DNA of 64,000 nucleotides, from IMG/VR virus record IMGVR_UViG_3300027782_003801. One strand, given 5' to 3'. Shown here piece after piece: positions 1-64,000 of the stretch; the stretch's first letter is position 1, and each line of letters begins with the position of its first letter. The DNA comes from an uncultured virus (IMG/VR IMGVR_UViG_3300027782_003801). Lineage: Duplodnaviria; Heunggongvirae; Uroviricota; Caudoviricetes. Position numbers and translations under genes: made by a program. The notes under the pieces are model-generated. The model made no database searches. It saw only the letters and a program-made list of their open reading frames with translations, and was not told the origin of the DNA.

Positions 1-791
1 AACCTCATTCCTTTTGGAACTTTTTTTTGAAATTTATTATTTTCTTTATCCATAAATTCAAATATACCCAAATCTAAATTATGTTTTTTTACCAATTCAT
101 TCATAGCCATTACATCTTTTGGTAAACACATACCACCATATCCACCAAATGTTTTATTTACATTTAAATAATGTCCTTCTTGAATACCATGAAATAAAAA
201 TGAATCTTTAATAACATCATAATCACCACCCATTTCTTCTGCAATTTTTGCAAAACTATTAGCAAATGTAATTCGTAATGCTTTGTAAGTATTTGAAAAA
301 TATTTAACCAATTCTGCTTCAATTGGTTTAATTTGTACTTTATGTACGGGAAGTGTACCATGTGATTCAACTATTTTAGTATATACCACATCATTATCTG
401 TTCCTACAATTAGAATATTATTATTGTGTACAAAATCTTCATACGCACATCTTTCTCTTAAAAATTCAGGAACAAAACATATATTTAAGTGTGGATACAA
501 ATTTGTATAAGTAGTAGTGGTGCCAGGTTCTACTGTGCTTTTTATTGCAACAATACCATTATAACCCAAACTAGATAAATTTGATATGGTTTCATCAACT
601 GATCCAATATAACATTTACCATTTTCATCTGATGGTGTTCCTACACAAATATAAACAATTTCAGTATCTAATATATCATTTAATGTTGTATTTAATTTTA
701 TATCATGTCCTATTACTTCATTTCCTATATATTCAAATCCTTGTTTAACTGCTGTGCCTACTGCACCTAATCCTATAATTCCTATTTTCAT
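1..791 (-). CDS. UDP-glucose/GDP-mannose dehydrogenase family protein (partial, runs off window start)
   Basis: Manual translation from ATG at 791: MKIGIIGLGAVGTAV (Rossmann), ICVGTP, IKSTVEPGT, FVPEFLRE, YGGMCLPKD catalytic Cys motif. Confidence 0.9.
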   Translation of the reverse strand, partial: MKIGIIGLGAVGTAVKQGFEYIGNEVIGHDIKLNTTLNDILDTEIVYICVGTPSDENGKCYIGSVDETISNLSSLGYNGIVAIKSTVEPGTTTTYTNLYPHLNICFVPEFLRERCAYEDFVHNNNILIVGTDNDVVYTKIVESHGTLPVHKVQIKPIEAELVKYFSNTYKALRITFANSFAKIAEEMGGDYDVIKDSFLFHGIQEGHYLNVNKTFGGYGGMCLPKDVMAMNELVKKHNLDLGIFEFMDKENNKFQKKVPKGMR

Positions 792-862
792 TATAATAAA
801 TTTTTTATTATTTCATTTCCGTTATAATTTGCTGTTACAAATACGGTATTAGTTTCTTCCAT
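791..862 (-). CDS. 23-aa mini-ORF, translationally coupled (possible glycosyltransferase N-terminal remnant)
   Basis: MEETNTVFVTANYNGNEIIKNLL*; overlaps upstream stop; TAATG junction with next gene. Confidence 0.4.
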   Translation of the reverse strand: MEETNTVFVTANYNGNEIIKNLL

Positions 863-1772
863 TTTTTAATATTTTTAATCCGTTTTGTAATGAAATATAT
901 TGATAATCACCAATAATATTTTTTAATTTAACCAATGATGGTTTTCTTCTTTTTGTGTCATTTACCCAACCTTCTTTAAATTCAATTTCTTTTTCAATTT
1001 CATATACTTCAAATATTTTTTTAGTTAATTCTAAAATGGTAATTTGTGAGTCATTTCCTATGTTATAAATACCGGTTGCCGATTTTGCTAATTTATATGC
1101 AATTTTAATATGGTCATCTACAAAACAAAATGAACGTGTTTGTGTACCATCACCATAAATGTAAAAACTTTCGTCATTAATTCTATTAATTAATTCAGGT
1201 ATAACTTGTCCGTATCCACCCGACACCATTCTATCACCATATGTATTAAATGGTCTTAATATTAAATGTTCAACACCATTTCTTTCACACCAAATTCTAA
1301 CTTGAAATTCACCAACTGTTTTTGATACTGCATATGAATCTCTATCTGCTAAGCTATTTAAAATAATATCATGTGTCTCTAGGGTAGGTAATTCAGGTGT
1401 GGGGCCATATACTTCCGATGATGATGTATAAATTATTTTTTTAACCGATGTTACACCCTCGCAGGCTAATAATATATTTTCTGTAATTTTAATATTGTCA
1501 GTTAATACTTTGAATGGAATGTCATAAAAATAACGAGTACCATTGATAGCGGCGTAATGAAATATAAACTCGGGGTTTTCCTTTGATATAATTTCTTTAA
1601 ATGGAATTGTCATATCCCATTCATAAAATGTAAAATTAGAATGTGTTGGTAAATTTTCTTTTTTACCTCTAAAAAAATTATCAACACCTACAACATCATG
1701 TCCTTCCGATAAAAGATAATCTACTAAATGACTTCCTAAAAATCCTGCCGCACCTGTGACTAATATTTTCAT
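849..1772 (-). CDS. NAD-dependent nucleotide-sugar epimerase/dehydratase (UDP-glucuronate decarboxylase-like SDR)
   Basis: VTGAAGFLG, TSSSEVYG, YAVSK, RPFNTYG, GDGTQTRSF. Confidence 0.88.
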   Translation of the reverse strand: MKILVTGAAGFLGSHLVDYLLSEGHDVVGVDNFFRGKKENLPTHSNFTFYEWDMTIPFKEIISKENPEFIFHYAAINGTRYFYDIPFKVLTDNIKITENILLACEGVTSVKKIIYTSSSEVYGPTPELPTLETHDIILNSLADRDSYAVSKTVGEFQVRIWCERNGVEHLILRPFNTYGDRMVSGGYGQVIPELINRINDESFYIYGDGTQTRSFCFVDDHIKIAYKLAKSATGIYNIGNDSQITILELTKKIFEVYEIEKEIEFKEGWVNDTKRRKPSLVKLKNIIGDYQYISLQNGLKILKNGRN

Positions 1773-1773
1773 G

Positions 1774-2745
1774 TTAAGCTTTATAAATTCTCATCCAATG
1801 TTCAATCATTTCATCCATCATACCCTCAAAAGTGTACTCTGGTTTCCAACCTAATGTTTCTTTAATTTTTGTACAATCACCTTTCAAATAAGATAATTCT
1901 TCAGGTCTTAAAAATTTAGGATTTTGTACAATGTAGTCTTCGTAATTTAATCCTAATTGACCAAACACATACTTACACATATCACGTACAGATCTACTCT
2001 CACCTGTTGCAACAACAAAGTCGTCAGCAACTGTGTGATTCATAATCATATGCATTGCACGTACATAATCTTTAGAATGTCCCCAATCACGATAAGAATC
2101 CATGTTACCCATTTCCAATTGATTCTGTAACCCTAATTTAATTCTAACCGCACCTTTAACAACTTTATTAGATACAAAGTTAGAACCACGTCTCGGTGAT
2201 TCGTGATTAAATAGAATACCATTTGTTGCAAATAAATTAAATGCGTTACGATAGTTACGAACAATGTTGTAACCAAATACTTTTGTACAACCATAAGGTG
2301 ACACAGGGTTCATACGAGTAGATTCTCTTTGGAACCCATCCTCATCCACCGCCGAACCAAACATTTCAGATGACGATGCTTGATAGAATCTTGCGTTAGG
2401 ACACGATATTTTATATGCTTCTAAAATATTTAATACACCAATAGCATTTGATTGTGCGGTAAAAATAGGTATATCGTAACTAATTCTTACGTGTGATTGA
2501 GCACCAATATTATATATTTCATCAGGTTGAATTTCAGTTAACAACTTATGTAAAGTTGAGTAATCAATTAAATCACCATAATATGTTTTTACCTTATCTT
2601 CTAAATGACCGATACGACTTTCTTGATGTTCAGGTGTTGAGTTTCTACGTACAATACCGTGTACCTCATAACCTAAATTTAATAAATGTTCAGCCAAATA
2701 ACTTCCATCTTGTCCGGCAATACCGGTAATAAACGCTTTCTTCAT
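1774..2745 (-). CDS. gmd: GDP-mannose 4,6-dehydratase
   Basis: FITGIAGQDGSYLAE, AQSHVRISY, YQASSSEMFG, NGILFNHESPRRG, RDWGHSKDYV. Confidence 0.95.
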   Translation of the reverse strand: MKKAFITGIAGQDGSYLAEHLLNLGYEVHGIVRRNSTPEHQESRIGHLEDKVKTYYGDLIDYSTLHKLLTEIQPDEIYNIGAQSHVRISYDIPIFTAQSNAIGVLNILEAYKISCPNARFYQASSSEMFGSAVDEDGFQRESTRMNPVSPYGCTKVFGYNIVRNYRNAFNLFATNGILFNHESPRRGSNFVSNKVVKGAVRIKLGLQNQLEMGNMDSYRDWGHSKDYVRAMHMIMNHTVADDFVVATGESRSVRDMCKYVFGQLGLNYEDYIVQNPKFLRPEELSYLKGDCTKIKETLGWKPEYTFEGMMDEMIEHWMRIYKA

Positions 2746-2803
2746 TCTATTTTATATTTTATATTTTTTAAAAGTTTAATATCATTATTAACCATCTTCT
2801 TCA

Positions 2804-3391
2804 CTAATTAAAAATTTTCATTTCTGTTAGGTCTGGCCAATCTGTAACGACCCATTGTTTCGGTTCTGTCTCAATTGCCTTTGGTAGTTTATTTAAACCA
2901 TTCTCTGCGGTTTCAGGTGTCATATAATAATGGTAACCATACGTGTCAATATTTTGGTCTCTCCATGGAATATTTGGTAACCTACCATCATATGACATCT
3001 TCTTAATTTGAATTGCAGCTTCTTCATTGTCAGTTAACAACATACCACCTCTACCTAACGATAGATGTTTTTGGAATTGAAAACTCAATCCCATAAATGT
3101 CCCTGAAATATAACTGTCTTTTTTCCAAAGAACCGCAGCATCAATTATGTTATGTGTAAGATAATAGTAATCAACCCATTGCTCATCTTTCCAAAACAAA
3201 TCAAGTCCCATTTTATTAGCTAAAAATGGAATTGATAAGTAAGTTCTTTTTGGTACAAGGATTTCTTTTTCACCTGTGTATCTTAATGCTAATTCAATAC
3301 CGTGGGTGCAACTATCCACTGCAATAGCAAAGGGAGACCCAAAAAATTTGGCAATCTCCTTTTCAAAGTTTGTTATTGATTCAAAATTCAT
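2804..3391 (-). CDS. Short DegT/DnrJ/EryC1/StrS PLP-dependent sugar aminotransferase-like protein
   Basis: FEKEIAKFFG-AIAVDSCT, DAA, SFQFQKHL-GRGGMLLT. Confidence 0.8.
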   Translation of the reverse strand: MNFESITNFEKEIAKFFGSPFAIAVDSCTHGIELALRYTGEKEILVPKRTYLSIPFLANKMGLDLFWKDEQWVDYYYLTHNIIDAAVLWKKDSYISGTFMGLSFQFQKHLSLGRGGMLLTDNEEAAIQIKKMSYDGRLPNIPWRDQNIDTYGYHYYMTPETAENGLNKLPKAIETEPKQWVVTDWPDLTEMKIFN

Positions 3392-3419
3392 ATGTTATAA
3401 TATATGTAAAATAATTGAA

Positions 3420-3965
3420 TTAAACAAGTTTAACACACTCAACATTTAAACTTATTAATGTACCATTTTCCTTATCCATGTGTGGTATATATGATTGGGA
3501 ATGATCATCATGAGCACCATGTTCGGTTGTCTCCCAATCATATTTTTCTATATTATTAAACCCAACAGATTCTAAAACTTTTTGAAGTGAATCAAAATCG
3601 TAAGTTGTTTTATGATAAATTGTTTGTTCACTCATTGGTATCTTACCAAAGATAGGACCCAAGAATGATTCTAATGGGTACCCATAGATTAGATACAATG
3701 TAACCATCGATTTGAAATCTGGCACCCCCAATCTTAATATACCATTAGGTTTTAACACCCTTTTCCACTCATTTAAGACACTCAATACTTCTGTTCTGTC
3801 AAAGTATTCAAGTACGTGTGATGAGTAGATTAAATCAACACTATTATCCTCAAAAGGTAATACAGTAATGTCGTGGGAATGTAGGTGGGGGAAATCTCCC
3901 CCATCAATATTAATCCATTCTGAACCGAAGTCTCTTTTTCCACAACCTAAATGTAATTTCATCAT
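3420..3965 (-). CDS. Class I SAM-dependent methyltransferase
   Basis: LHLGCG, LPFEDNSVDLIYSSHVLE, RVLKPNG. Confidence 0.88.
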   Translation of the reverse strand: MMKLHLGCGKRDFGSEWINIDGGDFPHLHSHDITVLPFEDNSVDLIYSSHVLEYFDRTEVLSVLNEWKRVLKPNGILRLGVPDFKSMVTLYLIYGYPLESFLGPIFGKIPMSEQTIYHKTTYDFDSLQKVLESVGFNNIEKYDWETTEHGAHDDHSQSYIPHMDKENGTLISLNVECVKLV

Positions 3966-3968
3966 ATA

Positions 3969-4554
3969 CTATTTTAATTTAAAAATTTGAATGAACTGTT
4001 TCTCATTAATTAATTCATATTGATTATATTGTTGAACATTAATTTTATTATTATATCTTTTATCTAAAATTAAATAATTTGAATTCATGTTTATTATCTT
4101 TTCAGTAATCCAATAACCACTACAAGTAACTGCAAAAAATTTTTCATCAGGTAAAATATTTGTTACTAAATTTAATTTTAGATTCAAAAATTCATTACAT
4201 TTTTTTACAAATTCATTTTTATTGTTTATTTGATTAAAGTTATCGTAATTGTAACAATCAATATTTAATTTAGTTAATAATGCCGATAAAATTCCAACCC
4301 CACAACCATAATCAAAAATTTTTTTTTTTAAAAATTTCAATGTTTTCACAAAAATATTCTATTATTTCAAAATTAGGAACAAATAATGTGTCTCCGAAAA
4401 AACTAATTCCTTCTTTGTTTTTTTGATTTAATTCGATTCCCGTGTGATATAATGATGGGTCGTTAAAAAATTTAGTGTTTGGTGATTTATTTACACTAAA
4501 ATAAATTTTATTAATTTTATTAATAAATTCTTCTTCAAAATAATTTTTATACAT
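3969..4554 (-). pseudogene. SAM-dependent methyltransferase split by a 1-nt frameshift in an A11 tract (phase-variable, or a sequencing error)
   Basis: ORFs 4312..4554 and 3969..4349 join at T11 (4319-4329); A10 gives FKKKIFDYGCGVG (motif I). Confidence 0.75.
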
Positions 4555-4560
4555 AAATTT

Positions 4561-4974
4561 TTATTTTATAAATGTTTTATCCATTGCCTGACCTTCATAA
4601 GGTCCGGTTTTATATTCGTAAACTAATGTGTCGTCTTCCATAATAAGATAGTTATGACCACCTTCTAATGTATAACTTGAATCACCTGGATAAAGTATTG
4701 GTTCGGCGATGATTGTGTCATCTAAATCATAAAAGATACACTTAACACTACCCTGAATAACCACCCAACTTTCTTGTGCAATTACATTACGAGTTCTTTC
4801 TTTCCAAATGTGTTTATGTGGTTTGAAAGTTTTACCTTTCTCCATGTTCAACATTGAACATTGAATAAAATTTTCTTCAGATACAATATCGATACGACCT
4901 GATTTAATTTCTTCTTTACGAACAACCATGTGTAATAATTTATCTGGTTGTACTTTTGAATATATTTTTTCCAT
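4561..4974 (-). CDS. Cupin-fold protein (WbuC/sugar isomerase-like)
   Basis: PHKH..QESWVVIQG..GGHNY..EYKTGPY. Confidence 0.7.
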   Translation of the reverse strand: MEKIYSKVQPDKLLHMVVRKEEIKSGRIDIVSEENFIQCSMLNMEKGKTFKPHKHIWKERTRNVIAQESWVVIQGSVKCIFYDLDDTIIAEPILYPGDSSYTLEGGHNYLIMEDDTLVYEYKTGPYEGQAMDKTFIK

Positions 4975-4975
4975 A

Positions 4976-5722
4976 TTATATTTTAAATTTAAATCTCACT
5001 TCTTTTAATGGTTCTTTGGCGTGTGATATGTAATCCATAATATTAATCGGACAACCAAATGATGAATTTAAACCACCCACTCTCATTTCTTTATTGAAAT
5101 TTTTAAAACAAGCCTCTAATACCCAATTGTCAGCCCACTCGGGTTCTTTATCAAATACTTCACCTGATAAGAAATAATTTAAATAGAACTTACCAAATTC
5201 TTTAGTGGTCTCATTAATGTTAATGAATTGAAATCCACTTTCAATCCAATCATTACTTCTTAAAATTACTAACCAATCATGTTTCTTTTGGTACTCATAG
5301 AAGTCATCTGTAAATTCTTGTGTAACATATGAATCACAATCAGCCCAAACCATTACATCACCAATTTCCAATTTCTCAATTGCTCTTGATATTGCAACAA
5401 CTTTTCTAAACCAAAATGGAGAGCTATTCATATAATAGTTATGCGACTTATAACAATCTTTAAATGGTGATTCTTTTAAGAACGATTCTAACCAAGGTGA
5501 GTCCTCAAATAAATCAATTAACTCTAAATTGATTAAATCCTTCATCTCATCTAAATCAATTGACTCATTGTTATTAGATTGGTCAAATGAATTCTCGTGA
5601 TATAGAATACATTTATTATTTAAGAATGATTGGGGTACATATCTTGTAAATGTGTTGTCTCTGTGTCTATATAATCTTGCGTTAAGTGATGAAACGAAGA
5701 TAAAGTTATTAGGTGCTTTCAT
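4976..5722 (-). CDS. Putative nucleotide-diphospho-sugar transferase
   Basis: WFRKV..VWADCDS (DxD), ESGF, EWADNW; lies in glycan cluster. Confidence 0.55.
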   Translation of the reverse strand: MKAPNNFIFVSSLNARLYRHRDNTFTRYVPQSFLNNKCILYHENSFDQSNNNESIDLDEMKDLINLELIDLFEDSPWLESFLKESPFKDCYKSHNYYMNSSPFWFRKVVAISRAIEKLEIGDVMVWADCDSYVTQEFTDDFYEYQKKHDWLVILRSNDWIESGFQFININETTKEFGKFYLNYFLSGEVFDKEPEWADNWVLEACFKNFNKEMRVGGLNSSFGCPINIMDYISHAKEPLKEVRFKFKI

Positions 5723-6582
5723 TAATTAAATTTGTTTGAAATGATATTAGCAATCTCCGCAAAACTACTTGAAGGATGTGCTATGGTTAATGTGGTATGT
5801 GCCAATAAGAAGATGTCCTCAACGGCCTCTTGTGCAGATTCTGTTGTGATTGCAAAACTGTTGTGGTCGTTCCACGGTAATGATGTGTCAGTTCTAACAA
5901 TATAGTTATCTTTTTTACGGGTAATGATATTATTAGGATATAACTCCAACACAGTATTTTCAATATCAGGATCTTCAGTTGATAAGAAGAATTTAACATC
6001 AGGTTTGTCCTTTAGAATGTCTCTTATTGCGTTAACGTAACTAACAGCACCAACACCGAAGTCTGTACCACGAGCATGAATACCTAATACGTTTTTATTT
6101 AATCCTAATTCACCAACATAGTGGTCAATCTTATCTTGAATCTTTTTAATTGGTTGTAAGTTATGTAAGAACTCGAACGTATCTTCGTTACTAACATTAC
6201 GAGAGAAGTTATTGTGATAGAAGATAATGTTATCTTGTTTATCATCATAATTAAATGAATCGTAACTACGATATGGATTCTTTTGTGATAACTTCTTTAA
6301 TGTTGACCTACCGAATTTAGATTCTTCCCTTTCAAATCCGTGACCTGATCCACCTTCTGTGAGTAATAGACAGTTATTGAGTTGTTCCATATCATTTAAT
6401 GTAATGATATCTAATTCATTATCAAATAATTCATGCCACGGAGCTAAACAACCATTAGGTGTAATATTATCCCAATAAGCTTTTAATTTTCTACCGGATT
6501 GTTTTGAAATTGCATAACAAGATGAAAGAGGTCTTAATCTATTACCTAATCCACTTGTTGAATAGTTTATAATTGTTTTCAA
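5722..6582 (-). CDS. Fucosyltransferase-like (GT11/GT23/NodZ-type)
   Basis: GLGNRL, GIHARGTD, FFLSTED, SSFA; TTG start; near gmd. Confidence 0.75.
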   Translation of the reverse strand: MKTIINYSTSGLGNRLRPLSSCYAISKQSGRKLKAYWDNITPNGCLAPWHELFDNELDIITLNDMEQLNNCLLLTEGGSGHGFEREESKFGRSTLKKLSQKNPYRSYDSFNYDDKQDNIIFYHNNFSRNVSNEDTFEFLHNLQPIKKIQDKIDHYVGELGLNKNVLGIHARGTDFGVGAVSYVNAIRDILKDKPDVKFFLSTEDPDIENTVLELYPNNIITRKKDNYIVRTDTSLPWNDHNSFAITTESAQEAVEDIFLLAHTTLTIAHPSSSFAEIANIISNKFN

Positions 6583-6583
6583 G

Positions 6584-7285
6584 TTAATATTTTAAATGTC
6601 TTCCTTGGTCTACAAAATATTCATTACCTTGTTGTTCACCCCGTAATGTAAATTTATTTGCATAACCTTTTAATTTTTTTATTTTTATTTTTTTATCTAA
6701 TTTCCATAAACAAAACGGAAAACTAATTTGGTCTCTAGAACTAAATTTAGTTATTTGTTCCCACCACATTAATTGAAGTTCTTTAACAACGTCTGATGTT
6801 TTAACAATAAATGTGGACAATTCGTAAAGACCATACATATCCGGCATCCGCAATGATTTATAAAATGTAAATTGGTTTTTAATATTTTCACGAATATCTA
6901 AGTTCCATTGAGTACATGCACTCATTTCTTGATATATACATTTTCTATCTGGATGTTTAAATAACAATATATCAATACCATCACCAAACTCGTTGATAAT
7001 TAATTGAGGGTCTTTTTTTAATTGATGATTACCATCTTCCCATATAATGTATTCGTATTGAGGAAACATTAATGATGATAGAATTTTATATGTTTTAGCT
7101 TCTCTTCTATTTTTATATTCATCTATGGTTGAGAATTTTAATACATCTCTTTGTTCCCAAACCTTAACATCGTCTTCTTTTTTATCCACATATGCAATAT
7201 AATCACAATTTTCAAAAACCACTGGAGGATCGGTTAATTTATCCTTTCCGTCTGTGATTGAGGTAATAACTAAAAATTTTTTCAT
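6584..7285 (-). CDS. DUF616-like glycosyltransferase
   Basis: TSITDGKDKL, YKIL, WEDGN, HPDRKCIYQE, SSRDQISFP. Confidence 0.75.
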   Translation of the reverse strand: MKKFLVITSITDGKDKLTDPPVVFENCDYIAYVDKKEDDVKVWEQRDVLKFSTIDEYKNRREAKTYKILSSLMFPQYEYIIWEDGNHQLKKDPQLIINEFGDGIDILLFKHPDRKCIYQEMSACTQWNLDIRENIKNQFTFYKSLRMPDMYGLYELSTFIVKTSDVVKELQLMWWEQITKFSSRDQISFPFCLWKLDKKIKIKKLKGYANKFTLRGEQQGNEYFVDQGRHLKY

Positions 7286-7337
7286 ATGATATAATATAAA
7301 CTTTTTTTTTGTAATTTAGAAGTTAATTTATTTATTT

Positions 7338-7958
7338 TTATAATGAACTGTAATAATTATTTTGTTTTTCTTGACGTCCTATTGTCTTGTGATGTTGTAT
7401 ACAATATTCTTCATCTAATGGTAATGATGAAAATTTCTGACCACCTATTATTCTTTCGTGTACTTTACCATACCAACTCATACCTTTACGAAATACACGT
7501 CCTTGAGCATCGGGGAAGTTAACCCACCCCTTTTTATTAACACTCCAACCCCATTTATTTATGTGTTCTTCGGTTAAACCATCTACAGTATTAATACGAG
7601 GAACAAATATTAAATCCACATCAGGATTCATTTCTAACATTTGATTTATATTTTTAACCATATATTCACTAATCATTTCATCGGCATCTATTTGATAGAT
7701 GTAATCTCCCTGACAGTAGTCATTCAATTTGTTTTTCCAATTGGCAAAGTTACCTTCAAAATCAAACCCTCTCCACGTTTGAACGTGAGGGAATTTATTA
7801 TATGGTAATAAGAAATCTAATATTTCGGGATTGCCGTTCTTCTCGTCATAGAGAATAACAATCTCATCTTCCTTTCTTTTATGTTCAAATAAAAATAGAA
7901 CCAATCTTTTTATTTCTTCTAGTTCATTACAAACTGTAATTGCAAAACTTATTTTCAT
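7338..7958 (-). CDS. Family 2 glycosyltransferase
   Basis: ISFAITVCNE, QIDADE, VHER. Confidence 0.85.
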   Translation of the reverse strand: MKISFAITVCNELEEIKRLVLFLFEHKRKEDEIVILYDEKNGNPEILDFLLPYNKFPHVQTWRGFDFEGNFANWKNKLNDYCQGDYIYQIDADEMISEYMVKNINQMLEMNPDVDLIFVPRINTVDGLTEEHINKWGWSVNKKGWVNFPDAQGRVFRKGMSWYGKVHERIIGGQKFSSLPLDEEYCIQHHKTIGRQEKQNNYYSSL

Positions 7959-7959
7959 A

Positions 7960-8202
7960 TTATGCTCTTTGTCCTCCGTTTATTCTTCCCGTTAATATAT
8001 TTATTACTTCGTTGTCTATTTCTTCCACAATTTGTTCCGACATTAATCTCGTTAATTCAGCCTCAGCATCAATTGTATGAACCGCATTTAAATCGTCAAT
8101 TAATTCAGGTCTCCATTGAGCACGTAGTGTTCTAACGATGTTCTGAATACCTTCCGATTGAATTGTTATCCCATGAAAAAATCTAAACTCTCTAACTCCC
8201 AT
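7960..8202 (-). CDS. Small protein: FxFF tag fused to a T4 gp23-like major capsid protein fragment
   Basis: MGVREFRFFHG then RTLRAQWRPELIDDLNAVHTIDAEAELTRLMSEQIVEEIDNEVI, matching the gp23 core signature; start taken at ATG 8202. Confidence 0.75.
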   Translation of the reverse strand: MGVREFRFFHGITIQSEGIQNIVRTLRAQWRPELIDDLNAVHTIDAEAELTRLMSEQIVEEIDNEVINILTGRINGGQRA

Positions 8203-8203
8203 A

Positions 8204-8449
8204 TTATTGTTTTGGTCTGGCATAAAACTTAAATGTTTTACCGGTAGTACTGTCGGTAAATGTCATTATTGATTGGTTTGTGTTAGGTATAGTAATAACA
8301 ACTTCAGGTCTTTCTACCGTTTCATCAGCAGTTGCGAAAACTTGAGGTTCATCATTATCAAATTGAACAACCCATTCACACGGCATGTATTTGATAATAG
8401 TATTTTCAATTTGAACTTCCCCTTTTTTCTTTTTTGTTGACTTCGCCAT
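8204..8449 (-). CDS. Hypothetical protein
   Basis: ORF tiles the operon. Confidence 0.7.
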   Translation of the reverse strand: MAKSTKKKKGEVQIENTIIKYMPCEWVVQFDNDEPQVFATADETVERPEVVITIPNTNQSIMTFTDSTTGKTFKFYARPKQ

Positions 8450-9703
8450 TTATTTAACTCTATTTAATTTAGGTAGTATTAGTTTAGTTTGTTGTGGTAT
8501 AGTAATGAATGGTGTTAATATACTTTTAAATTTTTCTGTCATTTTACTTAATGAAAAATTGTTTTTATTTTCTTCTTTTAATATTTTAGATTTAGTTAAA
8601 AATTTATTATAATCTTTTTTAACCAATTTTAAAACCTCAACTACTTCATTGTAGTTAGCGGTAAACCATTTAGAACCTTTAATAATAAAGGTGTCGACCG
8701 CACTTTCATCAACATTGGTTAATTTGCCACCAACCATAATTGAATTATCAATAGATAAAAAATCCTTATGACCTGACCAATTAGATGCAATTACAGGTTT
8801 ACCTGTCATAGTGAATTCTAATAGAGGTCTACCGAATCCCTCACCTTTAGTGATTGACACCATCGATTTAATTTTAGGATGATTGTATAAATCGTTCATT
8901 TCTTTATTAGTTAAATCACCGAACAATAAATAAATAGAAGGGGGATTTTTAATGTCACCAACAATTTCTTTTATTTTTTTTCTAAACGATTCTCTTTCTT
9001 TTACTGAAAAATTGGCAGAAGATGTTTTAAGAACTAATGCGGGTTTATTTTTATTTTCATCTTTAAATGATTCCACAAAACATTTAATTAACATACCAAC
9101 ATCTTTTCTATCTTGACCAAGGTTACCCTTCAACCAGTGACCAACAAAAAGATAAGCGAAATCTTCTTTGATATCTAATTTAAAATCTTTATTAATTACA
9201 TCATTATAAATTGATATATCAGCACCTTCAAATAGAACCTCAACAGGTTTTTCTATTTTATGTTGTTTTATTATCTTATCACTATCTTTTTCTTTTTCAT
9301 TATATACTGTTGATAAAAGAACTTCTTTAGAAAAATTAGATGTTGCAATGATTAAATCCATTCTATTACAACCATCAACCCAATCTTTAGGTGCGATAGT
9401 TGTTTCAATACCGGCAGTTATACCAATATTAAATTTACCAAATCTTTGAAATTCATTTGGTACTGTAACTTGAACATATATATCAGGTAGTCCTTGAAAT
9501 TGTGTAACGATGTTTCCCTTAATCCATTGATGAAATAAGTTATCATCTTCTAATGCTGTCATAGGAGTTGAACCCCACACACAACTATCAATTTTAATAT
9601 CAAACATATTCATTTGATATAACGATTCTAATAAATCTCTTGAATGTGAACCATATCCACTTCTTGTTTTAATTGGTCCTCTAAATAATAACGTTGGTTT
9701 CAT
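8450..9703 (-). CDS. Family 4 (GT-B) glycosyltransferase
   Basis: TRSGYG, RKDVGML, KGEGFGRPLLE, PVIASNWSGHKDF. Confidence 0.88.
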   Translation of the reverse strand: MKPTLLFRGPIKTRSGYGSHSRDLLESLYQMNMFDIKIDSCVWGSTPMTALEDDNLFHQWIKGNIVTQFQGLPDIYVQVTVPNEFQRFGKFNIGITAGIETTIAPKDWVDGCNRMDLIIATSNFSKEVLLSTVYNEKEKDSDKIIKQHKIEKPVEVLFEGADISIYNDVINKDFKLDIKEDFAYLFVGHWLKGNLGQDRKDVGMLIKCFVESFKDENKNKPALVLKTSSANFSVKERESFRKKIKEIVGDIKNPPSIYLLFGDLTNKEMNDLYNHPKIKSMVSITKGEGFGRPLLEFTMTGKPVIASNWSGHKDFLSIDNSIMVGGKLTNVDESAVDTFIIKGSKWFTANYNEVVEVLKLVKKDYNKFLTKSKILKEENKNNFSLSKMTEKFKSILTPFITIPQQTKLILPKLNRVK

Positions 9704-11061
9704 TAAACTATTTTATATAAATTAAATCTTTCACGAGGTGTGAAGTTTTTTATTGTTGTCTCGATACCTTCACTCATTGAATCACACATTACTTTTGATG
9801 ATAAGTTTTTAATAGCAAATTCTCTTCCTTTCAAACCATTTTGTTTTCTTAATTCTTTATCTGTCATATAGATGTCCATAATTTTATTTGCAACTTCTTC
9901 ATCGTTAACCCTATCGTCAAATATATAAGGAGTAATGGGCGAACCATTGATGTTAGTCGCCGCCGGCCATATTGGATTTACCCAAACACCATGTGGAGTA
10001 TCGTTATGTTTGTTTTTATTACTTAATGTTTCAACATCAATATAATCATCCGCAGTATAATCAAATCCACACTGGTCTTGTAATCCACCTGTAACATTAA
10101 CAATAATAGGTGTTCCGGCCATTATACTTTCCGCAGTACCCAAACCAAATCCTTCATTACTTGCGATGTTAATAGTACAATCGGCAATGTTATATAATTC
10201 ATTTAACTTGTCGGCTTCAATTTTATTGGTTGAGAACACAACATTATAATCAGGACATACTTTATCCTTTACAGCATATAAATCAGTACCATTGTTATCT
10301 ATTGGTGTGGTATGTAATAACAAGACACATTTATTGGCATCTTCTTTTGATAATTTATCACAAAATAATCTATAAGCGTAAATTAAATCTGATGTTTGTT
10401 TTCTTCTAATATTTCTACTGTTATAAAATAACACAAAACTATATTCTTTATCACCAAACAATTGTTTATTGGTTTCTGTTAAATCAATGTCTAATGGTTT
10501 GAAAACGTTTGGATTAATTCCATGTGGAACATAACTAACTTGCCAATCCTCTAATGGTTTACGAATACCATCGTCCATTTTACCCACACGATTAACAATA
10601 CCATAGGTTAATTTAGATATACAACCTAACCAATCACAACTTTCGTAGTAATCTTTGTTATATAATGGGTCGGGAAGATTATCCCAAATATGATAATAAA
10701 GAATTGGAACTTGTTGTCTTATTTCATGTTCAGCATCATATAACCATTGCCAATAGTGAGGGTCGGTAAAATGTAATATAGCGTCTATCTTTTCTTCTTT
10801 AAGAATTGTCCTTAAAACATTAATGTCACCATAACCATTATATGGTATTATCTTTACTTCAGCATCTTTAACACCCGTTCTTTCTCTAACATCATCGTTA
10901 CAATCAACAAACTTACCGTTTTCAGGATGATTAATACCAGCACCTAATTGTATCCAATTAAACCTATCAACGGTACCCATTACGAATTCTTTAGACATTG
11001 TTGAAATACCTGAAGTCATTCGTAAATCGTCCGATAATAATAATATTCTTTTTTTACCCAT
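9703..11061 (-). CDS. Family 4 (GT-B) glycosyltransferase
   Basis: ILLLSDD, VPHGIN, RNIRRK, SNEGFGLGTAE, GTPIIVNVTGG; start at MGKK. Confidence 0.88.
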   Translation of the reverse strand: MGKKRILLLSDDLRMTSGISTMSKEFVMGTVDRFNWIQLGAGINHPENGKFVDCNDDVRERTGVKDAEVKIIPYNGYGDINVLRTILKEEKIDAILHFTDPHYWQWLYDAEHEIRQQVPILYYHIWDNLPDPLYNKDYYESCDWLGCISKLTYGIVNRVGKMDDGIRKPLEDWQVSYVPHGINPNVFKPLDIDLTETNKQLFGDKEYSFVLFYNSRNIRRKQTSDLIYAYRLFCDKLSKEDANKCVLLLHTTPIDNNGTDLYAVKDKVCPDYNVVFSTNKIEADKLNELYNIADCTINIASNEGFGLGTAESIMAGTPIIVNVTGGLQDQCGFDYTADDYIDVETLSNKNKHNDTPHGVWVNPIWPAATNINGSPITPYIFDDRVNDEEVANKIMDIYMTDKELRKQNGLKGREFAIKNLSSKVMCDSMSEGIETTIKNFTPRERFNLYKIV

Positions 11062-11062
11062 A

Positions 11063-11266
11063 TTAATATTTTGATCCACTCACAGATAAATCTGTGTAAT
11101 TATTTATTTTATTTCTAAATGATTCGTCTTTGACGTAAAGGTCTAATGTACGATTAACTAATTTTTGTAAGTTAATATTGCCATCAATTGCATTTATCTT
11201 AAATTTTCTGTAAACGTCTTCCAATACATGGACACTTGTTAATTTTTTTTCTATTTTCATATTCAA
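11063..11266 (-). CDS. Small protein, possibly ribbon-helix-helix DNA-binding
   Basis: KLTSVHV beta strand followed by two predicted helices. Confidence 0.55.
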   Translation of the reverse strand: MNMKIEKKLTSVHVLEDVYRKFKINAIDGNINLQKLVNRTLDLYVKDESFRNKINNYTDLSVSGSKY

Positions 11267-11295
11267 ATATATATTTATTGATATATACTATAATC

Positions 11296-11326
11296 AAAAA
11301 AATATCGTTAATAATAACGATATCTT
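11296..11326 (-). terminator. Putative intrinsic terminator
   Basis: atatcgtta/taacgatat stem with T-run on minus strand after the MGCGC ORF. Confidence 0.55.
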
Positions 11327-11341
11327 AAATTATCGTGTATA

Positions 11342-11476
11342 TTATTGATTAGTGTTTGATGTCCCCTCTTGAGTTACTGGTTGAGTAACTTCTGGTGTTT
11401 GAACTTCACTTAATCTAATGTTTACCGGTGGTTGAACTGGTGAATCTTGTTTTTTACCTTTACATCCGCATCCCAT
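11342..11476 (-). CDS. 44-aa MGCGCK-type small protein
   Basis: Manual translation MGCGCKGKKQDSPVQ...; TATTTATA motif upstream. Confidence 0.65.
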   Translation of the reverse strand: MGCGCKGKKQDSPVQPPVNIRLSEVQTPEVTQPVTQEGTSNTNQ

Positions 11477-11503
11477 AATTGTTGTTTTTTATAAATATTT
11501 AGT

Positions 11504-12718
11504 TTATTCGTTTTTGGAGACCCTATACCATTCTTTTTTTGATATTGTTATACCATTTTTTGTTATATCATTTGATTCATAATCCTCCCAAAATTTCTTT
11601 GTTAAAAAATCCTCACAACTTTTTTTAAGTTTAATAAAATCACAATTCGTTGTAACTTTATTCCAAAGTAAAGTGTATGGTAGAAATCCAGGATGATTAT
11701 TAAACCCCGATACAATATCTTCAGGATAGAAATCACCACACTTTCTAATATAACCAACTTCTTTGAAATTATCAATAGTCCACTCATCAATTCCACCTCT
11801 TCTATATCTTTCATTCTCATAAAACCAAATATTATTAAAGTTTAATTGATTTATTTGGTTTGAAGTTTCGGGTGACATTATTTCTAAATCTTTTAAATTA
11901 TTATTAATTGGATTATAATTATCATTTATTATGATTTTCTTTAATTTATGGTCAACTCTTTGTACCTCTAATCTAGATGGTAAATCGTGAATCAATAAAC
12001 CATCATTGTTTTCCCAACCTGATAGTGTTGATTGCATAAATAGAAAATTATATTTAATACCTGACTTTTCTAAGAAAAATTGAGTCCTCAATATATTATC
12101 TAAATAAGTTTTTATTTTATTTTCTAACGGAAAACTTAATTCAATTTCCTGAGCTTTTTCAAGAAAATATTTAAAATCGGGACCAATTTCTGAGAATGAG
12201 TCCATCGGCATGTGACAAGGACTTATGTAGATTTTATCCTTTAATTTCGGAATCGTTAATATTTTTTTTGAATTGTATATCTCCAATTCATCTAATAAAA
12301 ATTGTATTGGTTCTAAAGAATTACTTTCTAAATTTTCTTTTTGAAGTAAATCATAATAGAAATTCTTTTTCTCCCAATCAAATAAATCTAAATCTAATTT
12401 AATATAATTAAACGGATGAACTGAAAACCTATGCCATTGTGACCATTCAACTAAAGTGTATATGTTTTTAGAATCAACACCCAAATCTAATAGTTTTTGA
12501 CACACATAAATTGTTGAATCTGATTGCCAATCAGAACCTTGACTACCCATTGAAGTGTTAATTATAACTGTATCATCATCCATTAACAACCAATCTTCAC
12601 CATATTCTTTACTTAAATTTGAATTACATGACCAATTGAAAGGTCTAAATGTGAACTCAGGAATACGACCGTAACTACAACCTGATGCGACAACAAATTT
12701 ATATTTTTTTAAATCCAT
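11504..12718 (-). CDS. SGNH/GDSL-like protein
   Basis: ASGCSY, GSQGSD, VEWS..R, C-terminal HP. Confidence 0.6.
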   Translation of the reverse strand: MDLKKYKFVVASGCSYGRIPEFTFRPFNWSCNSNLSKEYGEDWLLMDDDTVIINTSMGSQGSDWQSDSTIYVCQKLLDLGVDSKNIYTLVEWSQWHRFSVHPFNYIKLDLDLFDWEKKNFYYDLLQKENLESNSLEPIQFLLDELEIYNSKKILTIPKLKDKIYISPCHMPMDSFSEIGPDFKYFLEKAQEIELSFPLENKIKTYLDNILRTQFFLEKSGIKYNFLFMQSTLSGWENNDGLLIHDLPSRLEVQRVDHKLKKIIINDNYNPINNNLKDLEIMSPETSNQINQLNFNNIWFYENERYRRGGIDEWTIDNFKEVGYIRKCGDFYPEDIVSGFNNHPGFLPYTLLWNKVTTNCDFIKLKKSCEDFLTKKFWEDYESNDITKNGITISKKEWYRVSKNE

Positions 12719-12781
12719 TTTTGTATTTGTCAATTTAATTTCTTATATTTTAATAATACGAAAAATAAATAAAAAAATCAA

Positions 12782-13480
12782 ATGGATAAGGACTTCAAAC
12801 CTATAAAGAGTGTTTACAACAGCAATTACGAAGTGATTAAGAATATAATGGATTTATATAAAATCGACCGTTTTGATTTAGATTGTACCTATTCTACCGG
12901 AAACTTTTGGAAGGAACTCCCAACACCAAAGTTTAAATCGGATTTATTCCCCAAAAACGATACAATTATTGAGGCCAGTTCAGAACATTTACCATTTGAG
13001 GATGGAAGTATGAAGAGTATTATGTACGACCCTCCATTTGTAATTGCGGGTAAAACATATAAGGATAATAGAGTGGGGAGTTCTATTATTGCTAAACGTT
13101 ATGAGGGATATGAGACCTATGGACATCTAATGAAGAATTACTACAATACATTAAAGGAATTGTATAGAATAACCGAAAAAGATGGTTTGGTTGTTTTTAA
13201 ATGTCAAGACACCGTTTCAGGTGGTAAAAATCATTTTACACATTCAATGGTTATGGATATGGCAATGGAAATGGGATTTTACCCTAAAGATTTATTTATT
13301 TTAGTTGCAAATTTAAGAATTAATAGTTTTGGAACAAAATGGACAAAACAAGAACATGCGCGGAAATATCACAGTTATTTTTGGGTTTTTCAAAAAACTA
13401 AACCAAAAGTTAAATACGATTTCTCAAACATTGAACCTTATTCTATTGAACTGGATTCTGAGGAGTCCCCAAATACATAG
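12782..13480 (+). CDS. Amino (N6A/N4C) DNA methyltransferase-like protein
   Basis: LDCTYSTGNFW SAM motif, YDPPF catalytic motif, VFKCQD. Confidence 0.75.
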   Translation: MDKDFKPIKSVYNSNYEVIKNIMDLYKIDRFDLDCTYSTGNFWKELPTPKFKSDLFPKNDTIIEASSEHLPFEDGSMKSIMYDPPFVIAGKTYKDNRVGSSIIAKRYEGYETYGHLMKNYYNTLKELYRITEKDGLVVFKCQDTVSGGKNHFTHSMVMDMAMEMGFYPKDLFILVANLRINSFGTKWTKQEHARKYHSYFWVFQKTKPKVKYDFSNIEPYSIELDSEESPNT

Positions 13481-13808
13481 CAACTTTATCACCCACTTTC
13501 CACCCATCACAGGTACCTGCGGGAAATTCAATGATATGGTCACCAATACCTGTGTAACGAGGTAAAGTCATCCTGTGTGGGTCAGGAGCCTCACAGTTAG
13601 AATGTATACGATTAATACGGTTGTTAAGGACAAATAAAATATCTAATGGTATTAAACAGTTCTTCATCCAAAATGAATGGTGACCCTTACCCATCTTGAA
13701 TACCATACAACCGTTTAGTTCTGTTCTACCCATCATACCTTTTTGAATATCATCTGGCGATGAAAGGTATTCGGCGGGAAATGTTTTGTTATTGATGTGA
13801 ACTGACAT
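13443..13808 (-). CDS. DUF192 family protein
   Basis: KGMMGR, SFWMKNCLIPLDILF, IEFPAG. Confidence 0.85.
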   Translation of the reverse strand: MSVHINNKTFPAEYLSSPDDIQKGMMGRTELNGCMVFKMGKGHHSFWMKNCLIPLDILFVLNNRINRIHSNCEAPDPHRMTLPRYTGIGDHIIEFPAGTCDGWKVGDKVAMYLGTPQNPVQ

Positions 13809-13864
13809 ATCTATAATTATTTGGAAATTTCAAATTAAAAGGTTATATTATAAAAAACAAAGTT

Positions 13865-14044
13865 ATGCAAATAAAAATTAGAGAAATAATCTATATAATG
13901 ATGATGATAACTGGTATTCTTATTGAGAAATACGGGTTGAATACGGGTAACCCTGAATTGGAAAAGATGTTTGGTTGGGGTATGATTAGTTTAGGTCCAA
14001 TCAATATGGTGATTGATTATATTAAGAAACCTAAAAAGAAGTAA
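13865..14044 (+). CDS. Small membrane protein (59 aa)
   Basis: Manual translation MQIKIREIIYIMMMITG...; two hydrophobic segments. Confidence 0.6.
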   Translation: MQIKIREIIYIMMMITGILIEKYGLNTGNPELEKMFGWGMISLGPINMVIDYIKKPKKK

Positions 14045-14045
14045 T

Positions 14046-14243
14046 ATGTTTAAGAATTATTATAAAGATTTTTTCATATATAATAAGAAACACCACTGGT
14101 TTATAATACCTGCAATTATTTTCTATTACGATAAGGATGAATATTATGAGGATGGTAAAACATCACCATCTTGGGGGTTAACTATTAGGTGGTTGACATA
14201 TATGGTGGGGTTCCAAATACAAAAAAACCCTGATAATCAATAA
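14046..14243 (+). CDS. Hypothetical protein
   Basis: ATG immediately after the previous stop (MFKNYYKDF...). Confidence 0.6.
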   Translation: MFKNYYKDFFIYNKKHHWFIIPAIIFYYDKDEYYEDGKTSPSWGLTIRWLTYMVGFQIQKNPDNQ

Positions 14244-14258
14244 ATTAACAGGGTTTTA
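14224..14258. terminator. Bidirectional terminator between convergent genes
   Basis: aaaaccctg...cagggtttt inverted repeat. Confidence 0.55.
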
Positions 14259-14266
14259 GTAAGGAG

Positions 14267-14395
14267 TTATAATCTTCCTTGTCCACGGTAGTTCTTTTCA
14301 GTTCTATCGTGTTTGTTGTGGGTCTTTACCGCCGAACCTTTCTTTCTCTTACCAAAAGAGACTTTGTTGTTACTAGCACTTTTTCCTTTTGCCAT
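14267..14395 (-). CDS. 42-aa basic protein ending in YRGQG (motif common in T4-like phages)
   Basis: Manual translation MAKGKSASNN...KNYRGQGRL*. Confidence 0.7.
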   Translation of the reverse strand: MAKGKSASNNKVSFGKRKKGSAVKTHNKHDRTEKNYRGQGRL

Positions 14396-14458
14396 AAAAT
14401 TTATTTATTTATAAGTATATACCAAATTATTTTTCTATTTTTGACCTAAACTTACAAC

Positions 14459-16384
14459 ATGGAGGAAATATTACTTTACCAACGATACTCTTACGCAAAA
14501 ATCACCCCATATAAGAATTACTCTAAATTTCCGAGAGAGACACAACCACATAGTGGTATATATAAACATCTATCATATGATGACTTATATGGTGGTACAA
14601 CTACAGAATATTATGATGGGGAAGAAGGTATTGGATTGGCACCTGTGTTAGATAACCACAATAAGAAAAATACTAGATATTTTTATTGGAAAGACGACCT
14701 TAAAAATATACCTGTTATAAAATACGCATCTAAACATAAAACGGATGGTGGAAGAGGTGTATTTTATACAACAAAAGATAGACACATAAAGAAATATTAT
14801 AACGAACCATTCAGTGATATATTAGTAATTATTCTTGAGAGATCAATTATAAGAAGAGGAGATAAGGTTACAATAAAATCAAACAAATACACAAAACATA
14901 GAGGTTTCAATTGTAAGTATTTTAAAACAAATAGCTTCACCACATCAGTTACTTTTGATATGGTTAAAGGTGATTTTTTAATCATCGGTACAACTTTTAC
15001 AGGTAAAAAGAAAAGTAAGCCTATTTTTAGAAAAAATAGTTTTAATCATCTTATGAATTTTATAAGAAGTACAGACGGACCATTTAAATTTTTAAGAAAT
15101 CATATGGGTAAAAGCAATAGATTATATAAAGAATTATATAATGTATTTGATGATAAACATTTTAATGAGGCATTATACTTAGTGTTTAAACGAATGATTT
15201 CATTCCCAACAGATGGACCATTGTTTAGAGATTATTTTTATGATGAAGTGATGAGATGGTTTATTAATACAAAGAAAATAAAAACACCAAACGAATATAA
15301 AGATTTAATACTAAAATATTATCCAACAGAAAAGTATTTGAAGAAGAATGATAGGAAGTTAGTCGCGTCAATATTAGATGTGTTTCAAATCAAATCAAAA
15401 ATAACAATTAAGTTATTACATGAAAGACCTAATATAGATTTAAGATCACTTTTAAGATTGTGTTATTTATTTGGAGATCAATACCAAAAATATATTGGGT
15501 CTATTAGTGTCGACATGTTTGGAGTTATGGGAACAATTAATGATTTACCATCATCATCCTTAAAAATGATGGAAAGTACTTGTAGTGATTATAAAAATCA
15601 TGGATATGATATTAATGATATAGAAAAAGAAAATTTATTAAAGGTATTAACAAGTGAACCAGAAAGGGGAACTACTGTAAATGAAAATTTTATAGGATTA
15701 GTTGTAGATCATTTTCGAATGTTAAATAGAATTAGAGAATATGATTCTAACATTAGAATGAGGGCTAATAATAGAATTAAATTTCATAATGAACATAATG
15801 AATTATCTAAAATGATATCAGCAATTAAAAAAGGTTGGGTCATTCAATATTTTTATCCTGAAGAAACGGTGAGACAAATTCAACAACCGATTAGTTGTGA
15901 GAAAAAAAGTGAGTTGTGGAAACACAGTAGTAATGGTAATAAAGAACTTATCACTACAATAAGTGACGGTGAGATAATGATACACCCATATGTTCTAACA
16001 AGAGAAGAGGAATACGTTGAAGAAGGTAGGTTTATGCATCACTGTGTTGCATCATACGCGGAGACAGACACATCAATTATTGTATCGTTGAGGACTGAAG
16101 ATAAACAAGATAGAGTTACGTGTGAGTTTAAAATATCAGATGGAAGAATGGTGCAATCAAAATATTTCTCAAACTCACAACCACCAAAACATTATCAAAA
16201 TGTGATAGATGATGTAAGTGATTTGATTAGAATGCACGCGAGATTTGGAACACTCAACTGGTTAAAGAAGGACAGAGTACCTGTTATGATAAATGGAGTT
16301 GAAATTACTCCCGAAATGAGAGAACCGAGAAGATTAATTGATATTTTAGATTTAGACGACGCGGAACCTCTACCGTTTTTTTAA
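14459..16384 (+). CDS. PcfJ-like domain protein
   Basis: C-terminal EEYVEEGRFMHHCVASY..IVSLR..RVTCEF..Q..N. Confidence 0.7.
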   Translation: MEEILLYQRYSYAKITPYKNYSKFPRETQPHSGIYKHLSYDDLYGGTTTEYYDGEEGIGLAPVLDNHNKKNTRYFYWKDDLKNIPVIKYASKHKTDGGRGVFYTTKDRHIKKYYNEPFSDILVIILERSIIRRGDKVTIKSNKYTKHRGFNCKYFKTNSFTTSVTFDMVKGDFLIIGTTFTGKKKSKPIFRKNSFNHLMNFIRSTDGPFKFLRNHMGKSNRLYKELYNVFDDKHFNEALYLVFKRMISFPTDGPLFRDYFYDEVMRWFINTKKIKTPNEYKDLILKYYPTEKYLKKNDRKLVASILDVFQIKSKITIKLLHERPNIDLRSLLRLCYLFGDQYQKYIGSISVDMFGVMGTINDLPSSSLKMMESTCSDYKNHGYDINDIEKENLLKVLTSEPERGTTVNENFIGLVVDHFRMLNRIREYDSNIRMRANNRIKFHNEHNELSKMISAIKKGWVIQYFYPEETVRQIQQPISCEKKSELWKHSSNGNKELITTISDGEIMIHPYVLTREEEYVEEGRFMHHCVASYAETDTSIIVSLRTEDKQDRVTCEFKISDGRMVQSKYFSNSQPPKHYQNVIDDVSDLIRMHARFGTLNWLKKDRVPVMINGVEITPEMREPRRLIDILDLDDAEPLPFF

Positions 16385-16419
16385 CTACACATTTTCATTT
16401 AATCCATATATATTTCTAT

Positions 16420-17820
16420 ATGGATTTATTATTTTCGTACTCCCAACAAAAGAAGGATAAGAATAGAAAGAGAGATGAATCAATTAGTGAATGTTTAATT
16501 AGATTACACAAACACAATGATGAACTTACATATGAAGGTATTTTTGATTTTGATTATGATAGATATGGTACACCAAGACACGTAACCTTTGAACACAACT
16601 TAATTGTTAATTTAATTACAGGTGATATTTCAGTAAAATATAAGATTAAAAATAACTTAAACATTGATGAAAAAATGTTTAGAAGTACAGATCAAGATAA
16701 AAAGAATGATTTTAAATTATTATTTGATTTAGTTGAAAATGGTATTGCACGTGGGGAAAAACGAAGAGGATATTGGGGAGTTAAATACGAAAGGTCTGTT
16801 AATAAAATATGTGATATTTTTATTAAACAAATACAACCAAAATTTAAATCACAATTTCTTAAAGATAAGAATTATGAATTAAAACCTTATTACAATACCA
16901 TCTATGACATGTTAGTTGATTATCATTTAGATATAAAAGGTATTAAAGGACACGATGCGGTATATTACGACATTCAAAATGATTACCCTAAAAAGAAATG
17001 GTTAGAAAAAAATGATTATAAATTTCTACCGTCCGTTTTAGATTACTATGGAATTAAATCAAAATATCTCATTAAAGAATTAAGTCAGAACGTTAGACAA
17101 ATACAAATATCCACATTAAATTATATCTGTAAATTATTTGGTAATAATCATATTGAGTATTTAAAAAAATTCACTTGGGAACCCCATTGTTATGATACCC
17201 CACCAAATAAGAAATTACATTACTTAAAAAATGAATCAGAAAAAGAATTCATGGTTAAAGTAATTAATGATTGGGAAGTTGATACCATTAAAACTGATTC
17301 ATTAATTTATACATTAAATAAATTATTTTCAATTAGAGATTTATTAGAACAGAGAGGACTTAATTTAAAGTTTAAAGCAAAAAATGATATTGAATTTGAT
17401 AACACTATGGAGATGTGGTCAGGATTGAAATTACATTTTGCGCGTGGATATAAAGTGAGATATCTTATTGATGAAGATTTTGTAAAAGAAATTGAAGAAG
17501 ACATAGTGATTGATGGATTAGTGTTTAAACCTAAAATATTATTAACTGAAGATGATTTTAGAATCGAAGGGTTCAATATGAAAAATTGTATGTCTAAACA
17601 ATTCGCACACGGAGTCATTTATATATTTGCATCATTACAATACAAAAGGAAAAGAATTAACTTACAATACAGAAAAGGTAATCTAATACAGTCCTATGGT
17701 AAGGCTAATACACCGGTTATTGAGATATTTGAAGAGGCCACCAATATTTTAACTTCAAGGTTCAAGAAGTATCCAACAATAGAGTGGAAAAAAGACAAAT
17801 ATGATTTCATAACTTATTGA
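16420..17820 (+). CDS. PcfJ-like domain protein (paralog of the upstream gene)
   Basis: DFRIEGFNMKNCM..QSYGKAN; shares YPxxKxLxKNDxK..S.LD...IKSK block with 14459..16384. Confidence 0.65.
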   Translation: MDLLFSYSQQKKDKNRKRDESISECLIRLHKHNDELTYEGIFDFDYDRYGTPRHVTFEHNLIVNLITGDISVKYKIKNNLNIDEKMFRSTDQDKKNDFKLLFDLVENGIARGEKRRGYWGVKYERSVNKICDIFIKQIQPKFKSQFLKDKNYELKPYYNTIYDMLVDYHLDIKGIKGHDAVYYDIQNDYPKKKWLEKNDYKFLPSVLDYYGIKSKYLIKELSQNVRQIQISTLNYICKLFGNNHIEYLKKFTWEPHCYDTPPNKKLHYLKNESEKEFMVKVINDWEVDTIKTDSLIYTLNKLFSIRDLLEQRGLNLKFKAKNDIEFDNTMEMWSGLKLHFARGYKVRYLIDEDFVKEIEEDIVIDGLVFKPKILLTEDDFRIEGFNMKNCMSKQFAHGVIYIFASLQYKRKRINLQYRKGNLIQSYGKANTPVIEIFEEATNILTSRFKKYPTIEWKKDKYDFITY

Positions 17821-17902
17821 TAATCAATGTATTTTTTTAATAAAATATTTTTTGGTATTTCATAATAAATTCTTATTTTTGTTATGAACTAAACTAAATC
17901 AA

Positions 17903-18877
17903 ATGAAATATCTATCAGTTTGTAGTGGTATTGAATCCGCTACAGTTGCGTGGGAACCACTTGGTTGGGAATGTGTTGGTCTGTGTGACTTCGCATCGTT
18001 TCCACAAAAAGTATTATCCCATCATTACCCAAACACAACATTATTTACTGACATTACTAAACTAACCCAACATGAAAAGTACAAAAAAATTAAATTCGAC
18101 TTATTGGTCGGCGGAACGCCTTGTCAATCTTTTTCCGATGCAGGACTCAACAAAGGAATGGATGACATCCGTGGTAGAATCTCCCTTGAATATGCAAGAA
18201 TTCTTAAAGACAAACGACCTAAGTGGTTCATTTGGGAAAATGTCGAAGGGGTTTTTAAAAAGCAACACAAAAAAGCCTTATGTGAAATCATCTCCTCTTT
18301 CACTGGTGTTGACTTCAAACCAGAAGGTCTCGACAAGCAAGGGATTGTTCAAGGGGAAGAATATTCAATCGCTTATAGGGTTCTCGACAGCCAATACTTC
18401 GGAGTTCCCCAACGACGCAAAAGAATCTACATTGTTGGATATCGTGGAAAAAACTGGAAAATCCCATTCTCAGTATTATTTGAACAAGGATGTTTTGAAA
18501 GCGTTAAAGAGAAGAATAAAAGCAAGAGGGATGAGTACACCAAAAATATTCTTGGAGAAATTAAACTCGCTGGTACGATAACAAAATCATACGGTCAAAC
18601 TCAAACAGATGGTATGGGTCCAGTATCAACATCTAATTTTTGGGTTGATGATAATGGTATAAGATGTTTTACTGAAAGAGAATTAGAAAGATTACAAGGG
18701 TTTCCTGATGGGTATTTGGATTTTGAGGTTGATGGTAAGAAACCTGGTTATTCTGCGGTAAAAGGAGCACTTGGTAATTCAATGACTGTCAATGTAATGT
18801 ATTGGATAGGACAGCGAATTAACTTTATTGACGATTACATTGAGAATAAAAAGATTTTGAAATCTAAGAAAATTTAA
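17903..18877 (+). CDS. DNA (cytosine-5)-methyltransferase
   Basis: SVCSGIE, GGTPCQSFS, WENVEG, QRRKRIY, ERLQGFPD, ALGNSM. Confidence 0.95.
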   Translation: MKYLSVCSGIESATVAWEPLGWECVGLCDFASFPQKVLSHHYPNTTLFTDITKLTQHEKYKKIKFDLLVGGTPCQSFSDAGLNKGMDDIRGRISLEYARILKDKRPKWFIWENVEGVFKKQHKKALCEIISSFTGVDFKPEGLDKQGIVQGEEYSIAYRVLDSQYFGVPQRRKRIYIVGYRGKNWKIPFSVLFEQGCFESVKEKNKSKRDEYTKNILGEIKLAGTITKSYGQTQTDGMGPVSTSNFWVDDNGIRCFTERELERLQGFPDGYLDFEVDGKKPGYSAVKGALGNSMTVNVMYWIGQRINFIDDYIENKKILKSKKI

Positions 18878-18889
18878 TTATATTACAAT

Positions 18890-19054
18890 ATGCAAGAAAA
18901 AGAATCAAACACATCAACACATTTTTGGATTAGTTTAGTTAAATCTTTTTTTAGAATTTGTGCGGGTGTCGCTTTAGTTGACGGGTCTTTAATGGATGCT
19001 GGTGGTTTATTAATCATAGCTGAAGCTCTTGGCATTGCTGAAGAAATATTTTAA
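18890..19054 (+). CDS. Small membrane protein (54 aa)
   Basis: Manual translation ...HFWISLVKSFFRI...LIIAEALGIAEEIF. Confidence 0.7.
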   Translation: MQEKESNTSTHFWISLVKSFFRICAGVALVDGSLMDAGGLLIIAEALGIAEEIF

Positions 19055-19056
19055 TT

Positions 19057-19347
19057 ATGAATTACTTCCAAACAATGGCATTTGCAAACAAATTATATTA
19101 CGAAAATATGAAAACATTTAAAGATTTGGAATTTAATCCACATCCATCAGGAAATGGAATTCAAGCTAGAGTAAATTTTAAAAATGGTCACGGACTTAGT
19201 GTTGTTAAGGGACACATCTTTATCGGAGACAATGATTTATTTGAGATGGCAGAACTATTCAATGATGAATTGGTAAGTGGAACATCAATAATGGAAGTTA
19301 CTGAAGAACAGATAACAGAAAAATTAATTGAACTACAAGAATTATAA
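19057..19347 (+). CDS. Hypothetical phage protein (true start may be 19108)
   Basis: MKTFKDLEF..FKNGHGLSVV..FEMAEL. Confidence 0.7.
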   Translation: MNYFQTMAFANKLYYENMKTFKDLEFNPHPSGNGIQARVNFKNGHGLSVVKGHIFIGDNDLFEMAELFNDELVSGTSIMEVTEEQITEKLIELQEL

Positions 19348-19348
19348 T

Positions 19349-19618
19349 ATGGAAAACGAAACAAAATTTAGAGCGGGAATTGTAATGTCTTTGTTAGGGT
19401 TGGTTATAATGACATTTGAATATTTTGAAAAAGATAGGGTTTATCAAGAACTCATAGTATCGTCATCGAAACAAATTGACAGTTTGAAGGAAGAAATAGA
19501 ATTTAAAGACAATCAAATTGGATTACGTGATATGATAATTGAAGAAGTGAAAATAAAAAATCCATTAATGATAGATGATGTTCTAAAAAATACCGAAGGG
19601 TTAACGTATGAAAAATAA
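19349..19618 (+). CDS. Membrane-anchored coiled-coil protein
   Basis: N-terminal TM segment followed by heptads. Confidence 0.6.
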   Translation: MENETKFRAGIVMSLLGLVIMTFEYFEKDRVYQELIVSSSKQIDSLKEEIEFKDNQIGLRDMIIEEVKIKNPLMIDDVLKNTEGLTYEK

Positions 19619-19901
19619 AGAAAGTGAAATATTTTTAGGTGCAGGTAATAACATGTCAATGAAATCGTCTAGATTGGTGACCACTTATCAAGTACTTTAT
19701 TTAACTACCCCCAAAGATGGGACCATATCAATGAGTATTAAGATTGAGGCGGATTTTGATACCATACCCGAAGAATATCAAGAGGTGTTTATGAATATGA
19801 TATCTGTAAAATATTTGAATAGGGTTTCATTTGGTGATAACCCATTCTCACAATGTTTACCGGCACCTAAAAAACGTTGGTGGCAAATTTGGAAAAACTA
19901 A
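19608..19901 (+). CDS. Hypothetical protein
   Basis: ORF; C-terminal KKRWWQIWK. Confidence 0.65.
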   Translation: MKNKESEIFLGAGNNMSMKSSRLVTTYQVLYLTTPKDGTISMSIKIEADFDTIPEEYQEVFMNMISVKYLNRVSFGDNPFSQCLPAPKKRWWQIWKN

Positions 19902-19912
19902 ACTATAAAGAT

Positions 19913-20053
19913 ATGATTTACATTATCATTGGTATTATTGGGACAACACTATGGATGGCATTTGAAATGTGGAGAGCCCCTATGATGGATGACAACGGTA
20001 GAATAACTAAACCAGGTAATAAACTATCAGATTTATTTAAAAAGAAAATATGA
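19913..20053 (+). CDS. Small membrane protein (46 aa)
   Basis: Manual translation MIYIIIGIIGTTLWMAFEMWRAP... Confidence 0.6.
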   Translation: MIYIIIGIIGTTLWMAFEMWRAPMMDDNGRITKPGNKLSDLFKKKI

Positions 20054-20076
20054 TATTTATCATATAAACAACTATT

Positions 20077-20487
20077 ATGGCATATTCAGATAAAGTGTTG
20101 GATCATTATTCTAACCCCAAGAACGTGGGAACATTAGATAAATCCAAATCAAATGTAGGAACTGGGTTGGTTGGTGCTCCCGAGTGTGGTGATGTAATGA
20201 GATTACAAATTGAGGTTGTAGATAACATTATTACCGATGCTAAATTTAAAACCTTTGGGTGTGGTTCAGCAATCGCATCATCGTCAGTTGCAACCGAATG
20301 GTTAAAAGGTAAAACGTTAGATGAGGCAATCACAATTGATAATATGGATTTGGTTGAGGAATTAAACCTACCACCGGTTAAGATACACTGTTCAGTTTTA
20401 GCACAAGATGCCATACAAACTGCAATAAACGATTATAGAAAGAAACAAGGATTAGAGGAAATAATCTTTGAAGAATCACATGTATAA
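20077..20487 (+). CDS. iscU: Fe-S cluster scaffold IscU
   Basis: MAYSDKVLDHY.NPKNVG, APECGD, FKTFGCGSAIASSS, LPPVKIHCS. Confidence 0.96.
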   Translation: MAYSDKVLDHYSNPKNVGTLDKSKSNVGTGLVGAPECGDVMRLQIEVVDNIITDAKFKTFGCGSAIASSSVATEWLKGKTLDEAITIDNMDLVEELNLPPVKIHCSVLAQDAIQTAINDYRKKQGLEEIIFEESHV

Positions 20488-20499
20488 AAAATATAAATT

Positions 20500-20808
20500 A
20501 TGAGTTTTATTATTGGAAGTAGTTGTGTTGATTGTATGGATACGGCTTGTGCAAATGCGTGTCCGGTTGATTGTATTCACGGACCAATAAATGTTGAAGG
20601 TTCAGGTTCAGAAGTGGGTGAACAAGGTAAGGATGCGTTCCCTGGAGGACAACTTTATATAAATCCTGACAGTTGTATCAATTGTGGAGCTTGTGTACCT
20701 GAATGTCCTGTTAGTGCTATCTATGAAGATGAAGATTTAGCAATTAAGGCTGGCGAAGAAGAATACGTTCATAAAAATTACGAATTCTTTGGTTTAAAAT
20801 ATAATTAA
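20500..20808 (+). CDS. Dicluster ferredoxin (FdxA-like)
   Basis: CVDCMDTACANACPVDC and CINCGACVPECP. Confidence 0.9.
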   Translation: MSFIIGSSCVDCMDTACANACPVDCIHGPINVEGSGSEVGEQGKDAFPGGQLYINPDSCINCGACVPECPVSAIYEDEDLAIKAGEEEYVHKNYEFFGLKYN

Positions 20809-20809
20809 A

Positions 20810-21139
20810 ATGGTTACAGTATCGGATAAAGCACTTGAACATGTTGTTGAGTTGATGATGGAAAAAGGAATAACACCTGACACCCATTTTCTTCGTGTTG
20901 GAGTTAAAGGAGGTGGTTGTAGTGGTTTATCTTATGCTATGGATTTTGACAATAATGTAACAGACATGGATGAAGTCGTTGATTTAAATGTATTGAGGGT
21001 GATTATAGATAAAAAATCACTTTTATATCTATATGGTACTGAATTAGATTATTCCGATGGTTTAAACGGAAGAGGTTTTAATTGGATTAACCCAAATTCC
21101 AGCCGAACTTGCGGTTGTGGAGAAAGTTTTGCTCTCTAA
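20810..21139 (+). CDS. iscA: A-type Fe-S carrier IscA/HesB
   Basis: RVGVKGGGCSGLSY, GTELDY, NPN..TCGCGESF. Confidence 0.93.
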   Translation: MVTVSDKALEHVVELMMEKGITPDTHFLRVGVKGGGCSGLSYAMDFDNNVTDMDEVVDLNVLRVIIDKKSLLYLYGTELDYSDGLNGRGFNWINPNSSRTCGCGESFAL

Positions 21140-21175
21140 TTTTTATTTTTCATTTATTTTTATTATATTATACCT

Positions 21176-21790
21176 ATGAAGGTATTAGAATTATTTGCGG
21201 GTAGTCGTTCCGTCGGAAAGATTGCCGAAAAACTTGGTATGGAAGTTTTCTCTTCTGACCTAATTGACTTTGAAGGTATTAACTACGCGGTTAGTATATT
21301 AGATTTTGATTATGAGAAAGTTCCATTTAAACCAGATGTAATATGGGCGTCACCACCTTGTACAGGATTTAGTGTTGCGGCTATAGGTCACCATTGGACT
21401 GGTGGTAAAGGGGCTTATATCCCTAACACCGATACCGCACGATTAGGTATAGAACTCGTAAAGAAAACATTAGAGATTATTGACCACTATAAACCCCAAC
21501 ATTGGTTTATGGAAAACCCTCGAGGATTACTTCGTAAAATGGATTTGGTTCAAAATTTGAAACGTCAAACAGTTACCTATTGTCAATACGGTGATGAACG
21601 TATGAAACCAACCGACATATGGACTAACAGTGATGTGTGGGTTCCTCGTAAGATGTGTAAGAATGGTAACCCTTGTCACGTTGCAGCACCAAGAGGATCA
21701 AGAACTGGAACACAAGGTAGAGCTAACGCATATGAAAGAAGTAAGATACCCGAAGACCTTTGTTATGAAATATTAAAAAGTTGTTTATAA
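21176..21790 (+). CDS. Short DNA cytosine methyltransferase-like protein
   Basis: LELFAG, WASPPC, MENP, YCQYG..KPTDIW. Confidence 0.8.
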   Translation: MKVLELFAGSRSVGKIAEKLGMEVFSSDLIDFEGINYAVSILDFDYEKVPFKPDVIWASPPCTGFSVAAIGHHWTGGKGAYIPNTDTARLGIELVKKTLEIIDHYKPQHWFMENPRGLLRKMDLVQNLKRQTVTYCQYGDERMKPTDIWTNSDVWVPRKMCKNGNPCHVAAPRGSRTGTQGRANAYERSKIPEDLCYEILKSCL

Positions 21791-21805
21791 ATTAAAAATT
21801 AGATT

Positions 21806-21913
21806 ATGGAAATAGTAATTATTTTAGGATTTGTTGTTTTTGCGGTGTTCGCCGTGTTTGGTACAATAAACATGATTAGACAAATTAATAAAATACCAAA
21901 TGAAAAAGATTAA
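21806..21913 (+). CDS. Small membrane protein (35 aa)
   Basis: Manual translation MEIVIILGFVVFAVFAVFG... Confidence 0.5.
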   Translation: MEIVIILGFVVFAVFAVFGTINMIRQINKIPNEKD

Positions 21914-22583
21914 ACATCCTTTAGTTAAAGGCGCCGTTAAAGAAATCATTCCGAGAATATATTGTGCTCAAGTTGATGATGATTATGATAGAGCGATGTT
22001 GTTCTGTCGTTATCAAGAGTACTATGAATCACCATATAAAAAATTTAGAAATAAATCATTTACTTGGATGGAGTATATGAGACATTATAAATCCGCATGG
22101 AAGAAAAGAACATTTACCTATCCCGATGATTGGGCAGGATATAACATCCCAAGTAATGTAATGCAAAGAGCAAATCACATATTTTGTAAAGAAACAGAGT
22201 ACGATGAAATAATGAATGACATTTATTTTTATTGTGCAATTGATTCACAAAATAAAAATAATGGAACAAGATGCGATTGGTATTTGATTGGTGCAAGTTC
22301 TAAAGATAAAGGAACAATGAACCACGAAATTGCGCACGGTTTATATTTCACCAACAAAGAATATAAGAAAAAAGTAAACGAACTTATCAACAATATTAAA
22401 CCAACTCATTACGGTAAGTTAAAAAAGAAACTTATTAAAATGGGATATGTTGACGATAATAAAATTATTGATGATGAAATTCAAGCGTTCATGTCAACGG
22501 GGTTATATAATGGATTGAACACAAAGGAACTAAAAGTTTACGAAAAAGAATTTAAAAATAATTTTAAAAAATTTACAAAATAA
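21900..22583 (+). CDS. Hypothetical protein with HExxH (zincin-like) motif
   Basis: FCRYQEYYES, HEIAHG, DDEIQAF. Confidence 0.6.
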   Translation: MKKIKHPLVKGAVKEIIPRIYCAQVDDDYDRAMLFCRYQEYYESPYKKFRNKSFTWMEYMRHYKSAWKKRTFTYPDDWAGYNIPSNVMQRANHIFCKETEYDEIMNDIYFYCAIDSQNKNNGTRCDWYLIGASSKDKGTMNHEIAHGLYFTNKEYKKKVNELINNIKPTHYGKLKKKLIKMGYVDDNKIIDDEIQAFMSTGLYNGLNTKELKVYEKEFKNNFKKFTK

Positions 22584-22584
22584 T

Positions 22585-23199
22585 ATGGCAACATTATGGA
22601 TATTTGGTGATTCTTTTAGTATGGATTATAATGAGGATAACACTACAAATATGATTGAGTATGTTAAATGGAAAGGAAAAAAAATTAAAACATATGGTAA
22701 TTTTGTTTCCGAAACATTAAATTATAAATTAAAAAATTTAGCGGAAGGTGGTTCAGACAACTATACTATTTTTAACGTTTTATGTGATAATATAGAACAC
22801 ATAAAAGAAAATGACATTGTAATAATTGGATGGGCACCAAAAACTAGATTTAGGATTGCAAATACAAATGGTAAATGGATGATTTTAAATGGTAATTTTA
22901 CAGGTAATGAAGGTGATTTCATTGAAAATGTTAAAAATCGTACAATTAATGAAATATTAGTAAATCGATTTGAAAATGACATTTATAAAAGTGAAATTAA
23001 ATCTTGGGTTAATTTAATAAAGGTTGCGTTAAAAAATAACATAGTATATGATTGGCATTGGATAGATGATTTTTTAGAAACAACCAAAACATTTGAATTA
23101 ATATCGCAAGAAACAAACGGATTAATACAAGATACGCATTGGACAGAAGATGGACATGAAAAATTTTCTAAAATTATATTAGAAATTATAAAAAAATAA
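22585..23199 (+). CDS. SGNH/GDSL-like protein
   Basis: FGDSFS, GGSDN, IGW..R, DTHWTEDGH. Confidence 0.7.
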   Translation: MATLWIFGDSFSMDYNEDNTTNMIEYVKWKGKKIKTYGNFVSETLNYKLKNLAEGGSDNYTIFNVLCDNIEHIKENDIVIIGWAPKTRFRIANTNGKWMILNGNFTGNEGDFIENVKNRTINEILVNRFENDIYKSEIKSWVNLIKVALKNNIVYDWHWIDDFLETTKTFELISQETNGLIQDTHWTEDGHEKFSKIILEIIKK

Positions 23200-23202
23200 A
23201 AT

Positions 23203-23370
23203 ATGGGATACGTAATCGGTATTGGATGTAGTTTTGTTTTAGCGGTAATAGTCGCTTTCTTTTGGGTTAGAGGTATTGACCATATGAAAGAGAACCATCC
23301 AGATTATAAGGCAGACGACCTATTTGGTAAGTTTGATGATGACGAATACGATGAGGATCACCCAAGATAA
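23203..23370 (+). CDS. Small membrane protein (55 aa)
   Basis: Manual translation ...FWVRGIDHMKENHPDYK... Confidence 0.65.
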   Translation: MGYVIGIGCSFVLAVIVAFFWVRGIDHMKENHPDYKADDLFGKFDDDEYDEDHPR

Positions 23371-23397
23371 TTCAAAAATCCTGATATTTATAATCGT

Positions 23398-24882
23398 ATG
23401 AAGAAAAGAACCTTACAGGAAGAATTAGAAAGAATACACGGTATAACCTATGGTGAAGAGGTACTTAAAGAAGGATTTCTTGATTTTTTATTGGGAAAAA
23501 CTAAAGATGGTGGTATCGAAAAGAAAGTTGATGAACCTGGTAAAGCCGATTTAGTTTCTAATGACATCCAAGATTTTTACGATACCATTCAAAAATCAAT
23601 TGAAAATGGTGGGTTGAAAGAACAAAGTTTAGGTTCAATGACCTATCAAAAAGAGGTTGAATCGATGCAAATTGGGTTGATGTTACTTGGTTACGATTTA
23701 CCAAAACATGGTGTAGATGGTCTATTTGGACCTGAAACTGCAAGTTCAGTTCAAAAATTCGCCACAGATAATAATATTAACATCACTTCAGAAAATCCGA
23801 TAAAAGAATCGGTGCAAAAAATCAAATTAAGTTTGTTAGAGGTGGCATTAATTTCCCCATTAGACAAAACATCAGTCAATTCGGGATTTGGTTCACGAGG
23901 TGGTGGTTCACATAACGGTGTCGATTTGGCGGCAAATGCCGCACAAGTTAAATCGCCAGCAGATGGTATTGTAGAGGTTGGTGAAATAAAAAATGATGAT
24001 TGCGGTGGTACTATCATTATAAATCACGCAGGTGGATTCAAGACAGGATACTGTCACATGCAAAAAATTAATGTCAAAGCGGGACAACAAGTTAAACAAG
24101 GTGACGTTTTAGGTATAAGTGGTGGAGATTCAAGTGATGTTGGTCATGGTAGGAGCGACGGGAGACATCTACATTTTACATTAAGAAAAGACGGTCAGTT
24201 AGTTAATCCATTGGATTACATAAACAAGAGTGGTATTGTAATGACAGGAGGAGTACAACAATCTTCTCAAGGTTCAAATATTGACGCTACACCCGAATTA
24301 TTAACAAAACTTTTGGGGTTGCTCAAACAAAAGGGCGTCACTTCAGAAGAATTGAATCAATACATTGATAAAGTAGTAACAGGTGGGGGTGCTCAATTTA
24401 CCGATTTAGATTTAACTAAATCAGAAGATTTTGAAAAGTATTCTAAAATCTGTCAAAAATTTATTGATACACGAAAACCTAACTTATTGAATATCACAGG
24501 TGCAATGATGGCAACTGCAGCTAAACAAGCATTTGATAAGTATCAAAAATTTGTACCAGCTGAATTAGCATTAGCTCAATTAGCAACAGAAGGTGGTATT
24601 GGTAACAACGACCCAAATAGTAGACCGATTAAGACACGTAATCCATTTAATGTAGGGAACACGGATAATGGTACCGATGTAGTTCATGGAGATGTCCAAT
24701 CAGGAATTAACACGTATTATAATTTAATTGCAAATAGATACTTAGGTAAAGGTAAAACAGCTAACGATTTAGTTAGTAACTTTGTAAATCATTCAGGATT
24801 AAGATACGCCGGACCTGATTATGAGAAATCAGTAAACTCAATAGCTTCCCAAGCTAACAAAATCGCTCAAACAGTAGCTTAA
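23398..24882 (+). CDS. Multidomain peptidoglycan hydrolase: PG-binding + M23 peptidase + glucosaminidase/lysozyme-like
   Basis: GVDGLFGPET; HNGVD, YCHM, HLHF; LALAQLATEG..NPFNVG. Confidence 0.85.
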   Translation: MKKRTLQEELERIHGITYGEEVLKEGFLDFLLGKTKDGGIEKKVDEPGKADLVSNDIQDFYDTIQKSIENGGLKEQSLGSMTYQKEVESMQIGLMLLGYDLPKHGVDGLFGPETASSVQKFATDNNINITSENPIKESVQKIKLSLLEVALISPLDKTSVNSGFGSRGGGSHNGVDLAANAAQVKSPADGIVEVGEIKNDDCGGTIIINHAGGFKTGYCHMQKINVKAGQQVKQGDVLGISGGDSSDVGHGRSDGRHLHFTLRKDGQLVNPLDYINKSGIVMTGGVQQSSQGSNIDATPELLTKLLGLLKQKGVTSEELNQYIDKVVTGGGAQFTDLDLTKSEDFEKYSKICQKFIDTRKPNLLNITGAMMATAAKQAFDKYQKFVPAELALAQLATEGGIGNNDPNSRPIKTRNPFNVGNTDNGTDVVHGDVQSGINTYYNLIANRYLGKGKTANDLVSNFVNHSGLRYAGPDYEKSVNSIASQANKIAQTVA

Positions 24883-24946
24883 TATTTCTTTATTTATTTT
24901 TTATTACAAAATAAATTATTTAAATTAGTATTCTAAAACTTAATTT

Positions 24947-25366
24947 ATGCCAAACGAAATTTGTATCCTTTGCGGAAAAGAAACTAATGTAGACATTAAC
25001 ACACACATAGACCATAGATATGGTTATGTTGAAGGTGCTGGTCAATGTTGTAAAGAATGTTATAATAAGACCTCAAACATTGAAGAGGATTATGTAACGA
25101 GAACCATGAAAAATCGTACAACCTTACTCACAATTTCAGCTGAAGATATTTTAGGGACACCTAACGATATGCAATTGGGGGCAAAAGTTAGACAACAATA
25201 TTGGGATACCTATGGTAAACCTGAAAAGGTACCTAATCCGTGGGTTTGTGGTTTATGTGGTAAAGACACATCTAATGTTGATTATGATTACTTAATGGGA
25301 GTAGACCATATCGAATGTCATTTAAAGGAAGAAATGAAGAATGACCCGTCTTGGAACGTGAACTAA
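24947..25366 (+). CDS. Cys-rich zinc-finger-like hypothetical protein
   Basis: CxxC pairs (CILC, CKEC, CGLC, HIEC). Confidence 0.65.
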   Translation: MPNEICILCGKETNVDINTHIDHRYGYVEGAGQCCKECYNKTSNIEEDYVTRTMKNRTTLLTISAEDILGTPNDMQLGAKVRQQYWDTYGKPEKVPNPWVCGLCGKDTSNVDYDYLMGVDHIECHLKEEMKNDPSWNVN

Positions 25367-25410
25367 ATTAAATAATTGGAGTATTTATATACACATAGAA
25401 GTATACTCAA

Positions 25411-26601
25411 ATGAAAGAAATATCAAAGAAAGATTTATTAGTTCAATTACAGGAACAATCTGACGTAGATGAAATGGCCTATAACCAAAAGGGAACACAG
25501 GATACATCAGGTAAAATCGCTAAGTTCAGACCTATCTTTAAATCAGATAACACAACTAACATACCAGATGGTTGGGCTATTAATAAAGATAAAGTGGCGG
25601 GAGAAGAACGTATTTGGATACCTTTAGATGGTAGTGAATTAGAAGCTTTTAAAGAAGTAAACCAAGAATGGTTGGATTCTTTAACTGACAAATATGGTAA
25701 AGAACCTGAATTGGTGGCAGCTAAAAGAATTAAAGACCAACCAAGGAGTGCAAAAGTGGGTACATCATATCAACATTCTGGAGTTAATAAACCAGCAACA
25801 ACAAAGATTAAGATTGAATTGAATCGTTTGGTTGAAGAATACTTAGGTAATCCTGAAGTATCGGCTCGTTTAGAAAGATTAAGTATTCCTGAAGTTAAAT
25901 CAAGAGATAGAAAACATTTGGATAGATATGGTAGAGTTGATAATGACCAAGTCAATTATCAAACACATACATTCAATTCTTATTTATCTTCAACTCAATT
26001 TCTTCAGTTTGTTACGGCGAGAATTACAGGTAAAAAGTTAGAGGACGATTATAAATCATATCATTTGGCTCGGCAGTTCAACCAAAACTACATGAATTGG
26101 GAAGAAACAAAAAAGAACAGTAAACAATATTTGGGTAAAACACCGGCTTATATGTTAGATGCTTTTGGTTTTGATGAAACTAATTTAGATGTAACAGTTA
26201 GAATGGATTTATCAATCAAAGGACAAATGCTTGATAATCAATATCTATGGACTGTTAGATTTAAAACTAAATTCGGTAGAAAACTTAAAGAAGATAGATG
26301 GGTTAACGGTTTAACATTGGATAAAGACCTTACGTTTAGAAAGACAGCTGAATTAGAACCAGGAACACAGTTTGATGATAAAATGACGGTTATGGATAGT
26401 TTACCTATCAAGACCTCACTTATTGAAGCATTGGATGAATTAAGAGATACTATAATGACTAAATTTAAACCAGTTGAGACATTGAAACTCGCTAACGTAA
26501 AACAATACGATATCACCAAAAAACCTAATGTAAACGAAGGGGTTGAGATTGCTAAAGAAGTTATTAAAAGAATAGATAAACTTAAAAAGTTAAAAAAATA
26601 A
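25411..26601 (+). CDS. Hypothetical protein, possibly virion-internal
   Basis: TATTTATA upstream; N-terminal LQE..DEMA. Confidence 0.65.
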   Translation: MKEISKKDLLVQLQEQSDVDEMAYNQKGTQDTSGKIAKFRPIFKSDNTTNIPDGWAINKDKVAGEERIWIPLDGSELEAFKEVNQEWLDSLTDKYGKEPELVAAKRIKDQPRSAKVGTSYQHSGVNKPATTKIKIELNRLVEEYLGNPEVSARLERLSIPEVKSRDRKHLDRYGRVDNDQVNYQTHTFNSYLSSTQFLQFVTARITGKKLEDDYKSYHLARQFNQNYMNWEETKKNSKQYLGKTPAYMLDAFGFDETNLDVTVRMDLSIKGQMLDNQYLWTVRFKTKFGRKLKEDRWVNGLTLDKDLTFRKTAELEPGTQFDDKMTVMDSLPIKTSLIEALDELRDTIMTKFKPVETLKLANVKQYDITKKPNVNEGVEIAKEVIKRIDKLKKLKK

Positions 26602-26655
26602 TAAGCCCCTCCCTGGATAGTATTCATGGACTGACACACGTACGTGTTTCGCTAT

Positions 26656-26686
26656 AATCCTCACAGAAATGTGGGGATTTTTTTTT
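26656..26686 (+). terminator. Intrinsic terminator
   Basis: aatcctcac/gtggggatt stem followed by T-run. Confidence 0.7.
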
Positions 26687-26729
26687 GTATTATTTTGTAT
26701 ATTCAAAAACATTTCATATCTTTGTTGGT

Positions 26730-27149
26730 ATGAATATATTACTAATAATTTTTCTAATATTGGTTTGGGTAACCTCATCTGTATATGTGATGTATTATCA
26801 TAATAAACATTACACATTAGGTTTGGATATGGTAATAGGTGCGATATTATTAGGACCAATATTAGCTTTAATAGTAGGAAAGGATGTTGAAGAGAAGAAG
26901 AAATATTATGGGGTAATGGAACAGGAGAGTAATGATAGACATAGAGGATGGTTTAGAACAATGTCAGAAATTAATAGACAACGAATGACAAGTTTTGGTA
27001 GGTCCATTCCACCTCCACCACCGATATCACGAATTGCTCAATCACAATCAGAAAGAGAAACGGCAATTAGGTCAGCAATAGAAAGAATAGATAAAAATAA
27101 AATAAAGGACTTCAAATTTTTAAGAAGCAATGTTAAAGATACCGAATGA
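26730..27149 (+). CDS. Membrane protein with C-terminal DFKFLR tag
   Basis: Start after TATCTTTG promoter (26717); two TM helices; ends KIKDFKFLRSNVKDTE. Confidence 0.7.
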   Translation: MNILLIIFLILVWVTSSVYVMYYHNKHYTLGLDMVIGAILLGPILALIVGKDVEEKKKYYGVMEQESNDRHRGWFRTMSEINRQRMTSFGRSIPPPPPISRIAQSQSERETAIRSAIERIDKNKIKDFKFLRSNVKDTE

Positions 27150-27783
27150 TAGAAAAGTATGGGTGACTTCGGATTCGCACTATGGTCACACAAACATATG
27201 TCGTGGAATAACTAATTGGAGATTACCTAATGGTGATGTACCAGAGAAACAAACGCGCCCATTTGAAACATTGGATAAGATGAACGCTTCGATTGTAAAC
27301 AACATCAATGAGGTTGTTGGTCAGGATGATGTGTTGATACATTTTGGTGATTGGTCATTTGGTGGATTTGAAACCATAGAAGAGTTCCGTAATAGAATAT
27401 GGTGTAAAGAAATACATTTGATTTACGGCAATCATGATCATCATTTGGTTAACAATAGAGATAACTGTCAGAAACTATTTACATCAACACAATGGTTCTT
27501 ACAATTGAACTATATGGGTGAGACAATGGAATGTATGCACTTTCCTATCCTGTCATGGAATGGATTGGGTAAGGGTCGTATACACCTTCACGGACATTCT
27601 CACCTCAGTAATGAAAAGAAAATATCATTTAGGAGAATGGATGTTGGTATGGACGGACATCCTGAATTTAGACCTTACGATTTACATAGGGAGATAATGA
27701 ATCCAATGAAGAAACAACCGATAGGTTCCGAACTTGGAGCTGACGAACATCATATTGATAAATTGAAAAATGTTGTGGGATAA
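27130..27783 (+). CDS. Calcineurin-like metallophosphoesterase
   Basis: SDSHYGH, FGD, GNHD, HLHGHSH, DVGMD. Confidence 0.88.
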   Translation: MLKIPNDRKVWVTSDSHYGHTNICRGITNWRLPNGDVPEKQTRPFETLDKMNASIVNNINEVVGQDDVLIHFGDWSFGGFETIEEFRNRIWCKEIHLIYGNHDHHLVNNRDNCQKLFTSTQWFLQLNYMGETMECMHFPILSWNGLGKGRIHLHGHSHLSNEKKISFRRMDVGMDGHPEFRPYDLHREIMNPMKKQPIGSELGADEHHIDKLKNVVG

Positions 27784-27818
27784 TTTCTTTATTCCATAAT
27801 TTTTATTTATATTATATC

Positions 27819-28061
27819 ATGACTTTAGAAGAAATAATTGAAATGTTTCCTGAGGAGGAGTTCTTAACTGCAGATGGTTTTGATGGTGCAATAGTTGGTG
27901 TTGAACCAAACACAATGAGATTGGTATATAACAGGGATTACATGGTGAGAACTTTGATTATGAAAGATAAGATGACAAGAGATGAATCAATTGAATTTTT
28001 AGAGTTTAATGTGTTTTCGGCACATATGGGAGACAAGACACCGATTTATATTGAAATTTAA
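27819..28061 (+). CDS. Conserved-looking small phage protein
   Basis: ADGFDGAIVG..VY..EFLEFNV...G.KTP. Confidence 0.7.
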   Translation: MTLEEIIEMFPEEEFLTADGFDGAIVGVEPNTMRLVYNRDYMVRTLIMKDKMTRDESIEFLEFNVFSAHMGDKTPIYIEI

Positions 28062-28072
28062 AATTATATTAT

Positions 28073-28357
28073 ATGATGTTATTTGTGATTATTTTATTAG
28101 TGATTTTTGTTGTAGTACCCGGTGTTATTTTTTTTAAGATGGAAATAGATATGACCAACGATAGATTACGATGGTTGGAAGAAAGATTGACTAAGTTAGA
28201 AAAGGACGCTGTTAAGATTACATTTACAGGTAAATCAAATCCAAAACAATTTCCTGAAATTAAAAGTGAGGAACCATTTGTAAAAACCAGAACCAAACGT
28301 AAACCCAAAACAATAAAGGATTGGGAGGATGAATTTGATATAGGAGGGAACCAATAA
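28073..28357 (+). CDS. Membrane-anchored hypothetical protein
   Basis: N-terminal TM segment; coupled to next gene. Confidence 0.6.
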   Translation: MMLFVIILLVIFVVVPGVIFFKMEIDMTNDRLRWLEERLTKLEKDAVKITFTGKSNPKQFPEIKSEEPFVKTRTKRKPKTIKDWEDEFDIGGNQ

Positions 28358-28896
28358 TGAAATTTAATAAGACAGACGTAGAAGGTTGTTATGTAATAAC
28401 CTACGACACATATGTTGATGAACGTGGGTATTTCGCCGTACCATACAATAAAGATATATTGAATAGTAATGTGGGTTATGATGTGGAGTTCGTTCAGGAT
28501 AATATGTCATATTCTCATTTAGGGACCATTAGAGGACTTCATTTTCAAACTGGTGAGTATGAACAGGCTAAACTTGTTACGTGTATCAGTGGTCGTGTGT
28601 TGGACGTTATTGTTGACATCAGAAAGGATTCCCCAAGTTATGGTAAGGTTGTTGAGATAGAACTTGGTTGGACACGAAACAAACAAGTGTTTATACCCAG
28701 AGGATGTGCTCATGGGTTCTCGGCGTTAAGTGATAATACGATATTCCAATATAAGGTTGATAACCCATACAACAAGGAAAGTGAAGGTGGAATTATATAC
28801 AACGACCCAACTTTGAACATTGATTGGAGAGTGAGTGATTACTTTAAAAGAATATCCGAAAAGGACTTAGAACTACCCACCTTTTTATCATTATAA
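28357..28896 (+). CDS. rfbC: dTDP-4-dehydrorhamnose 3,5-epimerase
   Basis: DERGYF, FVQDN.S, RGLHFQ, QAKLV, DIRKDSPSYG, AHGF. Confidence 0.93.
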   Translation: MKFNKTDVEGCYVITYDTYVDERGYFAVPYNKDILNSNVGYDVEFVQDNMSYSHLGTIRGLHFQTGEYEQAKLVTCISGRVLDVIVDIRKDSPSYGKVVEIELGWTRNKQVFIPRGCAHGFSALSDNTIFQYKVDNPYNKESEGGIIYNDPTLNIDWRVSDYFKRISEKDLELPTFLSL

Positions 28897-28919
28897 GGTA
28901 TTTATATAAAAAGAATGTT

Positions 28920-29138
28920 ATGTCAAAAGTGGTAAAAATTAAACAATCGGATATTGAACGTATTGTTGAAAATATAGTTTCAAATGAAATGGACCAAGAA
29001 AATTCAATTGCAAAAGAGGAAGAAACAACCGAAGGTATTGATAACCAAGGTGGTGAACAATTTATGGTGGCTAAAAGTGAAGATGGTAAGTTCGCGGTAA
29101 TCAATATCAAAACAGGTGAAGTTTTAGGTATGAAATAA
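28920..29138 (+). CDS. Small putative virion-internal protein
   Basis: TATTTATA upstream; MSKVVKIKQSDIERIVE leader. Confidence 0.6.
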   Translation: MSKVVKIKQSDIERIVENIVSNEMDQENSIAKEEETTEGIDNQGGEQFMVAKSEDGKFAVINIKTGEVLGMK

Positions 29139-29157
29139 AGAATATAAAGTTTTATAA

Positions 29158-29185
29158 TAACCCCAAAGAAATTTGGGGTTTTTTA
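29158..29185 (+). terminator. Intrinsic terminator
   Basis: aaccccaaa/tttggggtt stem followed by T-run. Confidence 0.75.
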
Positions 29186-29195
29186 TTGCTATTTT

Positions 29196-29227
29196 TTTGG
29201 ATATCCAAATTAATTTATTTACCTTTG
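29196..29227 (+). promoter_or_regulatory. Bacteroidota-type promoter (-33 TTTG / -7 TAnnTTTG), representative copy
   Basis: TTTG at 29196, TACCTTTG at 29220; similar -7 boxes at 14436, 17874, 26717, 31811, 33358, 40299, 46318, 50279, 55373, 56777 (+) and 46278, 62465 (-). Confidence 0.8.
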
Positions 29228-29231
29228 TGAT

Positions 29232-29552
29232 ATGAGTTATATTATAGGTAGTAAGTGTGTTAGTTGTATTGATGGGTCCTGTCTAAAGGTGTGTCCCGTT
29301 GATTGTATTAACGGACCTATTGATGTAAAAGGTATGGGTAAAGAATCTATTGGTATGACTGAAGAAGAAAAAGTTGGCAAACAATTATATATTAACCCTG
29401 ATGTGTGTATTGATTGTGGTGCGTGTTTACCTGAATGTCCGGTGGATGCTATTATGCCGACTGAAGAATGGGCAATTAAGGATGGTGAGTTAGAGTATGT
29501 ACACAAGAATTATGAATTTTACGGACAAACATACAAACCTATAAAAAAATGA
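29232..29552 (+). CDS. Dicluster ferredoxin (paralog of 20500..20808)
   Basis: CVSCIDGSCLKVCPVDC, CIDCGACLPECP. Confidence 0.9.
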   Translation: MSYIIGSKCVSCIDGSCLKVCPVDCINGPIDVKGMGKESIGMTEEEKVGKQLYINPDVCIDCGACLPECPVDAIMPTEEWAIKDGELEYVHKNYEFYGQTYKPIKK

Positions 29553-29743
29553 AACCACTAACTTACTACAAAGGACCAGAGATATTCTGGTTCAGAATCT
29601 TTGGATATGGACTATCCTTTAGGTCTAATAAACATGGATTCGTACCATTTTCAATAAGATATGGGTATAGAAAAACTTTTAACATATTTGGATATCGTAT
29701 TGAATTTTTGAAACGAGAAAAAAAGAAACGTTATGGAAGATAA
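29549..29743 (+). CDS. Hypothetical protein
   Basis: Coupled ORF; WFRIFGYG. Confidence 0.6.
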   Translation: MKPLTYYKGPEIFWFRIFGYGLSFRSNKHGFVPFSIRYGYRKTFNIFGYRIEFLKREKKKRYGR

Positions 29744-29966
29744 TGTAATAAACAGATTGGTCCCAAGATTAAGAAAAATTGGCATCGATATTGAACTAAT
29801 TGGTAATATCCCGTGGATTTATTTACGTAAAGTAAATGGAAATACTGTAAAAGAAAGATTTGAAGGAAACCACGGATTTACAATTGCATTTTTACCTTTA
29901 AAAGATCAGAAAATGGAACTTACTGACATAACTAAAATTTTTAAAATAATTAGAAAATACAAATAA
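29733..29966 (+). CDS. Hypothetical protein
   Basis: GNIPWIYL..VNG..GNHGFTI. Confidence 0.65.
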   Translation: MEDNVINRLVPRLRKIGIDIELIGNIPWIYLRKVNGNTVKERFEGNHGFTIAFLPLKDQKMELTDITKIFKIIRKYK

Positions 29967-29967
29967 T

Positions 29968-30213
29968 ATGGCAAAGGCAACATTAGAATTTGATTTAAAT
30001 GATCACGACGATAAAATGGCACATTTAAGAGCAATTAAATCTCTTAATCTGGCAATGGCATTGTGGGAAATCACACACAACACAAAGAAAGGATTGGAAT
30101 GGTCGATGGAAGGAAAGGAAATGGATAAATATGATGCGTTAGAATTGGTATTTGATAAGATTTATGAAATATTAAATGAACATGACGTTTCTATTGATGA
30201 ATTAATGGATTAA
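29968..30213 (+). CDS. Hypothetical protein
   Basis: MAKATLEFDL-type phage ORF. Confidence 0.65.
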   Translation: MAKATLEFDLNDHDDKMAHLRAIKSLNLAMALWEITHNTKKGLEWSMEGKEMDKYDALELVFDKIYEILNEHDVSIDELMD

Positions 30214-30264
30214 ATTTGGAATTACAAATAAAAATATTTATATTTTAGAATAAAACAATACACC

Positions 30265-31335
30265 ATGTCGAGAATTAAAGACTTAAGAACTAATGAGGAT
30301 TACAACCTAAACATCGTTTCAATATTGGAAATGTTTAGTCCTGAAGGTAAATCAAAATATACGGAGACATTGCTTCGTATGATGAAGAATACACCATATC
30401 TAAAAGACCACTCCAAAGAAATTAAATTAGTATTGATTGATAAGTTTCCGTTCATTGAGAAGAGTAAATTGGATTTGATGAGCGACATCCAAATGATGTT
30501 GTTATATAAATTCATTGATGGATTCTTCAACATGGAAGATTTACAGAAGTATAGAAAATTTTGTGAATACAACGAAAGAAATTTAATTGAAGAAAATGAT
30601 TTAACAAAATATAAATCATTTGAACAACTAATTTCTGCTATGAGTGTTGCCGAAATGAAATCAGAAGAGAAAGACTTAGAAACACAAGTTATTAAAATAC
30701 ATGAAGATGGTGAGTGGTTATTGATTAGACCATTAACATTCAAATCATCTTGTAAGTATGGTGCAAATACTAAATGGTGTACAACTACAGAACATAATCA
30801 AGAATACTATAACAAATATGCGAAGAGAGGTGTATTAGTTTATTGCATCAATAAGAAGACCGGTTATAAAGTTGCCGCATTTTATTCATTAGATAAAAAC
30901 GAACCAGAATTTTCATACTGGAATCAAAAAGACACTCGTATTGATTCAACTGATTCTAATTTACCATTAGAATTAATTGGTTTTATTCGTGATTATGTTA
31001 AAGACCCAAAGGTTAAATCAAACACGGCAATGTTAAGTGGAGATCAAAAAAAGAAAGAATTGGTAAGTGGAAGAAAGGCTGCGATTAGTGATAGAGTTGC
31101 GTCAGCGGTAAGAAGAGCACAAGAGGAGATTGAAGTACCTGGACCAATGGAAGAATCTGTAATGGAACAACCTGAATTACCATTTTACGATGAGAGAGGT
31201 GACGAAACGGAGGTAGAAGATCCAACAATATCTTATCAATTTGATCAACCTGAAACCATAATAGACAGAATGCAATTATCATCATCAAATGAGAGAATGA
31301 ATCCATTCCCACGAAGTAGTTCAGAAACTGAATAA
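30265..31335 (+). CDS. Hypothetical phage protein with KYG..TKWC domain and acidic tail
   Basis: PLTFKSSCKYGANTKWCTT..YWNQKD. Confidence 0.65.
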   Translation: MSRIKDLRTNEDYNLNIVSILEMFSPEGKSKYTETLLRMMKNTPYLKDHSKEIKLVLIDKFPFIEKSKLDLMSDIQMMLLYKFIDGFFNMEDLQKYRKFCEYNERNLIEENDLTKYKSFEQLISAMSVAEMKSEEKDLETQVIKIHEDGEWLLIRPLTFKSSCKYGANTKWCTTTEHNQEYYNKYAKRGVLVYCINKKTGYKVAAFYSLDKNEPEFSYWNQKDTRIDSTDSNLPLELIGFIRDYVKDPKVKSNTAMLSGDQKKKELVSGRKAAISDRVASAVRRAQEEIEVPGPMEESVMEQPELPFYDERGDETEVEDPTISYQFDQPETIIDRMQLSSSNERMNPFPRSSSETE

Positions 31336-31336
31336 T

Positions 31337-31534
31337 ATGGATGCGGTTAAAATTGATAAATTACAACAGAAGTTAAAGAAACTCAAGGAAGATCTCCACT
31401 ATTGGGAAGTGGAGTTCCAACCTTCAGGTAATATGGGTAAATGGGGTAGAAGTGTTAGAATTACCACTTTAACAGGTAAAATAAAGAATGTTGAAGATAA
31501 GATAAGGGAAGAGTTAAAAAAGGGATATAAGTAG
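31337..31534 (+). CDS. Small coiled-coil protein
   Basis: ORF tiles the operon. Confidence 0.55.
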   Translation: MDAVKIDKLQQKLKKLKEDLHYWEVEFQPSGNMGKWGRSVRITTLTGKIKNVEDKIREELKKGYK

Positions 31535-31535
31535 A

Positions 31536-31543
31536 TATTTATA
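31536..31543 (+). promoter_or_regulatory. Putative phage late-promoter motif TATTTAT(A), representative copy
   Basis: Also at 20054, 23385, 25382, 28899, 40133, 40519, 41924, 53453 (+) and 11490, 49720, 58919 (-), each 4-21 nt before an ATG. Confidence 0.65.
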
Positions 31544-31547
31544 GGTT

Positions 31548-31781
31548 ATGAAGGTAATTTTAACCGAAGGTCAATATAACAAACTCATCTTGGAATTTTA
31601 CGATAGAGATAAACTATATAGTAGAGAACGTATTGTGAATAGTTTAAAATCTGCACCAAAATATATTAAACAATATATTAAAAAATTACCACATATAGAT
31701 GTGACTGATGACCAAGGTAATAAGAAGGTTTTAACTAAAATACCCGAAGTTCTTTACCAATATCTCCACGGAAATTTTTAA
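31548..31781 (+). CDS. Small putative virion-internal protein
   Basis: MKVILTEGQYNKLILE leader; TATTTATA upstream. Confidence 0.65.
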   Translation: MKVILTEGQYNKLILEFYDRDKLYSRERIVNSLKSAPKYIKQYIKKLPHIDVTDDQGNKKVLTKIPEVLYQYLHGNF

Positions 31782-31837
31782 ATATATTTGGAATATCCCA
31801 AATGTATTCTTATCTTTGAACTCTAAAATTAAAAAAT

Positions 31838-32212
31838 ATGAGTATCAGTCCTTATTCTTTTCCTGGTCTTAAACTTGACCAAAACGAAAAACAACAAATT
31901 AAAAATAACTCCAAATTGTTGAGGTATAAAATAACTAAAGAAGAGATTTTAGAAATTATCGCCGATGAGTGTGGAATAACTGTTGGTCAAATTTTGAATA
32001 AATCAAGAAAAAGAGAGGTTATAAATGGTCGTTTTATTTTTTGTGGAATTATGAATGATTATTTCAGTTACACATTGAAAAGAATTGGTGGTGTTGTCGG
32101 TAGAGATCACACAACTGTCATTCACGCAGTTAGAAAATTTAAAGATAGGATTCGCAACGAAGATGATTTTAGAGATTTAGTTAAGGGAGTTTATAACAAA
32201 ATAGGAATATAA
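31838..32212 (+). CDS. Stand-alone DnaA C-terminal (domain IV) DNA-binding protein
   Basis: ILNKSRKREVINGR..YTLKRIGGVVGRDHTTVIHAVRK. Confidence 0.88.
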   Translation: MSISPYSFPGLKLDQNEKQQIKNNSKLLRYKITKEEILEIIADECGITVGQILNKSRKREVINGRFIFCGIMNDYFSYTLKRIGGVVGRDHTTVIHAVRKFKDRIRNEDDFRDLVKGVYNKIGI

Positions 32213-32214
32213 TT

Positions 32215-32760
32215 ATGAAAACATTAATAATACATCCGGCAGACCCAAGCACAACTTTTTTGGATATTGTGTATACACCGATTAAAGACAAAACAATTGT
32301 TACAGGTGGAATAAGTAAATCCGAAGTACAACAATTAATTCGTGAACACGATAGAGTTATGATGATGGGTCACGGCAGTCCGGGTGGACTCTTCAATGTT
32401 GGTAAGTTCACAAACTGCGGAGCTTATATCATCGACCAACAAATGGTACCATTATTGAAAGAAAAAACGGATAATGTATTCATATGGTGTAATGCTGATA
32501 AGTTTGTTGATGTGTTTGGACTTAAAGGGTTTTATTCTGGGATGTTCATCAGCGAAGTCGGTGAGGCATATTATTGTGGATTACCGGGCACCGAACAAGA
32601 CCAAGTAGATGAATCAAATTATGGATTTTGTAATATCATTGCGAAGTATATTAATCAAGACAAAAATTTGATACATGAAAATGTAAAGAAAGAATATGGT
32701 ATGATTGCCGAAAACAATCCTGTGGCATTTTATAACAATAATAGATTATATAAATCTTAA
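32215..32760 (+). CDS. Hypothetical protein, possible caspase/gingipain-like His-Cys dyad
   Basis: VMMMGHGS ... VFIWCNA. Confidence 0.5.
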   Translation: MKTLIIHPADPSTTFLDIVYTPIKDKTIVTGGISKSEVQQLIREHDRVMMMGHGSPGGLFNVGKFTNCGAYIIDQQMVPLLKEKTDNVFIWCNADKFVDVFGLKGFYSGMFISEVGEAYYCGLPGTEQDQVDESNYGFCNIIAKYINQDKNLIHENVKKEYGMIAENNPVAFYNNNRLYKS

Positions 32761-32764
32761 TAAT

Positions 32765-32995
32765 ATGAATAGATACAATTGTTTAATAATATTACCTCAA
32801 GGTACTAAAGATATTACTATTGAAGCTGAAAGCGCACATCCCGATTCAACATGTGCCACAAGATTCCATAAAAAAGTTAAAATGATTGGTGATTATGGTT
32901 CACCTGAAACAAGTTATGAATTAGTTTGCCAATACCCAACAGATAAATTTATCATCGAATCGGTTGATTATAATATAGAAAAAAATGGATTATAG
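32765..32995 (+). CDS. Hypothetical protein
   Basis: ATG after previous stop. Confidence 0.6.
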   Translation: MNRYNCLIILPQGTKDITIEAESAHPDSTCATRFHKKVKMIGDYGSPETSYELVCQYPTDKFIIESVDYNIEKNGL

Positions 32996-33332
32996 TAAAA
33001 TAATATTGGGAATAATATTCGGAGCGTTAGGTCAAATGGGTACATTCATGCAATTACAAGGAGCATACAAATATGGTTGGTATGAAAGATACTATTGGAT
33101 TATTATATTTGCTAGCGTACCATTAGGTTGGTTATACATTAAATCTGTTAATTATTTTATTGAGGGGTTTGGTGGTCAAATATGGCCGAGCCGTCTCGTT
33201 GGATTTGGTGTTGGAGTAATTATTTTCACAATTATGACTATATATCTCTTTAAGGAACCATTAGATATGAAAAATGGTATATGTTTATTTCTTGGATTTT
33301 GTATAATTTTAGTACAATTATTGGTAAAATAA
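32985..33332 (+). CDS. 4-TM SMR/DMT-like membrane protein
   Basis: Four hydrophobic helices; FKEP..GICL. Confidence 0.6.
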   Translation: MDYSKIILGIIFGALGQMGTFMQLQGAYKYGWYERYYWIIIFASVPLGWLYIKSVNYFIEGFGGQIWPSRLVGFGVGVIIFTIMTIYLFKEPLDMKNGICLFLGFCIILVQLLVK

Positions 33333-33372
33333 TTTTTGTGATATACTAGATTATACTTATCTTTGTAATCAT

Positions 33373-34719
33373 ATGAAATATCCTTATTATCTTTTATTTT
33401 TATTTCTTTTTTCCTGTAAAAAAGAGGTTATTACAACCTTGCCGGTTGATAAAACTATTGAAGAATCACTCAGTGGATTTAAAGTAAACCCAAATGCTAA
33501 GTCAATAGGAAAGGATTATTGGGAAAACACTGGAGTCCCTATCGATTTAATTGGAATCAAATATCTAATTTCTCCAAGAGGATTTCAAAGTGTTGGGTCG
33601 TCAATGACTGCTGTGTGTGGTGATTTCAACAACGATGGATGGATAGATGTTTTTCAACCTGGAATGGCACATGATGGAGTAACTAATGTGTCTACTTCAT
33701 TTTTAATTTGGAACCCAATTACTAAAATTTTTGAAAACAAAAACTTATTCAGTAACAATCAAATAGATTTACCAAGAACTAATCCACCAAAAGTTATTCC
33801 AACTTATTTAAATGAAGACAATTATGTTGACTTAATTATATTTGGTTACTACGATGAAGGAAAATCAGAAAATCCACCAGCTAAAATGATGTTGGCGATT
33901 AGTGACGGAAAAGGTGGTTACGAGTTAAAAGAGATAACAACAGAAACACCAACTTACTATCATTATGGTGGAGATTTAGGGGATTTAAATGGTGACAACA
34001 TTACAGATTTAGTTCTAAATTGTGGTGGACTAATGAAAATATTATGGGGTTCTAAATCCTTTCCTTATTTTGACGAATCAAATTCAATTACATTTTCAAA
34101 TTCCCAAAACAGGCTACAATGGAATGGTGTCGATTTTAATTATGGTAATAATAATGGATTCGGAGACCCAAATGTGAGTTCTATTGTTTGGCAATTTGTA
34201 CATAATTGTAAAATTAATGATGTAAATAAAGATGGTAAGAACGATATTATTTTATGTTCTTACGATGATTTAAATAATAGTAATAAAGTGTTAATAAATT
34301 TAGGAGGAGGAAGATTTAATACTCTGAGTATCATCAATTTACCACCTTATGGTATAGGGACATTACCGTACAATGTTAATATAGATTATGTAGTTGACGA
34401 TATTAATGGTGATGGTAATAAAGACATTATATCACTCAATGAAACTGACTACAAAACGTGGGACATTTTCATTTACTTAAATAAAGGTGATGGAACCTAT
34501 AAAGTAGATAAATCAATAATTCAGTATAATATAAACAGTACAAGACATGGTAATTGGAAACATCGTCTAATTTATTTCGATTACGACGGAGATGGGAAAA
34601 AAGACATTTCATATATTGATGATGCGGACAATGGAGAATCAAAGTATAAGTCAGTTTTCATAAGGACTGGTAATCAATTTATAGAAACGGACTATTATAA
34701 ATTCACTTCAAAATATTAA
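33373..34719 (+). CDS. FG-GAP/VCBS-repeat lipoprotein
   Basis: Lipobox LFSC-KKE; repeats GDFNNDGWID, DLNGDNITD, DVNKDGKND, DINGDGNKD, DYDGDGKKD. Confidence 0.85.
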   Translation: MKYPYYLLFLFLFSCKKEVITTLPVDKTIEESLSGFKVNPNAKSIGKDYWENTGVPIDLIGIKYLISPRGFQSVGSSMTAVCGDFNNDGWIDVFQPGMAHDGVTNVSTSFLIWNPITKIFENKNLFSNNQIDLPRTNPPKVIPTYLNEDNYVDLIIFGYYDEGKSENPPAKMMLAISDGKGGYELKEITTETPTYYHYGGDLGDLNGDNITDLVLNCGGLMKILWGSKSFPYFDESNSITFSNSQNRLQWNGVDFNYGNNNGFGDPNVSSIVWQFVHNCKINDVNKDGKNDIILCSYDDLNNSNKVLINLGGGRFNTLSIINLPPYGIGTLPYNVNIDYVVDDINGDGNKDIISLNETDYKTWDIFIYLNKGDGTYKVDKSIIQYNINSTRHGNWKHRLIYFDYDGDGKKDISYIDDADNGESKYKSVFIRTGNQFIETDYYKFTSKY

Positions 34720-34743
34720 ATAAATTTCATATAATTATATAAT

Positions 34744-35838
34744 ATGGATGATGATTTATTAGTAATATCACAGTATGATTTAGTACCGTTAAATTTTAAA
34801 ATAGGTGTTGATGATTTTTTAGTTACCTTTTTAGAATATTTTAAAGAAATTAAATCTAAAAAAGTTTTAATATGGTATCCTGGTGAATTTATACCTGAAC
34901 CTTTCATATATTATAATCCACCTATTGGAAATTGTAAAGAGTTTTTTATTGAATTGGAAAACCTTTTAGTTAAAAATGATGTTTTTATTTATGGTGTATT
35001 TGGTGGATTTTTTAGTGAAGAAATTGATTATTTAACTAAATTCCCAATTAAAAACGTGAGTATTTTATATTGGCCAACATTTCTTTTACATTATTCTATG
35101 TATGGTATGGAAAAATCATATCAAAAATTAATAAATGACATATCGGTCGACACTAACTTCGATAAACTTTTTTTATGTTTGAATAGAAAACCTAGAACAC
35201 ATAGAGTTATGTTAGTTGATTTTTTAAATAAATATAATTTATTTAACGATGGGATAATTAGTTGGAACATATTAACAGGTGATTGGGGTGAGGATTATAA
35301 ATTTATGTATTGGGAAGAAGAATTAAAAATAATTGATGATGGTAATCGACACGGAGACGAACCGGTATATTTTACTGATGAATTATTAAAATATAAATGT
35401 TTAATTAATATATCTTGTGAAACTTTATCAGGTAATAATGGTCACCATTTTATTACTGAAAAAACATATAAAAATTTATTGATTGGACAACCTTATGTTT
35501 CTTTAGGATGTCAATATGCTAATAAGGTATTAACAAACTTTGGATTTGAATTATATGATGAAATAATTGACTATTCGTTTGATGACGAGGTAAATCTAAT
35601 AGATAGAGCTGAGGGGTTGGTTAAGAGTATGATGAAAATATCTAATAGAGATTATAATGAAATGTATGATATCATTAAAGAGAAAGTTGAAAGAAATAGA
35701 AAAAGAGCAATTACCATTTGTGAAAATGATTCATATATACCTAATGAATTTGTTGAGTTGTATAAAAATTATACAGATAAATTTAAACCAACACTTCATG
35801 TACCATATTATCTTTCACAAATAATGAAAAATAAATAA
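34744..35838 (+). CDS. Putative glycosyltransferase-related protein
   Basis: CLNRKPRTHR, ISCET, FITEKTYK..GQPY, GFELYDEIIDYSFD. Confidence 0.55.
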   Translation: MDDDLLVISQYDLVPLNFKIGVDDFLVTFLEYFKEIKSKKVLIWYPGEFIPEPFIYYNPPIGNCKEFFIELENLLVKNDVFIYGVFGGFFSEEIDYLTKFPIKNVSILYWPTFLLHYSMYGMEKSYQKLINDISVDTNFDKLFLCLNRKPRTHRVMLVDFLNKYNLFNDGIISWNILTGDWGEDYKFMYWEEELKIIDDGNRHGDEPVYFTDELLKYKCLINISCETLSGNNGHHFITEKTYKNLLIGQPYVSLGCQYANKVLTNFGFELYDEIIDYSFDDEVNLIDRAEGLVKSMMKISNRDYNEMYDIIKEKVERNRKRAITICENDSYIPNEFVELYKNYTDKFKPTLHVPYYLSQIMKNK

Positions 35839-35840
35839 GA

Positions 35841-36737
35841 ATGAAAATAATATGTGATGGAGATTCGTGGATGTTTGGGTCCGAAATCGTTGACCCAATC
35901 ATAAGTTCAAGATATAGTAAAGATATTCATCCAGGCGAATACGATTGGATTCCTGAAAACGATGAATATAGAATACCTAAAATATTTCCAACAATATTAT
36001 CAAATTTAATGGATTGTGAACTTGTTAATTTATCTTGGCCAGCCAATGATAACGGAACTATTTTAAATAGAACAATTTCATACATAACTGAAAATTATTT
36101 AAGTAAAAATAAATCAGTTGATGATTTATTTGTGATAATTGGGTGGTCATCACCGGAACGAAATTCATTTTGGTATAAGGATGAAAAAATAAGTGATAAA
36201 TTTGTTCTTTGGCCAAATGTAAAAAATCTATTAGTTCCTAATATGGAAGAATTTTGGGAAATATATGTAACGTATTTGTGGAATAAAGAAGAGTTTTTAC
36301 CAAGATTTGTTAATAATGTTTTATCGTTACAAAATTTTTGCGAGGTTAATAAAATAAAATGGTTATGTTTTAATTCATTTTACCAAACACCTAAAAATGA
36401 AATATCACGTTGGAATGATTTAAATATTAAAAAAGAACTAAATCAAATATCATTAAATGGTAATGACTATTATGATAATAAAAGTAACAATAGAAAAAAT
36501 TTTAAATATGATTATCTTTCTATATGGGACACTATAGATAATGTTAGGTTTTATAAAAAAGACCAATTAAATAATAGTTTTAAAAGCTTTATGGTTGAGA
36601 ACAACCCTGATAATCCATATAATGGTTGGCATCCATCACCTGAATCACACAAAATATGGGCCGAGGAAATATTTAGGTATATAAACGACAATAATTTAAC
36701 AAATGAAAAATCTGGTAATTTGCGGAGATTCCTTTAG
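35841..36737 (+). CDS. SGNH/GDSL-like protein
   Basis: DGDSW, IGWSSPER, HPSPESH. Confidence 0.7.
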   Translation: MKIICDGDSWMFGSEIVDPIISSRYSKDIHPGEYDWIPENDEYRIPKIFPTILSNLMDCELVNLSWPANDNGTILNRTISYITENYLSKNKSVDDLFVIIGWSSPERNSFWYKDEKISDKFVLWPNVKNLLVPNMEEFWEIYVTYLWNKEEFLPRFVNNVLSLQNFCEVNKIKWLCFNSFYQTPKNEISRWNDLNIKKELNQISLNGNDYYDNKSNNRKNFKYDYLSIWDTIDNVRFYKKDQLNNSFKSFMVENNPDNPYNGWHPSPESHKIWAEEIFRYINDNNLTNEKSGNLRRFL

Positions 36738-37494
36738 TATTGGAATTGGATGTGAAGATTTAATTAATGAACCATATGGATCACTTCTTGCAAAAGAATT
36801 TAATTTAAATTTAATTAATTTAGCGAAAGGTTCTAGCACTAATTTATCAATTTCATTACAGGTTAAATATGCAATTGAGAATATAAAAGACATTGAATTA
36901 TTAATAATTGGTACAACTTCTTATTATAGATTTGAGTGGTTTCCTGAAAACGCAAAAAATAAAAACCAACTCAACAATTTAAATGTTAATTATCATGAAT
37001 ATCCACCATATGGTCAAGGAACTTATGAACATCTAATTGATAATCCAATGATAACTGATAACAGATATTGTGGGGAAATGTTAACGGAAAATTGGGTCGG
37101 TATATTAGACTACAATAAAATGTTAGATAATAATGACGGACACCCAGAACATTACTTCAAAAAATTTAAAACTGAAAGAATCGAAAGAATAAGGTTACTA
37201 AGAGATTATTTTTATGAATTTTTTAATAGTTCAATACAAAGACATTATGATATTGGAACAATAACAATGTCACATAATTTATTGAAAAATAATAACATAA
37301 AACATTATATATTAAGTGACGATTTGGAATTAAAAATGTATGTGGATAAAAAAAATATAATACACAATGATTGGGACGTATTATCAAAAAAACATCCAGA
37401 CCCAATGAAAAGTTTACACACCTCATATGAAGGACATAAAATTGTATTTAATATCATAAAAGATGTTTTAAATAACCCAAATAAAATTATATGA
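36703..37494 (+). CDS. SGNH/GDSL-like protein
   Basis: CGDSF, NLAKGSSTN, HTSYEGH. Confidence 0.7.
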   Translation: MKNLVICGDSFSIGIGCEDLINEPYGSLLAKEFNLNLINLAKGSSTNLSISLQVKYAIENIKDIELLIIGTTSYYRFEWFPENAKNKNQLNNLNVNYHEYPPYGQGTYEHLIDNPMITDNRYCGEMLTENWVGILDYNKMLDNNDGHPEHYFKKFKTERIERIRLLRDYFYEFFNSSIQRHYDIGTITMSHNLLKNNNIKHYILSDDLELKMYVDKKNIIHNDWDVLSKKHPDPMKSLHTSYEGHKIVFNIIKDVLNNPNKII

Positions 37495-38921
37495 AAGTAG
37501 GTGTAATGGTATATGGACAATATCGAGATTTTGAGATTGCAGTGAAATCATGGAACTTTTTAGATAGTGGATATGATTTTTATTTCTCAACATGGAATAA
37601 TTCAAAACAGTATAGTAGAAAATTAAATATCGATAGAGAATTTGAAGTTAATGAGGATATGATTAGAAAACATGTTCCCAATTCTACAATATCAATTTTA
37701 GATGAATTAAAATATGTTGAAAATACAATTGATGGTGAAAACAGACCAAATAAAATGATACATCATTGGAGAAATTGTTTAAAATTGATTCAAGATAGTG
37801 GTAAAAAATATGACAGAATATTAATAATTAGAATTGATAGTTATTTTCATTTTAATATACCATTGAATGAAATAATTAATAACTCCAAAAATGAAACATT
37901 ATATCTCTATAATGATTTAATTATCGATAATGGAAAAGTTTGGTCACAAGATTTGTTTTTTATGGGAGACCAAGATTTAATTTTTGATTTTATTAAAAAA
38001 ACACCAAATAAAATAAAAGACATTCATTTTGATTTGGGTGAAACTATAATAAATAACAAATACAATATTGATTTTGTCGAACCAAAAATTAGAATATGTC
38101 CAGCCACACCTACACTTAATTCATATGACATAAAAGAAGTGACATATATTTTAGCAAATGTAGAATGGATAAATTGGATAAAAAATGGAAAAGATTATGG
38201 AAAAAGAAATCAATATAAAATTGCGGTGTTGGTTTGCGGACAACTTAGGGAGTTTAATATTGGTGTCAAATCTTGGGACCCTCTATTTGATTTAAATTGT
38301 GATTTTTACTTTTCAACTTGGAATAAATCATCACAAAGTAATACTAAGTGGAATGATAATTTTATTAATGACGAAAAAATAATCAACGAACAAATGATAG
38401 TTGACCTTATCCCTAAAAGTTCAGTGTTAATATTAGATGAGGAAGATTACGCACACATTAATAAAGACAAAATTACGGACAAACAAATTTTACATTGGAA
38501 AAATACATTAAAAATGTGTGTTAATAGCGGCGTGGAATATGATATTATCATTGTCATCAGACCCGACGTATTTTTAGATTTACCTAATTTTAAAAAATAC
38601 GTAGATGACATAAAAGACAAAGAAATAAAAACTATGAATAACACCCCACCAAATTGGTTTTATGATATATTTTTTATGGGTAATTTTAACACAATTAAAA
38701 CTTTTATTGAAGGTATAAAAGAATCTGAAATTACTTATGTTCATGAAGATTTATATAAACATTTGATTTCTTTAGGATTATCATTAACTTTTTTTGATAA
38801 TGAGATGAAATCAGTTGAGATAAGACCAACCGAAAATGGATTTTTTGAAAAAAACATAGATTACGATACAATTGTAAAATCAAATAATGATTTTATATTA
38901 AAATATGGTAAACCAAATTAA
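37491..38921 (+). CDS. Tandem two-domain glycosyltransferase-like protein
   Basis: Internal duplication K(V/I)xVxxxGQxRxF..DFYFSTWN..HW.N.L..R.D..D.FFMG. Confidence 0.6.
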   Translation: MKVGVMVYGQYRDFEIAVKSWNFLDSGYDFYFSTWNNSKQYSRKLNIDREFEVNEDMIRKHVPNSTISILDELKYVENTIDGENRPNKMIHHWRNCLKLIQDSGKKYDRILIIRIDSYFHFNIPLNEIINNSKNETLYLYNDLIIDNGKVWSQDLFFMGDQDLIFDFIKKTPNKIKDIHFDLGETIINNKYNIDFVEPKIRICPATPTLNSYDIKEVTYILANVEWINWIKNGKDYGKRNQYKIAVLVCGQLREFNIGVKSWDPLFDLNCDFYFSTWNKSSQSNTKWNDNFINDEKIINEQMIVDLIPKSSVLILDEEDYAHINKDKITDKQILHWKNTLKMCVNSGVEYDIIIVIRPDVFLDLPNFKKYVDDIKDKEIKTMNNTPPNWFYDIFFMGNFNTIKTFIEGIKESEITYVHEDLYKHLISLGLSLTFFDNEMKSVEIRPTENGFFEKNIDYDTIVKSNNDFILKYGKPN

Positions 38922-38982
38922 TTATATTTGACATATTCAATAAAAATTCATATATTAGTCATATATATTAGAAAGGACTAAC

Positions 38983-39375
38983 ATGAAAAGATTTGTATTT
39001 TTCCACGGGTACCAAGAAGAACATCCATTATTGGATATTGATTGGGACGCAATCAACAGATTGAATAATATCAATACTATTCTTACTCCAAATTGGGGCG
39101 GAATAACATACACCCCAACATGGGTGGTAAATCCAGGACTAATAACCTATACACCACCAAATTATACTATAACCACAACACCCGGCACTAGTACGTACAC
39201 AATTCCATACTATGGAACGATAAACACAGCAACAGGATATAGTTTAACAACATCAAACACAAACGGAACAACATATACAACAACAGGAACAGTTACAACA
39301 GGAGGAATAGGAGGTACTTTAACAACTGGTACTGCAACATTTAGAAGTGGAGCATTTACCTCAAAATTTATGTAA
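38983..39375 (+). CDS. FxFF-tag protein, Thr/Gly/Tyr-rich
   Basis: MKRFVFFHGY; low-complexity Thr-rich body. Confidence 0.65.
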   Translation: MKRFVFFHGYQEEHPLLDIDWDAINRLNNINTILTPNWGGITYTPTWVVNPGLITYTPPNYTITTTPGTSTYTIPYYGTINTATGYSLTTSNTNGTTYTTTGTVTTGGIGGTLTTGTATFRSGAFTSKFM

Positions 39376-39815
39376 TGACTAAATTCAAGTTTTTCAGGGG
39401 GTATATTGGAACGTTAGATATAATGGACGGACAAACATATGCGACAGCATCATTATATTACCCAAGATTAGATTCCAATAATGAAATGGAAAGATGGTTT
39501 GCCGAACGTGATTTACAAACTATAACTCATGAACAATACATGTTGAATAGAGACATGTTAATTGAACAAGAAAGAATAAGAAGATTAGGAATGATAAATC
39601 ATTCAAGGGAAACTGATAATCAAATTAGATTGTTTCAAGCAACGACAATAATAACGGTTAACCCAACACCATGGACCAAGGTTAAGATATTTGGGACAAG
39701 AGTTAAATTGGTTTTAATTGAAACTTGGAAGTTGGAACCTATCGGTGTTGTTGTAATGACATTATTGGTATCAGTTGTTACATTCATAGGTATAATGAAA
39801 TTATTTGGAGCATGA
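39375..39815 (+). CDS. FxFF-tag protein with C-terminal TM helix
   Basis: MTKFKFFRGY. Confidence 0.65.
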   Translation: MTKFKFFRGYIGTLDIMDGQTYATASLYYPRLDSNNEMERWFAERDLQTITHEQYMLNRDMLIEQERIRRLGMINHSRETDNQIRLFQATTIITVNPTPWTKVKIFGTRVKLVLIETWKLEPIGVVVMTLLVSVVTFIGIMKLFGA

Positions 39816-40132
39816 TAAAGGATTTCAAATTTCTAACAGATAATGATGATGATATACCAGAAGGATATATCAATTTAGAGAATGTGGAGATTGCAACTTG
39901 GATGTGGGAAAGTTTAATGGTTCCGTCAACGGCGACGTATCAGATAGTTTCGGTAGACACTAACGGTATTATTGAATTTTTAAGAATGTTTCCGTCAGAG
40001 ATGATAGTTCCCGTGAGTTCTATTGTTGGTCCAAATGGTGTGGTTCACAATGGCGAAAACGAAGGAATTGGGTGGGGATTTAACATTCAAACAGACCCAA
40101 TTCATATTACATATTTAAGATACAGACCATAA
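39812..40132 (+). CDS. FKFL-tag protein
   Basis: ATGA-coupled start MIKDFKFLTD. Confidence 0.65.
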   Translation: MIKDFKFLTDNDDDIPEGYINLENVEIATWMWESLMVPSTATYQIVSVDTNGIIEFLRMFPSEMIVPVSSIVGPNGVVHNGENEGIGWGFNIQTDPIHITYLRYRP

Positions 40133-40151
40133 TATTTATAAATAAACGACT

Positions 40152-40274
40152 ATGTCATCAAAATTTTTCAACAATTCACAACAACCTAAGGCAGCTAAAG
40201 GAGATAAGAAACCTATTCCCACAAAACCTATTAAGAACAATACCCAAATCAAAAAGACAGGGAGAGGAAATTAA
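40152..40274 (+). CDS. 40-aa basic protein
   Basis: Manual translation MSSKFFNNSQQPK...KKTGRGN*; TATTTATA upstream. Confidence 0.6.
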   Translation: MSSKFFNNSQQPKAAKGDKKPIPTKPIKNNTQIKKTGRGN

Positions 40275-40310
40275 ATTTGGTATATACGAATATTGTTGTA
40301 TATTTGCTTT

Positions 40311-40484
40311 ATGAAAGTAAAAATAACAATTAAATACCACATAGAGGTTGGTAATGAGGTCATTGAGTGTGAATCACTTGAACAGGCTGAACGTAAAATG
40401 AAACATATGTCAGATGTTGATAGGTTCCTAATTAAGACGGAACTAAAAGGTGATGAAGTATTAAATCAATATTTGTTAGGGTAA
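40311..40484 (+). CDS. Hypothetical protein
   Basis: Start after TATATTTG promoter. Confidence 0.6.
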   Translation: MKVKITIKYHIEVGNEVIECESLEQAERKMKHMSDVDRFLIKTELKGDEVLNQYLLG

Positions 40485-40529
40485 CAATTTCTTAACATAT
40501 ACCCAAGGCAACTTTTTCTATTTATGTAG

Positions 40530-41216
40530 ATGAAAATAGAAGCATTATTTATCTCCGATGTTCATTTAGGTTCTAAAGGTTCAAATGCTGAACAAGTGTT
40601 AAATGTCCTTAAACAATATCAACCCAACTATCTATTCTTAGTTGGTGATATAATAGACGGATGGTTATTGAAACGTAAATTCCGTTGGCCACAATCACAC
40701 ACAAACGTAATTAGAAAGATAATGTCTTATTCCAAGAATGGGACAAAGGTGATATACTTGCCAGGAAACCATGATGAATTTGCCAGAGAATATTTGGATT
40801 TGAATTTCGGCAACATTGAAATTCATAATGAATACATATGGAACAACACATACATAACTCACGGAGATTTATATGACGGTGTTGTTAAACTTAAATGGTT
40901 GGGAATATTGGGTAGTATCGGTTACGACTTTGCCATTTCCATAGACAGAAGATTAAAGAAGTTAGGGTATAAAAGGTCACTATCCAAATTCTTAAAGGAT
41001 AAAGTAAAAGAGGCCGTTAAGTTCATCACATCTTTTGAGGGAGAATTATGTCGTCAAGGTATTAAACATAATTGTTCAACTGTAATGTGTGGTCATATTC
41101 ACCATCCAGAAGATAAACTAATTGATGGTGTTAGATATTTAAATTGTGGGGATTGGATTGAAAATAATTCTTACATCATCTACAACGACAATGAATACAC
41201 TGTTATTAAAGGATAA
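40530..41216 (+). CDS. LpxH2/PlcP-like metallophosphoesterase (UDP-2,3-diacylglucosamine diphosphatase family)
   Basis: FISDVHLG, LVGDIIDGW, PGNHDE, HGD, CGHIH, YLNCGDW.E. Confidence 0.88.
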   Translation: MKIEALFISDVHLGSKGSNAEQVLNVLKQYQPNYLFLVGDIIDGWLLKRKFRWPQSHTNVIRKIMSYSKNGTKVIYLPGNHDEFAREYLDLNFGNIEIHNEYIWNNTYITHGDLYDGVVKLKWLGILGSIGYDFAISIDRRLKKLGYKRSLSKFLKDKVKEAVKFITSFEGELCRQGIKHNCSTVMCGHIHHPEDKLIDGVRYLNCGDWIENNSYIIYNDNEYTVIKG

Positions 41217-41907
41217 GTTAACCATAGTAATCCCGTGTAAAAATGAGGGGGTAAACATCTACGAGTGTTTGGGGTTCATATCTAAACAAAGAGGGATTGC
41301 AGGTACAAGAGTAATCATTTCAGATAATTCGGATGATGAGGAATCATTGAGGTGGATATATCAAACAGAATCAGATTACAAATATTCATTAAAAATAGAA
41401 GTAATAGAGGGCGGGTTTCCCGCTCAATCAAGGTTAAACGGATCAAAGTTAGTTACCACACCTTATATGTTATTCTTGGATGCTGATATAATGTTGTTTA
41501 AACAAGGTTTGTTGGAAACGGTGGTAGAATATGAGAAAGACCTGGTGACCGTCCCATTTGAGACGGAAACAGGGTTTAATTGGATTTTTAGGATGTTTGA
41601 TGTTACCCAAAGATTGTCAGTGTTTCTTGGAACACCATTTGCGGTTGGTGGATTTCAGTTATTTAAAACAGAATCATATTGGAACATCGGTGGTTATAAC
41701 CCAAATGAAAAGTTTGCTGAAGATTATTCTCTATCACAAAAGATTGATAGTCAGAACTTTAAGATACATAAAACTGGTGGTGTTTGGACATCAGCAAGAA
41801 GATTTAAGAATAAAGGAGTTTTTTATATGGTTAAGATATTAATCAAATCTTATTTAAACCGAAACAATCCTGAGTTTTTTATGAAAGACCACGGTTATTG
41901 GGGTTAA
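41191..41907 (+). CDS. Family 2 glycosyltransferase
   Basis: IVIPCKNE, FLDAD, GGY..AEDY, TSARRF. Confidence 0.88.
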   Translation: MNTLLLKDKLTIVIPCKNEGVNIYECLGFISKQRGIAGTRVIISDNSDDEESLRWIYQTESDYKYSLKIEVIEGGFPAQSRLNGSKLVTTPYMLFLDADIMLFKQGLLETVVEYEKDLVTVPFETETGFNWIFRMFDVTQRLSVFLGTPFAVGGFQLFKTESYWNIGGYNPNEKFAEDYSLSQKIDSQNFKIHKTGGVWTSARRFKNKGVFYMVKILIKSYLNRNNPEFFMKDHGYWG

Positions 41908-41935
41908 AATCAATATAATATGGTATTTATACCTA

Positions 41936-42256
41936 ATGAATAGGAAAGAGTATAGACGTTTATTACAAGACCCGAAGTGGAAGATTAAAGCGTCATTTAT
42001 AAGAAAGAGAGATAACCACACCTGCGTCAGATGTGGAAAGAAATCACATAGATTACAGGTACATCATACCAAATACGAAGATGGTCTAATGCCGTGGGAA
42101 TACGATAACAGTACATTGGAATCGTTATGTTCATATTGTCATAAGAAGGAACACAATATCAAACCAAAGAAGAAAAGATTACCAAGAAAGAAGAAGAGTG
42201 TAAAAGAACCACAACCTATTAGTAGAGTCATTAGAGTTAAAAAATTTGATGAATAA
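41936..42256 (+). CDS. HNH endonuclease
   Basis: RDNHTCVRCG..LQVHH..LCSYCHKKEH. Confidence 0.85.
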   Translation: MNRKEYRRLLQDPKWKIKASFIRKRDNHTCVRCGKKSHRLQVHHTKYEDGLMPWEYDNSTLESLCSYCHKKEHNIKPKKKRLPRKKKSVKEPQPISRVIRVKKFDE

Positions 42257-42294
42257 TATTTGGAATATTCGTTAATATAATTTATATTAAACAT

Positions 42295-43137
42295 ATGAAA
42301 AATGTTTTCAGTAAGAAAATAATTAATTTTACGCCGACAGGTACACAAACTACTCGTGAAAATTCTTATGCACCATTGTTACCAAATGAGATAATTGAAG
42401 GGGTTCATGAGGCAAATGAATTAGGGATTTCAATTGTCCATTTACATGCTAAAGATGAAGAAACATTAAAGAATACATATAAAAAAGAAACTTATCAAAA
42501 AATAATAGAAGGGATAAAAAAACATTGTCCTGAATTATTAATTTGTGTTTCATTAACTGGTAGAAACTTCCCCGAGTTGGAGAAAAGAACTGAGGTTCTA
42601 CAACTACATCCTGATATGGGATCATTAACGATGTCATCATTAAACTTCCCAACAGGTGCGTCAGTTAATGAACCAAATATAATTTTATCATTAATTAATG
42701 AAATGGAAAAGTATGGAGTTAATCCTGAAATTGAATGTTTTGATTCTGGTATGATTAACTACACAAATTATTTAATATCAAAGAACATTTTAAAAGAACC
42801 ACATTATATAAATGTAATATTAGGTAATATATACAACTCACAATCTGATATTCAATCAATAGCATCAATTAAATCTTCATTACCTAATAACGCAAAAGTA
42901 TGTTTTGGTGGTATTGGTTCACAACAATTAAGGAGTAATGTTTATGGGTTACTTGAATCGGATGGAGTCAGAATTGGTTTAGAAGATAACTTATATTATA
43001 AAGATAAAGAGAAGACAACCAACACACAATTATTAAAAAGAATTCATAACATAATGAATGACATGGAGTTGGAAATTTTATCATCAAAAGAACTAAGAGA
43101 TTTAGGATATGGAAACAAAAATATTAGTATTAGGTAA
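42295..43137 (+). CDS. Beta-keto acid cleavage enzyme (BKACE/Kce, DUF849) family
   Basis: PTG, IVHLHAKD, PDMGSL..SLNF, PEIECFD, VRIGLEDN. Confidence 0.88.
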   Translation: MKNVFSKKIINFTPTGTQTTRENSYAPLLPNEIIEGVHEANELGISIVHLHAKDEETLKNTYKKETYQKIIEGIKKHCPELLICVSLTGRNFPELEKRTEVLQLHPDMGSLTMSSLNFPTGASVNEPNIILSLINEMEKYGVNPEIECFDSGMINYTNYLISKNILKEPHYINVILGNIYNSQSDIQSIASIKSSLPNNAKVCFGGIGSQQLRSNVYGLLESDGVRIGLEDNLYYKDKEKTTNTQLLKRIHNIMNDMELEILSSKELRDLGYGNKNISIR

Positions 43138-43780
43138 GGGAGATAATGTTATCACAATGATATTAGATAATTTATATTCTTACTCTATAGATAGATTATT
43201 AGATTTTGGTAAAGATATTGTTGTGTATAATAATTTAGATTTACCAATTTTAAATTCATTTGACCATGGCAAATTCAATATTGAAGTTTTAAATGAGGTT
43301 AATGTAGATGACTTTAATTTATATATATTAGGAATTTACCAACCTAAAAATAAAATTAAAATTATAGAATCGTTAAATCCTGATAAAAATAAATTCATTA
43401 ATGTTATTCATAAAGGAGAAGATATTTCATATACAAGTACACTTGGTTATGGATTATTAATTAATTCTAAAGTATCAATTGCGGCGCATACGACAATAGG
43501 TAATTTTGTTTCTATTAATAGACACGTATCAATTGGTCACCATACAACTATTGGAGATTTTACTTCAATAAATCCAGGTGTTAATATTGCGGGTAATGTA
43601 ACCATTGGTAAAGGTTGTCAAATAGGTATCGGTGCAAACATACTTGACGGAATCACAATAGGAGACAATACGGTAATAGGTGCGGGTTCATTAGTCACCA
43701 AAGACATTCCAAAAAATGTGGTTGCCTACGGTAGCCCTTGTAAAATAGTAAATCATCAATATGAAACACAATCCATATAA
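43109..43780 (+). CDS. NeuD/PglD-like sugar acetyltransferase (hexapeptide repeat)
   Basis: IGHH, hexapeptide repeats, IGAGSLVTKDIP..GSP. Confidence 0.85.
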   Translation: METKILVLGKGDNVITMILDNLYSYSIDRLLDFGKDIVVYNNLDLPILNSFDHGKFNIEVLNEVNVDDFNLYILGIYQPKNKIKIIESLNPDKNKFINVIHKGEDISYTSTLGYGLLINSKVSIAAHTTIGNFVSINRHVSIGHHTTIGDFTSINPGVNIAGNVTIGKGCQIGIGANILDGITIGDNTVIGAGSLVTKDIPKNVVAYGSPCKIVNHQYETQSI

Positions 43781-44357
43781 AATAGTTCAAATGTTCGAGG
43801 AGGAGGTTGCTGAATACACGGGATCACCTTACGCAATTGCATTAGATAATTGTACCGACGCATTATTTCTTTGTTGTGTATATTCAAAAGTAACAGAAGT
43901 AACCATCCCTAAAAAAACATACCTTTCAGTTCCACAAGCGATTATGTCTTCAGGTGGTAAAGTAAAATTTGATGATACTGAATGGAAAGGTGTTTACGAA
44001 TTAAAACCATATAAGATATACGATTCGGCAAGAAGATTCACAAGTGGTATGTACATACCAAATAGTTTTATGTGTCTTTCTTTCCACCCTAAAAAAATAT
44101 TACAAATGAGAAAAGGTGGAATGATATTGACAGATAATGAAGATGCGTATAAATGGTTTAAAAAAGCTAGACACGAGGGAAGAGACGAAATACCATACAC
44201 CCAAGATAACATTAAGTTTTTAGGTTGGAACATGTATATGACACCACCAGATGCTGCTGATGGATTATGGTTAATGTCATCAATGCCAAAACATAATGAA
44301 GATACAATTGAGAACTATCCCGATTTAACAAAAAATGATTTATTCAATAAATTTTAA
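43761..44357 (+). CDS. Short DegT/DnrJ-like aminotransferase (paralog of 2804..3391)
   Basis: FEEEVAEY, DSA, SFHPKK..GGMILT. Confidence 0.8.
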   Translation: MKHNPYKIVQMFEEEVAEYTGSPYAIALDNCTDALFLCCVYSKVTEVTIPKKTYLSVPQAIMSSGGKVKFDDTEWKGVYELKPYKIYDSARRFTSGMYIPNSFMCLSFHPKKILQMRKGGMILTDNEDAYKWFKKARHEGRDEIPYTQDNIKFLGWNMYMTPPDAADGLWLMSSMPKHNEDTIENYPDLTKNDLFNKF

Positions 44358-45314
44358 ATGATGGAAGATTTAATACTTATAACCGCATATTGCGAAACTG
44401 AAAAACAAGAAGAGGCATTAAATAGATGTATTGATTCGGTAAGTAAACTTGGATTTCACATTTTACTAATATCCCATTCACACATACCCACACACATACA
44501 AAAAAAATGTAATTATTATTTTTATGATTATAATAATGATGTTAGTGAGGACCATAATTTATTAGGACATTTTACTTTTAACTTTGATAATAAAAAAATA
44601 AATTCTAGATTCTTTATTAAAAAATTTTACGGGTTTGCTATATATAGAATGTTTTCAATTGCTAGTCAAATTGCCACAAATTTTGGATATGATAATCTAC
44701 ATCATATTGAATATGATTGCGAATTGTTAGATGAAAATTTAATCTTTGAAAATAAAGAAAATCTTAAAAAGTACGATTCGGTAATTTGTACTGACACTGG
44801 TGATAAAAATGGGTGGTTGTATGGTTCATTTAAGTCATTCAAAGTTAAATCGTTACCTGATAAATTTAAAAATTACGATAGAGATTTTATTGAATCTGAA
44901 ATGAAAAATCTAACTAAAACTCATTTAGAATTTCTAACAAAAAAATTATTTATTGATGGTGGAAAAACTTTATTTAAAAATGAACCACCAAAAGATAAAT
45001 TTAAAAAGGGAAATATATCCGAACATAGGTATTTACATTTTACACTTTATTTTGATTCTGAAAATGAAACATTAAATATTTTTTATAATGCAATTAATAT
45101 AAAAAAATCAGAAGAAATAACTGTAATGGTAAATAAAGAAAAGGTAACCAATCTAATAACAAAACCTGGATTTTGGACTACAAGAGAATTGGGTAATTTT
45201 AATGAAATAACACATGTTAGGGTAGATAATAATAAAAAAGTTATTTATGAAATTGCATTTGATGACGATTTTAGAGAAATCTTCAAAATAAAATCATATA
45301 TTACAGAAAATTAA
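44358..45314 (+). CDS. Hypothetical protein, glycosyltransferase-like
   Basis: LISHS, YYFYD..N, IEYD. Confidence 0.5.
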   Translation: MMEDLILITAYCETEKQEEALNRCIDSVSKLGFHILLISHSHIPTHIQKKCNYYFYDYNNDVSEDHNLLGHFTFNFDNKKINSRFFIKKFYGFAIYRMFSIASQIATNFGYDNLHHIEYDCELLDENLIFENKENLKKYDSVICTDTGDKNGWLYGSFKSFKVKSLPDKFKNYDRDFIESEMKNLTKTHLEFLTKKLFIDGGKTLFKNEPPKDKFKKGNISEHRYLHFTLYFDSENETLNIFYNAINIKKSEEITVMVNKEKVTNLITKPGFWTTRELGNFNEITHVRVDNNKKVIYEIAFDDDFREIFKIKSYITEN

Positions 45315-45320
45315 AAATAA

Positions 45321-46025
45321 ATGAAAAACACATTCAATAAGGCTTACGAAAGTTATAAGAATCACATGAAAAATAATGTGAATGATTATGACAACACATT
45401 CAGACATCAACTAAGAAGAAAACAATGTGAAACCTTAATTAATTCTATTAATAATAGATTTAATTTTGATAAAATAATAACATTAGAAACAGGAACATCA
45501 CAAAGTTATGATGATGGTTTATATGGATTGTTTCTTGGTTTTGTTAGTTTATATACAAATGGTAAAATGTCATCAGTAGACATCAACGAAGGATATGTTA
45601 AAAAATCCATACAAAAGTTTAATGAAGTTATTCCTGATTTAGATTATACCGCACACATAGGGGATTCGGTCAGTTATTTAAAAAATATAGAAGAGATACC
45701 AAATTTAGTTCATCTTGACAGTTGGGATTTTAACTTGTTTGACCCGTTTCCTTCCGCACTTCACGGATGGATGGAGTTTGATGCGATTCAAAGTAAAATG
45801 GAATCTGGTAGTATAATTATTATTGATGATAATTGGAGAAAGGACACAACGTTACAATGGAACTACGGTAATGGAACATCTACAGATGTTCCAATAAAGT
45901 ATCCTATGATTGGAAAAGGAACACACATATATCAACAAGCTCTCGCCGATAGAATCGGTTGGAAATTAATTGGTAACCATTACGATACATTCGATAATAT
46001 AAAGATTATTATACAAAAAAATTAA
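45321..46025 (+). CDS. Class I SAM-dependent methyltransferase-like
   Basis: LETGTS, SVDI, GDSVSYL, HLDS.D, IIIDD, GKG. Confidence 0.7.
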   Translation: MKNTFNKAYESYKNHMKNNVNDYDNTFRHQLRRKQCETLINSINNRFNFDKIITLETGTSQSYDDGLYGLFLGFVSLYTNGKMSSVDINEGYVKKSIQKFNEVIPDLDYTAHIGDSVSYLKNIEEIPNLVHLDSWDFNLFDPFPSALHGWMEFDAIQSKMESGSIIIIDDNWRKDTTLQWNYGNGTSTDVPIKYPMIGKGTHIYQQALADRIGWKLIGNHYDTFDNIKIIIQKN

Positions 46026-46037
46026 AGTGATTGTGTT

Positions 46038-46274
46038 TTAACCATTTTCATTTAATCGTTGAGTCAATTCATTAGTTAATATACGAATCCATTCGTCTTT
46101 TGTTTTCCCATTGTATGGGTCGGGTATTTCGGTTAGACCAACACCCCGTAAACATAAAATAGTATTCTCAATGTGACTAGCGGTCATATAAAAAATAGGG
46201 GTATCTCGACCATTTTGAGACCTCCAACAGACATTCCTATCGAATATTTCCCCTCTTAAGAATTTAAACTCCAT
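46038..46274 (-). CDS. FKFL-tag protein
   Basis: MEFKFLRG start 3 nt after a minus-strand TATCTTTG promoter; W.SQNGR..I..M..SHIEN. Confidence 0.7.
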   Translation of the reverse strand: MEFKFLRGEIFDRNVCWRSQNGRDTPIFYMTASHIENTILCLRGVGLTEIPDPYNGKTKDEWIRILTNELTQRLNENG

Positions 46275-46277
46275 AGA

Positions 46278-46325
46278 CAAAGATAACATTAATTTTGTAT
46301 ATTCCAAATAATATCCTTATCTTTG
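46278..46325. promoter_or_regulatory. Overlapping divergent Bacteroidota-type promoters
   Basis: TATCTTTG on both strands (46318 +, 46278 -), each with an upstream TTTG. Confidence 0.7.
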
Positions 46326-46329
46326 TTAT

Positions 46330-46740
46330 ATGAATACATCAATAACTTTGTCGTTGGTTCTTTTACTTCTTCCTTATGAAATGGAAAAATCTGAAAGGAT
46401 AATAATGGAAAAGATAAAGACGTTAGAACCAATATCTGTAACTTTAACCACATACACAACAAGTGCAAAGGAAACAGATTCAACACCTAACATAACCGCA
46501 TCTGGTTTTAAAATTGATACACTTAATCCAATGAAACATAGGATTATTGCGGTATCAAGGGATTTAAAAAAGAAATGGAAGTTTGGAACAAAGGTGAGAA
46601 TAACTGGTGCGGGAAAGTACAATGGAACTTATTATGTGAGAGATTTAATGAACAAAAGATATAAGAAACGAATTGATATATTAATTGGAAAAAACCATAA
46701 ACAAATTAAATTAGAAGATATAAAAATCTACAAAATATGA
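46330..46740 (+). CDS. 3D-domain (MltA-like) cell-wall protein
   Basis: TDSTPNITASG, IAVSRD, FGTKV, VRD.M, RIDI. Confidence 0.8.
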   Translation: MNTSITLSLVLLLLPYEMEKSERIIMEKIKTLEPISVTLTTYTTSAKETDSTPNITASGFKIDTLNPMKHRIIAVSRDLKKKWKFGTKVRITGAGKYNGTYYVRDLMNKRYKKRIDILIGKNHKQIKLEDIKIYKI

Positions 46741-46988
46741 TATTCTTTTTATTCTACATAATAGGATTTATCCTAACACTAACATTCTTAAAGTTATTTG
46801 GTAAGAAGATGGAGATTGATTATGATCCACCACATGATGAGGATTATGACGACTATAAAAATAATGCTGAGGCCTATCTATTCTTTTCATTGAGTTGGTT
46901 TGTGACCGCACCAATGTTTATTGTTGTTGCTACAATTCAATTGTTATATAAATTTACACAATGGTTTATGAAATACCCAAACGTTTAA
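46737..46988 (+). CDS. Small membrane protein
   Basis: Two TM helices. Confidence 0.6.
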   Translation: MIFFLFYIIGFILTLTFLKLFGKKMEIDYDPPHDEDYDDYKNNAEAYLFFSLSWFVTAPMFIVVATIQLLYKFTQWFMKYPNV

Positions 46989-46989
46989 T

Positions 46990-47136
46990 ATGAAATTAGT
47001 TGCAATTGCTTTATTAATCTTACCGGTGTTCTTTATTGAAGCCACACTAACGGTATTAACAATTACTATTTATTTGTGGATAATTAAAGCACGTGGTGGT
47101 GATTTATTAACAGAAAAATTAATACATAAGTTATGA
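46990..47136 (+). CDS. Small membrane protein (48 aa)
   Basis: Manual translation MKLVAIALLILPVFF... Confidence 0.55.
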   Translation: MKLVAIALLILPVFFIEATLTVLTITIYLWIIKARGGDLLTEKLIHKL

Positions 47137-47333
47137 TACTACTAATATACTGGATACTAACAACAATTTATGGAACATATTGGTTGGTTAAACATCCATC
47201 AGACAGAAGATATGAGGATGATGATGAATTTACATTATTGGAAGTTATTGCTAAGACCGTTCCAGCTGCATTATTATCGTGGCTATTTGTTCCAATGTTT
47301 TTATTACACCAAATAAAATTTAAAAGAAGGTGA
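47133..47333 (+). CDS. Small membrane protein
   Basis: Two hydrophobic segments; coupled start. Confidence 0.6.
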   Translation: MILLIYWILTTIYGTYWLVKHPSDRRYEDDDEFTLLEVIAKTVPAALLSWLFVPMFLLHQIKFKRR

Positions 47334-47503
47334 TTGAATTTAAATTTCTTAATGAGAACACAGACAATCGACCCAAAACAAGGGACGAGGTACTTATTAT
47401 AGTTAGAGATAACCTAAACATACTATTTGATGGAAATTATAGAAACCATGTTGATATAGACGACATCGTTGAACAAGTGTGTAGAAATTTAAGAATAGAA
47501 TAA
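47330..47503 (+). CDS. FKFL-tag protein (57 aa, GTG start)
   Basis: GTGA overlap; MIEFKFLNENTD... Confidence 0.6.
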   Translation: MIEFKFLNENTDNRPKTRDEVLIIVRDNLNILFDGNYRNHVDIDDIVEQVCRNLRIE

Positions 47504-47504
47504 T

Positions 47505-48107
47505 ATGAGAATTTTAATATTAACACATCAAAGGTCTGGTGGATTATCTTTAGTGTCTTGGATTTCAAGAGAATTAAATTTTATATTGTACCATGAACCA
47601 TTCTCAATAAATTATTATGATGAAGGGATTATTAATGATGTTATGAATAATGATAATATCGTTGTAAAAGAATTTCAATATAATATTGAAAAAGGAGGGT
47701 TTAATTTAAATGATGTAATATCTAAATTTGATAAAGTGATAATACATTATAGAGGTAACTATAACGATGTGGCAATTAGTTTAACATATTTTGACAAAAA
47801 CGATGGGACTAAAATGCATAAGACATATGAAATGACCGATGAATGGATAAAAGATAATGAAGAAGAGATTGAAAAAATGAAAGTAATTAATAATGAAATG
47901 TATTGTAGTGTCCAAAGATTAAAAATTGAAGGGTCTTTGACAACAACTTACGATGGAATATATAATGATAAATCTGATATACCAAAACTTTTAGAGTTTT
48001 TAAATGTGACTTATCCAAGACATTTAGATATATTAGATAAAAGGCATAAATTACAAAATGGTGATGTTGGAATGGATGATGTTAAAGTTAAACGAAAAAT
48101 AATATGA
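47505..48107 (+). CDS. Sulfotransferase-like (Stf0-type) P-loop protein
   Basis: ILTHQRSGGLSL, HEPF, VVK, R....VAIS, TYD. Confidence 0.6.
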   Translation: MRILILTHQRSGGLSLVSWISRELNFILYHEPFSINYYDEGIINDVMNNDNIVVKEFQYNIEKGGFNLNDVISKFDKVIIHYRGNYNDVAISLTYFDKNDGTKMHKTYEMTDEWIKDNEEEIEKMKVINNEMYCSVQRLKIEGSLTTTYDGIYNDKSDIPKLLEFLNVTYPRHLDILDKRHKLQNGDVGMDDVKVKRKII

Positions 48108-48283
48108 ATATATTGGAACTATATGAAAGATATAATAAAGTGTATGAAATTGAATTAAGAGAAGTTGCAACTCCATATCATTTACAACTTATGAAAGAGA
48201 TTGATATGTTAGAGAAGTTAACAATAGATGAGTTTAAAGAAAAATTAAATAACATAGATTTTAAAAAGAAATGGGGAAATTAA
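48104..48283 (+). CDS. Hypothetical protein (59 aa)
   Basis: Manual translation; fills gap with overlaps at both ends. Confidence 0.55.
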   Translation: MNILELYERYNKVYEIELREVATPYHLQLMKEIDMLEKLTIDEFKEKLNNIDFKKKWGN

Positions 48284-49020
48284 AGTGTGCGGTATTAATA
48301 TTTGGACCTTACAGAGAATTTGACACTGTATATGATTCTTGGTCTTTTATGGAACATTACGAATGCGATTATTATATATCTACATGGGATAGAAATAAAA
48401 TGTCACATAAAGGACACGGTGTGGAAATTAATGAGGTTATTACAAAAGAAATGATATTGTCTAAATTACCTTGTGCAACAATTGCGATAAAGGAAGATGA
48501 TGACAGGTATCTAAATAATAACTGTAAAATGTCATTTCATTGGAAAACCTGTCTTCAATTGTTGGAGGAAAGTAATAAAGAATATGATATATGTTTATTA
48601 ACTAGATTTGATAATTTCACAACACCATTTAATAGTTGGAATGATATTGATAAAAATGAAATATATACTGAAATTGATAACAAACCATTTATGATGGAAA
48701 ATGTAATGTCATTGAATGATTATTTTTATTTAGGTAACTTTGAGAAGATGAAAGAAATTATTAGAAAATTTCCTGTTGTTTCAAAAGACCCACACGGTGA
48801 TATGTATAATGTTATAAAAGATTTAAATATAAAGTTAATCAATTTGTTTGAAAAAAATGATAACACCAAAGGTGTGCAAATTATTCAAGCTAGACCCAAT
48901 TCAAGGGGAATGGAACATTTAGAATATAGTAGATTAGTAACTTTAAATGTAGAGTGGTGTGATGGTTGGGATAAAGAGTTTATTCATCCTCCAGGATATT
49001 ACCCATTTAATTCTAAATAA
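48271..49020 (+). CDS. Glycosyltransferase-like protein (paralog of the 37491 domains)
   Basis: AVLIFGPYREF, DYYISTW, FHWK, TRFD, DYFYLG. Confidence 0.6.
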   Translation: MGKLKCAVLIFGPYREFDTVYDSWSFMEHYECDYYISTWDRNKMSHKGHGVEINEVITKEMILSKLPCATIAIKEDDDRYLNNNCKMSFHWKTCLQLLEESNKEYDICLLTRFDNFTTPFNSWNDIDKNEIYTEIDNKPFMMENVMSLNDYFYLGNFEKMKEIIRKFPVVSKDPHGDMYNVIKDLNIKLINLFEKNDNTKGVQIIQARPNSRGMEHLEYSRLVTLNVEWCDGWDKEFIHPPGYYPFNSK

Positions 49021-49714
49021 TTTTTGAGATTATATGGTTATAAAATAAATCACATTGAACTTGGTGACCCAATTCCCCCATGTGATAATCAATAATTTCA
49101 TTATTTGTTTCCTCAATAATTCTTTGACCACCCTTATTTAAAACGATAGCAAGCGGATGATGTTCATATTGTCCCATTATATATTTTTTATCTAACTTTT
49201 CATTTAATGGTTTATTATAAATTATATTATCTTCACAAGACCAAAAATATAAATTAAATCCTACAAGTTTAGATAATTTAGACATTATTTCAATATAGTT
49301 TTTAACATCTTTAACGTATAACGGATGTGTTCTATTAATACAAATTTCTTCATGGACTTCTTTGTTAATTTTTTTTTCGGATATATCACCAGGACCATTA
49401 CATATCCAACTTTCGTTATACCAATTATCGTTTGCAACCCATCTATAACGACCCATATAAGACCACCCAACAATAACAGTATCATTTTTTTTTATTTCGT
49501 TCATGTGTTCAATAAAAGTGTGAAATATTAAATCATTACCTGAAGCCCCCTTAGCATAGTTAATGGGATTTAAATTTAACTTTTCAGACAGTAGTTCCAA
49601 CCATATTTTGGGTAAGTTACCACCTCTCCATTCTTTATACTTTATATAATGTGAGTTCATATCTAAGTTCCAACTCTCAGTGTAACTACATCCAAATCCA
49701 AATAAGTTATTCAT
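49013..49714 (-). CDS. SGNH/GDSL-like protein
   Basis: FGCSYT, GASGN, GWS..R, DYHMGELGH. Confidence 0.7.
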   Translation of the reverse strand: MNNLFGFGCSYTESWNLDMNSHYIKYKEWRGGNLPKIWLELLSEKLNLNPINYAKGASGNDLIFHTFIEHMNEIKKNDTVIVGWSYMGRYRWVANDNWYNESWICNGPGDISEKKINKEVHEEICINRTHPLYVKDVKNYIEIMSKLSKLVGFNLYFWSCEDNIIYNKPLNEKLDKKYIMGQYEHHPLAIVLNKGGQRIIEETNNEIIDYHMGELGHQVQCDLFYNHIISKII

Positions 49715-49797
49715 ATACCATAAATATGGTATTATTTAAGTTACTAACATCCAAAATCTGTTTTGGAATACCAAATATTATATGTATATTTAATCTT

Positions 49798-50250
49798 ATG
49801 GGACTCTCAACATTTAGATTTTTCAGGGGTATACTTCGTAAAGCGAGAGTAGTTCAATTAAGACATAGATTGACAAGAACACCAATTGCACACATACCAG
49901 TTCCCCCACACACAGCAACGATATCTGAATATCGTAGAGCGTTTATTAATGGATGGAGATCCTGTGAGTTCGGAAGGAACATATACGACTGCCCACATTC
50001 ATCATACGACCTGGTTGAAATACAATTAAAAAGGGAATGGGAATTTGGATTCACAGAATGTTTTAACACAAGACAAGAGGATTTTGTTGAGATTGACACA
50101 ACAATTACTCAAACAGATGAACAATGTTATCTAAATGGATGGGAACGAGCACAACAAGGACGTCCATTAAATGAAAACCCACATACATACGGGTCACACC
50201 AATTTAATATGTGGTATGTTGGGTGGAATGACTTTGTGGATAACCATTAG
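49798..50250 (+). CDS. FxFF-tag protein with two RMF/CrpP-like repeats
   Basis: MGLSTFRFFRG; AFINGW..G....CPH...W..GF and YLNGW..A..G....NPH...W..GW. Confidence 0.65.
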   Translation: MGLSTFRFFRGILRKARVVQLRHRLTRTPIAHIPVPPHTATISEYRRAFINGWRSCEFGRNIYDCPHSSYDLVEIQLKREWEFGFTECFNTRQEDFVEIDTTITQTDEQCYLNGWERAQQGRPLNENPHTYGSHQFNMWYVGWNDFVDNH

Positions 50251-50290
50251 AATATTTCGTATATCCAAACTAATATCTTATATTTGTATC

Positions 50291-50749
50291 ATGACCGACG
50301 CACAAATAGTAATATCAATTTTATCTGGTATAATATTTTTTTTATATCTCGTTAACAATTTAATATCACTTTCTAATGTTGAATTGTATATGAAAAAATA
50401 TAATGAATTACAACGTGGTGTGTATAAGTATGAACCAAATCCAAGTCTTCAATCACATTATTTTTATTTATACAGTTACGATATTAATACCGTTACATTC
50501 ACTAAAACTAATGTCTACATTTTATTCTTTCTTGATGGTGATATAAAACTAACAGAAAACAATTATATACATAAATGGCAAATATGGTGGTCAATACCAA
50601 CTTGGTATCATTATAGAAAACTTCATAAGTTAAAAGATGAGTTAATAGTAAATTATGAAAGAGGACTTGATTTTAGACAGATTTATGATAGAGCTGTAGA
50701 ATTAGAAAGGAAAAAAAATAAGTTAGAATTTAAATTTTTGCGGGGATGA
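50291..50749 (+). CDS. Membrane protein with C-terminal EFKFLRG tag
   Basis: Start after TATATTTG; N-terminal TM; ends KLEFKFLRG*. Confidence 0.7.
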   Translation: MTDAQIVISILSGIIFFLYLVNNLISLSNVELYMKKYNELQRGVYKYEPNPSLQSHYFYLYSYDINTVTFTKTNVYILFFLDGDIKLTENNYIHKWQIWWSIPTWYHYRKLHKLKDELIVNYERGLDFRQIYDRAVELERKKNKLEFKFLRG

Positions 50750-51261
50750 TAAAACCATTCAAACTACTTAATGGGTATGTCTATGATGATGAGTATACAT
50801 TACCAGTACGAACAGATCCACCATTTGGTATATCACATCGTCATTGGAATATGTTGCCACAGGATTTGAGAGGTGGAACGCTAATACATATGGAAATATA
50901 CATTGAGGGGTGGGAAGCTGGTCGCAATAATATCACCATCAATCCATATGAAGGTATTATCAATGACCCTATGGTTAGTGAATGGATTGAGTTGTGGAAT
51001 AGAGGACATCTAAGGTGGTCTGATAGAACAGGACAAAATTTTAGAAATGTAAATCCCAACCCACCAATAGATGAAACATATCCTGAATTCTATAACACAG
51101 ATGAATTTGTATTCTTTGACGTGACGCCAGTTGTGTATGATTCTGAATCTTATGTTCCATATAAATTCATGTTGTTTAGACATATTGAAGATGGGAACAC
51201 AGTACAAGGAAGTAGAATAACCCCCGAACACCCAATGTGGAATTTTCCTGATATAATTTAA
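50746..51261 (+). CDS. Tag-variant protein with an RMF-like segment
   Basis: MIKPFKLLNGY; YIEGWEAG....NPY...W..G. Confidence 0.65.
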   Translation: MIKPFKLLNGYVYDDEYTLPVRTDPPFGISHRHWNMLPQDLRGGTLIHMEIYIEGWEAGRNNITINPYEGIINDPMVSEWIELWNRGHLRWSDRTGQNFRNVNPNPPIDETYPEFYNTDEFVFFDVTPVVYDSESYVPYKFMLFRHIEDGNTVQGSRITPEHPMWNFPDII

Positions 51262-51274
51262 AAAACAAAATAAT

Positions 51275-51439
51275 ATGAGATTAAACGTAGAATTACTTGC
51301 AATTGATTTTTACAGAGTAGGAAGAAGTTGGATTTCTTTTTTAGAGATTAATTATGGTCACCCATTATTTTATTTAGAATGGGGACAAGGTATGAAAATA
51401 CAAATCAGTTTTTTATTTGGACTAATTAAAAATTATTAA
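51275..51439 (+). CDS. Hypothetical protein (54 aa)
   Basis: Manual translation MRLNVELLAIDFY... Confidence 0.55.
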   Translation: MRLNVELLAIDFYRVGRSWISFLEINYGHPLFYLEWGQGMKIQISFLFGLIKNY

Positions 51440-51440
51440 T

Positions 51441-51674
51441 ATGAAATTTGAAGAAGCGGAAGAAAAATCTTTAACCGTAAAATGGGAAATCGGAACTTGC
51501 TCGCAAGGAGAAAGGTGTTGGTGTAGAACGATTAAACCTATTGAACCTATACTTTTTGATGATGGAGATAGTCAAGATGAATATTGGATAGTTGGGTCTG
51601 GCGAGTTACATAAAAATATTGCGGAGTATTTTGTTGAACTCCATAATAAAAATATTGAAAACAAAATTAAATAA
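51441..51674 (+). CDS. Hypothetical protein
   Basis: C....CWCR.I..ELHN. Confidence 0.65.
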   Translation: MKFEEAEEKSLTVKWEIGTCSQGERCWCRTIKPIEPILFDDGDSQDEYWIVGSGELHKNIAEYFVELHNKNIENKIK

Positions 51675-51675
51675 T

Positions 51676-51855
51676 ATGAAATTTAGAAAAACACTCACAG
51701 ATAAACGTCTTGAAGAATTGTCTGATAAGGTAAGAAGAGGAACTCCAATCTTAATGAGTGAGGCAATTGAGGTGGTGGAATATCAAGAGATGTTAAAGAA
51801 GAATAAACTACCTTTCACAGATAGAATACTTAATTTCTTTAAAATAAAACAATAA
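51676..51855 (+). CDS. Hypothetical protein
   Basis: ATG after previous stop. Confidence 0.6.
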   Translation: MKFRKTLTDKRLEELSDKVRRGTPILMSEAIEVVEYQEMLKKNKLPFTDRILNFFKIKQ

Positions 51856-51860
51856 AGATT

Positions 51861-52088
51861 ATGAAAACATTTAAGTTCCTCTCAAAGAAACAAGTTCCTA
51901 TACCAAATAGATATAGTAGTTTAAGTCCTGAGGATAGAAACATATACACAAAAGGATATTATGATGCGTTTGATTGTTATAATCATAGTCGTTCGTTAGA
52001 GTCACCATACAATCCACTTGTGGAAGAATATGAGTATGAATTATGGAGAGAGGGAGTTACGATGTATGAACGAAATAATAATGTATAA
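51861..52088 (+). CDS. FKFL-tag protein with an RMF-like segment
   Basis: MKTFKFLSK; YTKGYYDA....SPY....W..G. Confidence 0.65.
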   Translation: MKTFKFLSKKQVPIPNRYSSLSPEDRNIYTKGYYDAFDCYNHSRSLESPYNPLVEEYEYELWREGVTMYERNNNV

Positions 52089-52486
52089 TGATAAAGGATT
52101 TCAAATTCTTTAGATCTAACATAACAAGGGTTAATTGGCAACTAACCGGTTTATTAGATGATGCAACAAATGTTCCATTATTGATTGGTGTATTGGACAT
52201 CACATACAAATATATTCAGGATAATAATCTAATGGATAATGATAGGGTTAATAATATGTTGATTATTATTATGACTAAATTATACAGAGACAAATATAAT
52301 TCTTATAGTGATTATGATATTAGAGGTAAGATTGATGAGGTTATGATTCATATGGATAGTGTCACAATAAGAAGATATATACAAGAACTTGCAGCGGGTG
52401 CTTGGACTAGTATTGATGTTGAAGCGGAGATTAATCATATTATTTATGAAAAATGTAAATGGGAAGAACATGATCACGGATTTTAA
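52088..52486 (+). CDS. FKFF-tag protein with major-capsid-like segments
   Basis: MIKDFKFFRS; WQLTGLLD and IDVEAEI. Confidence 0.65.
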   Translation: MIKDFKFFRSNITRVNWQLTGLLDDATNVPLLIGVLDITYKYIQDNNLMDNDRVNNMLIIIMTKLYRDKYNSYSDYDIRGKIDEVMIHMDSVTIRRYIQELAAGAWTSIDVEAEINHIIYEKCKWEEHDHGF

Positions 52487-52862
52487 ATTTTTATCGGGGG
52501 TGAAATCCATGTTGGATATGTATGGTAGAGAAATCAATCCAAATCATTATCAAACAATCAGTTTAACCGGCAATCTTCGTTTTCTAAAAGAATACCATAG
52601 AAGATTGGATTGTTTTTATATGTCACATTATAATATGTTTAATGATAGACATCCATTGTATAATCAATCATTAGAATTATATGATAGAACGGTTGGATTT
52701 ATTAATGGAGGTCATATAACAACCCATGAAGAGATAAGGAGATTTGTTCATATCGCTTATTCAGATATGGTCTATGGAGTATTTGAACCGTGGGAAATGG
52801 GTGGAGCAACAAATCAGGAGATATTAGTTGATACATATAACTTTATAAACCCAAGACGATGA
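52470..52862 (+). CDS. FKFL-tag protein
   Basis: MITDFKFLSG. Confidence 0.65.
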   Translation: MITDFKFLSGVKSMLDMYGREINPNHYQTISLTGNLRFLKEYHRRLDCFYMSHYNMFNDRHPLYNQSLELYDRTVGFINGGHITTHEEIRRFVHIAYSDMVYGVFEPWEMGGATNQEILVDTYNFINPRR

Positions 52863-53185
52863 AGGACTTCAAATTTCTCACCAAGAACAATACCATAAAC
52901 TTTAACGGACAAATGTCCATTGAGGCACTTAGATATTTCAATGATTATGTCAATAATGTAATTAGATATGAAATCTCAACACCAACCGCAACATATAGGA
53001 TGGTGGATTACACTTATGGTGACGGTAATATTGTGGCAGGAACTATCAACGCACATCCATCAGGTGTATCCAATGTAATGGTCACCTATAGTATAAGGAA
53101 CGGGGAGATTACGGGACACACAATACATTTAGATTACTGGAATACGGCGGGACAGTTAGTAAACGCATTAAGAGAGACACAATAA
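52859..53185 (+). CDS. FKFL-tag protein
   Basis: MKDFKFLTK. Confidence 0.65.
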   Translation: MKDFKFLTKNNTINFNGQMSIEALRYFNDYVNNVIRYEISTPTATYRMVDYTYGDGNIVAGTINAHPSGVSNVMVTYSIRNGEITGHTIHLDYWNTAGQLVNALRETQ

Positions 53186-53205
53186 AGACCCATACCACTG
53201 TGAAT

Positions 53206-53433
53206 GGGGATTCCGGCGTACGAAAACAATGATGGAGATAACCAGCACTAATCATAAATAACCATCTTAATGCACGAGAAAACCGGCATTAGAGATTCAC
53301 TTTACATAATATTACCAATATACTTTACATTATATGTAAAAACATATACCAAAATTAAAAACAGACGTAAAATGAATTTCACTATATCCAAATACATATA
53401 ATTCAAAAGCGACTAGATGTCCTCAGTCAGATA
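53206..53433. repeat. Composite intergenic element, copy 1
   Basis: GGGGATTCCGGCGTACGAAAACAAT (53206-30) and AAAGCGACTAGATGTCCTCAGTCAGATA (53406-33). Confidence 0.85.
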
Positions 53434-53464
53434 ATATTATAAACTAATAGGATATTTATATACA

Positions 53465-54988
53465 ATGAAGTTTTTAGACATTATAAACGAATCCGAAGAA
53501 GAAAGGTTATTAAAGAGAGGAAAGACAATCTTTAAAGCATTTAAGGAGGGAACAATCACACGTACTGATGGAGTATCGTTTAGTTATGTATTAGATAACA
53601 ATGTGGAGATGATGGTAAGAAACGGGGAATTAGAACTATACGGATCTGTTTCCAAGATAGTAGAAAAAACCTATTGTCCAATCAATGAAAGGTATATGAC
53701 GGAGTTAATAGAGAATAGATTTCGTAAGTTCTATATTACCACAGATTTAAGACCTCCAAGTAAAGACAACATACATAAGTTCCAAGGAAAGAAACCGTGG
53801 GAAGAGGACTTAAATGATTTAGTGTACTTAAATGAATCCAACGAGTATAAACTAATTAGAAAGGGGAAACTTATATTCAAGGCGTTAAGAAAGGGAACCA
53901 TAGGGTCTGAGGATGAACCTAATAAACCTATGTTTACTTATGAATTATCCGATGATATGTCTGTAAGTTTACATGAAGGTGAAATTATCATTTTTACAGA
54001 TGAGATTAAGGTTGTGGAACTGAATGAACCATGTGTAAGAATGAGCACGGATTTAATGGCACGTAAAATTAGTAATAGGTTTAAGCAATTTAAAGTTACA
54101 TTGTCACATCCACCAATACATCCTTTTAATGTGGATAGTTATTATGATAGACGTAAGAAAGAAGAATTAAACGAGAATTTGGTCCATATAATAACGGATG
54201 AAGATAAAAAAAAGGTTAAACTCGTTCATAAAGCAATAAGTTCGGGTGTTGTTAAGGTAAATGACGTTAGATATAGATATGAACTTCCTAAGAACTACCA
54301 AATGAGTCCAGCGAATAATAAAATTATACGTATTAGATTTGAGTTTTATAATGGGGATTTAATTGGTCCCAACCGTGGGGAGAAGTTACCATTAAAGTTA
54401 TGGAGAATAGAAGAGGGTAAGGATATATATATCAATGGATTATTAGATAATACGGATGTATCAGATATATGTTATGGTGAACACTATCATCAGAAAGAAA
54501 CGACACAGGAGTATATGATGGTTAAAAATGCGGTTCGTAGGAGATATAATAACTTTAACATTTCATTAGATGTGTCCCCCAAAGATAGAACATTAAAGGT
54601 ATTTAATAATAATCCAGTAAATGAACAGGATGATGTGGTTATTACAGATGATTATATCTACCCAACCAAAGAACAGAAGAAAAGGGCAAAGATATTCTAT
54701 CATGCGTTTAAGACGGGGAAGTTCACAATAGAAGACGATGGTGGAACGTACAAATATGTTCTTCCTGATGAGTATTATGTAAGTGTGGCGGGTGATGGTG
54801 TATTAAATATTGTTTTAACCATGAATCCCCAACAAAAAATGAAGATGTATTTTGTACATAAGGATCATGAGACGGGAGAAACAATAGAAAAAGACATAGA
54901 CACTTCAAAAAGAACTTACCTACATCAATGGATGAAGGATAAGATAGAGAATAAATTCAAACAATTCCAAATTAATTTTATATTTTAA
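53465..54988 (+). CDS. Four-repeat putative virion-internal polyprotein
   Basis: Four units of roughly 110-150 aa, each opening with (I/L/V)NE..K+.K.I(F/Y)+A...G and closing with N+F+.F.I. Confidence 0.75.
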   Translation: MKFLDIINESEEERLLKRGKTIFKAFKEGTITRTDGVSFSYVLDNNVEMMVRNGELELYGSVSKIVEKTYCPINERYMTELIENRFRKFYITTDLRPPSKDNIHKFQGKKPWEEDLNDLVYLNESNEYKLIRKGKLIFKALRKGTIGSEDEPNKPMFTYELSDDMSVSLHEGEIIIFTDEIKVVELNEPCVRMSTDLMARKISNRFKQFKVTLSHPPIHPFNVDSYYDRRKKEELNENLVHIITDEDKKKVKLVHKAISSGVVKVNDVRYRYELPKNYQMSPANNKIIRIRFEFYNGDLIGPNRGEKLPLKLWRIEEGKDIYINGLLDNTDVSDICYGEHYHQKETTQEYMMVKNAVRRRYNNFNISLDVSPKDRTLKVFNNNPVNEQDDVVITDDYIYPTKEQKKRAKIFYHAFKTGKFTIEDDGGTYKYVLPDEYYVSVAGDGVLNIVLTMNPQQKMKMYFVHKDHETGETIEKDIDTSKRTYLHQWMKDKIENKFKQFQINFIF

Positions 54989-55348
54989 ATGAAACTATTA
55001 GATATACTAAATGAGGATGCTGAGGTGGATGTCCCAAAGGAGAAAAAGAGGGTTAAAACCGTATTCAGGGCGTTAAGGTCAGGGGTTATGTTTGTCCCAT
55101 TCTTGGGATATAAAATTAAATATGAACTTAATAACGACTACCAATTAAGTGTGGGGATAGGTAAAGGTCATAGTGACACCATTCTGTTTATTCCATCTGA
55201 TGACAAGACACCAAAGATAAAGTTATATGAGATTGGGTCCGATGGGGTGGAAAGATATTTCAGTGTAAATGGATATGACGCCATATATCAAGCCATGTGG
55301 CAAATGATAAGTCAAAGGTTCAAAAATTTCAAAATACATCTAAGATAA
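54989..55348 (+). CDS. Single-unit paralog of the repeat domain
   Basis: MKLLDILNE..KKRVKTVFRALRSG..YEL..QRFKNFKI. Confidence 0.75.
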   Translation: MKLLDILNEDAEVDVPKEKKRVKTVFRALRSGVMFVPFLGYKIKYELNNDYQLSVGIGKGHSDTILFIPSDDKTPKIKLYEIGSDGVERYFSVNGYDAIYQAMWQMISQRFKNFKIHLR

Positions 55349-55384
55349 TTAGGATATTCCAATTCGTACTAGTATATTTGTGGT

Positions 55385-55630
55385 ATGAAAATCCCAATTC
55401 AACTAACATACAAATACTTCAGTGAGACCATAACCATTAAGAAGAAGGTGGATAGTCTTCATATAGGAGATACCATGGAGATGTATAAAGGTATTATTGT
55501 CCCCATATATGGTCAGGAGAACTACGAGAGGGTTATAATAACACTTGCTCAAAGGATAATGGAACAAAGGAGAAAGAAGGAACCCAAAACACTAATCAAA
55601 AGGATTGTGGATAAAATATTGTATTATTGA
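55385..55630 (+). CDS. Hypothetical protein
   Basis: Start after TATATTTG promoter. Confidence 0.65.
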   Translation: MKIPIQLTYKYFSETITIKKKVDSLHIGDTMEMYKGIIVPIYGQENYERVIITLAQRIMEQRRKKEPKTLIKRIVDKILYY

Positions 55631-55663
55631 TAATATAATGAAAATATTGTATAATTCGGAGAT

Positions 55664-56572
55664 ATGAAGATAACAAGTTTTAATATAAAGGTGAATAAGG
55701 ATTCCAAACTATTCATTGGAATAGGGGATAGTTTCTGTGAGGGTTCTGGAGCTCAACCAATTGAGATATGGGAGAAGTATGGTTGGGACAGATGGAAAAT
55801 GTCCTTATCGGATGAGGGGAGTGAATGGGCAATAAAGAACTCATTTGTGAATAAGATATGTGAGAGACATCTAAAGGACTTTACACCTGTTAATTTGGGT
55901 AGTGGGGGAAAGGGAAATAGATATGCCATAAGGGAACTATTCTTAAACCCAACAATTGATTTTAAGATTGCCAAGGAGAAGATTGTGGTATTTGCAATGT
56001 CAGGGATTGAAAGGTTGGACTTCTCCAATTCCATTGTAAGTGATAATAATGGTGACCATACAACAACGATATGGTCATATAATGAAGAAAATGTAATGAA
56101 AGGGTATTCGGGTTTATTGAGACCTGACGGGGAGAGTATAAACAATATAAGGTTTGCAATATCTGAATTTATGTTTGATATGTTTATGTTGACAAACTGG
56201 TGTGAGTTGAATAATGCTAAGTTACTATTGTTTAGTGGGTTTTCTAAAGAATATAACAGGGAACATTTTAACAGGTTATTGATTCAGGATAATGGTGGGC
56301 TTGATATTGATGTGGTTATGGAGAATACAAGATTATTGCTTGATAGAATGCCATGGGATAAGATTATTAGACCCATGGGATATGAATGTGTCACCGATAT
56401 GTTATTACACTTGGAAGGTAGGGATGATTTAAATGGACATCTTGGTGGAATAAATTACGAGACCATAGGAGAGAATCATTATTTAACCAAGTGTCAACAT
56501 CCATCATATAAAGGACACGAATTACTATCGGACATCATATATGAGAAGATTATAGAATGGGGTTACTTATAA
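55664..56572 (+). CDS. SGNH/GDSL-like protein
   Basis: IGDSFCEG, NLGSGGKGN, SGIER, HPSYKGH. Confidence 0.7.
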   Translation: MKITSFNIKVNKDSKLFIGIGDSFCEGSGAQPIEIWEKYGWDRWKMSLSDEGSEWAIKNSFVNKICERHLKDFTPVNLGSGGKGNRYAIRELFLNPTIDFKIAKEKIVVFAMSGIERLDFSNSIVSDNNGDHTTTIWSYNEENVMKGYSGLLRPDGESINNIRFAISEFMFDMFMLTNWCELNNAKLLLFSGFSKEYNREHFNRLLIQDNGGLDIDVVMENTRLLLDRMPWDKIIRPMGYECVTDMLLHLEGRDDLNGHLGGINYETIGENHYLTKCQHPSYKGHELLSDIIYEKIIEWGYL

Positions 56573-56589
56573 CTCACAACACCGAGAAC

Positions 56590-56696
56590 GGGGGTTCCGG
56601 CGTACGAAAACAATCCCAAAACTGGCGTCAGAATGTTAGATACTATATCCCAATTAGGTATAATCTCTAAAGCGACTAGATGTCCTCAGTCAGATA
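56590..56696. repeat. Composite intergenic element, copy 2
   Basis: 24/25 match at 56590-614 and 28/28 match at 56669-96 to copy 1. Confidence 0.85.
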
Positions 56697-56806
56697 TATT
56701 ATTATAATTCGTGGGATATCTAATGAATGTGGATAACTTATACAAGAAATAGTTTGGAATATAAAGAATATAATCGTATATTTGTATTATTAAACAATAA
56801 AAACAT

Positions 56807-57166
56807 ATGGAACAAGTATTATTAGAAAAAGACAATAAGAAAATCGGGTTGAAAGAGTTAGATGTTAAATTCTGTGGACATAGAGTTACAGGTTCAACAG
56901 GAAGAGAAACATTCCTAATCACATTATCTATTATCGGAGGTTTAGTCGGGGGATATTCTAAACTTAGTGAGTATTCAGAAGATATCTCAGAGGATAAAGA
57001 AACCTTCCATATAAGAAACCCTAAGAGTTATGACCAACAATTCATAAGAGAAATGGGAGATTATTATGTATGGTTTAACTACTCAAATGAACAAAAGAGA
57101 TATAGATTACAAAGTCTTGTTGAGAGATTAAATCTACAGGATAAATTCTACATTACATTGGATTAG
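56807..57166 (+). CDS. Hypothetical protein
   Basis: Own promoter (56777) and terminator. Confidence 0.7.
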   Translation: MEQVLLEKDNKKIGLKELDVKFCGHRVTGSTGRETFLITLSIIGGLVGGYSKLSEYSEDISEDKETFHIRNPKSYDQQFIREMGDYYVWFNYSNEQKRYRLQSLVERLNLQDKFYITLD

Positions 57167-57170
57167 TATA

Positions 57171-57195
57171 AGGGGACCTAAAGGTCCCTTTTTTA
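57171..57195 (+). terminator. Intrinsic terminator
   Basis: gggacct/aggtccc stem followed by T-run. Confidence 0.7.
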
Positions 57196-58074
57196 TTCCT
57201 CCTTGGTAAGGGACTTATAGACCTGGTACAAGGAACCTATTATGGAGATAATCATAAGGATAAAGATGTATATCATAGGGTATTATTTGGATATAAAGAT
57301 AGGATAAACTTCCGAGATTGTCCACGTTTTAGTTCCGACTTTGGACCTGTTTTATCCCACTATGTCTCCGACATCTGTGTCGGGAACATCCTGTTTACCC
57401 CCCGACGAGGACCTTTAGGTCCGAGATAATTGTCCTGTTTAAGGTACATTTTTCCCACCTTAATACCCCCGAAAATTACCCCTAATTTATCCCCGATATT
57501 GATACTAATATCCCCACTTTATTCACCTTGATCTGTCGGGATCCATTTAGGGGATGGAATTCCCACTTTTAGCGTATATTTATTGATACCGTATATAATA
57601 TCGGTAATTTGGGGAGAAAGTGGGGAAAAGTGGTAGTATGTGGGGATTGACCCCTGACCGAATCAAGGACCATATCCATAAAAATTTGAATATATAACTG
57701 TATTACGGGGTCCTTCGGACCCCTTCAGGGGTGACACAATGTCCATTTATGTTATGTATATGAATAACCCATCATACGTAATACAGTGGTTAGTAATACA
57801 TCCCATTCCATTTAACATAATGTACGTTATAGGTTCACAAGTAATACACATCTTTATCCACACCCATCCCCTGAAGGGACGACCGTAGGATCGTCCCGTA
57901 ATACACTTGCCAGACAATATCGGTAGATTTAATGTTTAACCATTTAAGTGTAATACTTACACAAAACTTGCCAAACAATATTGTCCGTCATACATCCGTT
58001 CGTCTACGGTAATACATAAAACCTGAAGGGGACCCATAGGGTCCCCGAACAATTAAAATATGTGCTTGTGTGTA
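57196..58074. other. Non-coding hairpin- and iteron-rich node at the transcription convergence point
   Basis: 8 GTAATAC/GTATTAC, 3 CCTGAA-GGG-hairpin-CCC units, TCCCCACTTT/AAAGTGGGGA inverted repeat, DnaA box at 57854. Confidence 0.75.
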
Positions 58075-58914
58075 TTACGCGGAGAAGTCTATACCGAAGT
58101 GTTTAAACCTATTTTTCAACCATTCTTTAAAGTCATCTTTTTCATCGTAATTAAGAGGACATGTATTACTTGTGATTTTAACCCCGTCAATATAGGCGTG
58201 ACCTGGACTATAACTTATTTCAAAATCGGGACTAATAATCTTATCCCTTTTATTATAGTTTTTATTCATTTGGTGTACGGTAATACTAGGTTGGTTAAAC
58301 TTACCGTAGTCATACGTGTGACCTTTCCAAGTTCCTTTACCCAAAGCCGTGTAGATTGTCTTACACTTCTTAACTAATTTGGTCATTGTGGTCGAGTAGT
58401 CTTCTGAGAACGTCGGTAATTGTTCTGGCAATAATAGGTATAAGTTTTCATTTTGAAATAATTCATATAATGAGTTTGGTCTTTCTATCTTCACATTATA
58501 GACATTATTGTCCATATAGTCTTTTAAGAATAATATCCCCTCCATAAGGGTTATTGTCACCCTTTCAATGTGGATTCTAAAATCCGTTCTATCTTTTAAC
58601 ACATCATAATAGTGATCAAGAAATTCTTCCTTGGACATGTTTCTTGCCAAACAAATTGTGTTGATCAGCTCGTCCCCCGCTATTTTAATTAAATCTGGTG
58701 GTATGATTGGATTAACATGATCAGGATTATATGTAACATACACTTCAAATTCTCTTTTTGAAACGAAACGATATGTAATATAACCTGTACCGCTGGTAAA
58801 CTTAAGTTTCTTCAAATACCGTAAATCATCAGATACCTTAAGTAGAAGGTTCGTAAGCTCAACCTTCTTTAGGTCACTCCCTGCTTGTTCTGATATAATG
58901 TCCATAATCTTCAT
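58075..58914 (-). CDS. Putative virion-internal protein with a C-terminal copy of the 53465 repeat domain
   Basis: Start MKIMDIISE after TATTTATA; KKCKTIYTALGKG..LKNRFKHFGI. Confidence 0.7.
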   Translation of the reverse strand: MKIMDIISEQAGSDLKKVELTNLLLKVSDDLRYLKKLKFTSGTGYITYRFVSKREFEVYVTYNPDHVNPIIPPDLIKIAGDELINTICLARNMSKEEFLDHYYDVLKDRTDFRIHIERVTITLMEGILFLKDYMDNNVYNVKIERPNSLYELFQNENLYLLLPEQLPTFSEDYSTTMTKLVKKCKTIYTALGKGTWKGHTYDYGKFNQPSITVHQMNKNYNKRDKIISPDFEISYSPGHAYIDGVKITSNTCPLNYDEKDDFKEWLKNRFKHFGIDFSA

Positions 58915-59034
58915 GTTATATAAATAGTTCTTTGCCAAACAATATTCGAGTCGGTCTTCCTGATCAGTGTCGTCTTTAAACAATAAACCCCCCACAATAG
59001 TGGAGGGTCTACTATCGTTCTTATAATCTACAGG

Positions 59035-59211
59035 TTATGCAGATAATAAAGTATTTCTGTAAGTAATCGCTGTTCTCTTGTTAGAGAAGTTCTTACTGTG
59101 TTTTGTTCCTTCTACAGATACACGAACACGGTAGCTGTTACCGTCGAAGTATACATTGTTAGATACAGGAACATAAGTTGTCTTGGTAGAACGAGATTTG
59201 GTTGTTTTCAT
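59035..59211 (-). CDS. 58-aa AP2/Arm-like DNA-binding protein
   Basis: Manual translation ...NVYFDGNSYRVRVSVEGTKHSKNFSNKRTAITYRN. Confidence 0.6.
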   Translation of the reverse strand: MKTTKSRSTKTTYVPVSNNVYFDGNSYRVRVSVEGTKHSKNFSNKRTAITYRNTLLSA

Positions 59212-59339
59212 TTTTACTGAATTTTAATTTAACATTATTGTTTATAAAATATAAACCATTAATTCGGTAAAAAAAAATAAATGGCAACTTATTTTTCGTT
59301 TTGTCAGAACTGGTGTTGCCAAACAACATTCACAGTGGA

Positions 59340-59480
59340 TCAGGACTCGAACTTCTTGTCAATCCATTTATACCACTCCTCACCGTACTTCTGTTCCATA
59401 TGGTTGAAGTACCTGTAATGTTTTCTCTCGTTGTAGAGGAAATACACGAAGTAATAATCTATGTACCACTCCAACTTCAT
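59340..59480 (-). CDS. Hypothetical protein (46 aa)
   Basis: Manual translation MKLEWYIDYYFVYFLYNERKH... Confidence 0.6.
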   Translation of the reverse strand: MKLEWYIDYYFVYFLYNERKHYRYFNHMEQKYGEEWYKWIDKKFES

Positions 59481-59481
59481 T

Positions 59482-59670
59482 TTAAATCTTTTCATGGTAT
59501 TCTATTTCAATGTTAACACTGTCTAAGTTGAATTCGTCGTAGAACTTCTCCAAGATATCAATCTTAGCATCTGCTGAAATGTATAGGATTAGTCCCATAT
59601 CCTTCTTTCGTTGAATCTTAGAGATTTGGTCCGTAACCCATAGTTTAACCATTTGGTCATTTAGTTTCAT
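59482..59670 (-). CDS. Hypothetical protein
   Basis: Start MKLNDQ; tiles the operon. Confidence 0.6.
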   Translation of the reverse strand: MKLNDQMVKLWVTDQISKIQRKKDMGLILYISADAKIDILEKFYDEFNLDSVNIEIEYHEKI

Positions 59671-59989
59671 CTTGTAGTATTTTATATTGTTTATCACCAA
59701 TAGTATCCAAGATATATGCCACCTCCACTATATCTTCCAAGTCATATGTGGATATGTCATCGAACTCATCACCATATGGTGTTACACCTGTCAAGTACTG
59801 TCCATCAGTCATTGTCCTTACAAGATACGGTACCTTAGTCATAGTTGCATCGTACTCATTATCCTCACTGATGTAAACATTAAATGGGTGGGTAAACTCT
59901 ATGGTTTCCCCGAGTTTGAATAGATTCTCTATCTCATTACAGAACTTGGTCTTCAGGTTCTTAACTTCTTCCCTTGAGTTGTAGTTCAT
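59657..59989 (-). CDS. Hypothetical protein
   Basis: ORF tiles the operon. Confidence 0.65.
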   Translation of the reverse strand: MNYNSREEVKNLKTKFCNEIENLFKLGETIEFTHPFNVYISEDNEYDATMTKVPYLVRTMTDGQYLTGVTPYGDEFDDISTYDLEDIVEVAYILDTIGDKQYKILQDETK

Positions 59990-60549
59990 ATTAATTCATT
60001 TAAAAATTTATTTGGAAATCTTTCCATACCAAAATCTATTGCAATTCCTACAATCTTTCCCTTGTGTTTTGCCACAAGACATCTGTATCCACCATCACCA
60101 ATACCTGATGACGATACCACACCTGTGTCATACATACCCCACGACTCGGTGGATAATGTGAATTGGCACATCTTCTCGTACCACTCATCACCATCCCTAT
60201 CTTTCACACCTAAGGTAAATGGTCTTCCATCATATGTCTTATCAGGTGTTGTAATACTTGAGGCAATGTCGTCATTCTTGAAAGAAGACATGCTGAAGAT
60301 TCCTGCTTGACCTGAATCCACCCCAACTTGACCAGGGTAATTTCTCCAAGATAATGTATCCTCCACATAATCCTCGTGGACAGTAAGTAATACAGAACAC
60401 CTGTTCCCCCAATTAGGGTCCTCAGTTTTTCTCACGGTAGTTATGTAACCACCAGGTAATACATCCTTTAGTTTTACTTGACACCAAGTTTCGTCCGAGT
60501 AGCAAGGGTCACTGACCATCACATCACTCTCAAGTGTAATACGGTTCAT
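59986..60549 (-). CDS. DUF4241-like protein
   Basis: VSDPCY, GVDSGQAGIF, SSGIGDGGY. Confidence 0.7.
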   Translation of the reverse strand: MNRITLESDVMVSDPCYSDETWCQVKLKDVLPGGYITTVRKTEDPNWGNRCSVLLTVHEDYVEDTLSWRNYPGQVGVDSGQAGIFSMSSFKNDDIASSITTPDKTYDGRPFTLGVKDRDGDEWYEKMCQFTLSTESWGMYDTGVVSSSGIGDGGYRCLVAKHKGKIVGIAIDFGMERFPNKFLNELI

Positions 60550-60600
60550 AGTTTATAAGTTTAGGGTTTAAAGTTATGACATAGTTATGATATCACAAAA

Positions 60601-61101
60601 TTATTTGGAATATATTCTTTTATAGTTATTAACATTTTCTACAATCTCTGTTAACATTACAGCGGATACCTTGTCATACGCCCTCAACATAAACAATTGA
60701 TTGCCAGACAACATTGCGAGATCTGCTGTCCCATCTTGGAAGTATAAATCTATTGGGTCTATTAGAACTCTAACTTCATTGATATCATTATCGGACCTAA
60801 AGAAAGGACAACGACCATACACATATGTATCTCTTACAGTGTAGAGTTTGATAGTGTCCTTCATGTTAGTTAAGGCTCTAATCTGCATAATGATTACTTC
60901 TAATTCAGACAACTGTTGAAAGTCCACCTTGTGTTTAGAAACTTTATTACTGTACTCTGTTACAAAATCTGCCAGACAATATCCACCTGGCTGATCAGAT
61001 CCGTGACTCCTTGTTATGAACTGGTCGTAAGTACTTCTTTCTTTAGAGGTACCTACAATGTTTACGAATACTCCTTCCGTGGTTTTATTTAACCTACCCA
61101 T
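60601..61101 (-). CDS. Hypothetical protein
   Basis: ORF; contains two copies of the 14-bp motif. Confidence 0.7.
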   Translation of the reverse strand: MGRLNKTTEGVFVNIVGTSKERSTYDQFITRSHGSDQPGGYCLADFVTEYSNKVSKHKVDFQQLSELEVIIMQIRALTNMKDTIKLYTVRDTYVYGRCPFFRSDNDINEVRVLIDPIDLYFQDGTADLAMLSGNQLFMLRAYDKVSAVMLTEIVENVNNYKRIYSK

Positions 61102-61316
61102 TATAGTATATTTAAATTGTTAATAAATTTGCCAAACAATATCGACCAGGATGATCTCTGTGGTTGTCCAAGAAAAACTCTGGTGTTAAACACATTGCCT
61201 CCATAATATGGAGTTGGTTTGTTGTAGTGACTTGCCACACCAAATTGGCGGAACCATTCGTCCTGAGGAGGTTGTTTTTCAGGATATGTTGTCTTACATA
61301 CTCTTTCTTTAGTCAT
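61101..61316 (-). CDS. Hypothetical protein
   Basis: Coupled ORF. Confidence 0.55.
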   Translation of the reverse strand: MTKERVCKTTYPEKQPPQDEWFRQFGVASHYNKPTPYYGGNVFNTRVFLGQPQRSSWSILFGKFINNLNIL

Positions 61317-61965
61317 TTAATTCTTCTTTAAGTTGTTTAATAATTGTTTCTTTATCTTCATCCGTTACGAAACCGAAGTTCTCGTTTACATATTCTACTA
61401 TTTTAACTTCATCTATTGTTTCATCCTCATCTTCTTCATCATCAGATGTTATTTCATCACGAGCTGAATCAATCATAGATTCAAGCTCCGAATTCCAAAA
61501 CAACTCCTTGTCCAACAAATAAATGCCCTCCAAATAAGGATACTCACTATCATCAACCATTGTGAATCCATCTTCATCACGATAGATTTTGGTTTCACCA
61601 CTGAACCCTATACCACCTTCACTATAGAAGATGTAAGCTTCAATACCATCATACTGCTTAACCAAGTTGGTTAGAAATTCTATGGGAGGACTCCAAGCTG
61701 TATCAGGATATAATCTGATTTCAGTTTCATCATAATCCATATTACAATCACTATATGACACATCCCATTTAGTCCCGAACCAACTTACATTGGTATTGTA
61801 CCAATCCTTATCATAATCGGCTTTAGTCATATGGTCAGGATATCCAATAAGGGATTGGAATACTCTGTCTTCACCATCTTTAGTATTTTCAATAACCCTT
61901 ACTAAAGTAGCTATAATTTTTTCATCTCCATTAATTCTAATGGAATTGTTACACCAGTTTGGCAT
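61309..61965 (-). CDS. YubB/DUF1281 ferredoxin-like domain protein
   Basis: MPNWCNN, WFGTKWD, TAWSPP, Y.EGG..F.G. Confidence 0.75.
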   Translation of the reverse strand: MPNWCNNSIRINGDEKIIATLVRVIENTKDGEDRVFQSLIGYPDHMTKADYDKDWYNTNVSWFGTKWDVSYSDCNMDYDETEIRLYPDTAWSPPIEFLTNLVKQYDGIEAYIFYSEGGIGFSGETKIYRDEDGFTMVDDSEYPYLEGIYLLDKELFWNSELESMIDSARDEITSDDEEDEDETIDEVKIVEYVNENFGFVTDEDKETIIKQLKEELND

Positions 61966-61983
61966 GATATATAATTTAATTGA

Positions 61984-62445
61984 TTACCAAGATGAACGAT
62001 AGTAAAAAGAAGCACCTTTATTATCTTCTTCTAATAAATCTTTAAGTTGAATAATAGTAGATTTAACTTCTTCCCAATAGTATTCGTCAATTTCATCACT
62101 ACCGAAGAAGAAACCCTGTGCTGTTGGCAGTATAGTTTCTGCAGTGTCTTTATTATCATAGACATATGTTAATGTTTCCAATAACATCTTCAGGTCTGAT
62201 TCATCTACAAAACATTCTTTACAATCATCCACACCCTCTTGTACATTATCGACGAACCATTTGTGAAGAGCATTAAACTTTCTCCACTCCATCACCTGTT
62301 CCATAACATAACAAATTCTGTCAGGTTTAATGTGGTCTAATTTCTTTTTACCTTTCTTAACAGAGATGGTGTGTCTTTCATTATCAGACATCCAATCCCA
62401 ATTCTTAACATAGTGTTTCTTGTAGAGATACATATCTAATCCCAT
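61984..62445 (-). CDS. Conserved-looking phage protein (MGLDMYL family)
   Basis: MGLDMYL, WRKFNALHKWF, LPT..GFFFG, YYRSSW. Confidence 0.75.
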   Translation of the reverse strand: MGLDMYLYKKHYVKNWDWMSDNERHTISVKKGKKKLDHIKPDRICYVMEQVMEWRKFNALHKWFVDNVQEGVDDCKECFVDESDLKMLLETLTYVYDNKDTAETILPTAQGFFFGSDEIDEYYWEEVKSTIIQLKDLLEEDNKGASFYYRSSW

Positions 62446-62667
62446 AGTTGTAAGTTTTAGGATACAAAGATAATGAATATTCTTTTATAACGCCAAATTA
62501 TTTAAAGCTTTTTTTATAAAAAAACATGCGCGCAGATCAGGTGGATATTGTTTGGCAAATTCTGTTATTGATTATCAATGAGTTATGTTTTGCCAAACAA
62601 CATCGTTGCTGCGCGCAGATCTGCAGCATGCTATGCGAAACAAGTATTACATGCGAAACAACATAGC

Positions 62668-62699
62668 AAAAAAATCCCCCGTACTTCTACGAGGGATTG
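62668..62699 (-). terminator. Intrinsic terminator
   Basis: aatccctcgta/tacgggggatt stem followed by T-run on minus strand. Confidence 0.65.
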
Positions 62700-62725
62700 A
62701 ACTAAACTTACTAACCCACATCCAT

Positions 62726-62905
62726 TTATTTTTTACAAACTAAATCACTCAATAGTCGAGAACTACCTTTGATTATTATTGTTTCTTTCATTGCTTCGTC
62801 AATCGTTGTAATACCCTTCTTGTGTAGTTTGAAATCAGTACCATTGTTGGTGTACCAAATTTCATACGTTTTGTTGTTTGAAGACAACTTAATAGTGGTC
62901 GTCAT
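62726..62905 (-). CDS. Hypothetical protein
   Basis: Start MTTTIK. Confidence 0.55.
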   Translation of the reverse strand: MTTTIKLSSNNKTYEIWYTNNGTDFKLHKKGITTIDEAMKETIIIKGSSRLLSDLVCKK

Positions 62906-63024
62906 AGTTTTACGGATTTGTTGAAATGCTAAAGTAATACAAAAAACAATACAAACCAACAAATTTATTTTTATTTATTTTTGCCAGACAATATCCGTCA
63001 GGGGCCCACAGGTATTACACCAAA

Positions 63025-63054
63025 TAAAAATGGGTATCATTTCTGATACCCATC
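63025..63054 (-). terminator. Intrinsic terminator
   Basis: atgggtatca/tgatacccat stem followed by T-run on minus strand. Confidence 0.7.
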
Positions 63055-63119
63055 GTATAACAAACACTCTCCATATAAACACTATATAATATACCGAATA
63101 TTTTGGATATAAACAAATA

Positions 63120-63416
63120 TTACCAACCATCTACTTCATTTGGATTGGTTGAGAGAGTATTATTCAATACTTGTATCATCTCACCCACTTTATCCATATA
63201 ATAAATCTCGGCTGTGGGTTCATTACCATTCTCACTTGGTTGTAATACTTCATTTAAACCATCAATTTCTTCCCAACCAATATCCTCCAGGTCCCCTCTG
63301 TCATACATTTCTTTAGCAATCTTGACAGCTTCGTTTAAATCGTTAGCCTTTACCTCAAACTCGGTTTTCATCCATGTTGTTACCTTTTGGTCAAGGCGAA
63401 AGTCAAATGTTTTCAT
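63120..63416 (-). CDS. Hypothetical protein
   Basis: FEVKANDLNEA motif; ORF. Confidence 0.7.
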   Translation of the reverse strand: MKTFDFRLDQKVTTWMKTEFEVKANDLNEAVKIAKEMYDRGDLEDIGWEEIDGLNEVLQPSENGNEPTAEIYYMDKVGEMIQVLNNTLSTNPNEVDGW

Positions 63417-63427
63417 ATTGTTTTATT

Positions 63428-63610
63428 TTAAAATTTACCTACGTGTTTTCCCCTATGAGCCCCGTATTTCTTTTCAAATTTCATGATGGCTTCACGAGGC
63501 GTGTGCATCCAATACGTCTCCTCGTTCCCTTTTTTATTCCATATATTAATCACCAAACCATCTTGGTTAAAGTGCATAAGTGGAGGTTCTTTTTTCATAA
63601 CTTTTTTCAT
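63428..63610 (-). CDS. Hypothetical protein
   Basis: ORF tiles the operon. Confidence 0.55.
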   Translation of the reverse strand: MKKVMKKEPPLMHFNQDGLVINIWNKKGNEETYWMHTPREAIMKFEKKYGAHRGKHVGKF

Positions 63611-63611
63611 A

Positions 63612-63866
63612 TTATCTCCGATTTTTATTTATCTCCACAAGACGTTCCCAACTCCAAGTTATTTTTTTCTTTCGTCTGTTCATCGTCATTATCACAAACA
63701 CATCTTCTCTATCACCAGTACCCACACCTTCCCACCATTTTGACGGAACGATTTCAAGATAGATTTCAATACCATCATTTATTTCTTTATCAGTAAAATT
63801 ACTATTAAAATATTTTACATACTCAAAGAACTCATCTCTTTTCTTTTTTGAAATTTTCTTTTCCAT
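63612..63866 (-). CDS. Hypothetical protein
   Basis: ORF tiles the operon. Confidence 0.65.
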   Translation of the reverse strand: MEKKISKKKRDEFFEYVKYFNSNFTDKEINDGIEIYLEIVPSKWWEGVGTGDREDVFVIMTMNRRKKKITWSWERLVEINKNRR

Positions 63867-63869
63867 AAC

Positions 63870-64000
63870 TTAATATTTACTTCTAATACCCCTTCTACGA
63901 TATAAGTCGTCGTACGGGTTAATATTTGGTTTAAGTGATTCATTGATTAATGTAATGTCAGCTTCAGATATTTCATCCACAAACTTCTTATCAAGGTCAT
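63870..64000 (-). CDS. 3' end of a hypothetical protein (partial)
   Basis: Open frame ...DLDKKFVDEISEAD...RSKY*. Confidence 0.5.
   Translation of the reverse strand, partial: DLDKKFVDEISEADITLINESLKPNINPYDDLYRRRGIRSKY

Follow-up and report, generated by a model that had tools for sequence, protein, structure and literature searches.

The window, which is the whole stretch of 64,000 nucleotides analysed here, derives from a giant, uncultured freshwater phage of 31% GC, whose assembled genome (G000) amounts to 126 kb and is 38% complete. On its minus strand, positions 7960..8202 hold a mini-gene of 80 codons plus stop, and the product is lysine-free with a net charge of -5. A tag of the form F[KR]F[FL], here FRFF, occupies residues 6-9 (8176..8187, minus strand). 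Behind it lies an excerpt of a gp23-type capsid protein (7993..8172, minus strand) that corresponds to T4 gp23 residues 251-310 and comprises a strand, a short acidic P-domain helix and the spine helix, labels that follow PMC9546572. A C-terminal tail, R-I-N-G-G...R-A (7963..7992, minus strand), extends beyond the gp23 match and is typical of the lineage in our alignments.

For residues 11-70 of the mini-protein, the match to Pfam PF07068 had an E of 2.5e-13 and scored 50.6 bits, above the cut-off of 24.4 (profile positions 135-194 of 376), and further matches were found to PHROG 138 (E 5.8e-13) and to residues 251-310 of T4 gp23 (PDB 6uzc; E 7.2e-6). Judged by these scores, the match is far above chance, and the gp23-family identity put forward in the original prediction holds. 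The capsid segment quoted there is present in the 80-aa translation and does follow the tag, but not directly, as 14 residues intervene; the homology also starts earlier than had been described, already at residue 11, and a 13-residue tail comes after the quoted segment. The open reading frame is intact and tightly packed, as had been claimed, with one base between it and either neighbour and the arrangement stop-T-ATG at both junctions. Its stop-to-stop frame spans 100 aa, and an alternative in-frame ATG 21 nt upstream, within the neighbouring gene, would give a product of 87 aa. An AlphaFold2 model based on 45 sequences gave one helix, at residues 46-75, with a pTM of 0.29; with 80 aa and this single modelled helix, the mini-protein is without a complete HK97 fold and indeed too short for a capsid protein. 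The mini-gene was the sole gp23 match in G000, and the phage's own full capsid gene was not found in that 126 kb, 38% complete assembly.

Upstream of the mini-gene lie a gene of 81 aa (8204..8449, minus strand) and two family-4 glycosyltransferase (GT4) genes (8450..11079, minus strand; Pfam and PHROG), and downstream lies a family-2 glycosyltransferase (GT2) gene (7338..7958, minus strand; Pfam). These glycosyltransferases anchor a slot found with GT4 upstream and GT2 downstream in 20 of 20 loci, a count in which several loci are near-copies of each other, and for which a script scored 19 loci (GT4 in 19, GT2 in 18) and two gaps were filled by reading loci L208 and L322. The 81-aa neighbour has no assigned family, with no usable match in Pfam, PHROG or Atlas. 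It contains nine lysines and a tag-like FKFY at its end, and its paralogue in relatives carries the tag at the start and is lysine-poor (3-4 lysines). In a contig from run X1 (window 8201-8450), the GT4 gene is joined straight to the mini-gene and the neighbour is absent, which likely represents a strain without it.

Two near-complete relatives, G001 (335.6 kb) and G007 (316 kb), carry both the mini-gene and an intact capsid gene elsewhere, and each has a second tagged gene with a different capsid segment. The full capsid gene of G001 is about 177 kb from the mini-gene, near a protease gene; the mini-gene itself lies outside the head module (protease and scaffold), in the glycosyltransferase operon, in all 20 loci. 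Within the lineage, the glycosylation-operon setting that had been proposed is thus a conserved address, but capsid-excerpt genes in general do not need it, since it was found at none of three loci with permuted excerpts.

A search of proteins of 44-140 residues gave 508 homologues of this length among 509 candidates, and the tag was present in all of the best 120 of these 508. Fourteen viral loci showed 64-100% identity to the mini-gene. Among 11 distinct genes the median dN/dS was 0.24 (52 of 55 pairs usable), falling to about 0.1-0.2 for the closest pairs, while the flanking glycosyltransferases gave 0.11 and 0.17 in the same comparison. Conservation was stronger in the N-terminal 20 residues (pN 0.037) than in the capsid-like core (pN 0.132). 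No relative of the mini-gene was found in bacterial and archaeal genomes; cultured phages matched through full capsid genes only (19 records), and Atlas searches returned only small gp23-domain clusters. The gp23 match, purifying selection and wide conservation together bear out the earlier view of a functional, capsid-derived, tagged mini-protein. Evidence for expression from metatranscriptomes was rejected, as two runs shared 6-7% of words and a single 151-nt contig lay on the gene, with 16 differences. A promoter scan returned 23 sites against 29.4 expected.

Within the tag, F6, F8 and F9 were invariant in 82 of 82 distinct close homologues, and position 7 was R or K. The motif is encoded by synonymous codons, including both leucine boxes; a DNA-level motif was accordingly rejected, and the tag is conserved at the protein level. 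The mini-gene is one of a library of small genes that combine a terminal tag with a lysine-poor body. In G001, F[KR]F[FL] or a close variant opens 25 small genes, many of which lie in an overlapping array, and two membrane proteins end in the tag; the window holds 11 tagged small genes and two tagged membrane-protein genes. Three N-terminally tagged small genes occupy region 38983..40132 on the plus strand (38983-39375, 39375-39815 and 39812-40132), and another lies at 46038..46274 on the minus strand. An array region on the plus strand (49726..53185) contains six tagged small genes (49798-50250, 50746-51261, 51861-52088, 52088-52486, 52470-52862 and 52859-53185) and a membrane-protein gene ending in the tag (50171-50749). 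The other membrane-protein gene (26685..27149, plus strand) has its tag near the C-terminus, and its G001 orthologue is also tag-ended. The tag occurs at the N-terminus, at the C-terminus, at both ends, and on two membrane proteins. At one locus only, L322, the tag was FKFG on the mini-gene and on its neighbour alike, in the same slot.

The tagged bodies fall into 33 families among 113 ORFs and are mostly unrelated to each other. Only one of the 33 families strongly matched a large G001 protein, and three matched with segment profiles; most of the library is therefore not recognisably made of virion excerpts. In the tagged array at G001 12628-14037 (L023), each gene start overlaps the end of the previous gene, and several of the upstream proteins share an N-E-T-I ending because the tag DNA is read there in another frame. 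Three tagged bodies of the window (51861-52088, 49798-50250 and 50746-51261) carry G..A...NPY...W motifs that, in our estimation, resemble ribosome modulation factor, a name given to these bodies by no profile match. A second N-terminal motif, approximately M-K-[LF]-x-D-[IL]-[IL]-x-E, was seen on 10 larger, lysine-rich G001 proteins (G001 15550-69751) and on at least two proteins in the window (53465-55348), and is a candidate packaging signal. A third shared tag, a K-[KT]-[IL]-[IL] tail, is found on many modification-type enzymes (G001 about 262-288 kb and 330-335 kb; window 35841-38921 and 47505-49714). Elsewhere in the window (20077-21139 and 29232-29552) we noted IscU-like, IscA-like and two ferredoxin-like genes, which were named on visual inspection of their translations.

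Lysine is avoided throughout the library. G001 tagged bodies contained 2.0% lysine (2,378 residues) as compared to 9.7% in 195 untagged small proteins (20,816 residues), and arginine was doubled; the corresponding values for the window were 1.6% and 9.2%. Tagged and untagged small genes had equal GC and A content, and composition bias was thus rejected as the cause of the lysine loss. In the 120 closest homologues of the mini-protein there were 0 lysines in 8,828 body residues after the tag, though 483 of 1,041 codons are one change from a lysine codon. Position 25, after a conserved arginine, is an invariant lysine in 71 of 71 full capsid proteins. This lysine was kept in 2 of 34 scored tagged fragments versus 48 of 50 hits of at least 200 residues, among the best 150 of 610 representative hits (37 classed as tagged fragments, 34 of them scorable). 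G001 has four tRNAs and none for lysine; nevertheless, an explanation through tRNA-Lys is not favoured, as the tag itself often contains lysine.

We also compared the excerpts to the capsid proteins of their relatives. The core of the mini-protein was 59% identical to the G001 capsid protein over 46 residues, and 52 fragments showed 37-80% identity to the capsid segment of the clade, which is itself nearly invariant. In an alignment of 45 members, of which 44 are 37-95% identical to the mini-protein, capsid signatures were kept, with W30 and E49 invariant and A28, I44, D45 and L50 present in at least 90%. Two positions set the mini-proteins apart: at position 35 (T4 A275), 80 of 82 homologues had I or V and 71 of 71 capsid proteins had A, and at position 52 (T4 G292), R was present in 82 of 82 homologues and in 0 of 71 capsid proteins. 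Residues 40-43 came in alternative blocks (NYYHG in 33, NTVHT in 25 and NAVHT in 11 of 82 homologues), which may reflect recombination or diversification, and some relatives of the mini-gene have internal duplications. The 52 fragments were placed in a tree with 14 capsid segments, built on 58 columns; 1 of its 63 inner branches was starred, and the tree fits one or several captures. When the G001 capsid protein (without an alignment) and the mini-protein (with alignment A2) were modelled together, the score was 0.00, which speaks neither for nor against a complex.

We ran segment profiles from 71 capsid proteins on the 113 tagged bodies, with 223 untagged small proteins and 2,260 shuffles as controls. 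The spine family accounted for 16 rows. Two further tagged families matched a segment near gp23 97-125, above all of the 223 untagged and 2,260 shuffled controls; we take this segment to be the Gol region (about 94-122). The tagged gene at 50746-51261 marginally matched the C-terminal segment of the capsid protein (8.5 bits versus a control maximum of 6.1, with five profiles tried), and that at 52088-52486 was rejected as a degenerate spine excerpt (8.5 bits versus a shuffle maximum of 9.2). Profiles of the capsid N-terminal and A-domain segments found nothing above controls among the 113 tagged bodies.

The segments also occur in permuted form. In the protein P0154, the spine segment precedes the 97-125 segment, which is weak on its own, and tags stand on both ends. 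This permuted order was found in 17 of 38 hits to P0154; in ten of the 17, both ends bear Phe/Lys tags, and the other seven have a different terminal motif. A short gene of the permuted type was present in 3 of 80 metagenome loci, none of them in a glycosylation operon. At L137, the gene just upstream of the permuted gene matches the capsid C-terminal part. Paired adjacent lysine-poor mini-genes were noted at L131 (154-790) and L137 (4645-5642), jointly covering three conserved capsid segments. A mini P-domain was expected for P0154, and its model gave no such fold but two helices only (mean pLDDT 47, pTM 0.31). Because the models give only helices, the excerpt would look like a linear epitope and not a folded domain, on the weak evidence of low-confidence models. 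An excerpt of another virion protein occupies the mini-gene slot at L386 and L387, where a 60-residue, double-tagged tail-fibre excerpt is encoded (L386, the only one scanned, matched PHROG 9942 at E 1.7e-8); it had no match among G001 proteins. In G001, an untagged 48-aa gene (11325-11471) ends in Q-P-M and contains a stretch resembling the spine helix (E 0.0015 to the L322 mini-protein); it is possibly a decayed permuted excerpt.

The host is likely a member of the Bacteroidota. Shine-Dalgarno-like words precede only 7 of 317 G001 genes and upstream regions are A-rich, features that we take, with PMC6847099, as a host pointer; the best cultured match of the capsid protein is a Flavobacterium phage. 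For the phage ClpP, Psychroflexus and Olivibacter are the nearest named isolates; closer hits come from binned contigs, which are possibly phages. G001 encodes a Clp ATPase, ClpP, Hsp20 and tmRNA, and a near-complete protein quality-control kit was noted at G001 109705-112230 and 212530-213207 and at L027 6275-6679. The first AAA domain of the Clp ATPase begins at residue 68, and the enzyme is therefore likely without an N-domain. An unfoldase would read a tag sitting at free ends, and the phage-encoded Clp ATPase/ClpP pair is a candidate reader of the tag.

The mini-gene thus encodes a real, selected, lysine-free capsid-excerpt protein that is part of a tagged library. As to its function, we tentatively propose that the mini-protein is a bait for host capsid-recognising proteins, docked by its tag on a common partner. 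In this proposal, the binding partner of the excerpt would be a host protein, a sensor or a quality-control factor, that detects unassembled capsid protein. The tag may then act as a docking motif that brings the pair to a shared partner, which would hold or destroy it, and the loss of lysine may shield the bait from lysine-directed modification. Capsid proteins are known immune triggers for CapRel (PMC9712102), CmdTAC (PMC11618068) and Gol/Lit (PMC3014915), and CapRel has been modelled on the P-domain sheet and spine helix (PMC9712102).

Support for a bait comes from the selection on the gene, its coexistence with an intact capsid gene in G001 and G007, the library, the lysine loss and the other virion excerpts, and the alteration of residues 35 and 52, which by alignment appear relevant to the shell, points the same way. 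Several observations weigh against it. A sensor could be activated and not blocked by a faithful copy of its trigger, and the excerpt appears not to track the capsid sequence of its clade (59% identity here; 37-80% among the 52 fragments). Most of the library, as far as comparison can recognise, seems not to be virion excerpts. The captured segments are the most conserved parts of the capsid protein and are for that reason also the most detectable, and the location of the gene is a glycosyltransferase operon and not the tagged array, which looks early. The original prediction had offered a decoy, a degradation adaptor or a dominant negative; given the lysine purge, the tag library and the divergence from the clade capsid protein, we favour a bait or adaptor over a dominant negative.

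Alternatively, the excerpt might act on the capsid protein itself, tuning head size or timing, recruiting glycosyltransferases or protease, or poisoning the heads of a co-infecting relative, which we consider rather doubtful. Numbered through the match to gp23 (PDB 6uzc), the excerpt spans the T4 head-length positions A268, A275, D285 and D287, in the acidic P-domain helix, and the gp31-bypass positions 292, 306 and 307, in the spine helix, and the start of the second captured segment, gp23 97, adjoins N-terminal length mutations (PMC9546572). The glycosyltransferase-operon slot, kept in 20 of 20 loci, would also suit such a role. However, a poison would be expected to act on the nearly identical capsid protein of the phage itself as well, and contact residues are altered in the mini-protein. 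Further, the tag, slot and lysine rule are not confined to capsid excerpts, being found also with a tail-fibre excerpt and unrelated bodies, and permuted excerpts lie outside glycosylation operons in three of three loci.

It is also conceivable, though in our view unlikely, that the excerpt has been repurposed, so that the tag is the functional element (through partner titration or occupation, or membrane binding) and the capsid helix serves as an acidic, soluble carrier or has a target other than capsids. Most tagged bodies are mutually unrelated (33 families, 113 ORFs), fragments diverge much faster than capsid proteins, and the N-terminal 20 residues are more conserved than the core (pN 0.037 versus 0.132), all as expected of a carrier; a similar Lys/Phe peptide serves as a cell-penetrating carrier (PMC10213699), which is a lead only. 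Against a carrier, capsid signature residues are retained across the 45 aligned members, and no fewer than three capsid segments, together with a tail-fibre segment, are found repeatedly behind different tags, a pattern not predicted for a neutral carrier.

It appears improbable, as a third alternative, that the tag targets the protein to the capsid, where it would be packaged among the internal head proteins and later injected along with the DNA. T4 internal proteins do share a short N-terminal targeting sequence (PMC9958956), and a capsid excerpt could help localisation, but the tag of this library is found at C-termini and on membrane proteins as well. A better packaging candidate is the glutamate-ending N-terminal motif on the 10 lysine-rich G001 proteins, and gp21-type proteases cut after glutamate. 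Finally, pseudogene debris of a capsid duplication, for which the original prediction had named neutral evolution or absence in relatives as the signs, is refuted by the selection data: although the dN/dS of 0.24 is above the 0.11-0.17 of the neighbours and some relatives have internal duplications, neither sign was seen, the frame is intact in all loci at a fixed position under purifying selection, and the 8,828 residues hold no lysine with 483 of 1,041 codons one change away from it.

The bait reading can be widened, speculatively and with considerable doubt, to a modular bait-and-dock anti-defence system run by giant T4-like phages, with excerpts that are copied, permuted, lysine-stripped and tagged. 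Virion parts that cannot be mutated (capsid spine helix, Gol region, P-loop region, tail-fibre repeats) would be copied, and host sensors, once captured, would be delivered by the tag to a shared machine that sequesters or degrades them, like viral substrate-adaptor libraries. Capsid proteins are frequent immune triggers and hard to mutate; CmdTAC, for example, gave no gp23 escape mutants (PMC11618068). If the proposal is true, a gene-encoded capsid excerpt is a general way round the limit on mutating the capsid, and the copied segments point to the surfaces read by host sensors. If an action on assembly holds instead, the mini-protein represents a novel type of head-assembly modulator, one spanning the classical T4 head-length positions. 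In both cases, it would be wrong to discard short "gp23" annotations in metagenomes as fragments, and an 80-residue protein with a tag and a single purged lysine site is small enough for direct tests.

Such genes or tags were not found described in the full-text literature searched, which was mostly without subscription papers and supplementary gene tables, and a term search of the available text of a jumbo-phage survey (PMC7824862) gave no description of them. Within this scope, the tagged capsid-excerpt architecture appears to be without a known equivalent, and the closest known systems each resemble it in part. The mini-protein is homologous to the family of T4 gp23, whose residues 251-310 it matches, and of the vertex paralogue gp24 (PF07068; PDB 6uzc, 8t9r, 1yue). 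Unlike these, it has 60 of about 500-600 residues, no A domain and no complete P domain, and is tagged, lysine-free and predicted as a single helix, coexisting with the full gene. Selected lysine depletion is shared with the lysine deserts of ubiquitin-system adaptors and actinobacterial phage proteins, which have been proposed to avoid lysine-directed tagging (PMC13696103). In contrast to these, the deserts described here are from a phage of 31% GC with a likely Bacteroidota host. To our knowledge, no Pup system is expected in such a host.

Gol/Lit, CapRel(SJ46) and CmdTAC parallel the bait reading in that a capsid protein is the trigger, and for Gol a 29-residue gp23 excerpt is active alone (PMC3014915). 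Their triggers, however, sit inside the intact capsid protein and are read by host sensors, and none is a separate phage gene; the mini-protein, moreover, derives from gp23 251-310 (spine) and not from the first-quarter Gol region, which sister genes carry (97-125). The capsid-targeting sequence of T4 IPII and IPIII is likewise a short terminal peptide on small proteins (PMC9958956), whereas the tag described here is not strictly N-terminal, being found at either or both ends and on membrane proteins, and its bodies are lysine-poor. Ccm and CpmAB are satellite capsid modulators of staphylococcal islands, and these small or capsid-related proteins alter head assembly. They are encoded by satellites and act against a helper phage, while the mini-protein is encoded by the phage itself, as a 60-residue excerpt with a shared tag.

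Follow-up and report, generated by a model that had tools for sequence, protein, structure and literature searches.

The window, a 64,000-nucleotide stretch of an uncultured virus (IMG/VR IMGVR_UViG_3300027782_003801), carries towards its right-hand end a block of small minus-strand genes interspersed with copies of an asymmetric 14-bp word (Table 1). Nine exact copies of TTGCCARACAAYAT (eight on the plus strand, one on the minus) and two near copies, at 60969 (one mismatch) and 58644 (two mismatches), make up 11 sites within 57907-62994, the number given in a preliminary description of this DNA, whose readings of the in-gene copies in differing frames (MLSGN, YCLAD, ILFGK, ICLAR) were also reproduced. 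At up to two mismatches the window holds 16 matches against 3.4 expected, a count reached by none of 100 shuffles. The near copy close to 40780, taken earlier to be the only one upstream of the array, exists, but a second one-mismatch copy lies at 34181 on the minus strand. Nor is the word confined to 5 kb as first described: contig L519, 99.94% identical to the window over 8,728 bp, carries 31 sites over 12.7 kb.

Table 1. Features of the array block and its boundary (positions in the window; GATC distances on the 3' side of the word).
Feature	Position	Strand	Remarks
Depth step, probable genome end and long-terminal-repeat boundary	57425..57476		From contig depth
Probable terminal repeat: small minus-strand genes and array	57476..64000		Extends past the window, to the equivalent of at least about 70.6 kb
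Conserved end-proximal element GGGGATTGAC	57642..57651	+	Near-invariant in 6 aligned relatives; in further loci too
dif-like site TGAACCTATAA CGTACA TTATGTTAAAT	57810..57837	-	70 bp from first motif copy
9-mer TTATCCACA, which we take to be DnaA-box-like	57854..57862	+	Single copy, could be chance
Motif copy, exact, end-proximal	57907..57920	+	Word here kept even in lineages with a switched array
Second box TGT[AC]ATAC, ten copies	57949..63306		None elsewhere in the window
Motif copy, exact	57968..57981	+	TGTAATAC box precedes at 57949
Motif copy, 2 mismatches	58644..58657	+	Within ORF 58075-58914; GATC at +6
Motif copy, exact, intergenic	58932..58945	+	GATC at +17
58-aa AP2/integrase-arm-like protein	59035..59211	-	Three strands and a helix; in 39/41 loci
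Motif copy, exact, intergenic	59316..59329	+	GATC at +9
166-aa protein, no known family	60601..61101	-	Two motif copies in own gene
Motif copy, exact, in 166-aa gene codons 130-134	60701..60714	+	Synonymous positions frozen; GATC at +6
Motif copy, 1 mismatch, in 166-aa gene codons 40-45	60969..60982	+	GATC at +11, +16
Motif copy, exact, in ORF 61101-61316	61129..61142	+	GATC at +11
218-aa acidic protein, DUF1281_C (Api92-like ferredoxin domain)	61309..61965	-	Pfam PF18406, E 1.7e-6, over cut-off
Motif copy, exact, reverse half of back-to-back pair	62545..62558	-	GATC at +7; upstream of TAnnTTTG promoter-like box at 62472
Motif copy, exact, forward half of back-to-back pair	62590..62603	+	GATC at +15
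Intrinsic-terminator-like hairpin	62673..62698	-	Upstream (in transcription) of the 62545/62590 pair
Motif copy, exact	62981..62994	+	About 27 bp behind T-tract of terminator 63029-63054; no GATC

The array is present in complete relatives, in agreement with its expected conservation, and is there confined to a single block of 15-29 kb with 14-44 sites. This block holds 40 of 42 PWM matches in genome G004 (22.3-40.3 kb), 33 of 36 in G003 (41.7-59.7 kb) and 14 of 16 in G002 (232.8-261.3 kb), and in G014, among the matches listed, 37 of 38 to CCAGTAAANT (156-174 kb). Clusters are more evenly spaced than random in four of the five TTGCCA genomes tested. Median protein identity of the window to G004 and G006 is 75-87%. 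The relatives are jumbo phages of Bacteroidota, 310-336 kb at 31-35% GC with bS21 encoded in five of five (the TerL gene adjoins it in G004), and resemble the bS21-encoding freshwater Bacteroidetes phages of PMC9723584, where such genomes are curated as circles; in the accessible text of that paper 'motif' does not occur, and the passages with 'repeat' or 'terminal' do not deal with genome ends. A repeated word of this kind was found in all 44 loci with the 166-aa family that were examined, out of 125 returned. The GenBank phage collection gave no match to the region or to two proteins. No account of such an array was found in the main text of the literature searched, mostly open papers, and the accessible parts of PMC10914622, PMC12373910 and PMC12619734 add nothing further on it.

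Selection acts on the DNA. At the in-gene site TTG and GGC are each kept in 27 of 27 cases, against a median identity of 0.52 at 141 other codons; synonymous codons are thus frozen at in-gene copies, which bears out the earlier view of a DNA-level signal and supports its reading as a site for protein binding. Among relatives the word has changed in concert at nearly every copy with positions kept, and the switch reaches inside a gene too, at codon 125 of the 166-aa gene. G014, with the word CCAGTAAA, is such a switched phage. Of 16 switched loci, 11 nevertheless keep the old TTGCCARACAA word, at a distance of 40-450 bp from the end element. An RNA reading of the region was rejected because no Rfam family or tRNA was found.

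In four of four runs contig depth rises about twofold near 57.45 kb (median ratios 1.86, 2.32, 1.95 and 2.03; these are contig depths summed over organisms, not copy numbers, and in run X5 the bins overlap, with a left maximum of 33.9 and a right minimum of 30.6), so a long terminal repeat is the most likely identity of the array block; the depths mark one of its boundaries. Placement of that boundary to 50 bp comes from run X1 alone, which may be the source sample: there the contig 57108-57425 has a depth of 9.2 and the contig 57476-62085, free of differences, 21.6. In place of two sharp ends, the repeat may start at a fixed point and finish imprecisely, by headful packaging, and contig ends at the metagenome loci show no accumulation at any one position. 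The first copy of the array lies about 430 bp inside the step, in keeping with the suggested link to a genome end. In the dif-like site between them, all 18 scored arm positions carry the Bacteroidota majority base, and only the 6-bp spacer between the two 11-bp arms differs; the arms match 67 Bacteroidota records among the 80 genome matches listed. The site was found in 6 of 22 loci checked and is limited to one sub-clade. An integrase is absent from four of five relative genomes. Placing a replication origin or terminus by GC skew was abandoned, as the skew tracks the coding strand and a bidirectional pattern is not clear.

The word is oriented, though not uniformly. In six genomes site strands count 51 plus to 2 minus in the first third of the block and 62 to 35 in the last, so the polarity described earlier holds near the 57.5 kb end and gives way to a mixture at the far end. 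Relative to transcription in eight genomes, 165 of 235 sites are antisense, facing against early transcription, and 70 sense, and within genes 32 of 36 are antisense and 4 sense. A T-tract, as defined by regular expression, lies within 120 bp of only 66 of the 165 antisense sites, and 45 of these 66 stand 26-43 bp behind it; this spacing could be mere tight packing into intergenic space. A sigma-70 promoter scan gave matches at chance level.

The flanks are one-sided as well. For 8 of the 11 window copies a GATC starts 6-17 nt to the 3' side, while the 5' side has one for 1 of 11; under random placement the figure is 0.53 (p = 5e-5), and GATC density is 2.14 per kb past 57450 versus 0.59 before it. 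Both the closeness and the several-fold density noted earlier are confirmed, but the wider claim for restriction-type sites stands for GATC only. Among 33 such words compared with dinucleotide shuffles of the window flanks GATC alone is clearly enriched (9 versus 2.9), AGCT, TCGA, CCWGG and GANTC are at chance, and GCGC (p = 0.042) and GGSCC (p = 0.047) reach borderline values that would fail correction for 33 tests. A 'library of restriction sites' was discarded: genome avoidance and flank enrichment show no negative correlation in five genomes, and only GATC passes, in the window and in G014. Bottom-decile tests of genome-avoided words were not significant in nine of ten comparisons. Across loci, GC of the 3' flank exceeds that of the 5' flank in 40 of 42 and CWG is enriched in 39 of 42, over a stretch of about 20 bp, and in 12 of the 42 the array and its GC-rich flank are still present with no GATC in the segment. 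In 175 single-GATC flanks, look-alikes removed, GATC starts peak at +6/7, +10/11, +16 and +20 (jitter p = 0.001), a phasing of about 5 bp.

We propose, at a probability of about 0.45, that the 14-mers are polar roadblock or insulator sites for a phage protein, stoperator-like in action but not a member of that class. A DNA-binding protein encoded by the phage would dock at the asymmetric word, and the array would mark a long terminal repeat with early genes. Bound protein would cover the word and about 20-25 bp on its 3' side and act as a polar roadblock. Where a copy stands about 33 bp behind a T-tract, RNA polymerase would be held up over the terminator; back-to-back pairs would insulate adjacent early units, and in-gene and end-proximal copies would keep transcription of the last operon from running on into the genome end and would turn the early genes off, the binder's own included. 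GATC would be tolerated or favoured at set helical phases under the footprint where a lineage can afford it and be dispensable elsewhere, while a phage with a changed word would no longer be silenced by a resident relative. This roadblock model does not explain the enrichment and phasing of GATC, or the survival of the old word at the genome end. A telomere-like nucleoprotein on the terminal repeats seems unlikely: here a new family of sequence-specific proteins would dock at 30-45 polar sites and offer GATC to host enzymes, always at the same helical phases, as bait or as a sensor of methylation, protein and sites would be re-specified together across lineages, and a separate conserved factor would hold the ancestral word at the very end.

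It is possible, if doubtful, that the array handles the terminal repeat as DNA, in duplication at packaging, in pairing the copies for circularisation (by host XerCD at dif in one sub-clade), as a polar fork or nuclease barrier or in end capping, its placement at terminators then reflecting free space. The start of the array just inside the depth step, the inward direction of all but 2 of the 53 sites in the end-proximal third, the nearby dif, the old word retained beside the end element and the scarcity of integrases would agree with this, as would in-gene copies that fill a long operon and the evenness of the clusters. However, the repeats of T5 and SPO1 have no comparable dispersed word, dif is missing from most loci checked, orientation at the far end is mixed, and tight spacing to terminators would be unneeded. 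Still less probable is an anti-restriction role, in which protein bound at entry would shield GATC at set distances or offer it as bait, and a host nuclease or methylase specific for GATC would be trapped or disarmed on DNA that is there in a spare copy. Besides the phasing, this would suit the L519 array, where 15 of 18 GATC lie within 25 nt 3' of a site, the enrichment of GATC in 23 of 30 GATC-bearing loci (related, not independent), and above all G014, which has 43 GATC in 324 kb, at 0.02 of expectation outside the block, and 26 of the 43 in 44 flanks against 7.5 expected. The arrays that do without GATC speak against it, no enrichment is seen for other avoided words, about a tenth of the repeat would lie under the footprints, and T5-like phages are vulnerable at sites in their repeat (PMC10644984, accessible part). 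Of the earlier proposal that a protein shields or presents restriction sites, the link to GATC is real and its shielding a plausible by-product, but a general library fails.

It is highly unlikely that the sites serve a borrowed host protein (matS-, parS- or KOPS-like), or that the depth step reflects two co-occurring phages sharing the block. A host-type dif adjoins the array, and exact word matches in 151 Bacteroidota genomes number 55 versus 14 for the reversed control, but they amount to at most four scattered copies per host genome, none clustered, 458 kb of dif flanks contain a single near match, and the word differs between phage lineages; a host chromosome signal was rejected on the asymmetry of the word and the lack of clusters. 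The likeness to matS/MatP thus ends at a site array beside dif, the word being neither palindromic nor arrayed in hosts, and that to Xer-dif at one sub-clade. Summing of contig depths over organisms would allow for two phages, against which stands the 4.6-kb X1 contig, without differences at twice the neighbouring depth. Least probable of all is a methylation-gated packaging or replication signal like the pac of P1, as suggested in the preliminary description. The array does begin by the genome end, as GATC lies near an end in pac, G002, G003, G004 and G014 all keep a D12-class adenine methylase, and TerL is Terminase_6N. A P1-type pac, however, requires a compact cluster of Dam sites at the cut, whereas GATC here is dispersed over 13-18 kb and missing 3' of the two end-proximal window copies. 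It is also dispensable, which counts against such gating as the core function: besides the 12 loci without it, G003 keeps array and methylase with 0 GATC in 310,691 bp, and G004 has no flank enrichment (3 versus 3.9).

The closest likeness in action to the roadblock model is offered by the stoperators of cluster A mycobacteriophages (L5, TipsytheTRex), which the accessible part of PMC9283540 describes as asymmetric, orientation-dependent 13-mers. Both have asymmetric sites of 13-14 bp, at least 20 in number and lying mostly between genes, an orientation tied to transcription and a specificity that diverges among relatives. Unlike stoperators, the array sites lie in a terminal block rather than genome-wide, behind intrinsic terminators, in back-to-back pairs and with a one-sided GC/GATC flank, in phages that mostly lack an integrase and whose scanned block proteins gave no HTH match. 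The TTF-I/Sal-box clusters of mammalian rDNA, which stop polymerase and arrest forks (PMC3772059, in part), are likewise clustered orientation-dependent protein sites, a functional analogy only, as theirs is a eukaryotic Pol I system with an unrelated protein. As a repeat, the block resembles the long direct terminal repeats of T5, BF23, SPO1 and phiCbK, of 10-17 kb at twice coverage with small early genes and with hairpins and DnaA-box-like words at the boundary (10.1101/866236, PMC10644984 and PMC3556154, each in part). T5 and SPO1 repeats, by contrast, have no dispersed 14-mer array, their top 10-mers reaching 5-7 copies (ribosome-binding-like in SPO1); GATC is concentrated in the repeat here, where T5-like phages are vulnerable, and the terminase here is T4-type. 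T5 A1/A2 are annotated for pre-early shut-off and DNA binding. Through the array, the genome ends and the genes expressed first become accessible from sequence in a clade of Bacteroidota jumbo phages that is abundant, uncultured and curated as circles, and a protein-site pair re-specifying 30-45 sites in concert, some of them coding, is a natural experiment in the evolution of DNA recognition. It might also supply orthogonal polar terminators for use in Bacteroidota. If the array handles the repeat itself, the duplication and protection of long terminal repeats could be tested on synthetic DNA with a handful of small proteins.

Our leading guess for the binder of the 14-mer is the 166-aa protein, a coiled coil with a three-stranded sheet and near-invariant R97, R102, R111, Y93 and Y95. 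Fold searches with its model gave generic helical matches only (best Z 5.6), no Foldseek hit at E<=0.001 and nothing in the Atlas, a blank that is no evidence of a new fold; the family was not found in 151 Bacteroidota genomes, in a search run without a positive control. Co-variation did not single out a binder. The correlation of protein distance with the word is weak for the 166-aa protein (partial 0.24) and for the AP2-like one (0.11), and strongest (0.55) for the 218-aa acidic protein missing from 6 of 41 segments; the 248-aa ParB-like and DUF932 proteins show no residual correlation. No residue-base pair stood out, and loci L389 and L410 have almost the same sheet and differing words. No HTH match was found among 22 window and 14 relative block proteins. 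The 58-aa protein, put forward earlier for binding tests with the motif, has no Pfam match; its model (E-E-E-H, pLDDT 82) superposes on 2GCC at an rmsd of 1.7 over 41 residues, but with Z 3.8 at rank 40, and of the members of its Atlas clusters 12% carry PF02920 and 26% PF14657 (0.90 and 0.88). It is nearly unchanged where the word switches and is therefore a weaker candidate for the 14-mer than for the second box, TGTMATAC, of which we would guess it to be the binder; 14 of 46 AP2-like loci (L411-L424, 52-57% identity) have no array. In four genomes the second box occurs at 0.8-2.3 per kb inside the block versus 0.03-0.06 outside.

The word TTGCCARACAAYAT is present in nine exact copies between 57907 and 62994 (eight on the + strand, one on the -), and the eleven copies of the preliminary description are reached when two near copies are counted; with up to two mismatches the window holds 16 matches against 3.4 expected. 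One-mismatch copies lie at two further positions in the first 57 kb, where only that near 40780 had been noticed. Nor is the array limited to 5 kb, as was first thought: it extends beyond the window end, as seen in a related metagenome locus (L519, 99.94% identical to the window across 8,728 bp) that carries 31 sites in 12.7 kb. In near-complete relatives, which were gathered by pattern scans and protein scans, the sites fill a single block (40 of 42 PWM hits in the related phage genome G004, 33 of 36 in G003 and 14 of 16 in G002) of small one-strand genes with promoter-like and terminator-like elements in between, an anatomy from which we infer that these are early genes. The array is real, and no published description of it was found in the literature searched. 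Two loci (L196 and L206) contain the word in tandem arrays, of period 60 bp and 30 bp respectively, that look unrelated and are probably coding repeats.

The earlier proposal of a DNA-level signal is borne out by synonymous codons frozen at the site inside the gene for a 166-aa block protein, where TTG and GGC are each used by 27 of 27 alleles (the non-redundant ones of 62); at the other 141 codons, pairs with the same residue have identical codons in about half of cases. Judged from this codon usage, selection at the in-gene site acts on the DNA. Across eight genomes 165 sites are oriented against transcription and 70 along it (32 and 4, respectively, within genes), the sense copies mostly forming back-to-back pairs with antisense ones. 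A T-tract, called by a simple regular expression, lies within 120 bp of 66 antisense sites, 45 of which, a count without shuffled control, sit 26-43 bp behind it. The end-proximal third of the block has 51 sites facing inward and 2 outward, versus 62 and 35 in the far third. Immediately 3' of the word lie 20 bases of about 55% GC that are TA-poor and CWG-rich, and GC content is higher 3' than 5' of it in 40 of 42 loci; arrays without the GC-rich 3' flank occur as natural exceptions in L513 and L515 (0.23 and 0.32 GC). A second box, TGT[AC]ATAC, is restricted to the block, its 10 copies in the window all lying past 57.9 kb, and is often found either directly 5' of the word or at a distance of 42-44 bp from where the word starts.

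The same syntenic block of relatives carries alternative words: TTGCCAAACTAA, GCCAAACATTAT, TGCGAAACAA, TCCAGTAAA, CCCCAGTAA, TTTCCAGTTTTAT, TTGCCAGAGAA, GCCAGTCATAAT and CTAGACAAAAT. In two loci (L394 and L398) the copy inside the gene for the 166-aa protein, around codon 125, has switched along with the rest of the array. Of the 16 loci that switched, 11 retain one or two TTGCCARACAA copies near the conserved end element, a hint that another reader, itself conserved, may act at the genome end.

Candidate binders of the word include the products of two near-universal block genes, the 166-aa protein and a 58-aa AP2/arm-like protein. A repeated word of the array kind accompanies the 166-aa family (269 clusters at 50% identity) in each of the 44 loci examined, which were chosen from 125 as longer and non-redundant. 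The protein is predicted (pLDDT 88) to form a coiled coil bearing a three-stranded sheet in which Arg and Tyr residues are near-invariant, and fold searches with this model gave no match. It evolves fast: most pairs share 28-53% identity against genome medians of 56-80%, although the closest relative shares 82%. Its gene carries array sites within its own coding sequence, and tests of co-variation between protein and word did not single it out. An acidic DUF1281 protein correlates better with the word but is missing in 6 of 41 segments. The AP2-like protein would suit the invariant second box better than the word, because it is nearly unchanged across word switches and is present also in 14 array-less loci. 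The binder may possibly be a virion or host factor, although 151 sampled Bacteroidota genomes hold just scattered copies of the word (55 versus 14 for a reversed control). Beyond the window, the repeat of G004 encodes a DUF932 protein and a 248-aa protein with a DGQHR motif, presumably ParB/Srx-like, with only a sub-threshold GmrSD_N hit.

We tentatively read the array as polar roadblock or insulator sites (probability about 0.45). The bound protein would cover the word and its 3' flank and confront the elongating polymerase right as this passes the terminator T-tract, a geometry underlain by the size of the polymerase footprint. Back-to-back pairs would insulate units in both directions, and copies within genes and at the terminus would switch off the last operon and bar transcription from the genome end. 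Such an array would work like the stoperator system as outlined in PMC9283540, but is not classed with it because its sites are not distributed genome-wide and no comparable repressor was identified. It occupies what resembles a T5/SPO1-type repeat, whereas no such array was found in the repeats of T5 and SPO1, and TTF-I clusters, as presented in PMC3772059, offer only a distant functional analogy.

The array block is probably a terminal repeat, and sites serving the processing or protection of that repeat itself are a rather unlikely alternative to roadblocks; the copies persisting at the end element would fit it. When four runs were mapped on 44001-64000, depth rose in bin 57341-58007 in all of them (median ratios 1.86, 2.32, 1.95 and 2.03, which are contig depths and not copy numbers, with run X5 noisy). 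Run X1, possibly the source sample itself, has a contig of depth 9.2 that stops at 57425, followed by one of depth 21.6 that spans 57476-62085 with zero differences. The window covers only the near boundary of the putative repeat. Twofold steps are described as a sign of long terminal repeats for phiCbK-like phages in PMC3556154. An array of sites for a host protein seems improbable, as does a depth artefact. The terminase is T4-type, so that packaging may run from a fixed start to an imprecise headful end.

The preliminary description had also proposed that a protein bound at the word shields neighbouring restriction sites, presents them as decoys or methylation sensors, or directs methylation-gated packaging or replication, for which P1 pac is a precedent. 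GATC is under-represented in the window (observed/expected 0.24), and does lie 3' of 8 of 11 copies, starting 6-17 nt away, compared with one copy of 11 on its 5' flank and 0.53 expected for randomly placed sites. Among 33 restriction-type words compared with dinucleotide-preserving flank shuffles, GATC alone is in clear excess (9 versus 2.9), AGCT, TCGA, CCWGG and GANTC, also suggested earlier, being at shuffle level. Of 30 loci that contain GATC, 23 have it enriched in the 3' flank; G014, where its frequency outside the block is down to 0.02 of that expected, still has 26 in 44 flanks. GATC starts cluster at +6/7, +10/11, +16 and +20 and thin out in between (jitter test p=0.001; 754 of 1,120 flanks retained after removal of look-alikes), but in CCAGT lineages at +8 to +10; residual homology among sites may contribute to this phasing. 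GATC is entirely missing from 12 of 42 segments that still have array and flank (these loci, like the 30, being related), G003 lacks it throughout 310,691 bp, and G004 shows no enrichment in word flanks. Being enriched and phased in many loci and missing from those 12 segments, GATC is a genuine feature with a set geometry, but an optional one; a shield or bait is distinctly unlikely as the function of the array, and a P1-like methylation gate very improbable indeed. Outside the block, G002, G003, G004, G014 and the window all avoid CCAG (0.45-0.69), even though several word versions contain it.

Features of the window and of the G004 repeat
Position	Strand	Feature
849-3391, 28357-28896, 43761-44357		sugar-nucleotide pathway genes (epimerase, GDP-mannose dehydratase, two DegT-type proteins, dTDP-sugar epimerase)
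12782-13480, 17903-18877, 21176-21790		three DNA methylase genes (N6_N4_Mtase; two C-5 cytosine types)
20077-20487, 42295-43137		NifU/IscU-like scaffold; beta-keto acid cleavage enzyme family gene
31838-32212	+	stand-alone DnaA C-terminal helix-turn-helix protein (PF08299, E 7e-17)
34181, 40780		one-mismatch copies of the word
57170, ~57710, 57876, 58028		several GGACC/GGTCC-type hairpins (within 57170-58050)
57642-57651		end element
57810-57837		dif-like site
57854		DnaA-box-like word
58644, 60969		near copies of the word
59035-59211	-	58-aa AP2/arm-like protein
60601-61101	-	166-aa protein
G004 33932-34777		DUF932 protein (E 1e-20)
G004 35090-35836		248-aa DGQHR protein

The dif-like site has arms matching Bacteroidota chromosomes (67 of 80 listed hits, from 120 stretches) and is found in 6 of 22 loci, with the arms kept and the spacer varying. 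It lies some 350 bp inward of the inferred end and would therefore be present in two direct-repeat copies on virion DNA, at which host XerCD could excise a unit-length circle. The PF08299 protein could bind DnaA boxes such as that in the table or compete with host DnaA. The hairpins around the inferred end, of which those within the repeat are conserved among relatives, recall the injection-stop region of T5. In T5 the genes closest to the entering end are directed toward that end.

Window proteins have median identities of 75-87% to those of G004 (335,630 bp) and G006. All five large relatives encode bS21, which fits the freshwater Bacteroidetes phage clades described in PMC9723584, and the best-matching sequencing runs are all freshwater or lake where habitat is stated. 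Sugar-nucleotide pathway genes are reported for bS21 phages too. A D12-class adenine methylase is common to relatives, including those without GATC.
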